NCBI GenBank assembly: GCA_977020255.1
Contig: CDROCS010000840.1
Location: forward strand, 496,001-560,000
Reading direction: 5' to 3'
Source of the DNA: Obrimoposthia wandeli
Taxonomy: Eukaryota
Length of the DNA stretch: 64,000 nucleotides
Shown: positions 1-64,000 of the stretch, piece after piece
How positions within the stretch are numbered: position 1 is the first letter of the stretch
How the letters are laid out: each line of letters opens with the position of its first letter
The notes under the pieces: model-generated
What the model was told of the DNA's origin: nothing
The model's database searches: none
Seen by the model: the letters and a program-made list of their open reading frames with translations, nothing else
Position numbers and translations under genes: made by a program

Positions 1-161
1 TAATTGATTCATTTCAAGATGCAACTACTATTCCACATTGATACATTTTTATCGATTTTACTCAAGATTGTCCCGATGACTTTAGAGTTAGAACTGATGT
101 ATTCAATCCATCGGGAATAACCGTATATAAACAAACAAAGAAACCAGTTTCTCGAAGATGA
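1..161 (+). pseudogene. C-terminus of Polinton packaging ATPase (A32/FtsK-like), disrupted
   Basis: Manual translation IDSFQDATTIPH*YIFIDL-(frameshift)-TQDCPDDFRVRTDVFNPSGITVYKQTK... resembles the A.KDAT..PYGYL.IDL.Q.TPD.LRLRTNIF end of Polinton ATPases. Stop TGA 159-161 overlaps the next ATG. Confidence 0.75.
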
Positions 162-586
162 ATTTTAAAAAGGAAATTGTTAAACCTGAAGTTAAAAAAT
201 TGATTAAATCAGTTTTAAGTGCAAGGAAAATGGTTGCTCAAAAATCCAATAAGAAAAGAACTGCTGTTAAAAAATCTAGGAGTATTGCCTATTTCAATTC
301 TCTCATGCGTGCACCTGCTATTCGCCGCCCAGCTATTCTTAAATCATTCCCTACTTTTGTAATTGATGATTTACTTAATATGATACAGAAAATAGTTTCT
401 GGTAAAATAATTGTCAAGGCTAACATGAATCGGCATAAGAAACCTCTTCTTGCTTTGTTTCACGCTAAAACACGAATTGGTAAACGTAAGTTGCTTTATA
501 AGCAAAGTGGTGGATTTTTAAGATTTCTCGTACCAATTATTAGCTCAATAGTTGGTGCACTTGCTAGTAGACTAATAAAACGATGA
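158..586 (+). CDS. Basic pX-like virion protein with a C-terminal amphipathic peptide after a QSGG/F protease site
   Basis: Intact 142-aa Lys/Arg-rich ORF ending KRKLLYKQSGGFLRFLVPIISSIVGALASRLIKR, the pattern of adenovirus pX-like ORFs in Polintons. Confidence 0.7.
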   Translation: MNFKKEIVKPEVKKLIKSVLSARKMVAQKSNKKRTAVKKSRSIAYFNSLMRAPAIRRPAILKSFPTFVIDDLLNMIQKIVSGKIIVKANMNRHKKPLLALFHAKTRIGKRKLLYKQSGGFLRFLVPIISSIVGALASRLIKR

Positions 587-683
587 TTATAAACATAAAT
601 TCGAATCAATAATATGAATTTATATATGGGATCACTTTCATCTATTCCTAAATTAAATATAAAAATATAATCGTCTTGCTGCA

Positions 684-1713
684 ATGGAGAAAATATGGTT
701 CGATCCAAGTCGACCCCGTTGGTTACACAGGGGTTTCAAAATTAGCAAAAGAGTCAAAGAAGACAAAAAAGGAAACTCAGGCGTGGTTGAAAAATCAATT
801 AGCTTACAGCTTAAACAAACCAATGAGACGTCGGTTCCCAACGAGATCATACAAAACAAGCGGCCCGAATGATTTATGGCAAGCAGATTTGATGGAAATG
901 ATTCCGTATGCGAGTATTAACGACGGACATCGATATATTTTAACTTGTATTGATGTCTTTAGCAGATTCGCGCGAGCTATTCCATTAAAGTCTAAGTCTG
1001 ATACCGATGTTTTAGCCGCAATGAAGCTTTTGATTTAAGAAATAAAACCAAGAAGTTTCCAAACGGATAGTGGAAAGGAGTTTTATAATAAACATGTTAG
1101 TGCACTATTGAAAAAACATAATATTAATCATTACTCAGTATTTTCCCAATATAAAGCTGCCCTAGTTAAACGTTTTAATCGAACATTGAGAGATCGATTG
1201 AAAAAGTATTTCACAAAGCAGGGAAATAAGTCCTGGGTCACTGTTTTACCTCAAATAATACATGCATACAATCATACTGAACACTCATCGTTAGACCGGA
1301 AAAGACCCGTTTATGTTACAGATGAGAATGCTATGGAAATTTGGCAACGCCGTAACCAAAGTCAAGTTGTAAAGAAACCCAATTATAAAGTTGGTGATTA
1401 TGTACGTATTTCTCAAATTAGTACTACTCCTTTTATAAAGAATTTCAAAGAGAATTGGAGCGATGAAGTATTTCGTATAACTAAAATTGATAATAAACGT
1501 GTGCCGGTAATGTATTTCATTGAGGATGAAACAAATAATGTAATCACGGGTAAATTTTATCATGAGGAATTACAAGTCTTGCCTGAGAAACCAAATGTAT
1601 ATAGAATCCAAGAAATTTTAGAGACATAAGGTAGAGGAAAGCATAAACAATATCATGTTAAGTGGCATGGATATACTGAACCTAGTTGGATATTAGCTTC
1701 TCAAATAGAATGA
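684..1713 (+). pseudogene. Retroviral-type (rve) integrase with C-terminal chromodomain
   Basis: MEKIWFDPSRP-(+1 frameshift in CCCC near 716)-VGYTGVSKL...WQADL...YILTCIDVFSRFA...FQTDSGKEF...KRFNRTL. Stops at 1036-1038 and 1627-1629, then GRGKHKQYHVKWHGYTEPSWI (chromodomain) to TGA 1711-1713. Confidence 0.93.
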
Positions 1714-2732
1714 ACTCAATGTATGTTGTATTACCAAGTAATGGTTCGCCATTAACTCAGCCGAATAATACTGCTAATAGTTTTAGTATTGATTATCAAA
1801 GCTCAATCAATTTACCTGGTTCTTGGGAAGCTGCTCTTATGGAATTTTCTTTCAATTACTATCCTATATCTATTCAAAGTGAAACTGAGATTGAATATAT
1901 TACTCAACAAGAAGCTGATAAAGTAACTGATGTGACTTTACTATTTGATAAGGGTCAAATGGATTTGGCTCGTATTAAGTCAGGCGATGATTTCACAATC
2001 TTTTTAAATAAAGAGAATCGAATTCAAATTATGGGAAAACGGGATAATTTTGAAATAGTTTTTAATGATGAAATTGTTGCAGAACAATATGGATTTCTGC
2101 CTAACGTTGAAAAAGGAAAGCATGCGGTTTCGAAAATTATGGATAATCATGTCAAGTATCCGATAATTACATTCAAGATAAAAAACAGATTCCCTAAACG
2201 CGAGAGGAAAATATATTCAGTTCCCAATGATTTTCTTTTTGCCGATAGCGAAAGCATGTGTAAACATTTTAAAACAGTGTTACCAAATGTATTTGAAAAC
2301 TTTAAACTAGTTAATAAATTGATTCATTTCAAATTGAAATCTAATATTGATAAAGTTGTCATGGAAAAATCATTAGCCTCAATTATCGGTTTTGATGAAA
2401 ATGAATTTGAAAATAAAAAGGAGGTTTTCAAAGCAAAGATTATTCCTAAAATGACTAATGCATATAATCAGATTTATATCTACACGAGTATTACTGAACC
2501 AATATTCGTAGGAGGAAGAAAACTTCCCTTAATTAAAGCAATTTGGGTTCAACAGGAAAAGCACAAGTATGGTGATGTTATACATATTCCAATTGAAATT
2601 CCAATGTATATTCCAGTGAGTTCTTCTTCTATAAACAATATTGAAGTTAATATACGTAATGATTCTGGAAGATTAATTACATTTGCTTACGGAACTAAAA
2701 CAAGTTTAACGGTTCATTTTTGTAAATTATGA
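1710..2732 (+). CDS. Polinton minor capsid (penton/PZ-like) protein
   Basis: Intact ORF from ATG 1710: MNSMYVVLPSN...NTANSFSIDY..SINLPGSWEAALME at the start and QIYIYTSITEP..VG..KLPLI...YIPV...INNIEVNIRNDSG at the end, typical of Polinton PZ; located between integrase and major capsid. Confidence 0.8.
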   Translation: MNSMYVVLPSNGSPLTQPNNTANSFSIDYQSSINLPGSWEAALMEFSFNYYPISIQSETEIEYITQQEADKVTDVTLLFDKGQMDLARIKSGDDFTIFLNKENRIQIMGKRDNFEIVFNDEIVAEQYGFLPNVEKGKHAVSKIMDNHVKYPIITFKIKNRFPKRERKIYSVPNDFLFADSESMCKHFKTVLPNVFENFKLVNKLIHFKLKSNIDKVVMEKSLASIIGFDENEFENKKEVFKAKIIPKMTNAYNQIYIYTSITEPIFVGGRKLPLIKAIWVQQEKHKYGDVIHIPIEIPMYIPVSSSSINNIEVNIRNDSGRLITFAYGTKTSLTVHFCKL

Positions 2733-3091
2733 TTGATTCAAGTATAATCGATGCGTATAGTAAACCGATGCAAGGAGGTGATTTGCCTTATTTTGCGGGA
2801 AAACAGTATGGATCAGGATGGCTGAAGGTTTTTGGTTGCTTTGCTTTCCCACTACTCAAGCGACTCGGGAAATTTATTGCTAATGTTGGATCAAAATACT
2901 TGTCTGGTGATGAGAAATTTGTTCCCACACAAAAGGATGCAGCCTTGGATCAGGGGAATGAAAGTTTACCAAGTCTAGCTGAATATTTGAAAAAGAAAAC
3001 TCAAAAGGGAAGTGGTTATAAACGTAAGAAAACATCTAAAGCATCAGGTATAAACAAACGTTTGAAACTAGGTGGAACAATCTTTAAGTAA
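2729..3091 (+). CDS. Small virion core/membrane-active precursor protein
   Basis: Intact 120 aa with MQGG/D, QYGSG/W and QKGSG/Y motifs (candidate adenain sites), an amphipathic WLKVFGCFAFPLLKRLG segment and a basic C-terminus. Confidence 0.65.
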   Translation: MIDSSIIDAYSKPMQGGDLPYFAGKQYGSGWLKVFGCFAFPLLKRLGKFIANVGSKYLSGDEKFVPTQKDAALDQGNESLPSLAEYLKKKTQKGSGYKRKKTSKASGINKRLKLGGTIFK

Positions 3092-4320
3092 TGAGTTGTG
3101 CTAAAACTGAATTGTGTATATTCGATAAACCTATATCTCAGGTTGTGGTTGATAGTGCTAGTTTTGAAGAAATATTTCCGACAAATACGGTTAACGGGAC
3201 ATCTTCTCCGGATTTAGAATTCAATATTAATGGATCCAATACTCAATATCTTGATTTGAATGATAGTTTATTTCTCGTTAAATTGAAAGTTACAAAGGAA
3301 GGAGGAGGTGATTTGGATGATGATTTGGATATCAAATCAGTTAATTAAATGTTGCATACTCTTTTCAAGGATGTGATTCTCAGTCTCAATAATGTGAAAG
3401 TTGAGGGAAATAATACTAGCTACACCCATAAAGCAATGATTGAAACATTGCTGAATTACGGTAATGATACGAAATTGATTAATCTTGATGCAATTGGGTT
3501 TGATGATGATGAAAAAAGAAGAACTGCTTCGATTGCGAAATCTAAAGTATTGTCACTTTGTGGGAGTCTCCATTTGGATTTCTTTAAGCAACCAAAGTAT
3601 ATTTTACCCGGTGTAAGTGCACATATTCGAATGAAGAGAAATCCAGTAGGTTTTAGTGTTGTTTGCGCCGATACCAATAAAGCTGCAATTGAGATTACGG
3701 AAGCAAAACTGTTGGTTCGAAGAGTAAAGGTGGAACCATCTGTACTCGTTGCACATCGAATAGGGTTGGAGAAGCAAAATGCATGTTATCCTATTAGAAA
3801 AACTAATCTTGTTTCTCACGCTATCCCTACGGAGGCTCTATCTTATTACAAGGATCAGATATTTGGTGATATGCAACTTCCAAACTTTGTTTTAATTGCT
3901 TTCCAAAACACTTCTACCTATGGAGGTGAGTCTAAAAATGAGGTTTTTCAATTTGGACACATGAATGTGAGTTCAATTAAACTTGCACGAAATATTGATT
4001 ATCAAGAATCTTATACGAATGACTTTGAAAATAATGATTATGTGTTTTCTTATGTGCAATCTTTAATTAGAAATCTTGGTCATTTGGATAAGGATGCAAA
4101 TATTGAAATTTCAATGACTGATTTCAAGGACAAGTATACACTGTTCACATTTGTTCTCTCTCCTGATTTCGATATTAATCAAGCTCAAATCCCTAAACAG
4201 GGAAATTTGAAAGTAGAAATCAAGTTTTCAAAAGCACTTGAACATCCTACTAATATTATAATCTATGGAGTATTCGATTCTGAGGTTCAAATTACCAAGG
4301 GAGGAACAGTACTAGTATAA
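3091..4320 (+). pseudogene. Polinton major capsid protein (PY, double jelly-roll) with one in-frame stop
   Basis: MSCAKTELCIFDKP...YLDLNDS...N*MLHTLFKDV.L.LN...LHLDFFKQPKYILPGV...PNFVLIAF...LFTFVLSPD...GNLKVEIKFSKAL..PTNIIIYGVFD. The two ORFs are in frame across TAA 3346-3348. Confidence 0.9.
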
Positions 4321-4349
4321 ACAAAATGAAAACAATAAAGAAGATATAA

Positions 4350-4727
4350 ATGAAGTAAGTCAGTTTGAATTTATTAATTAATATATATTCTAGTTCGGAA
4401 GAGATAACAAAAAGCGGAAGAAAACTACTCGGTTCGCGTTTCAATGGAGTCTACAGTCTTGATCACATCCCCTCTTTGACTCGTTTAGGTGGATATGTAA
4501 TCAATACACATTCATCTAATTTGCGTGGTGAACATTGGATTGCAATACATGTTAAAGAAAATGAAATCTTTGTTTTTGACCCCTTTGGGATATATTACCC
4601 TTCTAAATTAGTATCTACAGTACTTGACTCTCGAAAGAAAGTACATTTTAGTAAGAAACATTATCAAAATGTTTTAACACAGTCATGTGGACAACTCTGT
4701 ATGCTTTGGTTAAAGCATAAACAATAG
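4350..4727 (+). CDS. Adenain-like cysteine maturation protease, spliced: exons 4350-4354 and 4394-4727
   Basis: GEHWIA...FDPFG...YQ...QSCGQLC catalytic H/D/Q/C pattern. ATGAA/GTAAGT...TTCTAG/T removes a 39-nt intron and yields in-frame MNSEEITKSGRKLLGSRFNGVYSLD. Confidence 0.9.
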
Positions 4728-4764
4728 ATATAAACAATATCAAATAAAATTATTGCTATAAAAA

Positions 4765-5253
4765 ATGTCTGTTTATTTAATTGATTTTGAAGCTTTTATT
4801 GATAATAATACTGAGTTTGTAATAAAAGAACTATGTATAATGGATCTGGATGCAATCTTCTATCCTAAACATTACGTTTTTAAAATGCAACCTATATGGG
4901 ACATGATGAATAGAAAATCAAGAAAAATAAATAGATATCTCATTAAGCATTACCATCGACTAAAACTAGTTGATGGTAATAGTTATTTCAAGATACAAGA
5001 AATAACTGAGAAAATAAAACGTTGTTGTGATGTATCCAAATCAATTTTCTATGTTTTGGATGAAAATAATGGAGCTAAAATAAAGACAATCAATAAATAT
5101 TTTCCTGAATTTAGAGTGATAAATTACTCGAAAACATTAAAACAATTAAATCCATCAAATATCAATTGTCCATATATTAAACATGGAGAGCATTGTGCAT
5201 ACAAGAAATGCTTTGCAGCTAGTTTGGATTATTTAAATATTAATGAAAAATAA
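4765..5253 (+). CDS. Conserved Polinton accessory ORF with DFE.F...IKEL start (possible DEDD/DnaQ-like fold) and C-terminal C/H cluster
   Basis: Intact 162 aa: YLIDFEAF...FVIKELC...HYVFK...NRYLIKHYHRL...CPYIKHGEHCAYKKC. Function not established from sequence. Confidence 0.6.
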   Translation: MSVYLIDFEAFIDNNTEFVIKELCIMDLDAIFYPKHYVFKMQPIWDMMNRKSRKINRYLIKHYHRLKLVDGNSYFKIQEITEKIKRCCDVSKSIFYVLDENNGAKIKTINKYFPEFRVINYSKTLKQLNPSNINCPYIKHGEHCAYKKCFAASLDYLNINEK

Positions 5254-5358
5254 ACTACTCACATCCTTCAGTAAACTATTTTCTATTCTGATTAAAATGA
5301 ATCTGATTAGTTTAAATAATGAATGAAACTGATTGGCTTAATACTAGCTCGAAAATAG

Positions 5359-5365
5359 TATATAA
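5359..5365 (+). promoter_or_regulatory. TATA box of the pPolB gene
   Basis: TATATAA about 50 nt upstream of ATG 5413, preceded by CTGATT/CTGATTGG (CCAAT-like) motifs. Confidence 0.45.
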
Positions 5366-5412
5366 GCAAGCATCAATCAACAAATAACTCTCTATTATAA
5401 ACGAAATTGAAA

Positions 5413-8400
5413 ATGGTAAGATTCTTGTTATTTCTATATTTATTATATTTATAGAATTGCAATATGAATAAACGACTATGCTTCGAGGAGAGTCACAAGG
5501 AATGTGACGAAAAAATGAAGAGCTACTTAAGGCAGAAGTTCAACGGACAACAATTTTACGTATGTCCAGTATGTCTCTCCGCGGAGGAGATTGATTGGGT
5601 AGAGTTTGTGGCACGTCATCGTGTCCATCTTCGTCATTTCCAGCAACGTTGTAAGAAGGCCATCTTTCAGAATAGATCTGCTTCTCCTGCTACTATTTCT
5701 CAAGTTCCGGTTGCTGCACCAGTATCTACTCCAATTGCTGCTGCTGTTTCAGTTGCTGCACCAATTACTTCTCCATTTGCTGCTGCACCAATTGCTTCTC
5801 CATCATCTGCTGCACCAATTACTATGCTTCATGTTATGCCTCCTCCAGTTGGTATGATCCCCGTGCCGTTACCAGCATCTACCCGCAAGAGAAGTGTTAT
5901 GCCCACTTCAGGTAGCTATGTTGCGAAGTTTTCCAGGGTTGATGCTGTTAAGCGTAAGACTAGTCTTCGGGGCACGATTGAGACATTGTCATTAGATGTT
6001 TCTAATGACAATGTCATCGATTTACAAGTTCCTGTATCACCTTTGACTAGCTTAAGAGACACAGTCAGCAAGTTTGCGACTTGCAAGGTTCAATTCGGGG
6101 TCAATATTGAAGAAACACGCGCTTGGAATTTTTCCAATAGAGGGCTCCCCATAGATGAGGGGTTTATAGATGCGGGAGTAGATGGGATCAACAAAAAGAT
6201 TGAAAATGATTCCCAAAGTAGCAGTAATTGGGTAGTGAACCGCTTCCTGGAGATTTCGTTTGTTGTAACTAAAACAACAACAATGAACTATCTCCAGGGG
6301 AGTAGTTATAAACCTACTCCATCTGAGTTAGCACTCTCACATTGCGTTATCAATATGCAGAACTCTAACACTTTTTGCTTCCTTTACAGTATCTTATCTG
6401 TACTTTTCCGCGAAGTATTTCGCTCTAATCCTCATCGGGTTACTCAATATGATGCCCTTTTGAGTCAATTAGTTTTTGATGAGAATGAGATGCCGATACG
6501 TCTATGTAATATACCGCGATTTGAGAGAAAGAATCCATCTCTCTCAATCAACGTATTTACATTCAATAGGTTATCTAATGTGCAAACAGATAGGGATATC
6601 TTCAAAAATCCCTATGTGGATGTCATATACAGGACCACAAACCCGGACGCTAAGGCAATCAATCTTCTCCTTTTAGAAAATAATGATAATTTTCATTATG
6701 TCGCTATTCCTAAACTCAATAGGCTGCTTAATTATAGGAACAGAGGTGTATCTAATCGCATCCAGTGTACTTGGTGCCATAAGTGTCTTCATAACATCCG
6801 GAGACCAATAAGTTACGACAAACACGTCCCGCTCTGTAGGATGAATTTAGATCATACAACACTTTATTCAATGCCTACAGAGAAGCATATTGAGTTTAAG
6901 GACTTTTTGAAAACGATTTCACCGCCTTTTGCTGTTTACGCGGACTTTGAAGCTGTGCTACCGCCGCATGGAATCCATCATCAGATTCAGCTTCCAATCT
7001 CGGCCGGTATGCTCATGTCTCCCGTTGCAGCTACGATAGGGTACACACATGATTACTCGGTCTTTACTGGGGAATCTTGTGTGGTATCCTTTTTGCAGAA
7101 ATTAGAGGACTTGGCGAAAGAGGTTGTACTCCCATGGTACAAGAAGCATGCGATTGAGGTGATGCGACAACTCACCCTGGAACAGGTATCGAGTTTCAAT
7201 GCCGCAAGAATCTGTTACCTGTGTAAGAAGAAACTCACAAAGAAAGTTCGAGATCACGATCACATGACTGGCGAATATCTGGGAGCAGCACATGCAAAAT
7301 GCAACTTATCAAGGAGACTCAATCGATCTTTTCCCGTCATTTTTCATAATCTGATGGGTTATGACATGCATCACATATTGAAACACGCACTGTGCATGTT
7401 TCCTGACTAGAATGTCTTTCTTATACCTCAATCAACAGAGAAATTTCAGGCTATGATGGTGTATATTGGAGGAGTCTGTATACGTTTCATCGATTCCCTT
7501 CAATTTTTGAACAGCGGCCTTGAAAAACTTGTGGAAAACCTGGGTGTGACTCCTCTAACACATTCGGTCTTCCCGCAACATCTGGTGAGCGCCAAGGAAA
7601 TCTTCCCATACGATATGGCAGTATCAGAGACTGCTCTTCGTGCAATCACCAGCTTACCGCCAAAGTGGGATGAAAAGATCAAACCAGCACAATATGAAAT
7701 GGCGAAGATGGTCTGGACTCAGAGCGGCTGCTCATCGCTCTGGGACTATATTCTGGTCTATATGAAGATGGACGTCTACCTTCTAGCAGACGTGTTTACA
7801 GCATTCTGGACCAAGGCCATTGCTGACGATGGATTGGAGCCACTAAATTTATTCTCCATCCCTGGTTTGTATTTTACTAATTTTTTCTAATTTTCACCAA
7901 GTAAAATTTAACCAAGTAATTTTTATTAAGTAACTTTTCACAAAGTAATGATTTTTACAATGATTTTAATAAATGTTTTATTTTCAGGACTGACTTTCGC
8001 GAGTGCTTTCAAATCCCTGCTTCATCCGGCTTCTTCTTCTTCTGCTCCTCCTGTGCGAGTCGAGCTAATACAGGATCCAGAGATGTACCGTCTTTTCCGT
8101 TCCGGGATTCGCGGGGGTATAACCTTTGTTAATGAACACCGCGTGGACGCCATCAATGGTACAGAACTTTTGTACATTGATGTAAATAATTTGTACGGGT
8201 GAGCTATCTCCCAGTTTTTACCTTGTGGTAACTTTTCCTGGGTGACTGATCGGTTAGAGTTGGGGAATATTATTTCCAGCTTAAAATCAGCAGATTTATC
8301 CTGTAGTCGCTTCGCTCATTTATTGGAAATAGATTTATCCATTCCCTTTGAGCTTCATAATAAATTCGACGATCTTCCCTTGCTACAATTAAACAGCGTC

Positions 8401-9415
8401 CACCAGGGTGTAAGACTGAAAAATTGTTATTAACGCATTACCATAAGAAACATTATGTTGTGCATTCTAGATTGCCACAAATGTACGTTAGACTTGGTGC
8501 TAAGGTAGATTTTGTATACAGAGCAATACAGTTTGAACAAACTAATGTTATTTCAAAATATATTAAGGATAATTCTCTCAAAAGAGCTGCGGCTACAACA
8601 GATTTCGAGCGGGATTATTATAATCTGAAAGTGAATTCTTTATTTGGAAAACTCATTGAGAATCTGATGAAAAGAATTAACCTCCGGATTTGTAATACTC
8701 CACAGAAGGTAGTTACCTATAGCAGTAAAGTCCACTTTCGTAGGACAATCGAAATCGATACGGACCTTATTGCAGTTTTACTGGATAAGGAAAATATTGT
8801 TTTGGATCGTCCTAGTTACATGGGCCAGGCAGTATTAGATTTAAGCAAACTTCGTATGTATGAGCTACAATATGAGCAGTTGGAGAAATATCGAGTTCAA
8901 TTTAACTGCGACATTAGAATTATAGCGGGTGACACTGATAGCTTTTTCTTGAAGTGTAATAATGTAAATGTTCAAGAATCACTGTTACCTGCTATGATTG
9001 CTGATGGACTGTTGGATACCTCGAAATTTCCAAAAACCCATCCGCTTTATACGACGCTTAATACAGCGATAGGAAAATTTAAAGATGAGAGTAAGGGATT
9101 ATTTAGTTATAGGCAAGGGATTTTTCTACGACCAAAATCATATAGCCTAGAGACTACAGAGGGTGAATCTCAGATGAGAGCGAAAGGTATTAGTCTCCGA
9201 CAGACGAGTATTAGACACTCTAATTACTTAGCTGTCTATGAGAGTGGCGTTAGCGAGCGTGTACAACAACAACGTATAAGCTCGCTAAATCATCAACTTT
9301 TACTGTAAGGTTAACTAAAATTGCCTTAAGCAGTAGTGATGATAAGCGCAAGTGGATGGAGAAAAACCGTTCAGTCGCCTATGGTCACTTTTTATACCCG
9401 GATGAGGTTGTATAA
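5413..9415 (+). pseudogene. Protein-primed family B DNA polymerase (pPolB) with N-terminal Zn finger, OTU-like Cys/His region and endonuclease VII-like insert; two introns; disrupted
   Basis: YADFEA (ExoI), RDHDHMTG..GAAH..CN, FHNL.GYD, RFIDS.QF, YIDVNNLYG, K..VNSLFGK, AGDTDSFF, GKFKDE, RPKSY, RAKG motifs. Introns 5416-5454 and 7865-7987. Trp codons mutated to stops at 7408-7410 and 8200-8202; frameshifts near 8400 and 9300. Confidence 0.95.
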
Positions 9416-9530
9416 ACTTTTTATATGTGTTGTACATATTTTTATTCTCCTTTGTGATTTTACGGAATATATGTGTTAGAAATACTTGTCTTTATTTTAA
9501 AATTATTGGTATTTACATAAATTTGCAGGT

Positions 9531-9750
9531 TTTTGCAATATAGATGCAGTACGTGACTGTCTTTGTAGGTATTGATTACTGTCTTTGTTAGACACTCTCT
9601 CTCACACACACACGTGACTGTCTTTGTTAGACACTCACACATATATATACATGCTTGTATAAGAATAAATGTAGTACTTGTTACTATTAATTACATAAAG
9701 ATGCAAGTATTTGCAATGTAGATGCAGTACGTGACTGTCTTTGTTAGATA
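9531..9750. repeat. Dispersed short direct repeats downstream of pPolB
   Basis: GATGCAGTACGTGACTGTCTTTG at ~9543 and ~9721, with partial GTGACTGTCTTTGTTAGACACTC copies between. Confidence 0.7.
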
Positions 9751-9929
9751 GATATAGGAACGTTTAAACATGATTATCCAATTATATAATACTTTATTTT
9801 ATAAGTAGATAATTTAATTTAAATAAATTATAAAACACACACACACACGATATGTATTTTGGTGAAGACTGCGTGTTAATACCACCTTTAGATAAAAAGA
9901 TATATAGTTTTAAAGAATGTTACTAAAAA

Positions 9930-10464
9930 TAGAATATGAGTCATCGATGAGTCATAGGATGAGTCATCGATGAGTCATCTTATGACCTGAGATTGACCTT
10001 AAATGACTTGTCCTCATGACGTCATGACCTTAACTTGACCTTAAAGTACATTGTCCTCATGACGTCATGACCTTAACTTGACATTAACTTGACTTGACCT
10101 CATGAGGTCATGACCTACATCTTGTCCTCACCGTGACCTTAACTTGTCCTTATGCTGTCATGTCCTCATCGTGACCTTAAGCTATGCTCAAAGGGGGGGG
10201 TATGCTCAAAATGTCTTTGTCCTGAAAGACTCACATCCCCGTACTGTATGTGTGTCTTTCAGGACAAAGACATTTTATCCTGAGCATAGGGGGGGTCATG
10301 ACCTCATGAGGTCATGACCTAGATTTTTTTCATGACCTCATGAGGTCAGGACCTACATCTTGACCTCACCGTGACCTTAACTTGACCTCAAAATTTTTGT
10401 CCTCAACTTGACCTGAGCTTGTCCTCAGGGGGGCTTTGTGCCAGAAGTCACACATCTACCTACT
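9930..10464. repeat. Putative right terminal inverted repeat / subterminal region of element A
   Basis: Dense TGAGTCA, TGACGTCA and TGACCT micro-repeats, G-runs, palindromes and a ~60-bp direct repeat, ending at ...CTACCTACT. The left TIR is not in the window, so TIR length cannot be fixed. Confidence 0.7.
10201..10288. repeat. Subterminal hairpin of element A
   Basis: 10208-10236 pairs with 10248-10276 (28/29 bp, 11-nt loop), plus outer TATGCTCA/TGAGCATA; flanked by G-runs. Confidence 0.9.
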
Positions 10465-13400
10465 GATGCACTCCATGCATTGGTTTCCAGTTATGTTAAG
10501 AAATATATGCAATGTGTTAATATGGGAGACAAACTAAACCATCTACAGATATTTGCTAACTTACTTAATGATAATATTTAAATATAATTTTATTTGTTAA
10601 TTTTTAAATTTTTTGATCGGTATATAAGTTGATGATTTTATAAAAAATTTATGGTAAAATTAAACCTGATCATAAAATATAAAAATTCATTAAAAAATTT
10701 AGCGAATTCACGTGGTAAAATTAATAAAAGAAACATTATTTACAATCAAAATGGATTCATAATGGCCATACTTCCCGTTATAGCATCTTTAATTGGTGGT
10801 CTTATAAGTTCAAGAAGTTAAAACTATGCAACAATGCAATTTTATTATATTTCTTAATAAAACTAATAACATTATATTAAGCCTATTCATCACTAAATTT
10901 TTTTTTAAATAATAACAATAATAAAATATATAATAACATTATGTTAAAATCAGCATACAAAGTAATATTAATAAAGAAAGAGAAACTTATATTGAATGTC
11001 GACTTATTATGTAAAGTAGATGCTCCCGATGTACCAGGGACCATTATTGTTGATGTTGATGTAGTTAACTGAGTTACATCAGGAATCATTACCGCGGATG
11101 CTAGTCTAAAACAATATTAAATATAATTAATTTTATTTAAAAAGAAACGAAATTGTAAATTAAATTTAATTGAAAATTCCAATTTATAATAAATATTATG
11201 ACAATTTAAATATTAATAATCATATAATATCTCAAATACTACAATTAAAATAAATTGTACCTATTTAAATTATGTTAGTTGCATCAATAACAAAAAATTA
11301 TAATAATATCAAATAATTACATTCTTTAGTTATATATATATATGCATATAAACAGATTAAAATATATTTAACTTTTATAAAAAATGGGAATAAACAATAC
11401 AAAGTTGTCTAATTTATTTATAAATTTCAATTATTCATGCTGTAATGGTATACAGGGTTAGAAAAATTGACAAAAAGAGTCAAACAATCGAAAACAAATA
11501 CACAAAAATGGTTAAGAAATGAATTATCATATAGTCTGAATAAACCTTTAAGGCGTAAATTCCCTACTATATCATATAAAACTAATGGTATTGATTTGTT
11601 ATAGCAGATGGATTTAATGGAAATGGTATTACTTCAGTAAATGAAGGATTTAAGTATATTTTAATACGTATTGATGTATTTAGTCGTTTTGCAAGGGCAG
11701 TTGGAGTTAAATCAAAATCAGGTATTGATTTATTACATTCAATAGAATCTTTATTAGTTGATGATGTACCAGTAAATATCCAAACTGATGAAGGTAAAGT
11801 ATTTTTTAATTCACATGTTAAGAAATTATTCAAAATTGAAAATATTAATCATTATTCAGTATATTCTCAATATAAAGCTGCAGTAGTTAAAATATGTAAT
11901 AGAACGTTAAGAAAACGGCTAAAGAAATAGTTTACTAAGCAAAGTAATAAGAAATTAATGAATGTATTACCAAAAATTATTTGTGCTTATAATAGTTCTA
12001 AACATAGAGGTTTAGATGATTTAAAACCTGTAGATGTAAATAATAAAAATGCATTTGAAATTTGGTTGAAACAAAATCCATAAGAAAAGAAAGTTAAATC
12101 TAAAATTTATGATTATGTTCGAATATCCAAAATAAGTACAAGTCCATTTATCAAAAAATTTAATCAAAATTGGAGTGATGAAGTTTTTCAAATTCATAAT
12201 ATTAATTATAAACAAAATCCAATAATATATATTTTAAAAGATATTGATAACGTCATCATCAAAGGAAAATTTTATAAACAAGAGTTACAATTAATTGATA
12301 AATCTAAACTATATCGAATACAAGAAATTTTAGAAACTAAATGTCGTGGTAAGAATAAACAATATTACGTAAAGAGGCATGGATACTCTGAACCTTCTTG
12401 GATATTTGCTTTTCAAATTGAATAATGTCAAAATATATTAATTTATCTAGTAACAGTTGTCCGACAACTCAACCTAGCACTACAGCCAATCAATTTATTG
12501 TAGATTGGGAAAACTCTCTAAATTTAGATGGTGAATGTTGTGGAAATTCGAAACTTTAGAAGAATCAAAAATTATAGGTTTTAATGAAATACAAAAAATG
12601 TCTAGTCATATGATGAAATTGTTGGCATAAATAAAAATATTCATGCTAAAATGAGAATTACAATTTATTCTTTAGCTGAATATGAATACGAAGTAAAATT
12701 TGATCAAAATTATTTGATACAAGATAGTTCTTCATTATGTAATATTATAGCCAGTAAATGCAAAGAGGTTTTAAAATCTGTATTATAGATTCAAATGGAT
12801 TATTTGATATTGTAATAAAGAAAAATGTAAAATCAGTTTTATTTGACGAAAAACTAGCTTCTTTATTAGGTTTAAATAATGTTTTCTTTGAGAAACGAAT
12901 TAAAGGTTTTCAAGAACCAAAACTTTCTAGTTCATATAATCAAATGTATATTTATACTAGTTTAACAGATTCTGTCTTAGTAGGATCTGATTATGTTCCA
13001 CTGTTAAAGTCTATTGGGTTAAAATTATTAAAATAACGATATGGAGATGTAGTACATGTTAAAATTATAATTACGTAAAGTATAAACAAGATAAATATAT
13101 TTAAAATATAAAAATGAATACATTAATTATAAAATTTTATAGCAAAAGTTAACAGGGCGGCGAACTTCCTTATTTCATTGTTAAACAATATGGCTCTGGT
13201 TGGTTACAAACTATTTCTAGATTTGCTATTCCATTCATTAAAAATGTTGGTTTAGCAGCTGCTAATGTATTTGGCGAAACGGCATGAACTGCGTTAACAA
13301 ATCCAAAAAACTTAATTTCATCTCTCAAAGAAAATACAGTCAAAGAAGTCAAAACTTTGACTCCAAAATTAAAAAATAATGTTTTTGAGAGTTTAAATAA

Positions 13401-14580
13401 AGTCACAAATTGTGTTGAACAAAATGGAAAGAGTCTTAAACGTAAAAGAAATAATTTAAATAGTATAAACAAACGTCTTAAAGGTACTTTTTTCCAAAAT
13501 TTCTAGTGTAAAATCTGAATTGTGTATTTTTGATAGACCATTACCTCAAGTAGTGATTGAAAATTCAAGTTTTGAAGAAATATTTCCAATCAATTCAATT
13601 ACTGAAAATTTAAATGACATAGAATTTAATATTCATGCATCTGAAGAAGATTATCTGGATTTGAATGATACTTTGATAAATATTAAATTAAAAATTGTAA
13701 ATGAAGTTGGTACTGATTTAATGAAAGATAGCGATGTAACTCCATAGAATTACATGTTTCAAACTCTGTTTAGAGATGTTATTCTAACATTTAATAATGT
13801 AAAGATTGAAGGAGGTAATGAATCGTATACTCATACGGCTATATTCGATACTCTTTTGAATTTTAGTAGTGATACCAAGTATACTAACCTTGAATGCCCT
13901 GGGTATGATGATGATGCAGAAATTCGTAAACAATGGATTAGTGAATCTAAAATATTTTCATTGTAAAATTCAATTTGATTAGATTTCTTTGATCAACCAA
14001 AATATTTAATTCCATGGATTTATATTCATTTGAGATTTATGAGAAATCAGCATAATTTTTCGCTCTATTCAGAAACTTCAAAACCAATTCTTAAAATTCT
14101 AGATGTCAGATTGTATGTTAGACGAGTTAAAGTTGATGCTTCAATAATGATTGGACATCAGTTAGGTTTGCAAAGTCAGAATGCAGTTTACCCAGTTAGA
14201 AAAACTCAGCTAGTAACATATTGAATTCCTTAGGGTTCTTTGGAACTTAATAAAGATTAAATATTTGAAGATTATAGTTTACCAAAGTTCATATTGATTG
14301 CTTTCAAAGCTACACTTCAGGGTGGTAAGGAATATAAAGTTACATCTTCTATGTTAAATACATTTAATACATTTAAGGTTTCAACAATATAATTAATTAT
14401 AAATACTGATTATCGAGAGACTTATAATCTAAATAATTTTAAAAAATTCATTAGCATATATGCAGTAAATTATTCGAAATATGAATCTTTTAGATAAAAA
14501 CTTGAATAATGGTATCAGATTATCTGATTTAAAATCAGGAAGTTCAATTTTTACTTTTCTATTAGTACCAGATTTTTTTA
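10465..14580 (+). mobile_element. Decayed Polinton family B fragment, copy 1 (pX-like, integrase, minor capsid, core, major capsid remnants)
   Basis: NQNGFIMAILPVIASLIGG (~10750), IDVFSRFA and chromodomain KRHGYSEPSW (~11670-12420), QMYIYTSLTDS..VG, QYGSGWLQTISRF, KSELCIFDRPLPQ...LDLND...LFRDV, FTFLLVPDF; many stops and frameshifts. Confidence 0.88.
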
Positions 14581-15666
14581 CGATTGTAAATGGACTAATG
14601 GATTCCTTTCAAAGATCTCCATTTTTCCCAGATTGTCAGGTTATCACCGAGCAATTTTCACTTATTCAATAAATTAATTTTCGGGGTTTATCTTCTTTTT
14701 TCGGGCGTTTTCACATTGTTTTCCATATTTTTATACGTCTTTCTAATGACCTTTTCAATGTCTTCATTTTTTCAAACTCATATTTTAATTAATTTTATTA
14801 TTTTTAAAATATTTATTAATTTTCTATCAACCTTGAATGTTTTTAAGGTTAATTTCCTACTATAAATAATTCTTATTATTTATTTTATTTTCACTTTTCC
14901 TAATTTAACAATAGTCCCTTAAAATTTTATATCAGATTAAGGTAAGAATTTATTTTTGACCAATCCAAAATGGAAATATTATTAGCTTTTAATCATTATT
15001 CTAAAGATTTTGATATTTGTATGGTGAAATTGTCATGTTATATCTTATTTTCATTAAATATTTCAAAACTTACATAAAACAATATATTCAATATTAATGT
15101 AAATCCATCACAATCAATTGAAATTCTCAAAGTTTAAGTAACATTTGCAGAATAAACATTCTCAACAAAAGGGCAAGAACAATATCTTTTTTGAACGTCA
15201 TGGAAAATTTCAAAAATATGAAATCAGGAAATAAACATGAATCAAAAGGTTAATAAAGCCTCTTGTGAATTAGTTAGATATCTCAAAAGAACAGATTTAT
15301 TTCAGTTTCTTCTATTTATTTCTATACTCAGAAACATGGAGGCTTTCAAATGCAAAATTAAAACTATCCATTTAATTCACTACTAGTACATATAGTAAAC
15401 TTTTAAATTCAATAAAGAAGCATAATTTACAATTTACAAAATTATGTAATATAAAATGTTCAAATTACAATGTTACAAAATATTTAATAATTTCATCTGA
15501 TTCTATACTAAAAAACATAATAAATACTTGCACGATAATGTATTAATAAATAATTTTCATGTTTATAATCTTGTTATAACCAATTAAGTTTGATAATATT
15601 TTGGCGTGTATTTAAGTATCGTAAGTTTCAATTTTCGCGGATTGTTATTTTCATTTTCGTTTTAAG

Positions 15667-15956
15667 ATGTCTGCAAAACCCCAATTAAAATATCTTGGTG
15701 CTAGTTATCGGAAGAAAAGTGTTGCCGTGGCGTTGGTAATAAGTTTTTTTGCGGCGGGTAATTTTTGGTATTTTCATCATATGAAGAAAATGCAAGCTTA
15801 TGAAGATTTTTACAAGTACATTTTCACATTTTGGCATTTTGAATAATTTGTTATAGAAATTATGAACCTGAAAAGGCAAGAAAACGTCTTATTGAGTCTG
15901 GTATTTTAAACTCCTATGATAGAGACGGTCGATTCAGAATTGAAAAATTTCAATGA
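15667..15956 (+). CDS. COX6C: Cytochrome c oxidase subunit 6C-like host gene, exons 15667-15815 and 15857-15956 (82 aa)
   Basis: MSAKPQLKYLG...single TM segment...KKMQAYEDFYK/NYEPEKARKRLIESGILNS matches the COX6C KPQ..L...AYADFYRNYD......M...GIF.S pattern. A 41-nt GT-AG intron restores the frame. Confidence 0.78.
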
Positions 15957-18939
15957 TTTAACTGAAGATTGTTGTATTCTAGTTTAAAAATATTTAGGGG
16001 TTTGAGTGTTTTTATTTCCTCATCTTATAAACTATTAATAATTACAGTAATGTTTAATTTTTAAAATACAAGTCGAAAATTGAGTTAATATTTTACAGTA
16101 TATGATAAAAGAAATTTCAGTCAAGTTTATATTTTTGGCATTTTTATGTTAAAAACTGTTTTGTTGGCTTAGTTATATAAATAAATAACTTCAATTTGAA
16201 CCTCTACATACATCTGTCATTACTTTGTGGACAGGAGATTGACCATCGGAATGTTCTCAAAAATGTATAAACTTTAAATAAAACAGTTATTCTGTCATTG
16301 AAATATGAAAACTTGTTTGAATCAAAAAGTTACGTATCCGAGTCTTCATTGTAGGAAGGTCTGGATAATTCCATGAGTCCTTGTATATACTGAAAAAATC
16401 TTTGAGTTTCTTCACTCAATTCAGCGCAGAGGAGTGATTGCATAAGATTGTTGACACTGAAACAGCGCCTACTGGCGACACAACACAGGTAATGTATGGT
16501 CCACAAACATAAATAAACTATAAGAAGTAACACGTGCCATGTATGAGAATATTTTATCCACGCCAAGAGTTGTAAGCCATTTCACATGTGCTGTTCTTGG
16601 TCTTCATTTAGTAGACATTTGTCGATTAAAGCAATAGGGTAAACCAATCACTTAACATGATTACTTTTTGCGTCATGTAAGCAACTACTTCTAATCCTTT
16701 TTTGTTGCAGCTTGTATAACTGATTAAGTGTATTACGTCTCCAATACAGACCGTCCGTATGTGCTAAATTTAGAATTGACGGAGATTTCAGGCATCAATG
16801 GTTGCTTTTCAAATTAGAGAAATCAGGCGACTTAAACTCTTTACGTTCATATAGAATCGCTAAATGATTGATAGGGTGATCAATTGCTTCATGAAGTAAC
16901 TGCTGACTTGTTTTGAGAAAATTTACTTCCAAAAATGCAACCGTGATACACTGATTGATGAAATGAGTAGCACATCAAAATGAAGACTACACTCAGTAAC
17001 ATTGAATTCCATAGATATAAAGTTGAATTCCATAACCTATAGTAAAATGTAATTAATAATTAACACACTAATAAAAACTTACCATTCAGCATAAATGAAT
17101 AACATGTTGCAAATTCAATTCCATAAAAATATGGACGCATACATACACTAACATGTATGACTAGAAAAAAGTTGGTATGTGATTTTAATACATAGGACAA
17201 TGAAACAAAATGAATACCATAAAAGAAAACAACCTAAACTCAGATTTTTGTGTGTTATTTGACGTTTAGAACGAATTTATGGGCATGAAAAGGTAATTTT
17301 GAATTTTTAAACATAAATATGGCAGGAAATGAATTAGAAATATTCTCATTTTGTGAAAAAATGTTAGGTTTAGGGTATTTTTTACTTAGGTCAATGATTT
17401 TACGTACTCTTTAGAGGATAAACCAATACTAGTGGAATTGGGAGGAATATTTAACGACAATTTAAAAAAATTAACTATTTTCAAGATTTTTCGTATTCAA
17501 TCATATCCAAACAAGATTGTAAGAGGTCCGCGAGGCAGATCAAAGCCCAAAATCACAGCGGCAGCATGAAACTTGCAAATGACATAAATCTTGGTGAACT
17601 TTCAAGAAGCTCAGTCAATCCAGTGTACGCCAATGACTATGTATGTACAATGTACATCCTGTATGGAAAATGGTTAGTTTCTAACTTAACAGGTACACAG
17701 AAAGAAAATTACCAAGATTACTAAAAGTATATAAGAAAGATGTTGGAAAAAAGTTATATAAAATAAGTGTTTACTATCCAATTAATAAATAACTCACTTT
17801 GTTACTTCTGCCTTTAATTTGACTTGACAATTTTCATAAAATAAATCCAAAATATTCAAATAATAATAGCAGCATATCCAGCTTGCAGCCAACTTTTGGC
17901 CATCTTGTAGCCATTTAACATCCAGTCATTGGTATTCAGCTTTACAATTGAGCCAACCAATTTGATTGGGTGTATTATGGTGTTCATCATGCAATATTTT
18001 TGTTGATTTGCGCTTCGTTGTTTTATTTTATTTAAATTAACGAAATCGTGGACAGAAACATGTGTTAAAATAAAATCTCGTATAAACTCTGATTAGAGGG
18101 AATATTTAGTAAAAGTGTCATCGCTGAAATATGACATTTATACGTAGTGATATTATTATATTCGTTGATAACTAATTACGCACAACTGTTACGATGTTCT
18201 TGAAAAGTAAGCTGTCGTATTTCTTCGCCCAGAACCCTTAATTTATTGTTTATTTCCTGGCTACGTAGTTGTTTGAAATTGAATCTTTTATATACAATTG
18301 GGTCCTCAAAAAATTAAGGAGCAGAAAATATCAAGTGCTTGTCAATCTTAAAATACTCATTCGTTTATCGCCGTTTTTAGGTTTAGATGTTTGTACAGAA
18401 AATTGCCATTGTGATGTTTGAGTCATAGCACGTGAAATGAGAGTTCAGTAACGGACGCTTCAACAATTTGTTCCATATTCCAGTTTATTGTAACTGAACA
18501 ATAACATTCATATATAATAGAAGATAAATAACAAAGAAGTGAGCGTATTATGTCGATGAAGGGGTTAAGCGAATTAGTACTTCATCTGATATCTAGTCCA
18601 TTGTACAATAAACTTAATGAAATTTTATTCGATTCTTTACATTAAATGTTAATTCAATATATTAGGAATTGAAAATTTAAACTGACCACTCAATTCTCGA
18701 GGCATGTAAACATTTGGACTACTATATTTGTGTTGTATTTTAACAAATTTAGATATAAATTTAAGTTTCAAAATTGAATTATATGTTTGTACGGTTGTTT
18801 GTGTGACTTAGCCAATTTTAAAATTTAACAATCTACACAAATGTATATATTGATAAATAGAAAATCAGTGCTTACAAATCTTTATAGACTAAACAATTTC
18901 TTAATATTTTCTGTCAGTTCAAAAAAAACACAAAATCTT

Positions 18940-19270
18940 GTAAAACCTGTTATTCTCGTAGGCCCGTTCTATTGGAATAGAATTATATTTAGCGATGAAA
19001 GGAGAATTTGTTTAAATGAGTTAGATGGCTACAATTATTATTGGATGCTCCTAGGGAACAGAAACTTATAAATTACGAATTGGTCACTTGGGATCATGGT
19101 TTGGGGTAGTATTTCATACAATGGAGAATGCGAGTTAGCTTTTATTTATTAACATTATAATGCCTGATTTCATGTTTCATCACAATCATTAACGTGGATA
19201 AATTCAACAAACTTTGAAGTAATTTTATGGCCAGCTTTATAACCAGATATGATTATAACATAAACGTTGC
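18940..19270 (+). pseudogene. Tc1/mariner transposase remnant
   Basis: WNRIIFSDERRICLNELDGYNYYW...IMVWGSISYNG...WPAL*PDM matches the Tc1/Tc3 FSDEK.F.LDGPDG, VMVWG and WP..SPDLNPIE motifs. Confidence 0.8.
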
Positions 19271-20203
19271 ATAATGACAGATAATGTAAATCGATATAAA
19301 AGTTCATATTTCATTAAAAAATAACTACTAAGCTCTATTTAATATTACAGTTTTTTTTCTGAATAGACTTTTATAATTGATATTGCATCTTGGATCATTT
19401 TTGAGTAAATAAATATATATATTAGTGTATACTTTAATATCTTTATTACTAGAATGAATAACTTTGGGGATAAATCACTTAGAAACACTAATAAACAACT
19501 AAAATAAGTTTTTGACGAATATTTAAACTAAAGTTTCAGATAGTTATCATATAATTACCTAGTTTATAATTTATGAAATAAATACAAAAATAGCTGTATT
19601 ACAGAATTATCGCACAAAAATAGGTGGCTAAATCTTTTTGAATCTAAGTTTTAATCAACTGATTGATGACCTCTAGTCATATAAACTGATCATTAGTGTC
19701 TAGGGTTTTCCGCCTCAAGGCATTATTTCAAATTTAGACACTCAAACAAGTAGTTACGATTCATTTACACCTATTACTGACTTTTTGGATATGATTAAAC
19801 AAGTCATTTTTGATTAGCTATGTATATTTAGAATATAACTTTTAATGTTATATTATTTTCTGGAAATGTTTATTCGTTTACTGTTAGATACATTTTTTAT
19901 AATTGAATTTAATCGACTGACTTAATAATCATTTGTTAAATAATTTTGTTAATGTAAGGATAAAAAATTTAAATAGTTGAAGAAACTCATGTTTTTTAAC
20001 ATTTTTGCACAAGTCAAATATAGTTGCTTATTTTATAAATTATAAATTTTTTTTTTCCGATCTCAATTAAAATAAAAGCGAATATACAAGACACTGGATA
20101 ATTTTAGGAACATAAAAGTTTATAGTTATAAATAGACTTTTTTAAATTGAGGAAGCACGTTATTTAATCTATATTTGTTTTTAAAATGTTATAAATTTTT
20201 TGA

Positions 20204-20608
20204 ATGATCTTTGAAAAGAAGTTGTTGAAGGCCATCAATGAATTGATACGGGAAACTCCAAAAATAGAGGAAACCCCAGAATTATATCGCAGCTTCGGTT
20301 TATGGCGAATAGGAGAGGAAGAATGGGAAAGATCGCTAAGTCGTCAGTTGTGCAACTTGTTGTCCCAGAATAGGAGAACCAAGAAGCGCTATGCCAGCTA
20401 TTGTGAGCAACTGACAGCTCTGGTTAGATGTAAGATTCGTGAAGATCAGTTGATGTTGGAGACCGAACTGCTGATGGTGATCAGACGACGACGACACACT
20501 GTACAGGGTCCTGACAGCTTTAATATGGGATTCTCATCCAGCGGCAGACCAATAAGACGGCGGCACAACTGGACTTGCAAATTGACATGTTGCTCCGGTC
20601 ATAGCTGA
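20204..20608 (+). CDS. Orphan 134-aa ORF, GC-richer than its flanks
   Basis: Open frame within very AT-rich DNA; no family recognised. Confidence 0.25.
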   Translation: MIFEKKLLKAINELIRETPKIEETPELYRSFGLWRIGEEEWERSLSRQLCNLLSQNRRTKKRYASYCEQLTALVRCKIREDQLMLETELLMVIRRRRHTVQGPDSFNMGFSSSGRPIRRRHNWTCKLTCCSGHS

Positions 20609-21470
20609 GATTCGATTGCTGAGCAATTTAATTAATTTCAATCAGAACTTCAATATATTTAATTCAAAAAATTACCTCTAAACGTTTACTTGTCTGTCAT
20701 TAACACAGAAAGTGTTATCATATAGAAATATTATGTAGTAGTCTACTTACCCATTAACTAATACGAAAGCAAATTGTTAGATACTAACTTATGCTAAAAT
20801 TATTGAATTCGGTCGTAATATGCTGATAAAATTCTTCAAATTCAGTTTTATTAAATGTTCAATACCAAATATGTCTTCATTCGATCTAATTAATTTCCGT
20901 AATTTGAACTTTCTATTTCAATGGCAATCAAATATCAAATATGCCTTCCATTCCGTAGATTTTGAATTATTTCATCATATTAATTTATTAGATAATTGTG
21001 TTAAGATGCTTTTCCTGAAAACTTAAACGACTTTATATTGAATCGATTTTTAAGTTTAAATACACTGATGGATGGCTTGCTTAATACTCACAAACATTTA
21101 ATTTCTCCTCTAAGAGCTTACTCTTTTTTTCTCGCTCCACTAAACCAAAGATATTCAACAGTGGATTATAACGTATATTGAAGTTAATAAAAACATTATG
21201 AAATTCAAAAATAATTTTGTTTTTTTATGAGGCTATTTAATGATTTAATTAAATTTTACGACTTAATAAAAAAAACGAATATTAAATTGATATTTTCAAT
21301 AAGATTTACACGTCGACATAATTAAGTTTACAAACAATTCATAGATCGTATGATCTTTAATTACTAAATATTCTATTGGTAAAATTAGTTATACAAACCA
21401 TTCATAATTTTTTATTGAAATATTTTTTTAAAATAAACTATAATGATTTATATAACCTTCTTGTGATTCA

Positions 21471-22007
21471 AATCAGGAGTCGAGTTTTCACTGTCCAAAA
21501 TTTATGTTAAATCTGGCAATGGAAAATAATTTAAAATATTACATTAGTCATATGTTGTGTTTTATAATTATTTAATTTTCTTTTTAATCTTTTAGTTTTA
21601 TTAAAAAAATATTGTTTAGAACGGAATATCTTCTTAAGCTTTCTGTTATATCAAATGCAAATAGTTTTATTAGAATTGTCTAGTATGAGTATATGTTTTA
21701 ATTGTGTTTATTTATAAAGATGTTTTGAAATCTATATAATGGAAATTTAGAAAATATATATTATTTTAGATCAAATTAAGGGTAATGTCTACTTTGGAAA
21801 GGAATATCTCCTTAAGTTTTCTGTTATATCAAATGCAAATAGTTTTATTAGAATTGGCTAGTATGAGACAAGTGTCTCTGAGCATCATATGTTTTAAATG
21901 TGTTTATTTCTAAAGATATTTTATTATCTATATATTATTTTTTGTTATTTAATCATGTGATTTTATTTATACTGAAAATTTGGACACTAAAAACTCGAGT
22001 CCTGATT
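21471..22007. mobile_element. MITE-like element with ~33-bp imperfect TIRs and an internal tandem duplication
   Basis: AATCAGGAGTCGAGTTTTCACTGTCCAAAATTT vs the reverse complement of 21975-22007. Internal GGAATATC...TATCAAATGCAAATAGTTTTATTAGAATTG block duplicated at ~21623 and ~21801. Confidence 0.65.
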
Positions 22008-23169
22008 AAAATTTTTTAAATTTAAGTTTTAAAAAATTTGAATATCAATTTATAAAGTATAACTAAATATATTTCCATCTTTTCAGCTAAATAAATTACA
22101 ATGCATGTTTTGTTAATAAATTAACAATAAGCATTTTAAACAACACTAATTTAGGATAAAAGTAGTTTATACATATTTTTATTAAAAAGCTGTTCTACTT
22201 ATATTAGGATATCCCATTTGGTATTTGTACTTTTTCACTTTTAAATTAAAGAAAACTTAATTCAAAATATAAACCATTGGGTTCAATAGTTTCCTGTCAG
22301 TGCATGACTCATTTTAAAATACATTCTTTATACAAACTCGAATCATTAGAATAAAATAAATCTTGGACTCATATTTTTACATATTCTACATCAAAAAATC
22401 TTTTTTTCAGAAAGTAAACCATATACCTAAACTTTCATTAACCGTTTGAATTTATTGATTATTCCGAAGAAAGACACTCAAAATAAATAAAGCCTTCATA
22501 ATTTCACTACGCAAATAAAATAGACTTATTTTCAAATCTGCCAACATTTGTTGTCGGTTCTGCTACTGTCCTTTATCGACCCATTGATTTCGTGCATCTG
22601 GATAACGGTGATAAATCCATTCAATAACACACACAAAAATCATTAGAAAAATTGAGCAGTTGCGTACCAAACCAAGATGAATTGGAGTGAATTTTCACCA
22701 GACGAGAGATCCGCAAAAGGAAAAAATTCGCAATTGGAGCAGGAAACCAGTGGGTTAATTTAAGTAATTCGGAGTATTGTTTCGAAGATAAATTAAGTAC
22801 ACAGTTATTCGAAGTATTGAGGGAAAACCTTACACTATCAGAAGCTTAGAATACCCACAGAGGTCACAGAAGTCATGAAACGTACAATACTAGGAATTGT
22901 ACTAGTTGCGCAAGCTACAACGATTGAAGCCAGTTATATGATCATTATAAACAAGTAGAGACAAGCAGAGTTATGTGCAATACATATAGAAATACGTAGA
23001 CTTAAAAGAAATCATAACTACTAAATAATATATACATAATGCCTCAGATGGGAATACTCTAAGGTTCCTGGCATGAACAGTGAATTGAAACATGTGAACC
23101 TAAATATATGTCAAAGCATTCATCACATAACGAGTGTCCACAGCCTTCTATCTTTGTATTTAGAGCTTC

Positions 23170-23973
23170 TTAATGTAGTTTCTCGTTGCAGAAAATACAG
23201 AGGTCGACCTTGGAACCACTGAAAATGATATTGTTCGTCGCTGGGTTCAGTTGTAATGGCAAGCTTCTTGTTAATATATAAACTTTGAGCATTTGCATTA
23301 ATTCTTTCACTTCTTCTTCACTTACGTTTACGATTTCACAAATATGATCAAGAATAAGTGAGTGCGTATAATCATCTTGTTGATCTTCAAATATAAAATT
23401 ACTCTTCCCATAAATTTCATTTAGTGTGCCAAAAAGACGGGCAATTGTTTCTAATTCTAAGGAAATATTTTCCAAATTAATTTTGCATTTACCAACAATC
23501 TCTGAGTTTGGATATCTTTCCATTATCTCGGTGATTTCAGCATACGTTTCCTCAAATGAATCATTAAACTGTGATAATATTTCAAACAATTTTTCCAAAA
23601 TGTCATTGAAGTTTTTAATTCCGAACCGTAGTTCAACATCCCTAACAACCAGAAGACTCGAGTAGACTTGTAGAGCTTCTGCTAGACAAGCCAGCAACTC
23701 TTTGATACCTTTATTCGACTCAGTGATTAGTTCATGGCATTTAGCTTCTTTTTTCTCTTCTAGTAAGATGAACAAGCTAATTTTGCGTCGCTTTACATTC
23801 TCAGTCTCGAAGACGTATTCCAAAACTGTTCGGCAATATGGACAAGTGTTGGCTTTGACCAACCATGTGACTATGCACAGTTTGTGGAAGCGGTGGCTAC
23901 AGCTCGTGTCATAGTAATCTTCTGTCTCAATAGGCTCAATACAAATACTGCAATCATCTTTTGTCGTATCCAT
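23170..23973 (-). CDS. Intronless RING-H2 finger protein (putative E3 ligase) with helical C-terminal region
   Basis: MDTTKDD-CSICIE...CSHRFHKLCIVTWL..ANTCPYCR (C3H2C3); intact ORF of about 267 aa from the second Met. Confidence 0.85.
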   Translation of the reverse strand: MDTTKDDCSICIEPIETEDYYDTSCSHRFHKLCIVTWLVKANTCPYCRTVLEYVFETENVKRRKISLFILLEEKKEAKCHELITESNKGIKELLACLAEALQVYSSLLVVRDVELRFGIKNFNDILEKLFEILSQFNDSFEETYAEITEIMERYPNSEIVGKCKINLENISLELETIARLFGTLNEIYGKSNFIFEDQQDDYTHSLILDHICEIVNVSEEEVKELMQMLKVYILTRSLPLQLNPATNNIIFSGSKVDLCIFCNEKLH

Positions 23974-24897
23974 AATTTGTGATTTAGGCTTATGAAAAAT
24001 ACAACACAAATAAAATTGCAGGAAAATAATATTGAAAATGTTATTAATTATAATTTATTCTATTGGTCAAATTGAAATTTCATGTAATAGATATATTGCA
24101 TTGTATAAAATGTAGACTTCTAACTTCTATTTGAATGTGCTACTCATTTTTGTTCTGATATTAAGTTCTTCTCATAAAAGGTTGACAATGAGGTTCTCCG
24201 ATTTTGAGTCGTATTTTTTATTTAATTAATATTAGGATTTGTATCAAGAAGCAATCGGAAGAGACCATTAAATCAAACTCATCCACAGTGTAGAAATAGC
24301 TACGCAAAAATGCAATTATAATGGAATATAATGATCAAATTTGTAAATTGTAGAAAAAAGCCTTTATCAATAAAATATAAAAGCGCTAAATATCTGTGGC
24401 TTCTTGCTTTTGAAACTACTGACATTCACTTTAAAAATTCAGTTGCGATCAAAAGGTTTATCCAGGAGGAAAGAGAAAGCAAATGTTGTATTCACACATT
24501 AAAATAATAAAAAGTCTACGAAATATAAATTGAAATAAAAGCTTTAAATTATTATTTTAAAATACATTTTATAAAAATTTGTTTGAAGAATTACCATAAG
24601 TTTTCGATAATAATTATATCTATGAAGGTCACTTGCTTAATTTATACCACAGTTTTCTATATAATCAATTGTTTTATCTGCTCTGTGAACCGGAGCTCCA
24701 TCTTGATTAAAATTCAAGTTGTAATTTAATAACATTGCTTTAACTTTATTGATATATGCTCTGATGGACATTTAATCAACGAGTAATGTCAATCATAATT
24801 TGACAACCACAAAAAATTATTGATATTGAATGTTTCGCGGGTTTTGTATATATATATAAATCGTTACCCTTCGTTTTTCTAAATTCTTTTCGACGTG

Positions 24898-24913
24898 AGT
24901 AGGTGGATGTGTG
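24898..24913 (+). repeat. Polinton terminus-like 16-mer
   Basis: AGTAGGTGGATGTGTG matches the reverse complement of element A's terminus (AGTAGGTAGATGTGTG) at 15/16 positions, ~1 kb upstream of family B copy 2. Confidence 0.5.
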
Positions 24914-26339
24914 CCGAGACATACATACACGTTTCAACTGCACAAGAGCAGTTTACTGATGGCAGATAATGCAGTGGTCAAGGTAGCGAAATTGGAAGAT
25001 TAAGCGAGTAGGATACTTGAATTCCATCAAGAGTGAGTTCGAGCAGGTGCCTACGATTCTTATCCTGTCATTTAGGTTCGCTTCTGAAATCCCAAATTGT
25101 CCTAGCTTTTACCTACTGTAGCATACCACCGCCACTAAATCATTATATATGACTAATAATTTTATATTAAAATTATAATTGTTTTCTTAAACTTAGCGCC
25201 TCTTCTACACTCATCGCAAAAACTATTCCAATCCCATTTTACACCTATTAAAACTGAATATCTCATAGTGCACTCATAGGGCTCAAATACCCGAGAGGAC
25301 ATCTAAGGGCCAATGAGGACTCTTTGAGCGGAGCGATATATTTAAAGGGTCGCAAAAATTCTTATCTGAATATGTACAAGTGTTAGTTCAACCTTAAAGT
25401 TATAAAGTAAAGATAATCGTACGCAAAACTTTGTTTCATGAGAGATGAAACGCATTCATTTTTATCAGTTATATTTTTATGCTAATTAAAAGTTGAAATA
25501 ATTTTCTTTTCTTGATTTACTTTGGATCGTTTTCGAAAAACAACACAAATTTTTACAGAGGTAACTTTCAAAATTTAAAAATAAAATCTTTTTATTTTCC
25601 AAAGGCGTTTAAAAACTTTGCTGTTCTATCCATGAAGGAATTTCAGGTAATAAAATGTATTTACTGGTCCAAGAAATAAACCATGCTAACTATTTTATTT
25701 TCAGTAAAGTTTTCCTTTATGTAAAATATTATTCATATTTCCAAATCCAATGAAAATTGCTATGTCGGATTTCACATGCGCTTAATTCCATTTCCCACTA
25801 CAGTCATCGAAGTGTGTGCTTCCGTTTGATGGACTGTTGAGGAACCTGGCATATTGACTCTGATTAATGCACATGCGTTATCTTTAGGAGAGAAAAGGAG
25901 AAGAAATGATGCACTCCATGCATTGGTTTCCAGTTATGTTAAGAAATATATGCAATGTGTTAATATGGGAGACAAACTAAACCATCTACAGATATTTGCT
26001 AACTTACTTAATGATAATATTTAAATATAATTTTATTTGTTAATTTTTAAATTTTTTGATCGGTATATAAGTTGATGATTTTATAAAAAATTTATGGTAA
26101 AATTAAACCTGATCATAAAATATAAAAATTCATTAAAAAATTTAGCGAATTCACGTGGTAAAATTAATAAAAGAAACATTATTTTCAATCAAAATGGATT
26201 CATAATGGCCATACTTCCCGTTACAGCATCTTTAATTGGTGGTCTTATAAGTTCAAGAAGTTAAAACTATGCAACAATGCAATTTTATTATATTTCTTAA
26301 TAAAACTAATAACATTATATTAAGCCTATTCATCACTAA

Positions 26340-26680
26340 AAAAATTTAAAAATAATAACAATAATAACAATAATAAAATATATAATTATATAATAACATT
26401 GTGTTAGAATCAGCATACAAAGTAACATTAATAAAGAAAGAGAAACTTACATTAAATGTTGACTTATTATGTAAAGTAGATGCTCCAGATGTACCTGGGA
26501 CCATTATTGTTGATGTTGATGTAGTTAACTGAGTTACATCAGGAATCATTACCGCGGCTGCTAGTCTAAAACAATATTAAATATAATTAATTTTTTTAAT
26601 TACTTTTTATGTTTCTTACTCTGCATATGAGCATCCATTGAATATTTATTCATTGATCCTGTTTGGCATATTTTACATTT
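26340..26680 (-). CDS. Small spliced C2H2 (matrin/U1-like) zinc-finger gene inside family B, antisense between pX and integrase
   Basis: KCKICQTGSMNKYSMDAHMQSKKHK (C-x2-C-x12-H-x5-H) joins in frame, via a 38-nt GT-AG intron (26566-26603), to LAAAVMIPDVTQLTTSTSTIMVPG...STFN/GTAAGT. Start exon unclear. Confidence 0.55.
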
Positions 26681-29600
26681 TAATATAAATATAAATAATA
26701 ATTAAAAAAAACTCACGTATTCATTTGTAATCTTGATTTATTAAAATTTATTTTAAAAAAAACGAAATAGTAAATTAAATTTAATTGAAAATTCCAATTT
26801 AAAATAAATATTATGTCATTTTAATTATTAATAATAATATAATATCTCAAATACTACAATTAAAATAAATTGTACCTATTTAAATTATGTTAGTTGCATC
26901 AATAACAAAAAATTATAATAATATCAAATAATTACATTCTTTAGTTATATATATATGCATAAAATCAAATTAAAATATATTTAACTTTTATAAAAAATGG
27001 GAATAAACAATACAAAATTGTCTAATTTATTTATAAATTTCAATTCTTCATGCTGTAATGGTATACAGGGTTAGAAAAATTGACAAAAAAAGTCAAACAA
27101 TCAAAAACAAACACACAAAAATGGTTAAGAAATGAATTATCATATAGTCTGAATAAACCTTTAAGGCGTAAATTCCCTACTATATCATATAAAACTAATG
27201 GTATTAATTTGTTATAGCTGATGGATTTAATGGAAATGGTATTACTTCAGTAAATGAAGGATTTAATAATATTTTAACTTGTATTGATGTATTTAGTCGT
27301 TTTGCAAGGGCAGTTGGAGTTAAATCAAAATCAGGTATTGATTTATTACATTCAATAGAATCTTTATTCGTTGATGATGTACCAGTAAATATCCAAACTG
27401 ATGAAGGTAAAGAATATTTTAATTCACATGTAAAGAAATTATTCAAAACTGAAAATATTAATCATTATTCAGTATATTCTCAATATAAAGCTGCAATAGT
27501 TAAAATATTTAATAGAACGTTAAGAAAACGGCTAAAGAAATAGTTTACTAAGCAAAGTAATAAGAAATGGGTGTATGTAATACCAAAAATTATTTATGCT
27601 TATAATAATTCTAAACATAGAGGTTTAGATGATTTAGATGTAAATAATAAAAATGCATTTGAAATTTGGTTGAAACAAAATCCATAAGAAAAGAAAGTTA
27701 AATCTAAAATTTATGATTATGTTTGAATATCCAAAATAAGTACAAGTCCATTTATCAAAAAATTTAATCAAAATTGGAGTGATGAAGTTTTTCAAATTCA
27801 TAATATTAATTATAAACAAAATCCAATAATATATATTTTAAAAGATATTGATAACGTCATCATCAAAGGAAAATTTTATAAACAAGAGTTACAATTAATT
27901 GATAAATCTAAACTATATCGAATACAAGAAATTTTAGAAACTAAATGTCGTGGTAAGAATAAACAATATTACGTAAAGAGGCATGGATACTCTGAACCTT
28001 CTTGGATATTTGCTTTTCAAATTGAATAATGTCAAAATATATTAATTTATCTAGTAACAGTTGTCCGACAACTCAACCTAGCACTACAGCCAATCAATTT
28101 ATTGTAGATTGGGAAAACTCTCTAAATTTAGATGGTGAATGTTGTGGAAATTCGAAACTTTAGAAGAATCAAAAATTATAGGTTTTAATGAAATACAAAA
28201 AATGTCTAGTCATATGATGAAATTGTTGGCATAAATAAAAATATTCATGCTAAAATGAGAATTACAATTTATTCTTTAGCTGAATATGAATACGAAGTAA
28301 AATTTGATCAAAATTATTTGATACAAGATAGTTCTTCATTATGTAATATTATAGCCAGTAAATGCAAAGAGGTTTTAAAATCTGTATTATAGATTCAAAT
28401 GGATTATTTGATATTGTAATAAAGAAAAATGTAAAATCAGTTTTATTTGACGAAAAACTAGCTTCTTTATTAGGTTTAAATAATGTTTTCTTTGAGAAAC
28501 GAATTAAAGGTTTTCAAGAACCAAAACTTTCTAGTTCATATAATCAAATGTATATTTATACTAGTTTAACAGATTCTGTCTTAGTAGGATCTGATTATGT
28601 TCCACTGTTAAAGTCTATTGGGTTAAAATTATTAAAATAACGATATGGAGATGTAGTACATGTTAAAATTATAATTACGTAAAGTATAAACAAGATAAAT
28701 ATATTTAAAATATAAAAATGAATACATTAATTATAAAATTTTATAGCAAAAGTTAACAGGGCGGCGAACTTCCTTATTTCATTGTTAAACAATATGGCTC
28801 TGGTTGGTTACAAACTATTTCTAGATTTGCTATTCCATTCATTAAAAATGTTGGTTTAGCAGCTGCTAATGTATTTGGCGAAACGGCATGAACTGCGTTA
28901 ACAAATCCAAAAAACTTAATTTCATCTCTCAAAGAACATACAGTCAAAGAAGTCAAAACTTTGATTCCAAAATTAAAAAATAATGTTGTTGAGAGTTTAA
29001 ATAAAGTCACAAATTGTGTTGAACAAAATGGAAAGGGTCTTAAACGTAAAAGAAATAATTTAAATAGTATAAACAAACGTCTTAAAGGTACTTTTTTCCA
29101 AAATTTCTAGTGTAAAATCTGAATTGTGTATTTTTGATAGACCATTACCTCAAGTAGTGATTGAAAATTCAAGTTTTGAAGAAATATTTCCAATCAATTC
29201 AATTACTGAAAATTTAAATGACATAGAATTTAATATTCATGCATCTGAAGAAGATTATCTGGATTTGAATGATACTTTGATAAATATTAAATTAAAAATT
29301 GTAAATGAAGTTGGTACTGATTTAATGAAAGATAGCGATGTAACTCCATAGAATTACATGTTTCAAACTCTGTTTAGAGATGTTATTCTAACATTTAATA
29401 ATGTAAAGATTGAAGGAGGTAATGAATCGTATACTCATACGGCTATATTCGATACTCTTTTGAATTTTAGTAGTGATACCAAGTATACTAACCTTGAATG
29501 CCCTGGGTATGATGATGATGCAGAAATTCGTAAACAATGGATTAGTGAATCTAAAATATTTTCATTGTAAAATTCAATTTGATTAGATTTCTTTGATCAA

Positions 29601-30534
29601 CCAAAATATTTAATTTTATGGATTTATATTCATTTGAGATTTATGAGAAATCAGCATAATTTTTCGCTCTATTCAGAAACTTCAAAACCAATTCTTAAAA
29701 TTCTAGATGTCAGATTGTATGTTAGACGAGTTAAAGTTGATGCTTCAATAATGATTGGACATCAGTTAGGTTTGCAAAGTCAGAATGCAGTTTACCCAGT
29801 TAGAAAAACTCAGCTAGTAACATATTGAATTCCTCAGGGTTCTTTGGAACTTAATAAAGATTAAATATTTGAAGATTATAGTTTACCAAAGTTCATATTG
29901 ATTGCTTTCAAAGCTATACTTCAGAGTGGTAAGGAATATAAAGTTACATCTTCTACGTTAAATACATTTAATACATTTAAGGTTTCAACAATATGTTAGG
30001 TTTAAGAATTAGGAAATTAAAATAATTAGTCGATTAAATACTAAAATAAAAATCCTTGAAAGCAAGGTTGAAAATTAAATAAAATATTAATTTTAGATTC
30101 AAAATTAAAATTAGTGGAAGTTAGGATAAAAATTAGGAGGACCACGAAGGTCGTGTATAGTGTAGGATATATAAGTTTAGAGTTAATTAACCAAAAGTGC
30201 AAAAAGCAAAAGGGAACAATTTGGAAATAAAGAAAATTACGAACGTCAATCAAAGAAACGGTAAGCACATTTTCGTGCAGTAAGTTAATCGATTTATTTT
30301 AGCTCTTGATATATTTCAGCTGTCCAATATTGCTGACTGACAGCCCATAATCCCGTAAAAACAGGAATTATTTCAGCTGTCAACATTACTGATTGACAGC
30401 CAGAGATTACAGAAATCAACTATAAAAGTCGCTACCAAACCAATTACAGGGACACAACAGACAAAATAGAACCAGCAGAAAAGCCAGTAAGTCAAGTTGG
30501 TGAATTAAATTGAATTAAATTAATTTAGAATTGT

Positions 30535-30887
30535 CGAGAAAGTTGAAAAGTGTCTAAAGTAAAAGCCAAATTGCCGAGAAAGTTATTCCACATTTGAAAG
30601 TCTAAAGTTGAAAAGTGTCTAAAGTAAAAGCCAAATTGCCGAGAAAGTTATTCCACATTTGAAAAGTCTAAAGTTGAAAAGTGTCTAAAGTAAAAGCCAA
30701 ATTGCCGAGAAAGTTATTCCACATTTGAAAAGTCTAAAGTTGAAAAGTGTCTAAAGTAAAAGCCAAATTGCCGAGAAAGTTATTCCACATTTGAAAAGTC
30801 TAAAGTTGAAAAGTGTCTAAAGTAAAAGCCAAATTGCCGAGAAAGTTATTCCACATTTGAAAAGTCTAAAGTTGAAAAGTGTCTAAA
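30535..30887. repeat. 66-bp tandem repeat, about 5.3 copies
   Basis: Unit AAGTTGAAAAGTGTCTAAAGTAAAAGCCAAATTGCCGAGAAAGTTATTCCACATTTGAAAAGTCTA; period 66 (e.g. 30601 and 30667). Confidence 0.95.
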
Positions 30888-31014
30888 GATTGAATCAGTA
30901 TCCAAATTTGAAAAGCTCGAAAGAAGTTGCAGTTGATTGAAGACGATCGTATCCAGACTCACCAGTACTACAGGAATCTCGAGTAACATAGGTAAGAACA
31001 CCGACTAGAGCATT

Positions 31015-31448
31015 CATTGCCCCTAGTTGACAATTAGGATACATTCATTGCCCCTTGTTGGCAATTCGAAATTGTAACATATTTTAAACATATTCATTGT
31101 CCCTAGCTGACAATTAGGATTTGCCTCTTTAACCAAATCATTGTCCCTAGTTGACAATTAGGATTGTCCATCATATTCATTGTCCCCAGTTGACAATTAG
31201 GAGTTGTACGAGTTTTTCCCATAAGATTCATTGTCCCTAGCTGACAATTCGGTCCACTCATTGTCCCTAGTTGACAATTCGGAACAAACACTCATTGTCC
31301 CTAGTTGACAATTCGGTACACTCATTGTCCCTAGTTGACAATTCGGAACAAATACTCATTGTCCTAGTTGACAATTCGAAGCAAGTTTTCATTGTCATCG
31401 TTGACAATTAGGTTTTTAGGAGAATCATTGTCCACAGTGGACAATTCG
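31015..31448. repeat. Array of 12 palindromic 20-21 bp units separated by variable spacers
   Basis: CATTGTCCCTAGTTGACAATT units start at 31015, 31046, 31095, 31139, 31178, 31229, 31259, 31293, 31323, 31357, 31390 and 31426. Confidence 0.92.
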
Positions 31449-32049
31449 GGGTCGAATACACAACAGATAGAGTTACCGATTCAAGAAACTTTATCCACAC
31501 ATAAGAAGTTAAGTCGAAGAAATTTAAGAGAGTTGCGTTATAGATTAACCAACCTAGGAAGAAGAATAACTCTAAAATCTCGATCACCCGAGCGTAAAAT
31601 CGATACGTGGTTCATCCCCACTTGTTGTAGAGACTTACAGAAGTCTTAGGAATTTTACCATACTTTTTAGAAAATACGTACATAAACGTATTGTTGTGTT
31701 TAGTTTCGTGAATTACCAATAAACAATTTCCTACATTAGAACAAGTTGTTTTTGCACCCTTCAGAATAAGAGACATCAAATCAAATACCTTCAGATAGTA
31801 CAAGAGATAGGCAACCATAACACTAAGTAGGCCACGACCAACTTTAAGACCTGCTTCTATTCGAACTCACGTTGGGGCCCTCCGCACATAAGAGGATCTG
31901 TACCAAGTTTCGTATAGAAACCCCAACAAATATAATTAATTAGAAATACAGATTATGGAGAGACTTATAATCTAAATAATTAAAAAAATTCATGTTTAGC
32001 AAATGTTTATAACGAATAAAAATAAAAAACATTAATAATTATTTTTTAA

Positions 32050-34200
32050 ATAATAAAGTACTCTATATTCATTTTTTCGTTAAGATTGGTACATATTTTC
32101 AATTCTCCTATTCTTGCTTCTTTTAATTGGGTCAATTTTAACAAGCACCTTTTCATTTACTTCAAATATCTTTTCCCCTCTTCTTTTATTATCTAACTTC
32201 TTTAACTTTTCTGCTGCGATTTGTTGGTACTTCCTTACGTCTTGAATGATATTTTCTTTATTGTTTGTTGCTGCATTTGATGCTTGAATTGTTATTTTTC
32301 TTCCATAAATGACCTTAGACGGTGAATGTTTTGAAGAACTATTTACTGTTGCATTTATAATAAATTCAATTTGTGGCAATAAATCGGGCCAACATTTCCC
32401 TGCTTTAATAGACGCTATTGTCTTTACACTCATATCTCTTACCGTACATATAACTCTTTATGATAGAGCGGTAGCTTGGTGTTGATAATGAGCTATAAGC
32501 CACTTGGCTCAATACTACCCTAATCGCACCAAAGCTTGCTTCTGTATTAATTTTAAATTTTCTAATTTGTTGGGAAAATCTAATATGACAGCGGTTGTTA
32601 ATTTTTCTTTCAGGAGTGCAAAACATGTTTTACAATCCGGTGATCATTGTATTGACTTATTATGTCCGGGCCCGCTGCATATAGTGGAGCTACAATATTT
32701 GCATAATCTTTAAAAAATCGTCGATAATAGTTTGTGATTCCTAAAAATGATGTTAGTTTTTCGCTACAAGCTGGTTATTTGGAATTTATAATTTTGTTGA
32801 CTTTTGACTGATTTGTATGTATTCCGCTTTCTGTTATGGTATGATGTAGGAATTTTAAATGTTTCTGGCCAATGTAGCATTTATTAGGGTTTATTTTGAG
32901 GTCTGTCACTGCAATTCTTTTGAATACCTATCTTAATCTTTTATAATGTTCTTCTTAGTTGTTACTATAAACAAGGATATCATCCTGATATACACTTGTT
33001 CCTTTGAACAACAAACAATCCAATATTTTGTGCATCAAACTCTGGAATGTGGCCGGTGCTGTAGCCAACCCAAATGGCATGCGATTGAAACAAAATTGTC
33101 TCAATTTTGTACTGAAAGCCGTTTGTGCCTAAGACTCATTCTAAACTTTTTCCTTTCCATTCAATAACAATTTAGTATTAATTTAGTACTTAATTTAGTA
33201 TCTAAAGGCTGTTGATGATTATTCGAAAAACTCCACTCAGATTTAAATTATTCTTTCTCATCCTACTTTCTTCCAACAATCCTTATTCATTACAGTAACT
33301 GATGCTCCGGAGTCGTACAGCATTTCCACATTTACATCATGAATATTCATTATACTCCATTCACGACCATCATTCTTCAAATACATCTTTTCATGCCACT
33401 TTGGTTCTGTATGCTCGATCCAACTGACGAAATGTGAGCAATAGAATCGTTCACGTTTCCCTGATTAACATCATGTCGTCATTATGACAATCTTCTAAAT
33501 CAACATTTTCCCCACTTCTTCTGTTATACAAAGTACTCTTGAAGTTTTGTGGGTTTTTAAAATATGGCAGCTGTTGAAATTGTGACCTTCTTTCCCCAAA
33601 TCAAACATTTGGGATTCAGAGGACATTGATTTCGGAAATTATCTTTTTCACCACAACAAAAACATGCTCCTGGCTGAAGTTATTCACTTTTTGTGACAGG
33701 CAGTCCTTGGCTAAGTTATATTTTCTTTTAGTTATTTGTTTTAAGGATAACTCTTGGCATTGGTCTCCTATTATTTTGGGCGTCTCTATTTATGTATATT
33801 TTTTCTTCACTAACATAATTTCTTTGTTCCTGATGTACTGATACTGGGTGTTTCATCGTGTTGTTTGAGAAATGACGGTTGTATTCTCTTTTTTACTGTA
33901 TTTGCATATCTTTTCTGAATTTGTGCAATTACCGTATTCTTTTCTCGATTTGGCTGTACACCTTTGCAAAACGCCTCTAGTTCTTCTTTTGGAATCAGTG
34001 GATATAATAACAAATCCTTCAATTTTTCACTTCTTACTCTATCTTAAATGAAAGCGTCAGTCAGCTCATCTTTGCTAACATTATTTTCCATCATAGTCTC
34101 AACGAGCTTTTTCTCTCTAATGCTGAACGCTAAGAAACGCTCGCCGTCTGTCTTTGTTATTCATTTAATACTCCGCAGTAAGTTCAGCTTGAGTTGATGT
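32050..34200 (-). mobile_element. Decayed, internally deleted Ty3/Gypsy retrotransposon
   Basis: CCHC-like knuckle remnant (~33600), protease YDSGASVTV (~33310), RT RMPFGLATAPATFQ...VYQDDILV (~32960-33080), FLGITNYYRRF, and integrase end WPDLLPQIEFIINATVNSSSKHSP (32080-32433). Confidence 0.85.
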
Positions 34201-36457
34201 ACTCGTTAGATTCTAAAATGGAACATTTTCTTTATATGCCCTACACAAAGTACTTGAATATAATTTTTGTTAGTAAAAGGAAGATTAGCAACCACATGAA
34301 ATATGTTATAGAGGCGGTAGGGTCTTATCTTGAACTCATGCTAGTTTCTGCTTTAGACAAATGTTTAGTAAATATCTAATCATTACTTTTATAACACCCG
34401 AAATAGCATTTAAGTAACTAAAAGGGTTAATTGAAAATATACCATTAGTGATATTATTCAATTAAATATAACAAACCAGAATCAACATAAAATTACCATT
34501 GATTTTATTTAATTTGAATAATACATTTTTCAAATTTACAAACGTAGCTTAACCTTAAATACTGTCTAACCTTCAATTATAAATTACATGTTTTCATATA
34601 CAATTTATATAATACTCCAATCTTGATTTATCACACTTTACTAATAACAATAAAAGATGGCTTATGTTACTTTTCTGCCTCGTTTCTTTCAAAAATTTGA
34701 AAATATCTGCTTTAATTTGCTATTATTTTTGATAACATTTCAAAATGATTGTTGTTCATTTTGCAATTGAACTGAAATGATAAATCAAAATTTTAAATAA
34801 GCAATTTTTTAAAATATTTTGTTTTAAATTACTTTTTAACAAAGAATGACATGCTGTAGTTCTTTTATTTTTTATAGAAAACTTAGGTTTTGAAATAACT
34901 TTTGAAATATAATTTAAATATTCAGATGATTATATAATAATCGTCTACTAACACAAACTATCAATTACTACAAACTAATATCGTGACAGTGCTACCATAT
35001 ATTTGTATTTATATAGAAAATATAAAGTCAAAGTCTTCAACAATTTACAACAATTTAAAATCGGAAAAGAAGACCGGAACAAAGAGCTAACACATGGCTC
35101 TTCTGGTGTAGTCCGCGGTAGCGGTTATGTAATCTTCGAGGCGGAAGAAGTCATCGCTATTTGTCTCCAAGAAGCTGCGAGAAATATTTCAATTACTATT
35201 ATTAAAAAATTATATTTTTAGGTTTCAAAAAACGAAGGAAAGTCATTTAAGCTTTAGAAAGGTTTTCAGCAAAAGAAAGCATCAGAGATTGTTGACGTTT
35301 CTAAGATTCAAAAATGTCAGAGGATTTTTCAAAAATGAAAAATTATGCCAGATGAAGCGAACAAATTTTAAAGTCAAATCCCAGTTTCCTAAATTCAATT
35401 TCATGGCAAATGAGTTTCCAAACCAACTGTATTCAGACAGCCGCGAGGTAATTGAGCAGAAAAGAATAAGTCTTCAATTGCAGTAGTACATGCACATCTC
35501 AATAGCACACAAACTAGCGATATCTGCCATACAGTCTCACACAAGATTATTGAGTGCACCAGACAGATTCAGATACAATATCAATAAAGGGTGGTAAAAA
35601 TTCATTCCAGTAAAACCGTAGAATTTAACATTAGTTTAAGTTTAAATGAAAAACACAAAATTTCATTTCCCATAAAATTAATTTCCAATCTGAAGCCTCC
35701 AGCTAGCGAAAATTCATATGAAAATTTAGAAACATGTCGAATTTTTTCTGGCGAAAATTTAAAAAGTTTTACCAAAGCAGCCATAACGTAACGTATTCAC
35801 ATAAACAAAAATATATTACAAATTATACTTAGAGATAATGTAAAATGTTGAAAGAAATTGAAGTGTAATTTTACATTTTACTCTACATCATCTTACAAAG
35901 AATTAAGATCTTTCAATTTTTATATATTGCTTTTTGAATACATTACAGTCAAAGGTAAATTAAGGTAAAGTAAATTAAGGAAGTAAATTATTTTTGGTTG
36001 AAATAATCATAGCATTATGAATATTCACAGACAGGAATTGAAAGCCGATCGAAACAGTTCCAGCATTGAAGTCAAAGATAACCAATGAAATATATCTGGA
36101 CAGGGAAGTAACCAACAATGCAAAAACTATAAATAAAAATCTTTAAAATACAAAAATAAAATTATTAAAATTAAATTTACATATTAAAACAATATACAAG
36201 TTATATTAATTCATTTGTTAGTCAGGAAACGTTAAGAGGAATTTGACGGTTTTAACGTGATTCAAAACATATCACATGCTTTCTACTTTCACCCATAATC
36301 ACAGGCTACTTGTACACATAATAGATTAGGAAAATAACCATTAAAAAAAAAATATATATATATATTTAAAAAAACGGAAAATTTATAAATTAAAATATTT
36401 CTTTATCAGAAGGGGAATAATAATCTTGAAACCACCATTGAAATAAAATCCACTTAC

Positions 36458-39400
36458 TCGACAAAATGTTGCAGTAGATCGCTAAGGCACTGCATGCTAA
36501 GCTTGTCAGTTCTGGTATATGTGACAAGCTTCTGGATGTTGACTGAAGACAGATGAATTGTGAATAAAATAAGGACAAAACAATATATAAGGACACTAAC
36601 ATTTACACATACTTAATAACTATTTCATTTGTTTTGCATAAATTCATATCAAAGAGAAAATAATCATATTTTATTAGTTATTTATAACTTTAGATATTTT
36701 AACACTTTAAAAAATATTTGCTTTACGACATGAATACCGTGCAATAAATTTACGGGCAGTTCAAAAATATAACTATAAGAAAATTGTTGTAAAGAAAATT
36801 AAATTGAAAAGTTTTAAATTGTATGGAGAAATTTACAGAATTAACAGAGTTTGGAAAAGAAAGAAAATTTCCACTCTCAAAGATGGACATTCTTATCGTT
36901 AAATAGCAAATTAAATTAGTAAAGCCGCCTTTCATAATTATATGATAGAAAGACAATATAAAGTCAGAAAGAAGTTTTCGACCGAAAACTGATAATAATA
37001 AAAGACCTTTAAATCGTGCATCAGTGAACAATATTAGAAGTACGTCAATGGAACAATCTAAAATAAGTTTAAAAATGGTTATAAATGAAATATTTTCCAA
37101 TAACTAAAGAACTAAAAAGTTTAATGACCCAATAATGTATTAGAGCGATGAAAGAATATATTTAGATATTTATTTCTAAGAACATATTAGTAAAGGTAAT
37201 TGATAAATATAGAAATTTACAGACTAGAGTAAATTTATCCAAAGAACATAACTCTTTATTTGTTGAATGATATCTTTTTAAATTTACAGTAAATATTTTT
37301 GGTATCACTTCAATATGTAACCAAATAATTAAGCTTTAAGTAGTTTGAATGGCTTAGTAAACAACTTTTTTTGTCGAATGGCGTCAAACAAAAATTATAA
37401 TGCTCGTATATATCGCCTGTTCTAATTAAACTCGGGTTTTCGATGAAACTTATATCCATATCACCATAAACTTTATAACAGGTTGTAATGAACATCGTAA
37501 TACATAGTCGACATTAAATTTACCTGTGAAATCTTTGTCTTTAACATCTTGCTTCAGTGATCAGGTTGATATAATACTCAGACTTTATGGCTCCATCAGT
37601 AAAATAAAAATTTGACATACCCATAGTGTCCCAAAATCCTTCAAATTTATATATTTTCAGTTTGAAGTTCCAGAGCGTATCACATTTGGTTGCTTTTCAT
37701 AAAGGAAAACCTTTTTCAAATCTGTACATTTTAAACATTTTTGAAATAAACGCTGTTAAAAAAAGTATTAATACATCTTAACAAAGTCAGGGAGAATGAG
37801 AAAATGTTATATGTGTTCATTGTTTCAAATATATAATTTAGTTAAGTTTTATACTGTTTTGCGAGTCTAAGGTCATGAGCCTCACCACGTAAACTACAGT
37901 TTTTCAAGGGTGAAACAAACCATTTAAACAGTACAGTATAAGTCGTGGTGGGCAGCCAGTTTGATGACCCTGATTTAGAAACAACAACTCACTCAGAAGT
38001 CGCAAAATGTACATGGCACTGTAGATCCCACTCAGTTCCGACTTGGCGGTGGTGTTCTTGTTAACGATATCAAAATACTGCTGTCGCTCGAACTTGTAGA
38101 GCAACATGGAGCCCAACGACACATTGAAGTACTTCTTGAGGCCCTCGATGAGCTCCATGCGCATCTCCATCGTCTTCCGGAACTGAGCGGGCGACTCCTC
38201 GCCATCAATTTTGGTCTGGTCCACAAATGTGCGGTATCGACCCAGCAATTCATTCACTGTAATGCGAGCCGGCATGTTGCATAGCTGCGCGGATAGAACA
38301 CTATTGTTATTAAATTGACAATTCATTCCATTTAACCGTGTAATACTTAATTCGTAAATTAATACATTCTTGGTAATTTATTTTAAAATAAAAATAACGG
38401 GTAATTAAAAGTGAAATTATTTAATGACGTCATTTCAAATATTCTCTTGATATTGCTTTTGGAATTACAAATATTGTTATAAAATGAGTTTATCTCTAAA
38501 TTTATTTTCAAATGGAAGACGAAAATTGCTATTTTAAAAGAACTCTCATATTCTTCCGACACATATAGGATGAACATAAACCTCTTTTTTATACACATAT
38601 TCACATATAAATAGAAAATGTCCACAATATCTTCTGTGCTCGCTTTGCTGCTTTTTACGAGGCATTGAATCGAAAAGTTTGCTGAGGGTTTATTGGATAC
38701 TAGTATCACGACTCTGGATATGATGTTTTGTTGTCACATTTTCCTGTTTCCAACTATCTTTTTCCACTATCAAAGATTTTCTGTTTTTCAAGTCAGTTAA
38801 TATCTGTGTTTTCCTAGGTCTATCAACTAGCATTATACTCTGTTATTTTCTCACGGTACCCTCTACTAAATATATCTGTTAATGTTATCAATACTCTATA
38901 TTTTAATAGTTTTTAAATAGTATTTTGCTTTAATATTTGCACAATTACATTTTTATTAATTTTTATTATAACCAATGGCCCAAAACGTATACCCTGGATT
39001 GGCGGGTGATGAGATCCCAGTCGTCTGCGAGCCACAGTCTCAATTTCTCTGACATCGTGAACTGCAGTGTGTCAGAATTGATGGAGTTGTTGTACGTGTC
39101 CTGCAAGATCATGTACAATTAAAACAGGATGGGTTGTATAAATGTAAAAAAACATTTACTTAAACATTTAATAAAATGAAAAGTCAGTTATTAATTTTAA
39201 TAACAAAAAATGAGTGTAACAATCTATTTGCTGTTCAGAAAATATTATGAAGACTAATGGAGAACAGGAAGCAATTTGAGTAATTTATTTTACATTAAAG
39301 CTAAATTGTTCTTTACTGGTCAGAATTGAACTAAGAAAAATCTAGTAAGTTCACAACCCTAAAATTCAGTTTAATGGAATTTGATAAACGTGCAACTTCA

Positions 39401-42400
39401 TGTACTACTGTAAACTGTGTGTTTATTGGTGTATAATTAAGTATACGGCACATGTTTATGCTGTCACAACAAAAAATCGTCGGGAACACTTGTCAATTAG
39501 TAACCTTCTAAAGTACATGCCTTACCTTTCTCAAAGATGTACATGCAGCCATACGAAACCCTTTAATTGTAATAACATAGAATCAAGGACATTATATGAC
39601 ATTTTTACAGTAATACAGCTATGAAACTTTTATCATCTTTCATTTAAAAATATATATAAAAAGTCTAAAATAATCCAATATAACACAGGTTCACAATTTT
39701 TTGATTTTTTAAATGATTTTCCAACAATATAGTTTAAAAGACGTAGAAACATTTTGTACTAGTCAGAATTAATTTACCTCAAAAAATAACCGAGATATGA
39801 GATCACTGAGATAATAAGGTACTAAATGTATATTTAATTCAAACAAAAACACCAATTTTTAAATAATGTATTGACGAGCTATTACATTCTGTGGTACGGT
39901 AAAAAAACAATCGACACATAAGGTGATATTGCATTTTGAGCAATATGTTCTTGATCGTGAAGAACAGGGCTTGTTTTGACATCTTCTTTGATGATCCTGT
40001 TTTCTTATAATGTGACCTTTGGAGTCGAATCGAATACTTGGTTCATTTTTTGATGGTCCGAGTACTGATTTTTTCCAACCAAGCTGACATCTAGGACTTG
40101 CCAATTTTAAATATGACATGGTAATAGCACTTCTAAAAGACAACAAATCGATAGATTCTTTTGGATCATCCTGTACAAATTTGTAAATTATCCATAAATT
40201 TACAACACTGCCATATCAATAATACGAGTAAAAAGAGGCCAATACCACTTTTTATCTCGAATTGATGTTGAGTATTTATTTGCTAACCATTCATGTTCGT
40301 CAACACCTCCCATGTAAACATTATAGTTTTTCAATTTATTTGATTGAGAAACATACCCTCTTATCTTTATGTATTTTTGCCAACGTTGTACTTTTCCTAA
40401 TGGCTCTACTGTGTCGTAATTAGTCCCAACAATTACACATTTGTTATCAAGCCATTTAACAATTAGAATTTTCTCATTCGAGTCAAATCTATAGTCGTAT
40501 ACCCCCTTTCTGTTTTTTCATTTCTTTTGATTCGATCAACGGACAATTATTTAATCTATTTTCACTAAAATTTAATTTAATATCATTACCTATCACTTGG
40601 CTGCCAGTTGAATCCTCCACATGTAATTCCAGTATACCAGTATATTTGTAAAATATATAAAAAGTACATAAGCCTCTATAGTTGCTTCACAAAGTATCCT
40701 TTTAGGGGGTGATCTCATAAAAAAAATCCCCAAGTGCTGGACTTTCATACTGTCGGCCATGCAGACGAAGAAAGAAAAGTATAGCTTTTCATAACCAATT
40801 GATTTAACAAAAATAGTTTTTTACTCCCACAATATTTTTCATATACTTTAATACTCAAAGAATTATGATAAATATAAACTCATTCAATGAGGTTTACATT
40901 TTAAAGTGATTTACACTTTTCCCGTCTACATTTATCATTTCTAAATTTCTATATAGACCCTGGTTGTGACTCACAAGGTCGCCGATGTTCTCGTCGAGAG
41001 GAAGCAGTACTTTCTTCTTGGAACGGGAGCTCGTGGCCGACTTGCTGATGGTCTGAGGCAGCTCGGCGACGACAGCAGTCCCAGCGCCTGTCGGAGTCAG
41101 ATCAGAGGGTTGGCTGTCGTCACCGAGGCCGGACACACTGGCGGTCGCCTCCAGCACCTCATCCATCGTTATGCTGTCCACACCTCCAACCGGTTTGTCT
41201 TCGCCCACTGACGGAGTTACAATCGTGGTTGTAGTCGTAGTGGTCCCGTCGCCGGCATCACTGCCTGATGCTAGTATTCGACGACCTCCCAGATCCAGGC
41301 TAGCCTGCGATTTGGAGATATGTGAAACCATAACATGGAAGTCAAAGGTTATTATACACATTTCTATCCTGAATTCAAAACTGTAAATCCAAAATAAAAT
41401 GTTTGGTTCATCCCACATCACCAGTTCTACTTTTCAAAAAATTATCCACTAGGAATTCATATTAAATCGTGCAACTTCAACATGCAGTTATGTTTACAAT
41501 GATTCCATATAGAATTAAGTTCATTTAATTTTAAGATTAAATATAATCATTATAACGATTAATGAAAAGAAATTTAAAAATTTTCAATCAAAACAATTTC
41601 ACGATTTAAATTTTTAACAAATTATTTAAGGATATAAACACTGAAATCTAGTTTATAAAAGCTATTTAATACCTATCTTTTAACTTATCTTAAATTATTC
41701 TTCAACAAAAACGTTTTTAAAGCCCTTTGAAGGTATCAATATTCTTGCAATTTTTCAGTGATAGCTGACAATAAAATATTGAACTCTAAACTTTTTGAAG
41801 CTATATGTTTTGTTTATAATTTTTAGGAAATATATTTGCTTATAAGATTCTATCAACATATCGATTAAGTACATAAGCTCTTTAAATAATAAGCATTTTT
41901 GGGTTGGCATAATTAATTTATATTCTAACATGTTTTTATAGGAAACTCATGTAGTTTTTTATATATAATTGATTCACATACAAATTAATCGTACTGACTT
42001 GTTCATAAAAGTTTGCTAATGATTTATCGGCTTATTTAGATGGTTCGTGAGCATTTTATTACAGAAATATCCTCTAGGAGATAACTGAAACTTAATTTAT
42101 ATCTTAACCTGTACCTTAAAATATTTATGTTTATAATAATTTCCTTAGATAAGGACAGTTTCTGAATACCAGTGGCTAAAATTCCTTAAAGTTAAAGGTT
42201 TGTGAAATGCTTCAAGGGACTTTTTTAAAAATTGAGTAAAGTCCTTTAATTTTCATACAAATTTTGTCTTTTTGTGATTGTTTACTGAAAGGCTCTGGTA
42301 ATATGACATGATACGTTAAATTTGTCTAGGATATTTTGCTAGTAAGTGTATAATTGCTGGAGTTTGGTTGCTCACCTCTGCTGATTCTACCACACTCTTG

Positions 42401-45400
42401 CGCTTGCGTCCTCTCCCACGACCGCGTCCTCGGCCTCGGCCAGAAAAGACAGCAATAGATATATCGTCAGCCACGCCGCCACCTGCGGCACCAACCATAT
42501 CGCCACCGAAGCTCATCACCTCACTCATACCCGCCTCGGGGCGTACCTCAGTCTCGTCAAGCAGCTGCTGCAACATCGCTCCATTGCTACTTGCCGCATC
42601 TTCCTCCGATTCTACCACACTCCGATTGCTTGTCTCCGAAACAGAACCCATACGCTTGCCTCGGTGCGATTCCGCCGACTTGCAGCTGCTGCCTCCACCA
42701 CGTCGCCTTTCGCTAACTACCTTTTTCTTGTCCTTCTTTTTCGTAGACTCCCTGCTATAATAGAAACGGATTACAATTTCAACAAATGTCACTTCATAAT
42801 TAAGAAGTTAATATAACGAGACTCTTGTGAACGACAAAAATGAAAATAAATTAGTTTAGTAATGTTAGTAATTTTAAATTACATAATGATGGATCAGATG
42901 ACAAACAATCAAAATATATGAATCATTTACCAAGGCCACTTCTGAAGGAAACTTGTGAGGCACAATTGGTATCCGTAGAGGGTGATGTGATAGTTATTGA
43001 TGGCAGAGAAGACATCAATACTGAGCTAGATACCAATAGTCTTCCCCAATACAAAACGCCTAGACGTTGTAAAGGAATAGAATGCATTAGGTACATAATT
43101 CGAAAAAAAGCCTACGGGTTATATAGATAAAATATTGACATTTATTTCAAAATTCGTTACTTTTTGTGTTTTTACGAATTGAATTTTAAATCACATGCAT
43201 CTTCTAATATATTTTAGGATTTCTTTAGTTCTTGCATTCGTAAATACAGTTAATTTGTAGGTAAAGTCTAGTTTTTTACGAACTTTCGTCTCTTATTTAT
43301 TTTTGAAAAAAGCTATAACATCACGTTTTCATTTCAAAAGTACACAGATATTAATTTTTGTTAATCTGTTAATTTGACTAAAGGAAATATAGATACATAA
43401 AATTTATGCTACTGGGAAAATAAATTAATTTTATTCTTTAAGTAATTTTAAGACTTTTTGTGTGTTAGAAATCAAATCAAATAGATGAAAAAATAAAACT
43501 CACAAACAAGGTTAAAAAAATCAAATTTTATAGCTTAATTTTAAATATAAATTCAATAATTTTTATACCAGATATTTATAAAATGAAATATAAAAGCAAC
43601 GATATTTTAGTCAAGATATGAGCGGAAATTTAAAAAAATCACTGAAAAACGTGTATGATCGAAAAAGTGGTGGTAGCCATTATTTGCATATATAATTAAA
43701 ACATTTACTATCTATACTTGGAAACTATGTCGACAAAAGGCCTAACAAGTTTATTGCAGGAAAGTGTTCATGGCCCACCACAGAAATGAAATCAGCAATC
43801 TTACGGGATCTGCAGCCGATGCAGTTAAACAGAATGGCTGAAAACACTGGTTATTTAATCTGCTAAATCAGCTGATTCTTCCGGGTCAAGATAAAAAAAG
43901 ATTGCAGTCCGCCACAAACCGACAAAGATTCGATATGATATTGTGACGTAGAATTATATATAAAACGTTTCATAACCTTACCCCCTTCATGCTCCAAAGC
44001 ATTTGAAGTCCAATCTACAACGATTCCTAAATAAGTTAAACTTAAAACTTATAAACATTTGTACATATCTATTATATAAGTTCTAATATATGCATGTATA
44101 TGTTTTATGATTGTGTAAAGTTTGTATACACATACTTACATGTGTAATGATCCTTTCAGTATATTGTTTAATTGTACAGGGTACCCAAAAAAATCAAAAC
44201 AAATAATAATCTAATATACAAATAGTAAATATTTACAAATCGATTCAATTTATAATTTAATATACATAGTATTCATTGATTGGCTGGTAAATTTTCTATT
44301 TTTAGTTTTTGTTAAGGTCTAGATTGGATTTACTATTTTGAAATGTCTCACTTAACTGATTTTCAACACCAAGTGATAATTTTATTCAAACCAGTGCAGC
44401 CCACATGGAGCCGAGCAAAGTGTTTAGAAATTTTACCGAACTTCTCTAGCAGCATAAGAAAAAACCAAATGGATCAAGCCTATCAAAGAGAAAGTAAGGT
44501 AGGATCGCAGTAGCAAGTCGTCGTAAAATTTGGTCTGGTACAGCTTTTTCTTTTCAACGAGATAAATTGTTTCTCAATTACGAATATCCAATGGAAGTGC
44601 CTTCAATATTTTGAATAAATCGGCGCTTAAATGCTTCCGGCTTTAGGCATTGTCAAGCTCGTATTGCAAATGTACAGGAATTCATCAATTGTTGTGCTGA
44701 TAATGAATTGTCGAAGAATTTTTGACGAAGTGATTTGCCGTATCTCTGTACGTATATACGGCGAGGTTGAACTAAAAACGGGCATTTCTCCAGAGAATAT
44801 TTTAATACAGTGTGACAAACAACAACCTTCAATAATGTGCTATGCATCCGTTTCTTATGATAAGTCAGAACTGAGATTCGTGTAAGAAACAGCACGTGGA
44901 GAAGACATTCCTATTCATCGGAGGGGGAAAACTGTCAAGGTCGTCTACAGGGAAGAAACGTATCATGTGATGTTCAATAATATTAGTATGATAATGGGTG
45001 TTAGACCGTGGACGTGGCAGCATAACTATTAAGGATTAATACACCGAATGGCCGTCAAGAAGTCTTGACCTTAATGTTTTGGGACATACTTCTCACCAAC
45101 CTGTCAAGATATCGCTAATATCGAGCAACAAAAGGCATTTTTGAAGGAAGATAGTTAACTGCGTAATATGCCAACAATGGATAGTGTATTACAAGGGTAT
45201 TTTATATTTTTACTTGTTTAAATGCACATCTACAGATATGTTAGACAAGGAACCACCATAATTACAGATTGTCATGGCGGGGATCGACTTTACGGGGGCA
45301 TTTTATCATATATCTGAGCAGGGAAGCTTTTAACTTTCAACACGAATGCGATTTTTATACTTTTAAATGTTTGCTCATCGGATTACGGCAAGCTCCGGCT

Positions 45401-47647
45401 ATGCAGAAATGGGTACTGTTGCAGATTCTCAAAAACCCATGCAAAAATATGATGACATTCTGGTGGTTGGACGACCCGACAACAAAATATTTCAGCAGCT
45501 CCTCACCTTCTTGCAGACTTGGCATGTGTAAATCAACCAGAAGAAATCGCAATTACTGCCTTGTGTGCAGTTACAATGTTGCGGAATGTTGATTAATTGG
45601 GCACGCCAAAGTATAACTGTGACCCCGGAACACTGGGATATCACACTTTTTATATTGCGTTGTTGTGCAACTGATTCCCAAATTAACAATTTAAAAGACA
45701 CACGGTTTATGGTTACCCATATGACACAAAACCTGTCTGTATAAACTATGATAAAGATTTGAAGGGTAGTCAACAGGAAACCTCTGTGATCGCAACAGCC
45801 ATAAATCACCCGATTGAGAAAGTTGAGAGCTGTTGCGAAGTTCTAGAAGTAAATGTGGAGATGAGGTTCGACAGTCGCTCAAAGTTTGTAAGTGTTGCTG
45901 AAGAAAATGATTGATGCACGAAGAGGGTTATTTTAAATAAGTTTCAAAGAGGCAAATTTATTATCGATATATTAAAAAATTAAATTAACAGTAGGTTTTG
46001 TGCTGCGGATAGGGCTACAACAGAGTTCGGCCGAAGTCTAAGAAAGCTCTAGTTGATGCAGAGGTAATTTTCTACAGATAGAAAGGCCAAGTGAGACTTA
46101 ATTAGAATAAGTTGCAGAATAATTAATTTTGGATAAAAAGAATGAACGTGGCCTTTGGGAAGGATAATCAACAATAATTCAAGTGACAGATGGAGTTGGA
46201 TGCGTTGCTTCGGTATAAGCAATTATCCGTTGAGGACTTGGTCAGGGGATTAGCCTTTATTTGGCTAAGGCTCAGGTTTTTTAAACTCACATATTGATAA
46301 ACTTGTGTGTTAATAGAGAGAATAAATATTTTTTTGAAGAAGTTTTTATTTTAAAAGAAATAATGAGCGAAAGACAAAAATGGAAATACTGCACTGACTT
46401 GAATTTTGTCATCAAACATAACCGTGCCCTTTTGTACAACGTTGATTTGATGACCCAAAGAAAAAAGTTAAGTCGTTATGTCTTTTTCATGTGGAAAGAA
46501 ATTAGTTCAAAACTATGTAATTCCAACTGGAATGAAAACAATGTTCCAAGGTAATCTTAACTTGAATATTCACCATGAACGAGCACCAACATATAAGGTT
46601 ACTTAACTTATCATCCACTTCAAACGTGAAATTGGTGGTGAGATACGTAGTATAAAAAGCCAACCATGAAATCCAGGCAATTTTTATCAGAACTTCAGCA
46701 TAAAAACTATGTATAAGCACTGTCCAGTAATTTTAGTGGTTCAACTTATAAACTGAATTTACAAATTTCTTTATTTGAAAATTTATGTTGTAAGTATAAT
46801 TATATAAAAACGGTTACAATGATGCAATTATAATCACTATGATTCTGAAATCGAGTACATGCCTTATACATTTGCATTTAATACTGTGATTGTTTATTTT
46901 AGTACAACTCCTTGAAATATTTTTACATCATGCTGCTAATAAATGGGAAATTTTTTCCGTAAAAATTAATTTTTAGTTCATTTTTTTAAAACTTACTATT
47001 GATCTTGCAGTTCTGTTTGCTTTTTCAAACCAGCATCATTAAACTTTATAATTCTACTGTCTTTAACCCACTCGTCCCATCTGAAAAGAGAATGTAAATC
47101 ATTTCATTAATAATAATATATGTAAGGGTAATTTCAGTTTTTATTAATACGTTTCGTCAGGTTAATTAATATGTACAAATTAACAATTTCAGAATGGGCA
47201 TCCAAAGCTGTCTATTAAAGATGCATGTGTGCTCATATTATCTAACTTGCTATCTTTAGAAAATTTAAATATTTTAAATAATTTTAGATAAAAATTTTAA
47301 TTGTTTACAAATTTATAACCATATAATTAATTATAATGCAATTAATTCCTACAAAAATTAGACTCATTAAATACATAAAATAAAGTTTAAATTTACAAAT
47401 TAACATACGTTTTATTCCATCCTTGATAGTGAATAAAATATTTTGGTTCAACACTATCTGTATCGACATCGACACACTGTAAACATAAAAACAAAAAAAA
47501 GATATACATCAAATACTTTTGCTTCATATAGAAGAGGACCATGAAAACATAAAACCTTTTCTCCTGGAATTTTTAAAATTTTCAAAATATATGTTAACTA
47601 CCTTCTGCATATTTTAATTTTTCGCTTTTATCTATTTTCACAGGCAT
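36458..47647 (-). CDS. MORF4L1: MRG15/Eaf3 chromatin protein. Exons 47647-47602, 47563-47517, 47476-47409, 47080-46997, 42754-42376, 41304-40975, 39100-38993, 38284-37993, 36542-36458; last exon uncertain (candidate acceptor near 36095)
   Basis: Chromo-barrel KYAEGEKVLCFHGPLLYEAK...KYFIHYQGWNKTWDEWVKDSRIIKF and MRG domain LRLWLADDWDLITRQ...MPARITV...GLKKYFNVSLGSMLLYKFERQQY...IYSAMYILRLL. All GT-AG junctions are phase-compatible. Confidence 0.93.
39860..40620 (-). pseudogene. piggyBac (PGBD-type) transposase remnant in an MRG15 intron
   Basis: KWLDNKCV...YNVYMGGVD...KKWYWPLF...IDMAV, plus C-terminal Cys-rich RFDSKGH...RRCQ..PCSSRSRTYCSKCNITLCVDCF. Confidence 0.85.
42880..43130 (+). pseudogene. 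Possible piggyBac transposase N-terminal fragment
   Basis: DGSDDKQSKYMNHLPRPLL resembles the acidic D..D..NNLPR..L N-terminus of PGBD-type transposases; weak. Confidence 0.3.
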
Positions 47648-47741
47648 TTTGATTATAGTGAAGACAAAATGTTGAAGACAAAAGTGTTAAGTCAAAGGAT
47701 TTTTTCTGAATAATTTTTGTAAAGTACAAGTACTGAAAATT

Positions 47742-48481
47742 GAATCTATGTCGAAATAACTATTGACAAAATCACTAACTTTACTTTTTCAGAAAACGTC
47801 TAACTAATAGTTTTGTATTTTGTAATTTAAAGATTTACAATCTCTTTTTTTACAACTAATGAAATTCGTGTTATCTTTAAAATGTTAACTACTTATTAGG
47901 TTAAATAGTACATTTTATCTTGAATTTAAATTTAAATAACTTGTAAGCCTCATTTAAGAAAACTAGTTTGTTTAATTAACACTAATTTTTTTCAGCTTTG
48001 TAACTTTTAGAGAGAAGATACAATTGAACCAATTGCCGAGTGACTTTTTGTAGAGTAAGTTAAACTATTAATCCGTATTTTATCTAGTAACTTTCTAGTA
48101 ACTACGATTTAATTAATATATAAGATGTATTTAAAAATAAATGTTTTAAATTAACTTATATGTTAATTAAATATATTTAAAATTTTTAAAATGTATAATA
48201 AAAAAATATAAGTTTTTAAAATGTATAATAAAATATAAACATAAAACAGACAATAATAATATTTTAAAGTTAAAATATTTAGTACTACATATTAATTCGC
48301 TAAGTTAAAATAGACTACTTTTATTTCTTAGAAAGTGTTATTGTTTTAAGTATTAATTTTTGATTTGTTAATATTATCGTAATTGTTATATTTAAAGTTA
48401 TAAAGCTTAAATTTCAAAGTTAGACGTTTTCTGAAAGAGTAAAGTTAGTGATTTTGTCAATAGTTATTTCGACATAGATTC
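47742..48481. repeat. 64-bp inverted repeat pair (63/64 identical) enclosing ~610 bp of AT-rich DNA just upstream of MRG15
   Basis: 47742-47805 equals the reverse complement of 48418-48481 except one base; no clear TSD. Confidence 0.85.
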
Positions 48482-51400
48482 TAAATATTTTCTAAAATGC
48501 GCCGTAAGACAAATTTAAACAATCAAAAAAATATCAATAAAAAGGTTTTGTTTTGTTAACTTACATTGGAACATAACTAAGTGAAAACGATAAATTACAT
48601 CGAGATGGGTTTTAGATAAAGAATAAATTATTACTTTTTCCTTAGTTTGTTAGTTAAATTTTGTATGTTAAAAATAGCATAGTTTAGTTAAAATTTATTT
48701 TTAAGAAATGCTGCTAAAACATAATTATACATCAGAATAATAATTCAGTCAGCGAATCATTCATTTATATCTGATTTTCGATTTTAAAATACCTTTTCAG
48801 AATCCTAAAATACTCTAACAATTTAGCTTACCATTTAAATGTATATAAGTAAACATGTAATTGATGATACATTTTCGAAATATACAAAAATATTATCAGA
48901 TTGACATCTTAAAATTACGAGTCTGTGTTCAGGAAATATTGTTGTGTTGTGTGAGGTTGGTTTAATAAGCCGGTTAAGCCGAATTCGATTTTAGTTTCAA
49001 AAATGGTCTGGCAAAACCAAGACCAGAAATAGGTAAAACTAAGCCGAACTCAATCGGTGTAGGCGATAACTCTCTGAATGTGCCAGGGCTTAGGTCAGCA
49101 TCTCACTGGTTAACTCTCGACTGGTACGTTCTTAGTTTCTATGAATAAATGATAGTTTAGGCATGGTCAATACCAGAATTTGGATTTACAATAATCGTTT
49201 TATGAAATTTAATTATCATTAAAACACAGTTGTTACACCTGTTTTTAAATAAAATACAATGTTAAACCCTATTTACGTAAGTAGAGCGACACTCTACAGT
49301 TTCGAATAGTCATGGGTTTATTGTTCTAATGTTTCAATAGTTAATTTTGTTATTTTACTTTTAAATAGTTACTCCCAAATGGTTACTTTCAAAACGGTTA
49401 TTTTCAAATCATTACTTTCAATGCTATTACTCACAAGTTAATGATTACTTCAATAATCACTTTTACTTTTATTGTTTACTTTCAATGTTATTATCCACAA
49501 GTCAAATGCTTAAGGCAATGATTACTTCCAACTACTTGTTTGTACTCATCGACTCCAATATCTAGTTCTATCTAATCCAAAATTTTCGATCACTCAAATA
49601 AAGAGGAAATATGAGCTTCTTTTTTTGATTTTTTTACGATAGTCTGTATCCAATTCAGTTTCTGTTTTCAATTTATTTCAGCGTATCTAATTCTGCCTGT
49701 CTAATTCTGCATATTTAATTTTACATATCTAAGTCTGTGTGGCTAAATCTGCAAGGTATCAATTAAATAGACGGTTTATATATTGTGTTACCTTGTACTT
49801 AACTGGACTGTTAAATTTAGCGTCGATAGGCTGTATCTGATTCTGCTTCTGTTTCCAATGTGTTTCCAGTGGTGTCTAACTCTGCTGTTTCTCGTTCACT
49901 CGTCTCGATTCCTCGCCTAAAAATTTGTTCCTAAAAATTTGTATGGATTGCACTTTTTAGACTTATGGACCTGGAACAAATCAAAATCTTCTCCAATTGT
50001 CCTCGATCGATTCCAGTGGTCTTCTAATCAGTGACTGAATATTTGATCCGATTCAGTTTCTAAAACCTAAAAATTTGTGCTAAAAAAAGTAACGCCTTTA
50101 TATATCCAGTTGGTTTAGTCCATACATCGGTTATTACCTATTCGGTGACTAAATCCCGAGGCTGGATGACTCATTTGTTGAACAATCCGCATCCCAACCC
50201 AAACACCAGATGACCGAATGCTGATACAACTGCGGCCAGATTGCCGGATACCACTTCGATGTGATTCCTACACGACTTGTGGAATCCCCAATTTAATTGT
50301 GGCTTGATGCCAATTATAATTTAATTCGCAAATCGGCGGCTGGATCCAATATCTCCAGTTTAATCCTCGGTTTACGCGTTTTCTGTTTTTTCGATTTCTC
50401 TTTGGCTTTAATTCTTCCATGATCTTTTTTTAAAACAATTTTTCTTCGTTTTATATAAACACATTTTTATGACCTCTTCAAGGTCTCAAATTAATTAGTT
50501 TTCTAAATTAAATTAATTTTAATTGTTTTTTAATTTAATTCTTTTACATTTATTATTTTCCCTGATATGTTATTTCTTGCCTATTTTTAGATTTATTTTA
50601 AACTTTCCTTATTTTAACAGTACCTTAGAAAAACACGTCGTAAGATTCACTGTTTTACCTTAGTTATTTAAAGCATTAAAATATATTAAGAAGTCGATGT
50701 GGTTTGATGTGGTTTGTTTTCGTATGTATTACTAAGAGGCAATACTTGCCAACACAGTCTGTGGCCAATAACATCCTTTTAGTTGTCTGCGGCTCTGTGA
50801 GTGGACTATATATATAATGGGTTTCATCCACCACTCTAATTATGTAGACTGGCATTGTGAATAAGATGTTTTATCTTGTGGTATGTGACGTTTTACTGTG
50901 AATAAAATACAATTTGGAGAAGATTAAGTTCGTTGTTGCTATGAAACAAATAATACTTTATTTATATATGAAAATACTTAAGGGTTAGATCATACCGTGG
51001 GATACTGGGGTACTCCCCGAATGTTTTAAGATTGATGTATGTAAAACTATTGCAGCCACATACACACATTTATATAAGGAATACAAAATCAAATATACAA
51101 TTATGACATAGATTTTTATTTCATCGGCTTTTGGACGTAGTTGACAGTGTTGGGGTTTCTATTTGAAACTAGATCCTCGTATGGAGGCCCCAAACGTGAG
51201 TTCTGTAGCAATAGGGCTTACATATGGATGAGGCCTACCTGTTCAACCTGTGGCCTATCTTTTTGGTTTATTTCGCTTAGTCTCAGTTCTGAAGGGTTTC
51301 TTTTTTGTGTTTGTATTGCAGTTGTGTGGAGAGTGATGTTCGTAGTGCACTGATGGTTTTCCGTTAACGTAAGGTCGTATATAATGAAATTCGAATCCAT

Positions 51401-51754
51401 CTAGTCCTATGTGGGTCGATCAAATGAACTTTACTCAATGTGTAGGAAATAATATATTAATTCACACTTAGCTAAAAAGGTGCTATAAACGACACTAATT
51501 CACACTTAACTAAAATGTGCTACATACGACAATAACTTGTTTTACTACGCTCGTTTCCACACGGGGTAACCAAGGATGACCCTAACTTAACGTATTGATT
51601 TTAATGTGCTACCAGAAATTTAGGGTTTGATTTTACGTTCATTAGCCAATGACTCCTTAATAACTTTAATTTATCCGGGCCTCAAATTTGAATTTATTTC
51701 ACAAAATCGAGACTTTTTACTTCAGTTTGAGATTCAAAACGAATCGAATTAAAT

Positions 51755-52290
51755 TGACTACTAAAACCTGTGGTAAAATCGACTACTAAAACTTGTGATA
51801 AAATCGACTACTGAAACTTGTGATAAAATCGATTACTAAAACTTGTGATAAAATCGACTATTAAAATTTTAGACAAAATCGATTTCTAAATTTGGGATAA
51901 AATCGACTACTGAATTTAAGACAAAATCGATTACTAAATTTAAGATAAAATCGACTACTAAAACTTGTGATAATAATATGACTTTCAAACAGCGCATTTA
52001 CCAATTGCTGGTTTCCACAATTTCCAAAAATTGTTTTCCTTTTTTCCGAATGGCTCAAAATACTATTTTATAACTAGAAATTTATGATAATCATATAACT
52101 TTCAAACAGCGCACTTACCAATTGCTGGTTTCCACAATTTCCAAAATTGTTTTCCTTTTTTCCGAATGGCTCAAAATACTATTTTATAACTAGAAATTTA
52201 TGATAATAATATAACTTTCAAACAGCGCACTTACCAATTGCTGATTTCTATAAATTCCAAAAATTGTCTTCTTTTTCCGAATGACTTAAA
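51755..52290. repeat. Compound tandem repeats: 24-25 bp unit (about 9 copies), then 116-117 bp unit (about 3 copies)
   Basis: AAAATCGACTACTAAAACTTGTGAT-type units at 51755-51975; ACTTTCAAACAGCGC anchor at 51981, 52098 and 52214. Confidence 0.9.
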
Positions 52291-53931
52291 ATACTATTTT
52301 CCTTTTTATATAGCGTATCTAAAAAGGAAGCAATTAGCTTAATCGATTTTGAGTTAAAATCACTTACCTCGAGACGATGACGGCTGGCTTGCTCCAGTTG
52401 CAATCGAGACGATGACGGCTGTTTATCTTATCAGTTTGCTAATGGAGCAACTGTTACTTCCCAGTCTCTTAGCTGGTGATTTCCACGGTTAAATTTGATA
52501 ATTTTCAATTAATTTTAATTTTTTTCTTTTATGCCTTCCGCTGATTTCCTTATTCTTTATTTTGCCTTTTATAAATTTTTATTTAACTTATATACACATC
52601 ATTTTAACCTTTAATTTTTTATTTATTTCTAACTTCTAACTTTCATACAATTAATTATTTTATTTTATTTATTCTCCTAACCTTCATTATTTTAAAGTTA
52701 ATTCTCCGACTATAAATAACTTATTTATTTAATTATTTTTAGTTTCCTAATCTCAACAAAAATATATATTATATCTGCCTAATATTTCGGATTTTGTGGG
52801 ACATAGGAGTATCCCTCAACACAGTTTTACTAGTGGTACACATTGCAATTGTTTGCATATTACAAGATCGATTTATCTAGTAATAAAAATATGAATATAA
52901 CTACATTCAGAAAATTTCACGTTTGTAGCATTTATAGTTTTATATACATCAAGCATAACATATTTGTGTCTACCTCAGTACTCCGCACCATAATATATTA
53001 GTCAGTTTTAAAAAATAAGCAAAATTAAAGGTTAATTAAGGTTAATTAATCTTACATAAGGTGGTTAATCATCAGACTCAATGATAAGAATGAAAAACAG
53101 AAACAAACCAGAAAAGGGACAACATTTGTTACAATTTTTGTGTCATCGACAGAGAATTTTTAAAAACTCAATTTTTTGTCACAGCTTTAGCAAGCAATTA
53201 TAAGAGAGCAATATTTTCATATTTTTGAGATATTTTGTCATATTTGAATAATTATTCGTATTTAATAATAATATAATAAAGTTTTATTTTAAAAATGTAA
53301 ATAAAAAATAATTTGCATCTACTGTAATTGTAATGACATTGTTTAATTACTGACCGGTAAGTTCATTTGTGATCCGACACGATCATAATCCCTACGAATA
53401 TTTTAACTAATTGGCAAAATTGAAATGAGGTGATCTAAACTCACATAATCGATATGTAAATTAATTTATTTAGACTGTAGATTGTTCAATTGTGTATTGT
53501 AAGCCTAACTACTTAAAATACATATTGTTTAATTGTGTTCTAAGATTATGTTTACTTAACTTTTCAACTTGAGTATTTGTAAGACTGTCTGTTAAATATG
53601 GATTATGTTACCTTTCTTCATTTAGTTAAATCGGTTTTTTACTTCCAATCTAATAGACGCTCTTCAACTTTCAATTTCTATTTATGTAAGTTGTCCATTG
53701 TTTTAGAGAAATAGCGTCATGTATTTCATAACTGTTTTGTTGTTGTTTTCTTCCTCTAACTTAATAGCAATGTGCAATGGGTTTTTAAAATGATTCTTCT
53801 ACCTTTCATCATAGGCTCAGTCTTTATCTCAACTTATTTATCTGTCCCAAATGTTCATATCGCTAAATTACCCCTCTTGTGAGTTATATTTTTAATATAC
53901 GTTTTCCTAGCATTTCGTTTCTTAACTCTTT

Positions 53932-54159
53932 CCCTCGATTATTCCTTTCAATTATAACCAAAATAGTGTTTCGTTTCCTGATTCTGTACTCGGTCAACAT
54001 ATAATTATCTTGTAATGTCTTACCTTCGAAAATAAGTCTATGTTTGTTTGATGTAATGTCTTTCTTGTCCTAAATTTTTGCTCGAATACCTTCAACACAT
54101 TAATTTTATTTGACCTTAAATGTGATTTTCTTTTATGCAAGCAATTTAACAAATATATG
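53932..54159 (-). pseudogene. Ubiquitin-like domain pseudogene (76 codons, 4 stops)
   Basis: HIFVKLLA*KKITFKVK*N*CVEGIRAKI*DKKDITSNKHRLIFEGKTLQDNYMLTEYRIRKRNTILVIIERNNRG aligns essentially without gaps to ubiquitin; absent from the ORF track. Confidence 0.8.
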
Positions 54160-55650
54160 TGGACTCCCGTACTCAAATGATAAAATATACAGATACAGTT
54201 CAAATATATACTGTATTTCTCCTATCAGCACCTCAAACTAACCCTCACATTTAAACCTTCGTAAACAAATTTTGCCACATTACTCCCTTAACTATTGTGT
54301 CCTCTTTACAAATACCAAAATGCTGAAACTCTTTCTCTAATTTTTTCAGGTACTATTTCCTTTAAAGAAAAAATAGAGAACAGAAAAGATAGAAAAAGGT
54401 ACCATGTATACTGAGAAATATAGTCGCGGAAAATCAGTTTTTGACTAAATCGATAGTAAATTGCGAGTAAATAAGCAGCAAAGCTAGCTGCTCACTTGGA
54501 TTGACTGCTCGGCAGCGACCACAGTTCTGCTTCGCGTTTATAATTCTCTCGAAGTCGTTGAAGAGACCGTTGTTTGAATCTAAAAAGGTATAAAAGCAAC
54601 GAGTGATTTATTCACAATTCTATGTTGGACTCGCGATATTATACATGGATCAGAACATCGGGATAGTAAGAAGCTAACGGTGGTATTAAATTGACAAACA
54701 ACGAACGAGTAATTTAATCACAATTTTATTTATGTAGAATTAAATCAACAGACTTGCGATATCATACTAGGATAATTGGATGGCCAGAAACCAAAGATTA
54801 TCAAAATGGTCAACATACTGGAATCAGGGATGAGAAATCGACAGAAAGTATTGGACTCCGCACATCAAATCGATGGATCAATATATACGAACGGTGCACA
54901 ACAACGGGGATAAGGCTTTGAGGACCAGTTCAGTACACCGCGAAAAATATTAGTGAAACCACAAATTAGTAGCATAATCATTTATACATTTTTATCATTG
55001 GACAAATCATTAGTATAGATTGGAGTCCAAGCATATATTGAAGAATGATAGTAATGATAGTCCCAGTGAATTATAACTGTAAAAACGTATTTCGCATAAA
55101 TCCTAACAACTGGGAGTTAGAGGACAAACACAGTGATCAAGTAGAAAGTCTTAGTGTCGTCGATCTATTTAGTCGTTGGAAAGTTTGAGTAGTAATACCT
55201 TTTAGTGTAAAGTCATTATAGTTACTGAAGCCATATAATTGTACAAACATTCGTAATCGTGAAATAAATATGTATTAAAATACTCACATTTCCTTTTCGT
55301 CTCTCAACCTAAGTTCTATTAGAACTCGAGTGATAATAAGTTAAGATATTCAGAATAAAGGTGAGACCCAATCTATGTAAAAGTGATCCACACCGTTTAT
55401 CAGGAAAGTCAATCGAAGTAGAGTCGTCCGACTTATAAACTGTCAACTTTCCAGTCTAGGCTCAGTTAAACTATTTTTGAGTTTAAGCAACTTCTGGCCT
55501 AACCGGCAGTTCTGTCAGACATACATTACACCACAATAGTTTTAGGATTATACTCAGATAATTATACACAGCATAGCAAATCTTCAGACTAATAATGACA
55601 ACTAGGTAGGCCTAGACCATCAATAAGACATATATATATATTTCTCTTTG

Positions 55651-58600
55651 TGTTGCCATTTTGTTTATGTGTGCACATGTTGTTATTTGTTATTGCAATT
55701 ATTGTAATTATGTATTATGAATAATAATACATATTTTATGGATTATGATAAAATAAATCAATAATATTTCAAGATCTTGTCTTCTCAACCTAAATTCCTC
55801 AATTACTTCATCTCAACAAATTGTGCGCCCGAACAAATTACAACGAACAATCGTCAACTCTCGATCCAGCAACCATCACAACTACTCTCTACAATTACTC
55901 TCTACAATTACACTCTACAACTACTCTCTACAACTACCCTCTACAACGTACCGAACGCACTGCACCGAACAAATCAATTTTCAATCTGCTTCTCACTACA
56001 AAACAATAGAGAAACTACAGAAACAATCTACAAGCAAACAATCCAACCGTTCTTCCATCGTTCCGGAAACTTCTGACGGTGGGAATCACAACATTTAACA
56101 TTTGCCTTTTTTATTTTTTCCCTAGGGTTTTCCTAACTGTACTAGACACTAACACTTCTAATTACAACACTTCTTTTCACCAACATTCAAAATACAACAA
56201 ACACAAATGCCAAAAACACAACCACCAACCATCACACACATTAAGTCTCCACAATACTTTGTTGATGAAAGCAACAATCCAACCGATTGAATAAATTTAA
56301 CACATAATATTTTAACATCAACAGACAAACACACCAACATATAGATCACAACACACATCATAAACAAGCTGCCCGCTACCACAATCAAGACCATAGCGGA
56401 TGATGTTAATGACATTCTAAGCCACAAAGACCTCACGAAGGAGTTAATTAGGTACATAAATAAAAATCGAGGAAACGTGACAAAAAACGCACTCGAGCAA
56501 TTACTCAATCCATCTAACACAGACTCTAAAACACCATCACAACTACTCAAACATTTGAAAAAACAATTATACAAATTGACCCACAACACTCACACCACGG
56601 ATCCAACATCCTCAAATTGTGTTTCCTTAAAACTTTACCACCAAACACCAGAGACATAATCACCCCAACCAACACCATAGACATAGAGAAAATGGCTGAA
56701 ATTGCAGACAATATCCTTCATAACAGAGTCCACACTGAGACCAACCACATCAGACACCCACCACAAAACGAAGACACTCAACAAAACACAATATTACTAG
56801 CCATCAGTCATCAACTAGCGGAGAATAACAAACTCCTCAGGGAAATCACTCTTAATAATCGAAACAACAACCAAAGACATATAACTCTAGAAACAACTCC
56901 CCATCCAACAGAGATCAACCACCTCACTCAAAATACCATCCAACACACCAACCACAAAACTTTATCACAAGAAACTACAAAAACCGCCCCATTTCAACCA
57001 AGAAAACCAAGCACCTGCACATCACCAGAGAAATCAATCACCACACTTTCACCGGATAACTCATTCACCCCACTTCAAATTTATCGCACCACAAACATCG
57101 CAAAAGGATTCACAACCAAACATGTGTTACTACCATAAAACCTACGGAAACAACGCATATAAATGTGAAACATCGTGCTCATTTCCAAAAAACGATTAAT
57201 ACCAAGCATAAACGCACCATTATACGTCGGTATAAATTCCACTTTCAAGGTGCAACCATCCAACACCACATATAATTTTTTAATAGATTCCGGATCATCT
57301 TTATCACTAATTCCATATACACTATGCCCCCAACAAAATTATTAGACATACAACACACATCACATCAACCTCATCGCAGCAAACAACACCACAATCAAAA
57401 TGTACGGCGAAACAAAACTGAATTTAATTATAAATAATACAGCATACAAATGGAATTTTATCATCGCGGACGTATCCCAACCGATAATAGGATCCGATTT
57501 CTTCATAAAACACAATTTTATGATAGACTGCAAAGACAGAACAATATTAACGAAAACCGACTTCACAAAAACTGTCAACGAAGAAAACTCAATAATACAA
57601 GGAAACAAAACGAACTACCGCGGCACCTACCACAATAATAATCGACATCCACTATGCAACTCTTCATATACGCCTAATAAATCATCATACAAACAATCAC
57701 TCCTGAAAAACATCATATCTGAAACACCCGAAATTAACCACACTGATAAACAGAACATCACAGCACCGAGCACACCTATACAAGAGAAGCACAACACGAC
57801 AAACAAAATTATTACAACAGGATATCCATGCCACGCCAAAGTAAGACCACTATCATCAGACAAATTAGCAGCAGCCAAAACTACTTTCTCCAATTTATTA
57901 CAAGAAGGAACGATCAGAGTGTCAGATTCTGATTGGGCATCTGCACTCATGATGAAAAAGAAAACATCAGGAGAATGGCACTGTTGTGGAGATTATAGAG
58001 CACTCAACACTATGACAACACCTGACGCCTATCCATTATCTTTAATCAACGATATCATAAGAAGAAAGGTGGGAGCATTTGGTCTAAAGAACTCTGCATC
58101 AACTTTTCAACGACATATGGATAAAATATTTTCCAACATCCCGAATGTCATAACATCGACGAAATATTAATAGCTAGCCCAGACGAAAAACAACACTCCT
58201 TAGAAATCACAATTGTAAAAAACCTAATCAAAAAACATCAATTAACACTCAACGAAGAAAAATGCAGCTTTAATAGAAGAACCATCAATTTTTCAGGTTT
58301 CACACTATCAAAAGACGGCATCAGTTCCAACACCGGAAAATAAAAACGATAAGCGAATTACAACCACCTAACACGGTAAAACAACTACGCGGATTTCTAG
58401 GAATGATAAACTTATATCACCAACATATTAAAAACGCCGCACATATACTAGCACCACTCAACGAAATAATAAAAAACAGAAATAAAAATTCGAAAATAGA
58501 ACTTAACGAACAATAATTGAAAGATTTTGACAATGCAAAAGAAGCACTTAAAACGGCAACTACATTATCCAGCTCAATACACAACGCTGAGATATCACTA

Positions 58601-59074
58601 ACCACTAACGTATCCAATTTAGCAACAGGAGCCGTACTCAATCAGATTGTCACCGAAAAAATATCCCCACTAGCAATTTTCTCAAAAAAACTAAAGACAC
58701 ACCAAATCAAATCTTCAACATATAACCGCGAATTACTAGCCATTTATCAAGCCACCAAACAATTCGAAAATCAACTAGTAGACAAAACATTCACCACTTA
58801 CACCGACTACAAACCTCTAATACACGCATTACATATGAAAAATCCGACACCAAGACAACAACGACAACTAAACTATATCTCCCAATTCAACACAACAATT
58901 AAATATATTCCAGGTTCCATGAACATTATAGCAGATACGTTATCTAGACCATCCGAATTATACGAAATAAACACAATCGATAACCTCTTACAACCACACG
59001 AAATCATCGGGAAACAAGAACTACATAAATTCACACGTAGTTCATACAACTTCACAATGTTCAACAATATATGA
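55651..59074 (+). mobile_element. Ty3/Gypsy retrotransposon (CsRN1/Kabuki-like), decayed, truncated after RNase H
   Basis: Putative LTR from TGTTGCC 55651, gag from ~56207, protease FLIDSGSSLSLI (~57280), RT KVRPL...WASAL...GEW.CCGDYRALN..T.PDAYPL, RNase H LAIFSKKL...STYNRELLAIY...YTDYKPL; no integrase. Confidence 0.9.
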
Positions 59075-59079
59075 GAAGT

Positions 59080-59255
59080 GTAAAGTTCGGTTCTAAAACA
59101 ATAGCACACAAAGAACTACCCCCCGAACAAGGAACGAGGAACAAAGCACATCTGGAATTCGCTTAGTCATTCAGATGTGCTTTGTTCCTCGTTCCTTGTT
59201 CGGGGGTGAGGGGGGTAGTTCTTTGTGTGCTATTGTTTTTGAACCGACACTTTAC
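59080..59255. repeat. Long subterminal hairpin of element C
   Basis: 59080-59154 pairs with 59172-59255 (about 75 bp, 17-nt loop, one ~8-nt bulge on the right arm and two small mismatches or indels). Confidence 0.92.
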
Positions 59256-59493
59256 GTTTTCAATCCTGATTGGTTTTATGTGTCATTTACAATTATGTAG
59301 GTTAATTTTCTGTAGACATTAAATATATAGTTCAAAAAAAATTTAAAAATTTAAAATTAGAAATTAAAAAATTTTAAAATTTTAAAATTAAAATTTTAAA
59401 AATTACAAATCAAAAATTAAACTTTTAAAAATTAAATTTTGAAATTAAACACAGTCCCAAGATTTTTATTTGCAACTATTTAATTTACTTAGT

Positions 59494-59550
59494 ACTGCGA
59501 CCCCATTCCAGGAGTTACACTGTCCCGCATAACCGGACAGCTATTGCAGT
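59494..59550 (-). other. Structured 57-nt motif, copy 1 (three-way junction)
   Basis: 50/57 identical to 63832-63888; three stems readable by eye. Confidence 0.7.
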
Positions 59551-59592
59551 TTTAATCTTGAAAACGTTATTGCTTATATAAGAAGTCTATGT

Positions 59593-59829
59593 TTATACAT
59601 AATTATATTTATTATCACAATCCATGCTTTCTTCTTCAACTTTAATGATTGTTGCAACTTTAAGTTTAAAGTCTCCATTAAACAGGTGATACATATAAAG
59701 TTCTTCAATCCTTGAGACAAAATGTTCTGATGCAACAAATAAGTTAAAGTATTTTTCAGTATACTGTACCATCAAGGTAGGGCTCAGGTTATCACGGAGA
59801 GCTTGCAATTTTTCTTTAGAAGTAGTCAT
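59593..59829 (-). CDS. Small 78-aa ORF downstream of element C pPolB
   Basis: Intact ATG-TAA ORF with a TATA-like CTATAAATATA about 45 nt upstream; no family recognised. Confidence 0.4.
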   Translation of the reverse strand: MTTSKEKLQALRDNLSPTLMVQYTEKYFNLFVASEHFVSRIEELYMYHLFNGDFKLKVATIIKVEEESMDCDNKYNYV

Positions 59830-60089
59830 TTGAAATAATAAGAAATTGGTTGAAATGTGTATATATTTATAGAGAATTTGTTAAAATTATCCAATGAAAT
59901 TATCCAATGAGTAGCTAGTAGGAAGTCAAGACATGGTTATGATACATACAATGTATTAAAAATAAACATCATTAAAAATATATACATACTATCGCATTAA
60001 AAAGATATATACAATATTCTGCTTATTACAATAAAAATAAGAAGGAAATTAGTCAATACTTTCAAGAGGTTTCCCGAGATTTTATACAC

Positions 60090-63000
60090 CTATCTTAGAC
60101 TATAGTGTCCATATGCGACGGATTTGTTTTTCTCAATCCAAACCCTTTATCGTCATAACACCTTAACGCAATTTTATCATTATACATTGTAACTAATTGA
60201 TGATTACGAGATAAAATACGTGTCTTACCGGAAGTTATAATTTTATCATCGACATAACACTTGATGTAATGCCTATGTCTGATTTCGGTTTGTTTAAGGG
60301 AGATACCCTTAGCCCTCATACTCGTTTTCAATGAGTAGCATTTAGGTTTCAGAAATACCCATTCATCATAAATCACTGTCCCCTTGCTTTCATCTTTAAA
60401 CTTTCCAATCACATTTCGATGAGAATCGTTAAATAACTCATGTGTGAGCGGGTAATTACTAGTATCTAACATCTGATCTTTAATCATTTGTTTTAAGAGG
60501 ACATATTTATCTACATGCTTACACTCTAAGTAAAACGGGTCTGTATCCATTGCAACTATGTTGATATCACAATGATATTTCTTACGATACGTAGTTGGTA
60601 CATACGTAGTTTAGATAAGTCCAACACAGCTTAACCAATATATGAGGGTCGATCCAGACTAATTTCTTTCTTTTGCATAAATAAAAGATTGAGATTGTCG
60701 GTTATTTGATTATGCTTCTTAAACCAAGGGCTTGAAACAAGTTTAGTAAACTGCCGATCATTCTTGGTAAGACGGATATCTTTACGTTTTTTAAGATTTT
60801 CCACCGTCTTACCATTTATTGAGTTATTTTGAGTTTATAAAACTCTTTATCAAATGTAGTAGTACCCTCTGCCCGTTTCCGGCTATTGATATCATTATAT
60901 GTTTTAAATATAAGAGCTTGATGAAACTTTATTGCTCTATGCACTTGTTTAATTTCTGCACCCAGAAACAAGTAAAATTGTAGTAGTTGTGAGTGTATGA
61001 TGTAATTATTTTTATCCTCATGGGTCATCAACAGCTTTGAAGCTTTTGAGCCGGCAGGGATTTCTCTATTAGGCGCAATCAGTAAGTCATCAAGTTTATC
61101 ATGAATACTGATGGGTATGTGTAAATAAATTTCCAACAAGTATCCATGTTCTTTAAGACTTAAGTCCTGCATATTAATCTGTATGTGGTAACGGTTGACT
61201 CAAGGCCCAGCCATATAGGTTGTTTATGTCAATGTATAGGAGGAATGTTTCATCTGTTGTTTTAACGTAATGTTTATTGATGAAAGTCATCCCTCCCCAT
61301 ATCCCTGCCTCAAACATGTTATACATTTCGGGATCATGCAATAAATCCACGTCATACTCTAACGTTTTTAATGCGCTAGCCCAAATGAGACCGGGGATAC
61401 TAAAGAAATTGAGCGCCTCTAGATTATCATCATCTCTTACTTTCTGTCTAAAGGCCTCAAAAACATCACATAACAGATACACGTCAAGTTTCATATACTC
61501 AAGCATGTAGTCTTTAATAGTATTACACCCTAATACGGTCCACATCCTTAGGGCTTCATTATATTGTTGATCAGTGACTCGCGAAGGAAACTCAGATTTA
61601 GCGGGTAACTGCCTCTCCATAAGCCTATCAACACCACTAATACATTAATATGGAAATACCACCTTACTTGTTGCAATATTAGGGTTTAGGTATTGTATAG
61701 TATAAGGACAACTTGGCAAGTATGAAACTAAGGATTCAAGACTTGACGTTGTAAAAAGGTATGAATCAATGAATTTCATAGTCCCCCTCTTCATCTCTAT
61801 ACAGAGAGACATGAACCTTTCACTTGATTTAGGGATAATTAAAAAGTATTTACCTTTCAAGTCGGCATATTTTAGAATATGATGTATGTCATAACCCATA
61901 AGGTTATGAAACACCACAGGTAAAACTGGTCTCTTTGCAAACTTGCGACTTAAATTGCATTTGTTGCATGCCAAACCCATGTATTTACCCGTGATATGAT
62001 CATGATCTCTAACCATACGATCGTTTAATTTTTTACAAAGACAACAAATGGTGGCGCAATAGATTTAGACCAGTCAGAAAACTGACACTTGGTCTCTTTA
62101 GGCATCGTAAACAAGGTTGTTAAATCTGTATTAATATTACAATGTGCCCTGTGTTTGTCATATGAAATCGTGGTTCAAAAACCGAAAAGATATTTCTCAC
62201 ACCACATTATATTTTTGAGTATTTAAAAGTCTATTCAGGTTTGTATTCCCTGTATAGTGATAATTACCGCTCTGTTCCAACAGCAAAAAGTTTACTACTT
62301 TTTCGCACTGCTTAAGACTCGTTTTATAAATAACGTTAACATCTGGGTTTTTAAACACTAGATGACTACTATGAGTACTACCTTTGTAGGTTTATAGAAA
62401 AATACTGTTATCGCAATATTATTGAGTTTTTCAAACGCCTTGATGCAGTCTATCCTCATAGACCAGGCTCGCATATTAGTTCATTTAAATAATCATTATA
62501 GTTTTCAACTCTATGTCTGTTTCGATTGTGATCTTTATAACGTAGGATGCTGAGAACAGCGTATTTAAAACACTGATCATCAGTATTATTTACGTTCACT
62601 ATAAATAGTGTTTTAGCAAGCGCAACCGGGGTTTTTATAAATGATGATCCTGCTACGCTTAAAGTGCAGTAAATTTAAAGGATACCAACAGAATTTTAAA
62701 TACTGACGATCCCGAACTCATATCCTTATAAATTTCAATTTTATTGTTGAGCTCAACTTTTTTTTGAAGTGATAAAATCTTGTTCAAAAATATTTGCTTT
62801 ACAGCTTACATACCATGTTTTATGTTTACCCTCATTATTGACAAATTCTGTTTCAACACAAAACTGTACTTTACAGGGACCAAACATATCTATACTGCTA
62901 GTAAGTTCAGTTAGCATAGTATCGTTAATGTATAGTTTAAGCATGTTTAACCCACTAACATCAAAAACAAGGTTTGATTGAATTGCACCTCCTATTTGAT

Positions 63001-63681
63001 TGTTAAAAGTTAATGTATTATCTGAATTAATTGTAACAATATCATCAAAGTCATCATCCGTAATAGTTAGGAGCGAGTCGAAAAAATCATTTTCTGTTAT
63101 AAACTCGTCCTGATCTATAAGTTCATCAATATTATTATTTAAGATTTCATTAGTTATCTGATTAGGGGTTAAAGGCTCAATAATTTCTACAACTTCAGGA
63201 TTAGTATCAATTTCTTCAACACTATCCAGTTCCCACGAGTCTACCACATCAAACTCTTCATTAAGATTATTATTAGGTAAAATATTAGTTTTTGCTATTT
63301 TATTGTTGTTTATTGTACGCTCATTACTTTACATTTGTACGTTGACTTTTTAGATTTAAAAAACGTCAGATGATCCTTATGATCATTATAAAATGTTTGA
63401 TAATCAATACAATATAACACATCACAATGTGGACAAATAAAACCGCTTTTAAATTTATAATATTTAAGCATTACACTATGACATTCTATTCCATGATTAA
63501 CGTTTGTGCAATACTTGTACAATGTACATAAGTTACTTCCTCCACGAAGTTTAGGGTATACATGGATAATAGCCCTTTCATGTAAAACATTACTGATAGT
63601 AGCTTCCCTTTCAAAGGGCATGCCATTACGGTTAAAATAAATTTGGTCAGTCCCGAAGACTTCATATAATTTATACTTTCT
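60090..63681 (-). pseudogene. Ubiquitin-like leader - Zn finger - acidic linker - OTU-like region - pPolB, multiply frameshifted
   Basis: ...VYPKLRGG/SNLC, FICPHC..IDYQTF...H..HL, AGSSFIKTP...DDQCFKYAV...NYHY, RDHDHITG..CNKCN, FHNLMGYD, KFIDSY, FSIPGLIWASALK, YIDINNLYGWA, MDTDPF, GKFKDE, LKPKCY, RAKG. Confidence 0.92.
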
Positions 63682-63831
63682 TTAGTTAATTAAAATATTT
63701 TTTAAACGGGATATTTTCAAAACCCGAGTATATCTCATTTACATTAAAATTTTCTAACGAATTAACAGGTGACCCTACACGTGTCCCTGGTTTAAAAAGT
63801 AAGGGGTAACCTCTTGATTTATTTAACTTAC

Positions 63832-63888
63832 TCTGCGACTCCATTCCAGGAGTTAGACTGCCCCGCGTTACCGGACAGCTATCGCAGT
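63832..63888 (-). other. Structured 57-nt motif, copy 2
   Basis: Direct repeat of 59494-59550, located about 150 nt upstream of the ubiquitin-like leader. Confidence 0.7.
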
Positions 63889-63954
63889 CGGGATAATTAT
63901 ATTTGATTTAAAAAAAAGTTGATTTAAATGACTAGAATAGGGAGAAAAAACATG

Positions 63955-64000
63955 AGAAGAAGAAGAAGAAGAAGAAGAAGAAGAAGAAGAAGAAGAAGAA
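63955..64000. repeat. (GAA)n microsatellite running off the window end
   Basis: About 15 perfect GAA units. Confidence 0.98.

Follow-up and report, generated by a model that had tools for sequence, protein, structure and literature searches.

Results

Gene content of the element

The window, that is the whole stretch of 64,000 nucleotides that was analysed, opens inside a Polinton/Maverick element, whose features are collected in Table 1 together with the host introns used for comparison.

Table 1. Features of the element and host introns used for size comparison; positions refer to the window.
Feature	Position	Strand	Remarks
Upstream core genes of the same element	1..4320	+	End of packaging ATPase, small basic ORF, rve integrase, putative penton, small ORF, double jelly-roll capsid protein
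TATA-like motif ATAAACAA, putative core promoter	4317..4324	+	33 nt 5' of protease ATG, overlaps capsid stop codon
Protease coding exon 1, ATG and two bases of codon 2	4350..4354	+	ATGAA 5' of donor in 11/11 sequences
Protease intron, GT-AG, phase 2, 39 nt, 82% AT	4355..4393	+	Position conserved across clade
Protease exon 2, adenain-type cysteine protease	4394..4727	+	PF00770, E 3.4e-4
Neighbour gene, conserved, no Pfam family	4762..5253	+	3' of protease in 9 loci
pPolB exon 1, ATG only	5413..5415	+	TATA-like sites upstream
pPolB start-codon intron (probable), phase 0, 39 nt	5416..5454	+	Absent in L001, L002, L004
pPolB exon 2: Cys/His N-terminal cluster, low-complexity linker, HNH/endonuclease VII domain	5455..7864	+	Stop at 7408
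Third intron, GT-AG, phase 1, 123 nt	7865..7987	+	Inside conserved pPolB coding sequence
pPolB remainder	7988..9308	+	Fragmented in this copy
Host COX6C intron, 41 nt	15816..15856	+	Size comparison; gene identity by Pfam
Host MRG15 introns, 38 nt (47601-47564) and 40 nt (47516-47477), exon between	47477..47601	-	Gene identity by Pfam

The integrase matched the rve family (PF00665) with E 2.7e-7 in the window and 1.4e-12 in L004, a related and apparently intact element. Of the packaging ATPase, the window keeps the last 32 residues, which are 69% identical to the L004 gene product that matched Pox_A32 (E 4.8e-6). The protease is of the adenovirus type found in Polintons/Mavericks, and its family profile matched adenovirus proteinase 1avp with E 1.8e-7. 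The protein-primed family B DNA polymerase (pPolB) was recognized by PF03175, weakly in the window fragment (E 0.012), with E 6.8e-8 in the second element of the window and also in many of the closest pPolB homologues; its HNH/endonuclease VII domain (PF02945) gave E 1.4e-4 in L004 and 0.0075 in the window. A predicted model of the L004 capsid protein (pLDDT 83.9) matched the capsids of iridovirus, PBCV-1, mavirus and Sputnik with E 1e-14 to 1e-16, and the window protein, 55% identical to the modelled one, is by this prediction a double jelly-roll major capsid protein. The gene that we take to encode the penton is so labelled from its position, and it matched no Pfam family in either the window or L004. 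Pfam detected no OTU-like domain in the 1298-residue pPolB of L004; at the N-terminus of PolB, this domain is described, in the available text, as an adintovirus feature found by structure-level detection (PMC8502044).

This copy of the element is decayed, with two stops in the rve integrase and one in the capsid gene besides that in pPolB exon 2, and its own introns may by now be out of use. A repeat-rich, palindromic stretch at 9.9-10.4 kb is a possible right end, and the left end lies beyond the window. Duplicated Polinton fragments at 10.5-14.4 kb and 25.9-30.0 kb stop short of the protease and provide no second copy of the site. The neighbour gene gave a weak Atlas lead (0.87) to a Maelstrom/DEDD-type nuclease. 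A peptide preceding the pPolB of the second element was considered as ubiquitin-like and rejected for want of Pfam or PDB support.

The protease start codon is separated from its gene by a mini-intron

The initial annotation had placed 39-nt introns directly behind the start codons of the protease and pPolB genes, and both segments lie there, each beginning with GTAAG and ending with TAG. Removal of the protease segment leaves 112 stop-free codons, and without removal the frame reads Met-Lys-stop in all 11 intron-bearing sequences, the window included. The first in-frame Met of window exon 2 is residue 103, behind the catalytic His (residue 47) and Cys, and in 9 of the 11 intron-bearing sequences the first such Met is located 3' of the catalytic His. 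That the protease start depends on splicing, as had been claimed, agrees with the intronless relatives, whose Met occupies exactly the position of the spliced Met. A short upstream ORF at 4326 was rejected as the true start, its ATG being absent from the relatives compared.

The pattern ATG-N(0-2)-GTRAG..YAG with a length of 36-46 nt and at least 75% AT, chosen after seeing the data, has two occurrences in positions 1-10,400, one at each of the two gene starts, with one further match in the window at -17082; 1000 approximate dinucleotide shuffles gave a mean of 0.011 matches, and none reached two. Host introns of 38, 40 and 41 nt in MRG15 and COX6C were confirmed, and the 39-nt introns of the element do fall into the short size class of the host. 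Short host introns span 38-46 nt, and longer ones occur as well, for example 328 nt in MRG15. The host is an AT-rich eukaryote, probably an animal; a search with one of its MRG15 exons gave no match. Four sequencing runs, all of one sample, were listed as containing the stretch, and no RNA run was among them. The three introns of the element in the window are all multiples of three (39, 39 and 123 nt).

The sequence ATAAAC, contained in a TATA-like motif, is found 31-35 nt 5' of the protease ATG in 11/11 intron-bearing sequences, and in L004 and L008 many genes have this motif 32-41 nt before them. We infer both the promoter role of ATAAACAA and the length of protease exon 1 from the sequence.

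The protease intron is shared across a deep clade

An intron at the same phase-2 site was present in 10 of 29 related metagenomic loci; L010 begins just before the acceptor, so that only this end is visible, and L029, a weak match, was left aside. Together with the window, the carriers represent about seven distinct lineages. Their introns measure 37-43 nt, six of the ten are not multiples of three, and the genes are otherwise open; in L004 the length is 39 nt. All 11 introns have GT..AG ends with a donor-like 5' hexamer and a pyrimidine-rich 3' end (acceptors TAG 7, CAG 2, AAG 2). The interiors of the relatives are 55-67% identical to that of the window, which is about the AT-rich background, and contain no conserved sequence beyond the ends. 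Between L001 and L002 the intron interior is 72% and the exon 94% identical, with 15 synonymous and 5 non-synonymous codon differences in 110. Removal thus restores the homologous frame at a fixed position while length and interior drift, as in a major-class intron, and the conserved GT/AG with drifting interiors that the initial annotation had proposed to look for were seen among relatives at this site.

That neither 39-nt segment is an intron, but a 13-codon in-frame insertion or a decay product of a dead element, would fit the lengths divisible by three in the window and the stops elsewhere in the element. It is nevertheless extremely improbable, because the homologous protease introns of 37, 38, 41 and 43 nt, found in loci whose genes are open, disrupt the frame if left in place, and because the intact-looking L004 carries the intron too; for the protease segment, the homologues with lengths not divisible by three refute it. 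On comparative sequence grounds, the protease segment is a real and old spliceosomal intron.

The capsid tree had 20 rows, after omission of some near-duplicates and of loci with insufficient capsid sequence; in it, the carriers group as a single clade (9 versus 11 rows, support 100/100). The age of the intron follows from its being common to elements that are only about 45-60% identical in capsid protein. An uninterrupted Met near the same register was seen in 17/17 more distant loci examined. Four independent gene-caller proteins have N-S or F-S at the acceptor column, compatible with YAG/Y, and five others are N-terminally truncated. In the protease tree (35 rows, one per near-identical locus pair, bootstrap not fully settled), three of the 20 rows of the protease clade (P0005, P0008 and P0010; support 97/83), which are protein sequences only, have an uninterrupted Met start, which seems to reflect exact intron loss, an origin from RNA-derived sequences or a basal position. 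Searches with the protease, the protease alignment and the L004 pPolB returned no relative among viral contigs, and none was found among prokaryote genome contigs. The long residence in the host lineage proposed earlier is thereby shown only in part, namely that the intron is older than the divergence of these elements.

Introns of the polymerase gene are of separate origin

Read without splicing, the pPolB ATG at 5413 runs into an in-frame TAG, as had been reported, and a second in-frame ATG, which the initial annotation had not given, follows at 5464, three codons past the acceptor. Upstream of this alternative start, position 5458 encodes a Cys that is invariant in 5/5 aligned pPolB N-termini and lies at most five residues from the Met in the full-length homologues P0164, P0165, P0170, P0172 and P0176. 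The start intron is probably real because splicing supplies this conserved N-terminal Cys; its support consists of the restored frame and the Cys. Alternatively, 5416-5454 might stay unspliced as an AT-rich leader behind the perfect TATAAAC at 5397, 16 nt before ATG 5413, with translation from ATG 5464, which has an A at -3; that relatives do not share the intron position would suit such a leader. We consider this improbable, because initiation at 5464 would lose the invariant Cys, because a strong donor and acceptor at a host-class distance are rare by chance, and because another TATA-like site at about 5361, with one mismatch, lies 52 nt before ATG 5413, fitting the 46-51 nt of the relatives.

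The expected conservation of GT/AG at the pPolB start was not borne out: none of the three relatives whose DNA covers the site (L001, L002 and L004) has the intron, which therefore would be a separate, later gain. The third intron, overlooked in the initial annotation, occupies a site that is uninterrupted in L004, in the second element of the window and in 35 of the 41 closest pPolB proteins, the remaining six not fitting the motif used and being left unclassified. In L001, removal of five other pPolB introns of 42-46 nt gives 888 codons without a stop; L002 has the first four intron positions in common with L001, and across elements the number varies from 0 to 5 or more.

The two 39-nt introns had been regarded as a matched pair, which did not hold, as their interiors are no more alike than shuffles and the pPolB intron is missing in relatives. 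A common origin was rejected (14 of 30 interior bases shared, p=0.20 versus shuffles), and comparison of the two interiors did not reveal the sequence-similar introns at unrelated sites that characterize introners. A special meaning of 39 nt, or of lengths divisible by three, was likewise rejected in view of the range among the protease introns of relatives. Judged by these comparisons, the equal length of the two introns is a coincidence.

Discussion

Taken together, we regard as probable an account with nuclear transcription gene by gene, constitutive host splicing, an ancestral protease intron and later, separate gains in pPolB. The genes of this Polinton/Maverick branch would be transcribed singly in the host nucleus from the TATA-like ATAAACAA, about 30-50 nt before each start codon, and the transcripts would be processed by the host spliceosome. 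As its conserved position shows, the phase-2 intron within codon 2 of the maturation-protease gene was acquired by an ancestor of the branch. Since the donor itself brings an in-frame stop and the next Met usually lies past the catalytic His, the sequence allows full protease to come only from the spliced message. The intron is most likely spliced constitutively like any host mini-intron and held at the minimal length of the host. It may persist because its decay would kill the gene and because precise loss would seldom occur with a 5' exon of only about 10-15 nt; the intron might also benefit expression modestly. The pPolB introns, including that at the start codon, would be separate later gains amid continuing intron turnover rather than a designed pair.

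Intron-mediated enhancement is a general concept, and the cap-proximal protease intron could owe its retention chiefly to a gain in transcription, export or message stability. It adjoins the putative transcription start, is retained across a deep clade and has a counterpart in the independent gain directly after the pPolB ATG of the window; start-codon introns are also over-represented in conserved cellular genes, e.g. for ribosomal proteins, according to the available text (PMC1626468). However, the capsid protein, expected to be the most abundant product, has no such intron in intact loci, the pPolB start intron is missing in 3/3 relatives with DNA there, and the intron was apparently lost within the clade, so that selection as an enhancer appears rather unlikely.

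In adenovirus, late-gene splicing, including that of the protease message, attaches a common non-coding leader to acceptors located 5' of complete ORFs. The element resembles adenovirus in that host splicing is required to express a homologous maturation protease, but in the element the reading frame itself is interrupted by a local mini-intron, and each gene seemingly has its own promoter. A regulated gate is conceivable, in which the intron is kept early and removed late, or is left unspliced in read-through from the capsid gene, so that Met-Lys-stop acts as a decoy and removal of the 37-43-nt intron sets timing or dose of the maturation protease. The stop upon failure to splice in 11/11 sequences would be in line with this, as would the spacing of -1 to +4 nt between capsid stop and protease ATG in 10/10 intron-bearing relatives, by which read-through transcripts could reinitiate there. 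Moreover, no introns interrupt the open capsid, integrase and ATPase frames of L004 and L008, and the protease intron sits in the sole gene of the structural module whose timing matters. We nonetheless find a gate unlikely: in phase 2 the donor consensus creates the stop as a side effect, the intron has no conserved sequence beyond its ends, three proteins in the clade apparently lack it, and most intronless relatives have the ATG-at-stop arrangement as well. If a gate were true, it would amount to a minimal equivalent of adenovirus late splicing control that arose independently, and the branch would be bound to hosts with a spliceosome able to process introns this short.

With the animal Polintons/Mavericks, the element shares the protein-primed PolB, rve integrase, packaging ATPase, adenain-type protease and double jelly-roll capsid, and also the decay of many copies, as far as these are described in the available text (PMC8097293; bioRxiv 10.1101/2022.07.12.499685; PMC8502044). 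For vertebrate Mavericks, nematode Mavericks and adintoviruses, the same text reports intact elements with intronless core genes and introns only in cargo genes. In contrast to this printed description, the core protease gene here has an intron inherited clade-wide, and pPolB has from none to five or more. Polintons of the pPolB2 class with HNH insertion resemble the element in their HNH/endonuclease VII domain, a likeness by domain only, and differ in that spliceosomal introns are not mentioned in the text available (bioRxiv 10.1101/2023.08.22.554363). Spliceosomal-type introns inside integrated elements are shared with the introner-containing maverick-polinton-like elements of dinoflagellates, but those are described, in the part available, as recent transposon-derived insertions mostly gained after integration (PMC11957031), whereas the protease intron is old and has been passed on with the element, and no relationship between the two 39-nt introns was detected. 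The pPolB start intron would resemble cellular start-codon introns in its phase 0 position between codons 1 and 2, from which the conserved protease intron differs by its phase 2 position within codon 2 (PMC1626468, available text).

Elements of this branch very probably need the host splicing machinery. That a deep clade, with an intact-looking element among its members, inherited an intron at a single site argues for transcription in the host nucleus by host machinery and for long-standing splicing. With this site, intron gain and loss in a mobile genome can be dated by a well-defined marker, which also lends itself to the question whether intron size tracks the host. Several papers, in their available text, take Polinton/Maverick core genes as intron-free and screen by ORF callers. 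In public protein sets, the protease N-terminus is wrong in 9 of the 12 clade members represented by protein only.

Start-proximal introns of the protease and polymerase genes

Judged by its gene content, the element at the start of the window belongs to the Polinton/Maverick group (see table). The initial annotation had claimed 39-nt introns at the starts of its protease and protein-primed polymerase (pPolB) genes, and both segments were found, each of the form GTAAG..TAG. A pattern search, chosen post hoc (ATG-N(0-2)-GTRAG..YAG, 36-46 nt, at least 75% AT), gave two matches in positions 1-10,400, both at gene starts, versus a mean of 0.011 in shuffled sequences and 0/1000 shuffles with two matches. 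The short host introns listed for comparison, two in MRG15 (38 and 40 nt) and one in COX6C (41 nt), are likewise present, and MRG15 has a further, longer intron of 328 nt. That the two start-proximal segments form a matched pair is not supported, as their interiors are unrelated (14/30 bases alike, p=0.20 against shuffles), nor is 39 nt a special length.

Features of the window and the basis of their assignment
Feature	Position	Basis or remark
Polinton/Maverick, right part	1 to ~10,400	gene content
Packaging ATPase, terminal piece	in 1-10,400	match to the L004 gene
rve integrase	in 1-10,400	Pfam family match
Putative penton	in 1-10,400	
Capsid gene	in 1-10,400	double jelly roll fold predicted for the L004 homologue
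Protease	in 1-10,400	profile match to adenovirus proteinase
Protease intron	4355-4393	phase 2, follows ATG-AA
Conserved gene of no assigned function	4762-5253	
pPolB with HNH domain	in 1-10,400	
pPolB start intron	5416-5454	phase 0, directly after ATG
Third intron	7865-7987	123 nt, phase 1, within conserved pPolB coding sequence
Third-Polinton fragment, two copies	10,464-14,390 and 25,907-29,994	95-98% identical
Candidate intron at COX6C	15,621-15,666	46 nt, GT..AAG, abuts the ATG
RING-finger ORF	23,170-24,054, minus strand	294 codons, uninterrupted
MRG15	47,650-37,990, minus strand	~10 kb span
Decayed LTR-retrotransposon-like gag/pol	56,300-59,100	reverse transcriptase and RNase H matches; strong strand skew
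Second pPolB	63,681-60,098, minus strand	divergent, broken, without the 7865 intron

Distribution and age of the protease intron

A scan of metagenome contigs yielded 29 related loci, of which 28 (all but L029) were compared at the intron site. In ten of these (L001-L009, L012), which collapse into six lineages, or seven including the window, ATGAA is followed by a GT..AG segment that ends at the same codon position; in L010, the acceptor end alone is visible, and in the 17 others, which are more distantly related, the Met at this site is uninterrupted. The ten segments measure 37, 38, 39, 39, 39, 41, 42, 43, 43 and 43 nt, and because of this spread 39 nt is unexceptional and six of the ten would shift the frame if left unspliced. 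Close pairs of loci behave at this segment as they would at an intron: between L001 and L002, identity is 94% over the exon and 72% over the intron interior, with lengths 1 nt apart and 15 synonymous versus 5 non-synonymous differences over 110 protease codons; between L003 and L004 there is a 2-nt difference in the intron and none in the first 240 exon bases. The window copy is decayed, with stops in the integrase (1036, 1627), capsid (3346) and pPolB (7408) genes; in L004, the ATPase, integrase, capsid, protease exon 2 and a 1298-codon pPolB are open, so that the protease intron is present in an intact-looking element. Decay or insertion instead of an intron is refuted for the protease segment and is extremely improbable as a general reading.

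Unspliced, the protease frame reads Met-Lys-stop in all 11 carriers (the window and the ten loci), because the donor's own bases make the stop. In nine of them exon 2 has no in-frame Met until after the catalytic His; in L005 and L012 its first is at residue 27. Judged from its frame, the protease thus requires splicing.

Sequence comparison shows the protease intron to be ancient and passed on with the element; in a capsid tree of 20 rows, nine carriers form one side of a branch with support 100/100. Intronless homologues start with a Met two or three residues ahead of the first full exon-2 codon. Among homologous proteins from public sets, P0002, P0004, P0007 and P0009 have hydrophobic leaders whose last residues, in the acceptor column, are N-S or F-S; a further five proteins are N-terminally truncated. 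A 20-member clade (97/83) of the 35-row protease tree includes the carriers and these leader-bearing and truncated proteins. Strict conservation of the intron is weakened because P0005, P0008 and P0010, which have an uninterrupted Met, fall inside this clade; they may represent intron losses, spliced RNA or basal lineages.

The motif ATAAAC stands 31-35 nt ahead of the protease ATG in 11/11 carriers and in 1/13 intronless loci checked. In relatives it is embedded in the capsid gene end; the window's copy shares bases with the capsid stop and is followed by a 29-nt spacer, the distance to the ATG being preserved. L004 and L008 carry the same motif 32-41 nt ahead of many further genes, and 67-98 nt ahead of some. 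If it is a TATA box with the usual spacing, the first protease exon would comprise about 10-15 nt.

Intron position, conservation, frame logic and motif spacing are direct observations. It is likely that the element works as a host-spliced nuclear gene set. Its genes would probably be transcribed monocistronically in the nucleus, its introns spliced constitutively by the host, and the protease intron retained as one that could not decay and would be difficult to lose exactly. Selected enhancement by the intron, which partially overlaps with this explanation, seems unlikely, and a regulated gate via splicing, with a similar partial overlap, is more doubtful still.

Polymerase introns

The pPolB start intron is probably genuine, because a start at ATG 5464 would drop the Cys at 5458, which is invariant in 5/5 aligned pPolB N-termini; in five full-length homologues, this Cys lies at most five residues from the Met. 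L001, L002 and L004 lack the intron, and their ATG joins the Cys/His cluster directly. An unspliced pPolB start, which would concern the second intron only, would cost this Cys and has little probability.

Comparison among relatives indicates that pPolB introns turn over. The site of the third intron is continuous in L004, the second element of the window and 35/41 closest homologues. In L001, pPolB is interrupted at other sites, all towards its 5' end, by five introns of 42-46 nt, excision of which gives 888 codons without a stop; the first four positions are common to L002, whose contig then ends. In the low-complexity pPolB linker, successive post-intron exons begin near-identically (L001 2069-2243, L002 from 1953), which suggests that introns multiplied via tandem duplication of exon-intron units.

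Comparison with described Polintons

The gene content is like that of other Polintons/Mavericks, but here core genes contain inherited spliceosomal introns. In the matched passages, intact vertebrate Mavericks are reported to be without introns (PMC8097293, citing Kapitonov and Jurka 2006), core genes are described as intronless with introns in cargo (bioRxiv 10.1101/2022.07.12.499685), and gene calling presumes the absence of introns (PMC10120064, PMC9356565). Passages elsewhere describe introners in dinoflagellate elements (PMC11957031) and start-codon introns in cellular genes (PMC1626468). Spliceosomal introns are unmentioned in the matched passages of PMC8502044 and bioRxiv 10.1101/2023.08.22.554363 and, for Polinton genes, in those of PMC12220804, 10.64898/2026.07.28.741278, PMC5803895, PMC11296320, 10.64898/2026.10.13.758929 and 10.1101/2022.07.28.501842. 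Literature searches in sources other than subscription journals, Repbase entries and supplements, which possibly hold exon annotations, listed no paper that describes a Polinton protease with a conserved intron.

Further observations

The conserved gene adjoining the protease encodes an acidic D-x-E motif and gave, in Atlas, unnamed arthropod-rich clusters (0.97) and a Maelstrom lead (0.87). Two tandem penton-like genes are present in L003 and L004 (L004 4390-6440) and one in other elements. In L004, L007 and L010, pPolB is directed towards the capsid module; in L001, L002 and the window it comes after this module. A short ORF starting with Met-Gly-Asn shares sequence with the start of the integrase gene and is read in a different frame (L004 ~3290-3490; L008 ~1777-2052, there 32 nt downstream of the ATAAACAA motif), with a decayed remnant at window ~627-670; given its Met-Gly-Asn start, the product is possibly myristoylated. 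Dense palindromic and 43-nt repeats with TCATGA/TGACCT units, including a 29-bp hairpin (10,208-10,276), occupy 9,930-10,440, possibly the terminal region of the element.

In the second pPolB, a 48-residue peptide with LRGG at its end is fused ahead of the Cys/His N-terminus. This end resembles a ubiquitin-type cleavage site, a reading that neither Pfam nor PDB supported. Both third-Polinton copies contain integrase, a penton-like gene and capsid and stop short of the protease; the RING-finger ORF between them could be element cargo. The 5' exons of MRG15 are apparently AT-rich and its MRG-domain exon is GC-richer, and an intron at ~40 kb contains a transposase-like fragment.

Follow-up and report, generated by a model that had tools for sequence, protein, structure and literature searches.

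The 57-nt motif that occurs twice in the window (the whole 64-kb stretch of DNA analysed here) is likely to act as a small folded regulatory RNA of a Polinton/Maverick element and not as a site for cutting DNA out, since it is unusually constant between lineages. In the reading that we prefer, with a probability of roughly 40%, the motif is a sense-strand RNA element, and an RNA of about 100 nt from each TIR would mimic, or act as a decoy for, the copy of this element that the polymerase mRNA contains. Two testable Polinton cis-elements are described: a likely promoter word that precedes most ORFs, and the 57-nt motif, which lies behind this word in both TIRs and is also found in the polymerase frame. 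Should the motif turn out to be a site in DNA, or a duplication that has been conserved, it would be of modest interest.

The host element

The motif is hosted by a Polinton/Maverick of about 15 kb. Among 24 ORFs scanned against Pfam, the polymerase ORF matches PF03175 (DNA_pol_B_2), which is protein-primed family B, and none matches family C (PolC/DnaE). The polymerase had been described as family C in an earlier note on this DNA, and the correction takes away what would have been the bigger surprise. Homologues of the polymerase are numerous (1,663 found, many with the PF03175 label). A sister copy, L067, encodes an rve integrase (E 8.7e-13) with an additional chromo-like match, and an A32-type packaging ATPase (Pox_A32, E 5.5e-7); a TBP homologue is also among the proteins encoded by the element. 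The 407-aa ORF has only a weak match to Capsid_N (E 0.016), and the protease was recognised by eye from His/Cys motifs alone. No relative was found for the capsid query among viral contigs, or for the longer protein in a profile-library search; when the linker was used together with the ubiquitin-like stretch in such a search, one of the five matches was a credible relative, and the PDB sequence search gave no match. The element ends are of the AG...CT type, and the TIRs are several hundred bases long. Inverted end matches were seen in all five elements compared, and target-site duplications of 6 bp in three of four, these being the three for which both ends were located. In the window, the element runs past the window end into the putative protease and capsid genes, and the following features are relevant here:

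59074..59597, no strand: TIR of the Polinton copy; the end starts with AGAAGT at 59074, inner boundary given approximately
59087..59247, no strand: palindrome of about 160 nt close to the element end, outside the motif
59465..59470, minus: AATAAA, candidate poly(A) signal, +81 counted from the motif start
59477..59493, minus: AU-rich tail, common to the internal copy
59494..59550, minus: motif copy 1 of 57 nt, of the TIR type, for which a three-way junction is predicted
59506-59489, minus: AUG within motif copy 1, opening a 5-codon frame
59570..59578, minus: TATA-like word 28 nt upstream of copy 1, with one mismatch to TATAAACAA
59593..59880, minus: small outward-pointing terminal ORF, stop codon 43 nt upstream of copy 1
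60095..63674, minus: polymerase region, PF03175 at 61177-61644 and 61648-62064, with gaps relative to L066 and L068
63815..63831, minus: tail behind the internal copy, AU-rich and coding at that site
63832..63888, minus: motif copy 2, internal type, in the polymerase frame (DCDSCPVTRGSLTPGMESQ), in-frame ATG at 63844-63842
63957..64000, no strand: start of an expanded (AAG)n microsatellite within the low-complexity linker upstream of copy 2

Number and placement of the copies

The direct repeats at 59494-59550 and 63832-63888 had been reported to be identical at 50 of 57 positions, and both the coordinates and the identity were borne out. The earlier tally of the seven differences agrees with their positions, 6, 20, 22, 28, 33, 49 and 57, and the AU-rich tail is present after both copies as described. 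Positions 20, 22 and 57, together with the flanks, distinguish the TIR form from the internal one. The window contains only these two copies, where none is expected (100 shuffles). The two had been thought to bracket the polymerase cassette, an arrangement that does not hold, and to mark transcription-unit boundaries, which is not supported for the internal copy. Copy 1 is part of the TIR and has its mirror image at the opposite end of the element, while copy 2 sits within the reading frame leading into the polymerase, that is, in a predicted coding region. Intact elements have three copies, one in each TIR and one within the predicted polymerase frame, and at all three sites the motif is oriented with the coding strand. 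The homology between the TIR and internal copies sets in with the closing stem's first base, which follows the TATA word by 28 nt, and continues past the fold into the AU-rich tail. An internal-type loop is found in three TIR copies.

In the genome, a 16-mer taken from the motif has 3,469 exact matches. All 20 singleton or doublet motif stretches that were checked lie within this Polinton family, so the motif is not a stray SINE or MITE fragment, the alternative that the earlier note had named as refuting its view. With a covariance model (R1), neither the other Polinton families of the window nor 56 related contigs (244 kb) yielded another copy; the absence from the related contigs is weak, as their polymerases are mostly 30-55% identical and most of these contigs have no ends. 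Viral and prokaryotic contigs scanned for exact patterns contained no copy, and a phage BLAST gave chance-level matches only. Lineages more than about 15% distant may have been missed among the genome copies. The share of contig depth given below for position 48 comes from contigs of four sequencing runs of one sample and does not describe expression.

Sequence constraint between lineages

In copies picked by their flanks, none of the 57 TIR motif sites has shared variants, compared with 10 of 103 sites in the near flank (p 0.015) and 51 of 184 in the far flank (p 2e-7). Under a stricter threshold the motif has no advantage over the near flanks (p 0.16), and an earlier, motif-biased sample gave p 0.42 for the constancy of the TIR motif. 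Between the old and the young lineage, the TIR motif differs at 2-3 of 57 sites and its flanks at 17 of 70 (p 0.001-0.003), while the comparison with the terminal ORF gives p 0.11; the tail differs at 1 of 28 sites. The TIR-specific loop bases are kept in both lineages. Once copies have been inserted, the motif decays at 0.125 per cell, which is above the 0.06-0.09 of the adjacent ORF, the upstream region and the tail.

The internal motif has no differences between the old and young lineages at its 57 sites, against 27 of 90 upstream, and none of its 19 third codon positions has changed, against 23 of 127 downstream (p 0.044); the older internal sample has only eight copies. In the young sample, the internal motif is not more constant than the downstream coding DNA (p 0.23). 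Judged by these sequence comparisons, of which some are non-significant, the motif is constrained beyond its flanks and beyond coding needs, and the constancy covers the non-coding TIR copy as well as the third codon positions of the internal copy.

Predicted fold

The minus strand is the coding strand, and a three-way junction is predicted there, with folding energies of -22.8 and -25.7 kcal/mol for the two window copies (z -3.1 and -2.9). On the plus strand the values are -15.2 and -18.1 kcal/mol; the z-scores of the two DNA strands are similar. Save for the terminal palindrome, no other 57-nt stretch of the element folds as stably as the motif, and the strand is the sense strand in every case. 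At positions 14, 28 and 49, recurrent changes turn sense-strand U-G pairs into Watson-Crick pairs. The minus-strand junction claimed earlier thus stands as a predicted fold, but the P3 hairpin as it was drawn is mismatched in most TIR copies.

The covariation analysis that had been suggested as a check gave no covariation: there are no two-sided changes among 26 copies, and in 28 older copies it counted four pairs against a shuffled mean of 3.7; its power is low because the divergence is shallow. At position 48 a lineage-wide change in the TIR (29 of 29 loci, 82-85% of contig depth) breaks a predicted pair without compensation. At position 55, a change in the older lineage leaves a TIR pair unformed in 23 of 27 copies, again without compensation. 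The young TIR form can adopt a closing stem of 7-8 bp with a 7-nt loop. From the earlier proposal of a conserved structured signal, what remains is a constrained, Polinton-specific sense-strand cis-element; conservation of the structure is not supported by covariation.

Rfam has no match over the motif at E<=10 or E<=5 and no ribozyme family there, in agreement with the earlier statement that no hammerhead, twister or pistol core was recognised. The Rfam matches obtained are miRNA models on the terminal palindrome, under their gathering scores.

Several other identities for the motif were considered and rejected. A tRNA, tRNA-like sequence or tRNA-derived SINE was dismissed as ARAGORN found none in nine loci and there is no independent dispersal, and the A-box and B-box words are background, since one element alone has 98 and 138-146 matches that are just as good. 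Searches by eye and by word for ribozymes of the HDV-like, twister, pistol and hammerhead kinds were negative, and hatchet and other self-cleaving families have no covariance-model match over the motif in Rfam. An in-frame CAG raised the idea of a branch point and acceptor, with the AUG supplied by a flatworm spliced leader, but there is no pyrimidine tract. Loop-loop pairing like that of phi29 pRNA would reach 3 bp at most by eye.

Likely promoter word and putative transcript

There are 10 TATAAACAA sites in L067. Seven of them are 31-47 nt upstream of an ATG that opens at least 60 codons (5% for random positions), and six of these seven front listed ORF starts; the site in the TIR has no such ORF. 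From this placement, TATAAACAA is likely to be the TATA promoter of the element. The word is found 28-29 nt ahead of the motif in 50 of 53 young TIR copies; older copies have it 28 nt ahead in 24 of 28 cases, and window-like ones in 28 of 30. Downstream, 51 of 53 young TIR copies carry AATAAA at +81, as do 20 of 30 of the window-like type and 11 of 28 older ones, and the interval from the motif to AATAAA has only a 5-codon frame (52 of 52 young and 16 of 18 older). In both TIR copies, the distance from the stop of the terminal outward gene to the motif is 43-94 nt. The idea that ATAGCTGTCC is a dispersed word was dropped, as it has one extra site in L067 and none in L069.

Under the preferred reading, transcription would start from the likely TATA promoter (TATAAACAA) in each TIR, the motif copy would form the 5' end of a transcript of about 100 nt, and this transcript would end near AATAAA. 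The three-way junction would form in vivo on the sense-strand RNA, the polymerase leader, which has two predicted introns, would presumably be spliced, and one protein would bind the RNA in its TIR form as well as in its internal form. The short TIR RNA could then tune polymerase output or divert a host silencing factor. A more specific form, which we put forward tentatively and consider somewhat doubtful, is that of a Polinton-encoded gene for a small non-coding RNA, duplicated with the TIR and TATA-driven, whose RNA would mimic the structure of the element inside the polymerase coding sequence and act as a VA-RNA-like decoy that controls polymerase expression.

Alternative explanations

It is unlikely, on balance, that the motif is a binding site in double-stranded DNA, made of nested inverted half-sites and bound by a protein of the element or the host in transcription, replication or packaging, with the RNA fold as a by-product of palindromy. 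This would suit the conservation of the sequence including the loops, the uncompensated changes in pairing and the similar z-scores of both strands, and the element encodes candidate binders (TBP homologue, integrase, A32 ATPase, polymerase). However, the orientation of the motif tracks the coding strand at all three sites, the changes from U-G to Watson-Crick pairs suit one strand only, and the spacing to the TATA word places the motif at the predicted start of a transcript. A history of duplication is still less probable. Here about 75 nt would have been shared between the polymerase linker and the TIR, without function in the TIR, and kept alike by coding constraint on the internal copy with occasional gene conversion. 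The homology does extend into the tail past the fold, the internal-type loop in three TIR copies points to short exchange, the internal copy is in frame, and no motif was found outside this Polinton family. On the other hand, frequent conversion would erase the TIR-specific loop bases that persist in old and young lineages, and neither the unchanged third positions of the internal copy nor the few differences of the TIR copy (2-3/57 against 17/70 in the flanks) fit, nor does a homology edge that coincides with the closing stem's first base and follows the TATA word by 28 nt.

The motif could also signal 3'-end formation or termination to the two outward terminal genes, either as a structure with AATAAA or as a site of tRNA-like processing; the internal copy would then be a passenger. 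Both TIR copies follow the outward gene's stop by 43-94 nt on its strand, with AATAAA behind them, and the long closing stem and 7-nt loop open to the young form would fit; yet this leaves the fixed TATA spacing and the stronger conservation of the internal copy unexplained, cleavage there would cut the polymerase mRNA, and the tRNA-like version meets with no ARAGORN genes in nine loci and A- and B-box-like words at background, so that we regard it as improbable. Recombination sites that excise a polymerase-only circle, as the earlier note suggested, or a new self-cleaving ribozyme are very improbable. Two of the three copies are in direct orientation, the fold is compact, and three single-contig joints between the internal and the TIR motif were seen; these joints fall within the stretch where the motifs are nearly identical, with a short side of 23 nt for the one joint that has this value, and are indistinguishable from ambiguous placement. 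Hybrids of internal upstream sequence and TIR loop are absent from the genome, and all five matches of internal loop and TIR tail are flanked upstream by TIR sequence, which means that no excision scar is among them. The 16 ORFs scanned include no tyrosine or serine recombinase. For self-cleavage, also suggested earlier, Rfam gives no ribozyme family, and the core words are missing from the sense strand.

Comparison with known systems

For the papers compared here, we take PMC8097293 to be Barreat and Katzourakis 2021, PMC8502044 to be Starrett et al. 2021, PMC11161782 to be Krupovic et al. 2024 and PMC6431247 to be Arkhipova and Yushenova 2019. The closest system, as far as the available portions of these texts go, are the Polinton/Maverick (adintovirus) elements (PMC8097293, PMC8502044, PMC11161782, PMC6431247). 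The present element resembles them in its pPolB, rve integrase, A32-type ATPase and capsid-like ORFs, in TIRs of several hundred bases with AG...CT ends, in its 6-bp target-site duplications and in its size of about 15 kb. In the available portions of the same four papers, the conserved non-coding features given for Polintons are 6-bp TIR end motifs only, gene control is barely described, and, supplements aside, a structured motif common to TIRs and polymerase gene is not mentioned (PMC8097293, PMC8502044, PMC11161782, PMC6431247). The word "hairpin" does not occur in the available text of two of them, supplements aside (PMC8097293, PMC8502044). In the wider Polinton/Maverick, adintovirus, virophage and planarian literature, supplements and subscription papers aside, no such motif or small RNA gene was found.

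HDV-like, twister and pistol ribozymes are known from retroelement terminal repeats. Hammerhead ribozymes occur in the terminal repeats of Penelope/Terminons, according to the portion of PMC6431247 available. The likeness lies in a small fold that recurs in a mobile element's terminal repeats, but here this is a DNA element, its sense strand has no words of a catalytic core and Rfam gives no match. The mascRNA of MALAT1 is a tRNA-like 3'-processing structure of about 57-60 nt with a closing stem and two hairpins. The motif is similar in size and in having a closing stem and two hairpins, one loop is loosely T-loop-like, and the TIR copies are placed behind an ORF. It differs in having no Rfam or ARAGORN match, a loop without the tRNA T-loop invariants (by eye), a closing stem that is mismatched in the older lineage, and no evident triple-helix element upstream.

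The adenovirus VA RNAs and the EBERs of EBV are short, GC-rich, branched RNAs of DNA viruses and have been proposed to be protein decoys. They are Pol III transcripts of about 160 nt with A and B boxes, and the EBERs have an upstream TATA. The motif differs from them in its 57-nt core, in boxes at background level, in the AATAAA downstream, in having no Rfam match and in the further copy within coding sequence. It shares with them a short, GC-rich, branched RNA (predicted here) and a proposed role as decoy, and its candidate TATA word at -28/-29 may correspond to that of the EBERs. If the preferred reading is true, the short TIR RNA would be the Polinton counterpart of the adenoviral small RNAs, and Polinton regulation would become testable through RNA-end mapping alone.

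Placement of the two copies

Two 57-nt copies do stand in the window as the earlier note described them: they are identical at 50 of 57 positions, with the seven differences placed as it had tallied them, and a 23-letter motif pattern allowing up to three mismatches finds only this pair (none in 100 shuffles). The minus strand is the best-folding strand of both, as the three-way junction that note had drawn (z -3.1 and -2.9), and positions are numbered 1-57 along it.

Motif copies and probable ubiquitin-like domain
59494-59550, minus-strand fold, copy 1 (terminal inverted repeat, TIR)
63832-63888, minus-strand fold, copy 2 (internal)
63313-63681, minus strand, likely ubiquitin-like domain ending KLRGG (Atlas lead 0.85, model, stand-alone relative P0125)
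L020 (a fetched stretch) 1552-2040, plus strand, same domain

Copy 1 lies in the TIR about 420 nt from the element end and is mirrored at the opposite end; both TIR copies point outward, and each follows a terminal gene, 43-94 nt past its stop codon. Copy 2 lies within a reading frame leading into the polymerase. The bracket noticed earlier therefore consists of one TIR copy and the internal one, out of three per element, and the 4.3-kb spacing is due to deletions in the broken window element. Although its microsatellites change in length, a predicted spliced leader is open and in frame to the internal motif in 21 of 29 copies (five are out of frame, three are without splice mark). In L157-L186 this predicted leader lies some 300-600 nt ahead of the internal motif and has a TATA word, a short first exon, two introns of about 45 nt and microsatellite-rich exons. 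Deletion breakpoints fall inside the internal motif in four copies (L082, L183, L231, L243).

Likeness to a stand-alone ubiquitin-like protein (P0125, 28%) begins directly past the internal motif and its tail. The KLRGG-ending stretch, fused in frame just ahead of the polymerase's Cys/His N-terminal region, is likely a ubiquitin-like domain, judging from a structure model of low confidence (pLDDT 45), for which Foldseek ranks ubiquitin-family chains highest (best E 2.8e-3). Since a vOTU deubiquitinase domain is present in Polinton pPolB, according to PMC11161782, the GG is a plausible processing site.

Host element and copy number

The ORF fragments between the copies, previously assigned to a family C polymerase, match PF03175 (protein-primed family B), and no family C domain was found among 24 ORFs. 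Inverted end matches of 260-580 nt occur in five full-length sister copies, both AG...CT ends with 6-bp target-site duplications were located in three of four elements examined, and one sister copy, L067, encodes rve integrase, A32 ATPase, a capsid-sized ORF, BIR, RING and TBP. By these sequence features the element is a Polinton/Maverick, and the features set out in PMC8097293, PMC8502044, PMC11161782 and PMC6431247 fit it.

Genome searches with either motif copy were scored for the best 40 of 204 and best 40 of 469 candidates. A 16-mer from the motif has 3,469 exact genomic matches (reversed control 0), and most of the 100 listed form triplets, in which the second copy stands 4.9 kb from the first with the same orientation and the third, after another 9.2 kb, is inverted. 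By that count, elements should number around 1,100. Singleton and doublet matches were followed up in 20 fetched stretches, every one of which lies inside this Polinton family, so the motif is no free SINE or MITE, an alternative raised earlier.

Cargo of L067 (a sister copy) includes a single-repeat TBP homologue (PF00352, E 2.8e-13), BIR and RING (IAP-like) and an adenovirus protein X-like ORF.

Cargo genes of L067, from domain matches
7834-8139, minus strand
7444-7788, minus strand
6891-7436, minus strand
5268-5594, minus strand

Window positions 1-10450, 10464-16000 and 25907-30000, 56500-59070 hold two more Polinton families, whose shared genes are about 70% alike, and, adjoining the element end, a decayed gypsy-type retroelement (RNase H match). 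Two different Polinton families each have a long, near-perfect palindrome a short way inside an end (59087-59247, 10160-10320).

Likely promoter word

The TATA-like word TATAAACAA has 10 sites in L067, seven of them 31-47 nt ahead of an ATG opening a long frame (six being previously listed ORF starts), with 6/10 such sites in L069, another fetched stretch, and 3/5 in the window's other Polinton family, against a random-position background of 5% scored under a slightly stricter rule. At that distance TATAAACAA precedes most ORFs of this family, and it is likely a shared promoter word.

Sites of TATAAACAA
L067: 7835, 6900, 6607, 5957, 5630, 3050, 2641, 629, minus strand
Window's other Polinton family: 126, 3049, 4729, plus strand

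The TIR site has no such long ORF behind it. It stands 28-29 nt ahead of motif position 1 in 50/53 young copies, and 28 nt ahead in 24/28 older and 28/30 window-like copies. TATA promoters start transcription about that far downstream, which here would be at the beginning of the closing stem. An AATAAA stands at +81 in 51/53 young, 11/28 older and 20/30 window-like copies, with only a 5-codon frame between. The internal copy has no TATA at fixed distance; the nearest site is about 550 nt upstream, ahead of the leader.

Sequence constraint

Copies were resampled by flank, so that the motif itself was not the selection criterion; a shared variant is one carried by at least 4 copies (stricter threshold 8). 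The p-values are indicative only, since variants shared by a lineage do not count as independent and the AT-rich flanks are hard to align. Among 56 TIR copies (TIR present in 27/40 fetched stretches, plus 29/30), shared variants occur at 0/57 motif sites against 10/103 in the near flank (p 0.015; 0.16 at the threshold of 8) and 51/184 in the far flank (p 2e-7). An earlier motif-biased sample yielded p 0.42. Among 55 internal copies, four rearranged rows having been dropped, 1/57 sites carry a shared variant, against 20/74 for the linker upstream (p 5e-5) and 24/377 in downstream coding DNA (p 0.23).

In the older lineage (30 loci; 34/247 ORF sites differ from the young copy), the TIR motif differs at 3/57 sites, of which one is particular to the young copy in the comparison; the flanks differ at 17/70. 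The older internal motif, present in 8/40 fetched stretches, differs at 0/57, against 27/90 upstream and 30/380 downstream; at third codon positions it is 0/19 against 23/127 downstream (p 0.044). In inserted copies the motif decays no more slowly than the DNA next to it, which argues for constraint in the replicating lineages and not for low mutability.

Possible functions

With a probability of roughly 0.4, the motif acts at the RNA level: TIR copies would be transcribed from the TATA word as short RNAs whose 5' fold, if formed in vivo, repeats an element of the polymerase mRNA, and this decoy may titrate a protein that binds the mRNA element. No other 57-nt window of the element folds as stably, the terminal palindrome excepted (20,762 folds, windows of 33% G+C or more); at each intact site the stable strand is the coding one. 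One-sided changes at positions 14, 28 and 49 agree with minus-strand pairs. What speaks against the fold is that 23/27 older-lineage copies do not form pair 3-55 and that position 48 differs in 29/29 flank-selected TIR loci and 82-85% of contig depth; this change mismatches the third hairpin drawn earlier, and the computed fold then moves to one with an extended closing stem and a hairpin of 3 bp. Covariation, a check proposed with the original observation, is absent, with 0 two-sided changes among 26 copies and a count at shuffle level in 28 older copies. A binding site in duplex DNA, to which the fold of one strand would be incidental, is a possible reading, if a rather unlikely one.

It is unlikely that the motif is no more than a duplication maintained through conversion and the coding constraint. 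Quite improbable is a 3'-end signal, which would suit the position past terminal genes and the AATAAA, and would sit oddly with the internal copy in a frame. A recombination site or ribozyme has very little in its favour. The internal-upstream plus TIR-loop hybrid pattern has 0 genomic matches, its reciprocal two, and the internal-loop plus TIR-tail pattern, with one mismatch, five. Each of these five has a TIR flank upstream, and three have the internal loop complete. By sequence these patterns are rare short exchange and not the excision of a polymerase-only circle proposed earlier; among the contig joints listed, at least three single-contig joints lie within near-identical motif, indistinguishable from ambiguous placement. 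Rfam, also suggested earlier, ARAGORN and word checks on the motif returned nothing.

Comparison with known systems

The motif has no match in the families tested, and no copy turned up beyond this lineage group; literature searches at listing level returned no description of such a motif. L154, an unrelated viral contig with a polymerase relative, repeats a 24-nt palindrome at 1553-1594, 4342-4383 and 11570-11870, which may be an analogue of the motif without sequence likeness. The element is of a known kind; the motif, whose copy number, position, spacing and constraint are observed, is a real, constrained and undescribed cis-element of putative structure and function.

Follow-up and report, generated by a model that had tools for sequence, protein, structure and literature searches.

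A ubiquitin-like domain with a di-glycine tail inside a Polinton polymerase of Obrimoposthia wandeli: affinity to the SDE2 cleavable domain and a candidate host-cut junction

Why does the polymerase of a mobile element carry, directly ahead of its zinc-binding segment, a stretch of protein that ends in LRGG, and what, if anything, would cut behind it? The question is raised by 64,000 nt of DNA from Obrimoposthia wandeli (assembly GCA_977020255.1, contig CDROCS010000840.1, positions 496,001-560,000 of the forward strand), which we call the window. Here, a minus-strand frame at 63310-63681, with 123 open codons, reads ...VYPKLRGG, then Ser (SNL), and then enters a Cys/His-rich segment (Table 1). 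OTU enzymes cleave after ubiquitin-like tails, and a sequence-only reading of the window had proposed that the LRGG segment is a ubiquitin-like leader, which is clipped off by an OTU-like domain of the polymerase itself, by the protease of the element or by host deubiquitinases. We verified that the frame is open and that LRGG runs straight into the zinc-binding segment; all four catalytic codons had also been placed correctly, both in this vOTU domain (Table 1) and in the sister polymerase of family A (Cys 6376-6378, His 6694-6696). The labels families A, C, D and E are this analysis's own naming.

Table 1. Parts of the window copy and of the sister polymerase used for comparison (positions within the window).
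Feature	Position	Strand	Remark
Ubiquitin-like domain, C-terminal ~46 residues ending LRGG	63538..63674	-	Front deleted in window copy
In-frame N-terminal leader remnant, reference residues ~70-176	63675..63986	-	Two frameshifts; upstream cut by (GAA)n run
~55-nt motif, internal copy in frame inside leader	63833..63888	-	Also in both terminal inverted repeats
Cys/His-rich Zn-binding segment	63334..63537	-	Corresponds to the Met-started N-terminal domain of sister polymerases
Acidic low-complexity linker	63002..63333	-	Frameshift near 63317-63330
Terminal-protein (TP) domain	62657..63001	-	Second di-glycine motif, QIGG, before it; frameshifted in window copy
vOTU-type protease domain	62209..62656	-	Cys 62570-62572, His 62257-62259; frameshifted in window copy
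Protein-primed B polymerase: exonuclease, Zn insert, palm, in fragments	60093..62208	-	Pfam DNA_pol_B_2, Endonuclease_7
Small ~78-aa ORF, separating polymerase from terminal repeat	59593..59826	-	Reference copy has the same ORF
Terminal inverted repeat	59074..59578	.	55-nt motif at 59492-59550; AG...CT end at 59074
Sister Polinton family A polymerase (comparison only)	5464..9308	+	Met at Zn segment; without ubiquitin-like domain

The window copy diverges from the reference copy by 5.4% and has 14 frameshifting indels in its polymerase frame; the break that had been ascribed to a missing base near 63330 exists, at 63317-63330, but is just one of these 14. The first ~25 residues of the domain had been described as degraded. 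Their loss is due not to decay but to a single 179-nt deletion at 63674/63675, which took ~30 leader residues together with the 30 residues that open the domain, and a (GAA)n run of ~1.1 kb (window 63955-64000; L031:1927-3039) breaks the leader. The by-eye alignment of the surviving 48-aa fragment to ubiquitin proved to rest on LRGG alone, as its score was reached by 3 of 2000 shuffles with the tail and by 583 of 2000 without it. Beyond the (GAA)n run, L031:4104-4637 contains part of a capsid gene from this family. Further Polinton copies occupy positions 1-9400, 10400-14200 and 25900-29300 of the window; these belong to family A and to another family, of which two nearly identical copies stand ~15.6 kb apart. 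The O. wandeli genome harbours at least four abundant Polinton families.

The family of the window copy is large and young. A junction pattern matched the genome 1,253 times and the control once, which corresponds to ~1,250 copies; all 150 scored matches are at least 91% identical, and the protein of the complete domain is identical in 132 of 150 scored copies. The full-length copies examined (6/6) measure 15,063-15,277 bp and carry AG...CT ends and terminal repeats about 550-660 bp long, and a 6-bp target duplication was found in 5 of 6 end-to-end copies. The gene content comprises an integrase, an ATPase, protein X, a capsid-type ORF, adenain, a BIR-RING protein and a TBP-like ORF, with Pfam matches to rve, Pox_A32, Adeno_PX, Peptidase_C5 and DNA_pol_B_2, some of which fall under the curated cut-off. 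The capsid-type ORF, of 421 aa, stands at the expected place and has a weak Capsid_N match (E 0.02); the BIR and RING ORF is listed at L205:4812-5714 and the TATA-binding-protein-like ORF at L205:4444-4773. The BIR-RING protein is of the inhibitor-of-apoptosis type and a possible E3 ligase. By its terminal repeats, duplications and gene set, the element is a Polinton/Maverick.

In natural copies, the LRGG-ending domain and the polymerase belong to one chain. The longest open frames hold 1,539-1,559 codons (~1,550 aa), and exact matches to KLRGG, the vOTU Cys motif DDQCF and the palm motif YIDINNLY lie in a single frame in 17 of 19 loci, these loci having been selected for long frames. A separate ubiquitin-like gene was rejected on the evidence of this single frame. 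The parts follow one another as a leader of at least 206 aa, the ubiquitin-like domain (reference residues 207-282), the Zn segment, an acidic linker, TP, vOTU and PolB; the domain is hence internal and not the N-terminal leader that had been claimed. Upstream of the long frame (L032 ~2030-2290), TATA and initiator-like signals are accompanied by two ~43-nt GT-AG intron candidates, and in 13 of the 14 copies where it can be measured, the exon between them varies in length by multiples of three bases, suggestive of a short additional coding exon. Part of the leader itself may have been built from terminal-repeat sequence, as suggested by a ~55-nt motif that lies at the inner edge of each terminal repeat and recurs as a third copy, ~90% identical, in frame inside the leader. 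This motif has 3,617 matches in the genome and 0 in the control, and folding of its sense strand gives a three-way junction (z -2.2 to -2.7). A known ribozyme was rejected, given that Rfam returned no match; the loci examined contained no homologue outside the family.

Complete versions of the domain in natural copies have 73-76 aa and end in LRGG. A single-sequence model, with a mean pLDDT of 54.8, has the sheet-sheet-helix-sheet order of the beta-grasp topology. Of the top 50 Foldseek chains, nearly all were ubiquitin, SUMO, PB1/UBX or other beta-grasp chains, none of them at E 0.001, and the 50 rows of a Foldseek-independent VIA search were likewise nearly all ubiquitin-like or PB1/UBX folds; the best of these had a Z of 6.1, which the tool places in a middling, common range, with an rmsd of 2.8 over 71 residues. 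Atlas gave beta-grasp leads only, with scores of 0.86-0.90. Such consistent matches from a low-confidence model indicate that the domain, as predicted, is a real ubiquitin-like beta-grasp fold, in agreement with the sequence-only reading. Pfam and PDB searches with the domain gave no ubiquitin match (PDB: one chance row each), the Pfam SDE2 models did not match the domain, a word-indexed search (residues 200-345, proteins of 853-2716 aa) produced no domain match, and an IMG/VR scan found no relative. HMMER over 1.84 billion representatives returned 15 rows, among which those matching the domain were repeat-summing artefacts. Among sequencing runs, none of the listed holders was RNA, and a search of run contigs yielded one 250-nt piece in a marine metagenome.

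Selection was assessed in 98 copies by comparing alleles present in at least eight copies with singletons. Within the domain, singleton variants behave as neutral (36 synonymous, 103 non-synonymous), whereas shared alleles comprise 9 synonymous and 3 non-synonymous changes (p=0.001; p=0.019 with a threshold of 5 copies and p=0.003 with 12). The domain is under purifying selection and presumably translated. Shared alleles behave similarly elsewhere, with synonymous to non-synonymous ratios of 11:2 in the Zn segment, 8:4 in TP and 10:6 in vOTU. Leader residues 126-206 are also under purifying selection (22:12, p=5e-6); the pattern of the domain is not repeated in leader residues 1-105 (13:51) or in the acidic linker (1:10), and shared indels keep the frame in 7 of 8 cases at residues 70-105 and in 10 of 10 in the linker. 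The tail was followed in decayed copies picked by the Zn-segment pattern: among the 65 of these 68 that cover it, 43 keep LRGG, a count made without L290-L300, which had been chosen by that motif. L267 was removed as a duplicate of L240. No change in the LRGG codons is widely shared in the sample. We estimate that 43/65 is about what neutral decay leaves, and the family is too young for selection to be read from four codons alone. Selection, fold and position together reject the occurrence of LRGG by chance.

To which ubiquitin-like family does the domain belong? Ubiquitin proper was rejected: the domain has 17 identities to host ubiquitin, carries N, Y, M and E in place of I44, R42, K48 and K63, and falls outside the ubiquitin group in the tree (support 99/98). 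The SDE2 domain, which we took to have a similar tail, was then tested. A host SDE2 query gave 865 homologues, of which 120 were listed; removal of 19 without a usable domain and 13 duplicates left 88 SDE2 domains, and the comparison, confined to the SDE2 and ubiquitin/NEDD8 families, set these against 19 ubiquitin/NEDD8-type domains. HHalign gave the element domain 95.3% (E 2e-8) against the SDE2 set and 10% (E 0.003) against the ubiquitin/NEDD8-type set, which is shallow (Neff 2.5), and the median pairwise z without the tail was 4.3 and 2.4, respectively. The best pair, with scallop SDE2, has 26 identities in 78 positions, and its alignment ends at the scallop SDE2 GG. The domain shares a Pro six residues from the end with 75/88 SDE2 domains versus 0/13 ubiquitin-type tails, and the motif [YF]xxxNG with 73/88 versus 2/19. 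It beats ubiquitin against 69 of the 88 SDE2 domains, and its score with the SDE2 profile exceeds that of all 1000 shuffles (1000/1000), with and without the tail. In the tree it stands among the SDE2 rows, which in 200 bootstrap trees never formed a side without it. The affinity has its bounds: ubiquitin and the element domain score nearly equally with the SDE2 profile (23.0 and 23.3 bits), true SDE2 domains reach a median z of 5.1-8.3 among themselves versus 4.2 for the element domain, and the AU test, which compares only two families and involves a long branch, does not reject a grouping with ubiquitin (p=0.39). On these alignments, the closest tested family appears to be the SDE2 cleavable domain and not ubiquitin. 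Of the proposed ubiquitin fusion, a true ubiquitin-like domain with an in-frame di-glycine tail stands, whereas ubiquitin itself does not, an SDE2-type domain being the better fit. The cleavable domain is all that the element and SDE2 have in common, and the element does not encode an SDE2 protein proper.

We consider it probable that the domain derives from SDE2, likely by capture from an animal SDE2 gene. The host's own gene (L301, G000:C4258:56868-57380) appears to encode a shortened ubiquitin-like domain of ~47 aa, for which an upstream exon is possible, and groups with flatworm SDE2 proteins, which are also its best named matches and resemble it in this shortening; its domain matches that of the element poorly (z 1.7 without the tail). 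Being short and poorly matching, the host's present SDE2 was rejected as the direct donor, so that the capture would be old or would have taken place in another animal. Host ubiquitin was also rejected as direct donor. A PF22781 search of the genome had no match even to host SDE2, and its null result is therefore uninformative.

The domain seems to have been a late addition. It is absent from all Polinton polymerase relatives examined, that is, from the 120 polymerase homologues listed out of 328 (best E 1.9) and from 70 metagenomic loci (0/70), and it was not found in three sister families. The homology of the Zn segment to the sister N-terminus, proposed earlier, holds: the polymerase starts with Met at this segment in 20/20 family-A copies, in 15/18 family-D copies and in four metagenomic relatives (L051, L053, L054 and L060). 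Element A had rightly been said to have no such leader, with a stop three codons ahead of the Met in all 20 family-A copies examined. In the 11 rows of family E, the open stretch upstream is 39 codons at the most and the ubiquitin-like domain is absent, and two sister polymerases begin Met-Ser. L174 was left out of this comparison of starts. These starts suggest placement of the ubiquitin-like domain at the old polymerase start. Since the Met of relatives stands at the Zn segment, cutting behind GG would make the polymerase begin where its sisters do. It would also set the defined Ser start suggested earlier; the GG/Ser point does coincide with the Met start of sister polymerases, and the cut itself we infer.

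The vOTU domain, in turn, had been the ground for making self-processing the lead model. Its Cys599 and His704 are invariant in 108/108 aligned sequences, as two of four invariant columns; 107 of these 108 sequences are homologues without the ubiquitin-like domain, and since the pair is equally conserved there, it does not point to self-removal. The model of TP-vOTU (pLDDT 92) has the Cys at the start of a helix and the His in a strand, as described for the pPolB vOTU in the accessible text of PMC11161782, which places Cys at the first helix, His in a strand and the whole domain after TP and ahead of the exonuclease. In a viral library, the model matches adintovirus polymerases (E 3e-17); its best PDB matches, which fill the Foldseek list ahead of any solved OTU structure, are Y-family polymerases, via the TP part, and the little-finger domain of Y-family polymerases is related to TP in the same text (PMC11161782). 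A profile of alignment A2 found no OTU match among PDB sequences. A predicted complex of vOTU and the ubiquitin-like domain, run without an alignment, scored 0.01 and was counted neither way. A task for vOTU, the release of the terminal protein, is already proposed in the accessible part of PMC11161782. Judged by the alignment, the Cys/His pair can be explained without a ubiquitin-like substrate.

We regard cleavage after the di-glycine as likely, and infer that a host enzyme is to be favoured over self-processing as the cutter. In this model, a host USP5-type deubiquitinase would cut the chain after LRGG and free the polymerase at its ancestral start, with a Ser end. A single mRNA would thereby yield a basic/acidic leader ending in a free ubiquitin-like tail and a Ser-starting Zn-TP-vOTU-PolB chain, the latter equal to the product of Met removal in the sisters that begin Met-Ser, and vOTU would keep its printed job of terminal protein release. 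Under N-degron rules, a Lys end is destabilising and a Ser end is not. With Ser instead of Lys, the cut would restore the start of the polymerase rather than mark it for decay, as Lys does in SDE2. For the model as a whole, from leader and SDE2-like domain through the host cut after GG to the polymerase freed at its ancestral start, we see the case for and against as evenly balanced.

Mechanisms of this type are known, and by analogy SDE2 and the ubiquitin insertions of pestiviruses would be the best guides. The host genome has both SDE2 and a USP5/USP13-type domain. In the accessible sections of PMC13572447, human SDE2 is cut by USP5, which requires L70, R73 and GG and is helped by E71 and L74; the cutting enzymes differ between yeast and human (Ubp5/Ubp15 in S. 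pombe, USP5 in human), the free SDE2 domain binds USP5 by its GG end, and the human cut is unaffected by the downstream residues tested. Such insensitivity to downstream residues would suit a transplantable cassette. At the positions required in SDE2, the element tail has V, K, L and GG, with Y in the place of E71; the replacement of R73 and E71 by K and Y counts against the model, as does the difference in cutting enzyme between yeast and human.

That the vOTU of the polymerase itself cuts after LRGG is, in our judgement, unlikely. Its Cys/His pair is intact, OTU enzymes cut after ubiquitin-like tails (PMC11161782, in the part accessible), and the conserved TP/vOTU junction of relatives has Leu and Gly at LRGG spacing (L in 52/108, G in 94/108); against this, the pair is as invariant in homologues without the domain, for which TP release is already proposed, and a folded SDE2-like body under selection would be more easily explained by recognition by a host enzyme. 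The selected body could also be a fixed module for interaction or stability, binding the proteasome, p97 or an E3, that is uncut or rarely cut. Most intraprotein ubiquitin-like domains are not removed (PMC13572447, accessible sections), those on nematode Maverick cargo appear to tune abundance (10.1101/2022.07.12.499685, accessible sections), and the N and Y at the positions of ubiquitin I44 and R42 also fit such a module. Nevertheless, an uncut domain would not be expected to end in an exact di-glycine tail at the site of the ancestral Met, and the closest tested family is cleaved, so that we consider a fixed module improbable.

Two further possibilities look beyond the polymerase. The protease of adenovirus has the consensus (M/L/I)xGG, which LRGG fits, and the element encodes a Peptidase_C5 and has a second GG motif, QIGG, directly before TP; its adenain-type protease might cut after LRGG, for example in particle maturation. 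This seems quite improbable, as in the GG motifs of structural-type proteins of the element (KQKGG, PQQGG) the fourth residue ahead of the cut is Gln, not Leu, and a folded domain of 73 residues under selection would be superfluous for a linear motif. Finally, the main product may be not the polymerase but the leader, which on release would have a free GG tail and act as an element-encoded ubiquitin-like modifier or a host deubiquitinase decoy, perhaps with the BIR-RING protein, a role compatible with a host cut. The selection on leader residues 126-206, the BIR and RING protein and the binding of USP5 by the GG end of the free SDE2 domain (PMC13572447, in part) would agree with this. We think it very unlikely, since no sign of E1 activation was seen, the I44/R42 surface is lost, BIR-RING genes can do without a modifier of their own, and the accessible sections of PMC13572447 do not describe the SDE2 domain as conjugated.

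Returning to the host-cut model, a broader version is possible, although we hold it with considerable doubt: the captured domain of SDE2, a host regulator of replication stress and splicing, probably taken from another animal lineage, would be a portable host-cut cassette that gives an active replicase and a leader tail, the tail engaging host deubiquitinases together with RING, vOTU and adenain. If the SDE2 origin is true, this would be the capture of a cleavable domain by a mobile element, none of which was found in our searches, and the domain would be a transplantable switch. One short natural fragment can separate vOTU, adenain and a host enzyme as the cutter, and can reveal whether vOTU recognizes ubiquitin folds.

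The same genome contains other elements with ubiquitin. In BEL/Pao-type LTR retrotransposons, a ubiquitin domain (PF00240, E 4e-24 to 7e-21) lies in frame directly ahead of Gag (DUF1759) in rows L147-L150, L209, L212-L215 and L217-L220 (e.g. G000:C2209:241595-241945). This ubiquitin is near-canonical, with at least three junction types that end in LRGG or LKGG, one of them followed by Met, and the ubiquitin-Gag junction is spanned in 38 of 150 scored matches at E <=1e-30. No paper on such a fusion was found among titles and abstract openings in the literature. Tandem arrays of diverged ubiquitin-like units, each with its own ~89-aa frame, occur on several contigs (L216, G000:C2050:143565-144848, and similar), and a first look with PF00240 gave 5,275 candidates in the genome. 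The ubiquitin-Gag fusions hint at a wider pattern, which, if true, would make them and the Polinton domain instances of a repeated strategy of mobile elements in this host, the host-cut ubiquitin cassette.

How does the element compare with known systems? In BVDV, ubiquitin insertions act as host-cut processing signals. As in the element, a host ubiquitin-fold coding sequence is placed directly before a protein start in the polyprotein of cytopathic BVDV (PMC13517609, accessible sections); BVDV, however, is an RNA virus with near-identical host ubiquitin in sporadic strains, whereas the element is DNA and carries a strongly diverged domain throughout a family of ~1,250 copies. The nematode Maverick cargo proteins WASP and KRMA, by contrast, show diverged ubiquitin folds carried by Mavericks, as here (10.1101/2022.07.12.499685); in the sections accessible, these folds sit N-terminally on cargo proteases and kinases and are read as abundance control, with neither a polymerase nor GG cleavage involved.

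Of the same element type is the pPolB of Polintons/Mavericks (adintoviruses), whose elements have the same integrase, packaging ATPase, protein X, capsid-type ORF, adenain, terminal repeats and 6-bp duplications, and which shares TP, a vOTU with its Cys/His and the palm. To the known order TP-vOTU-EXO-PALM (PMC11161782; PMC8502044), the element adds a leader of at least 206 aa and the LRGG-ending ubiquitin-like domain, of which the accessible text of these two papers makes no mention. A literature search, mostly outside subscription journals and confined to main-text passages of the Polinton papers, found no description of a Polinton polymerase that carries a ubiquitin-like or SDE2-like domain. 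The job of vOTU is a predicted one, and this family carries a natural candidate ubiquitin-like substrate in the chain of vOTU itself. With SDE2, finally, the element shares the tail pattern P-[RK]-L-x-G-G, the [YF]xxxNG motif and a domain that has diverged from ubiquitin and is fused ahead of a working protein. The SDE2 domain is N-terminal and that of the element internal; in SDE2, GG is followed by a destabilising Lys, in KGGFGS, and the SDE2 domain, whereas in the element, which lacks KGGFGS, Ser and the Zn segment come next.
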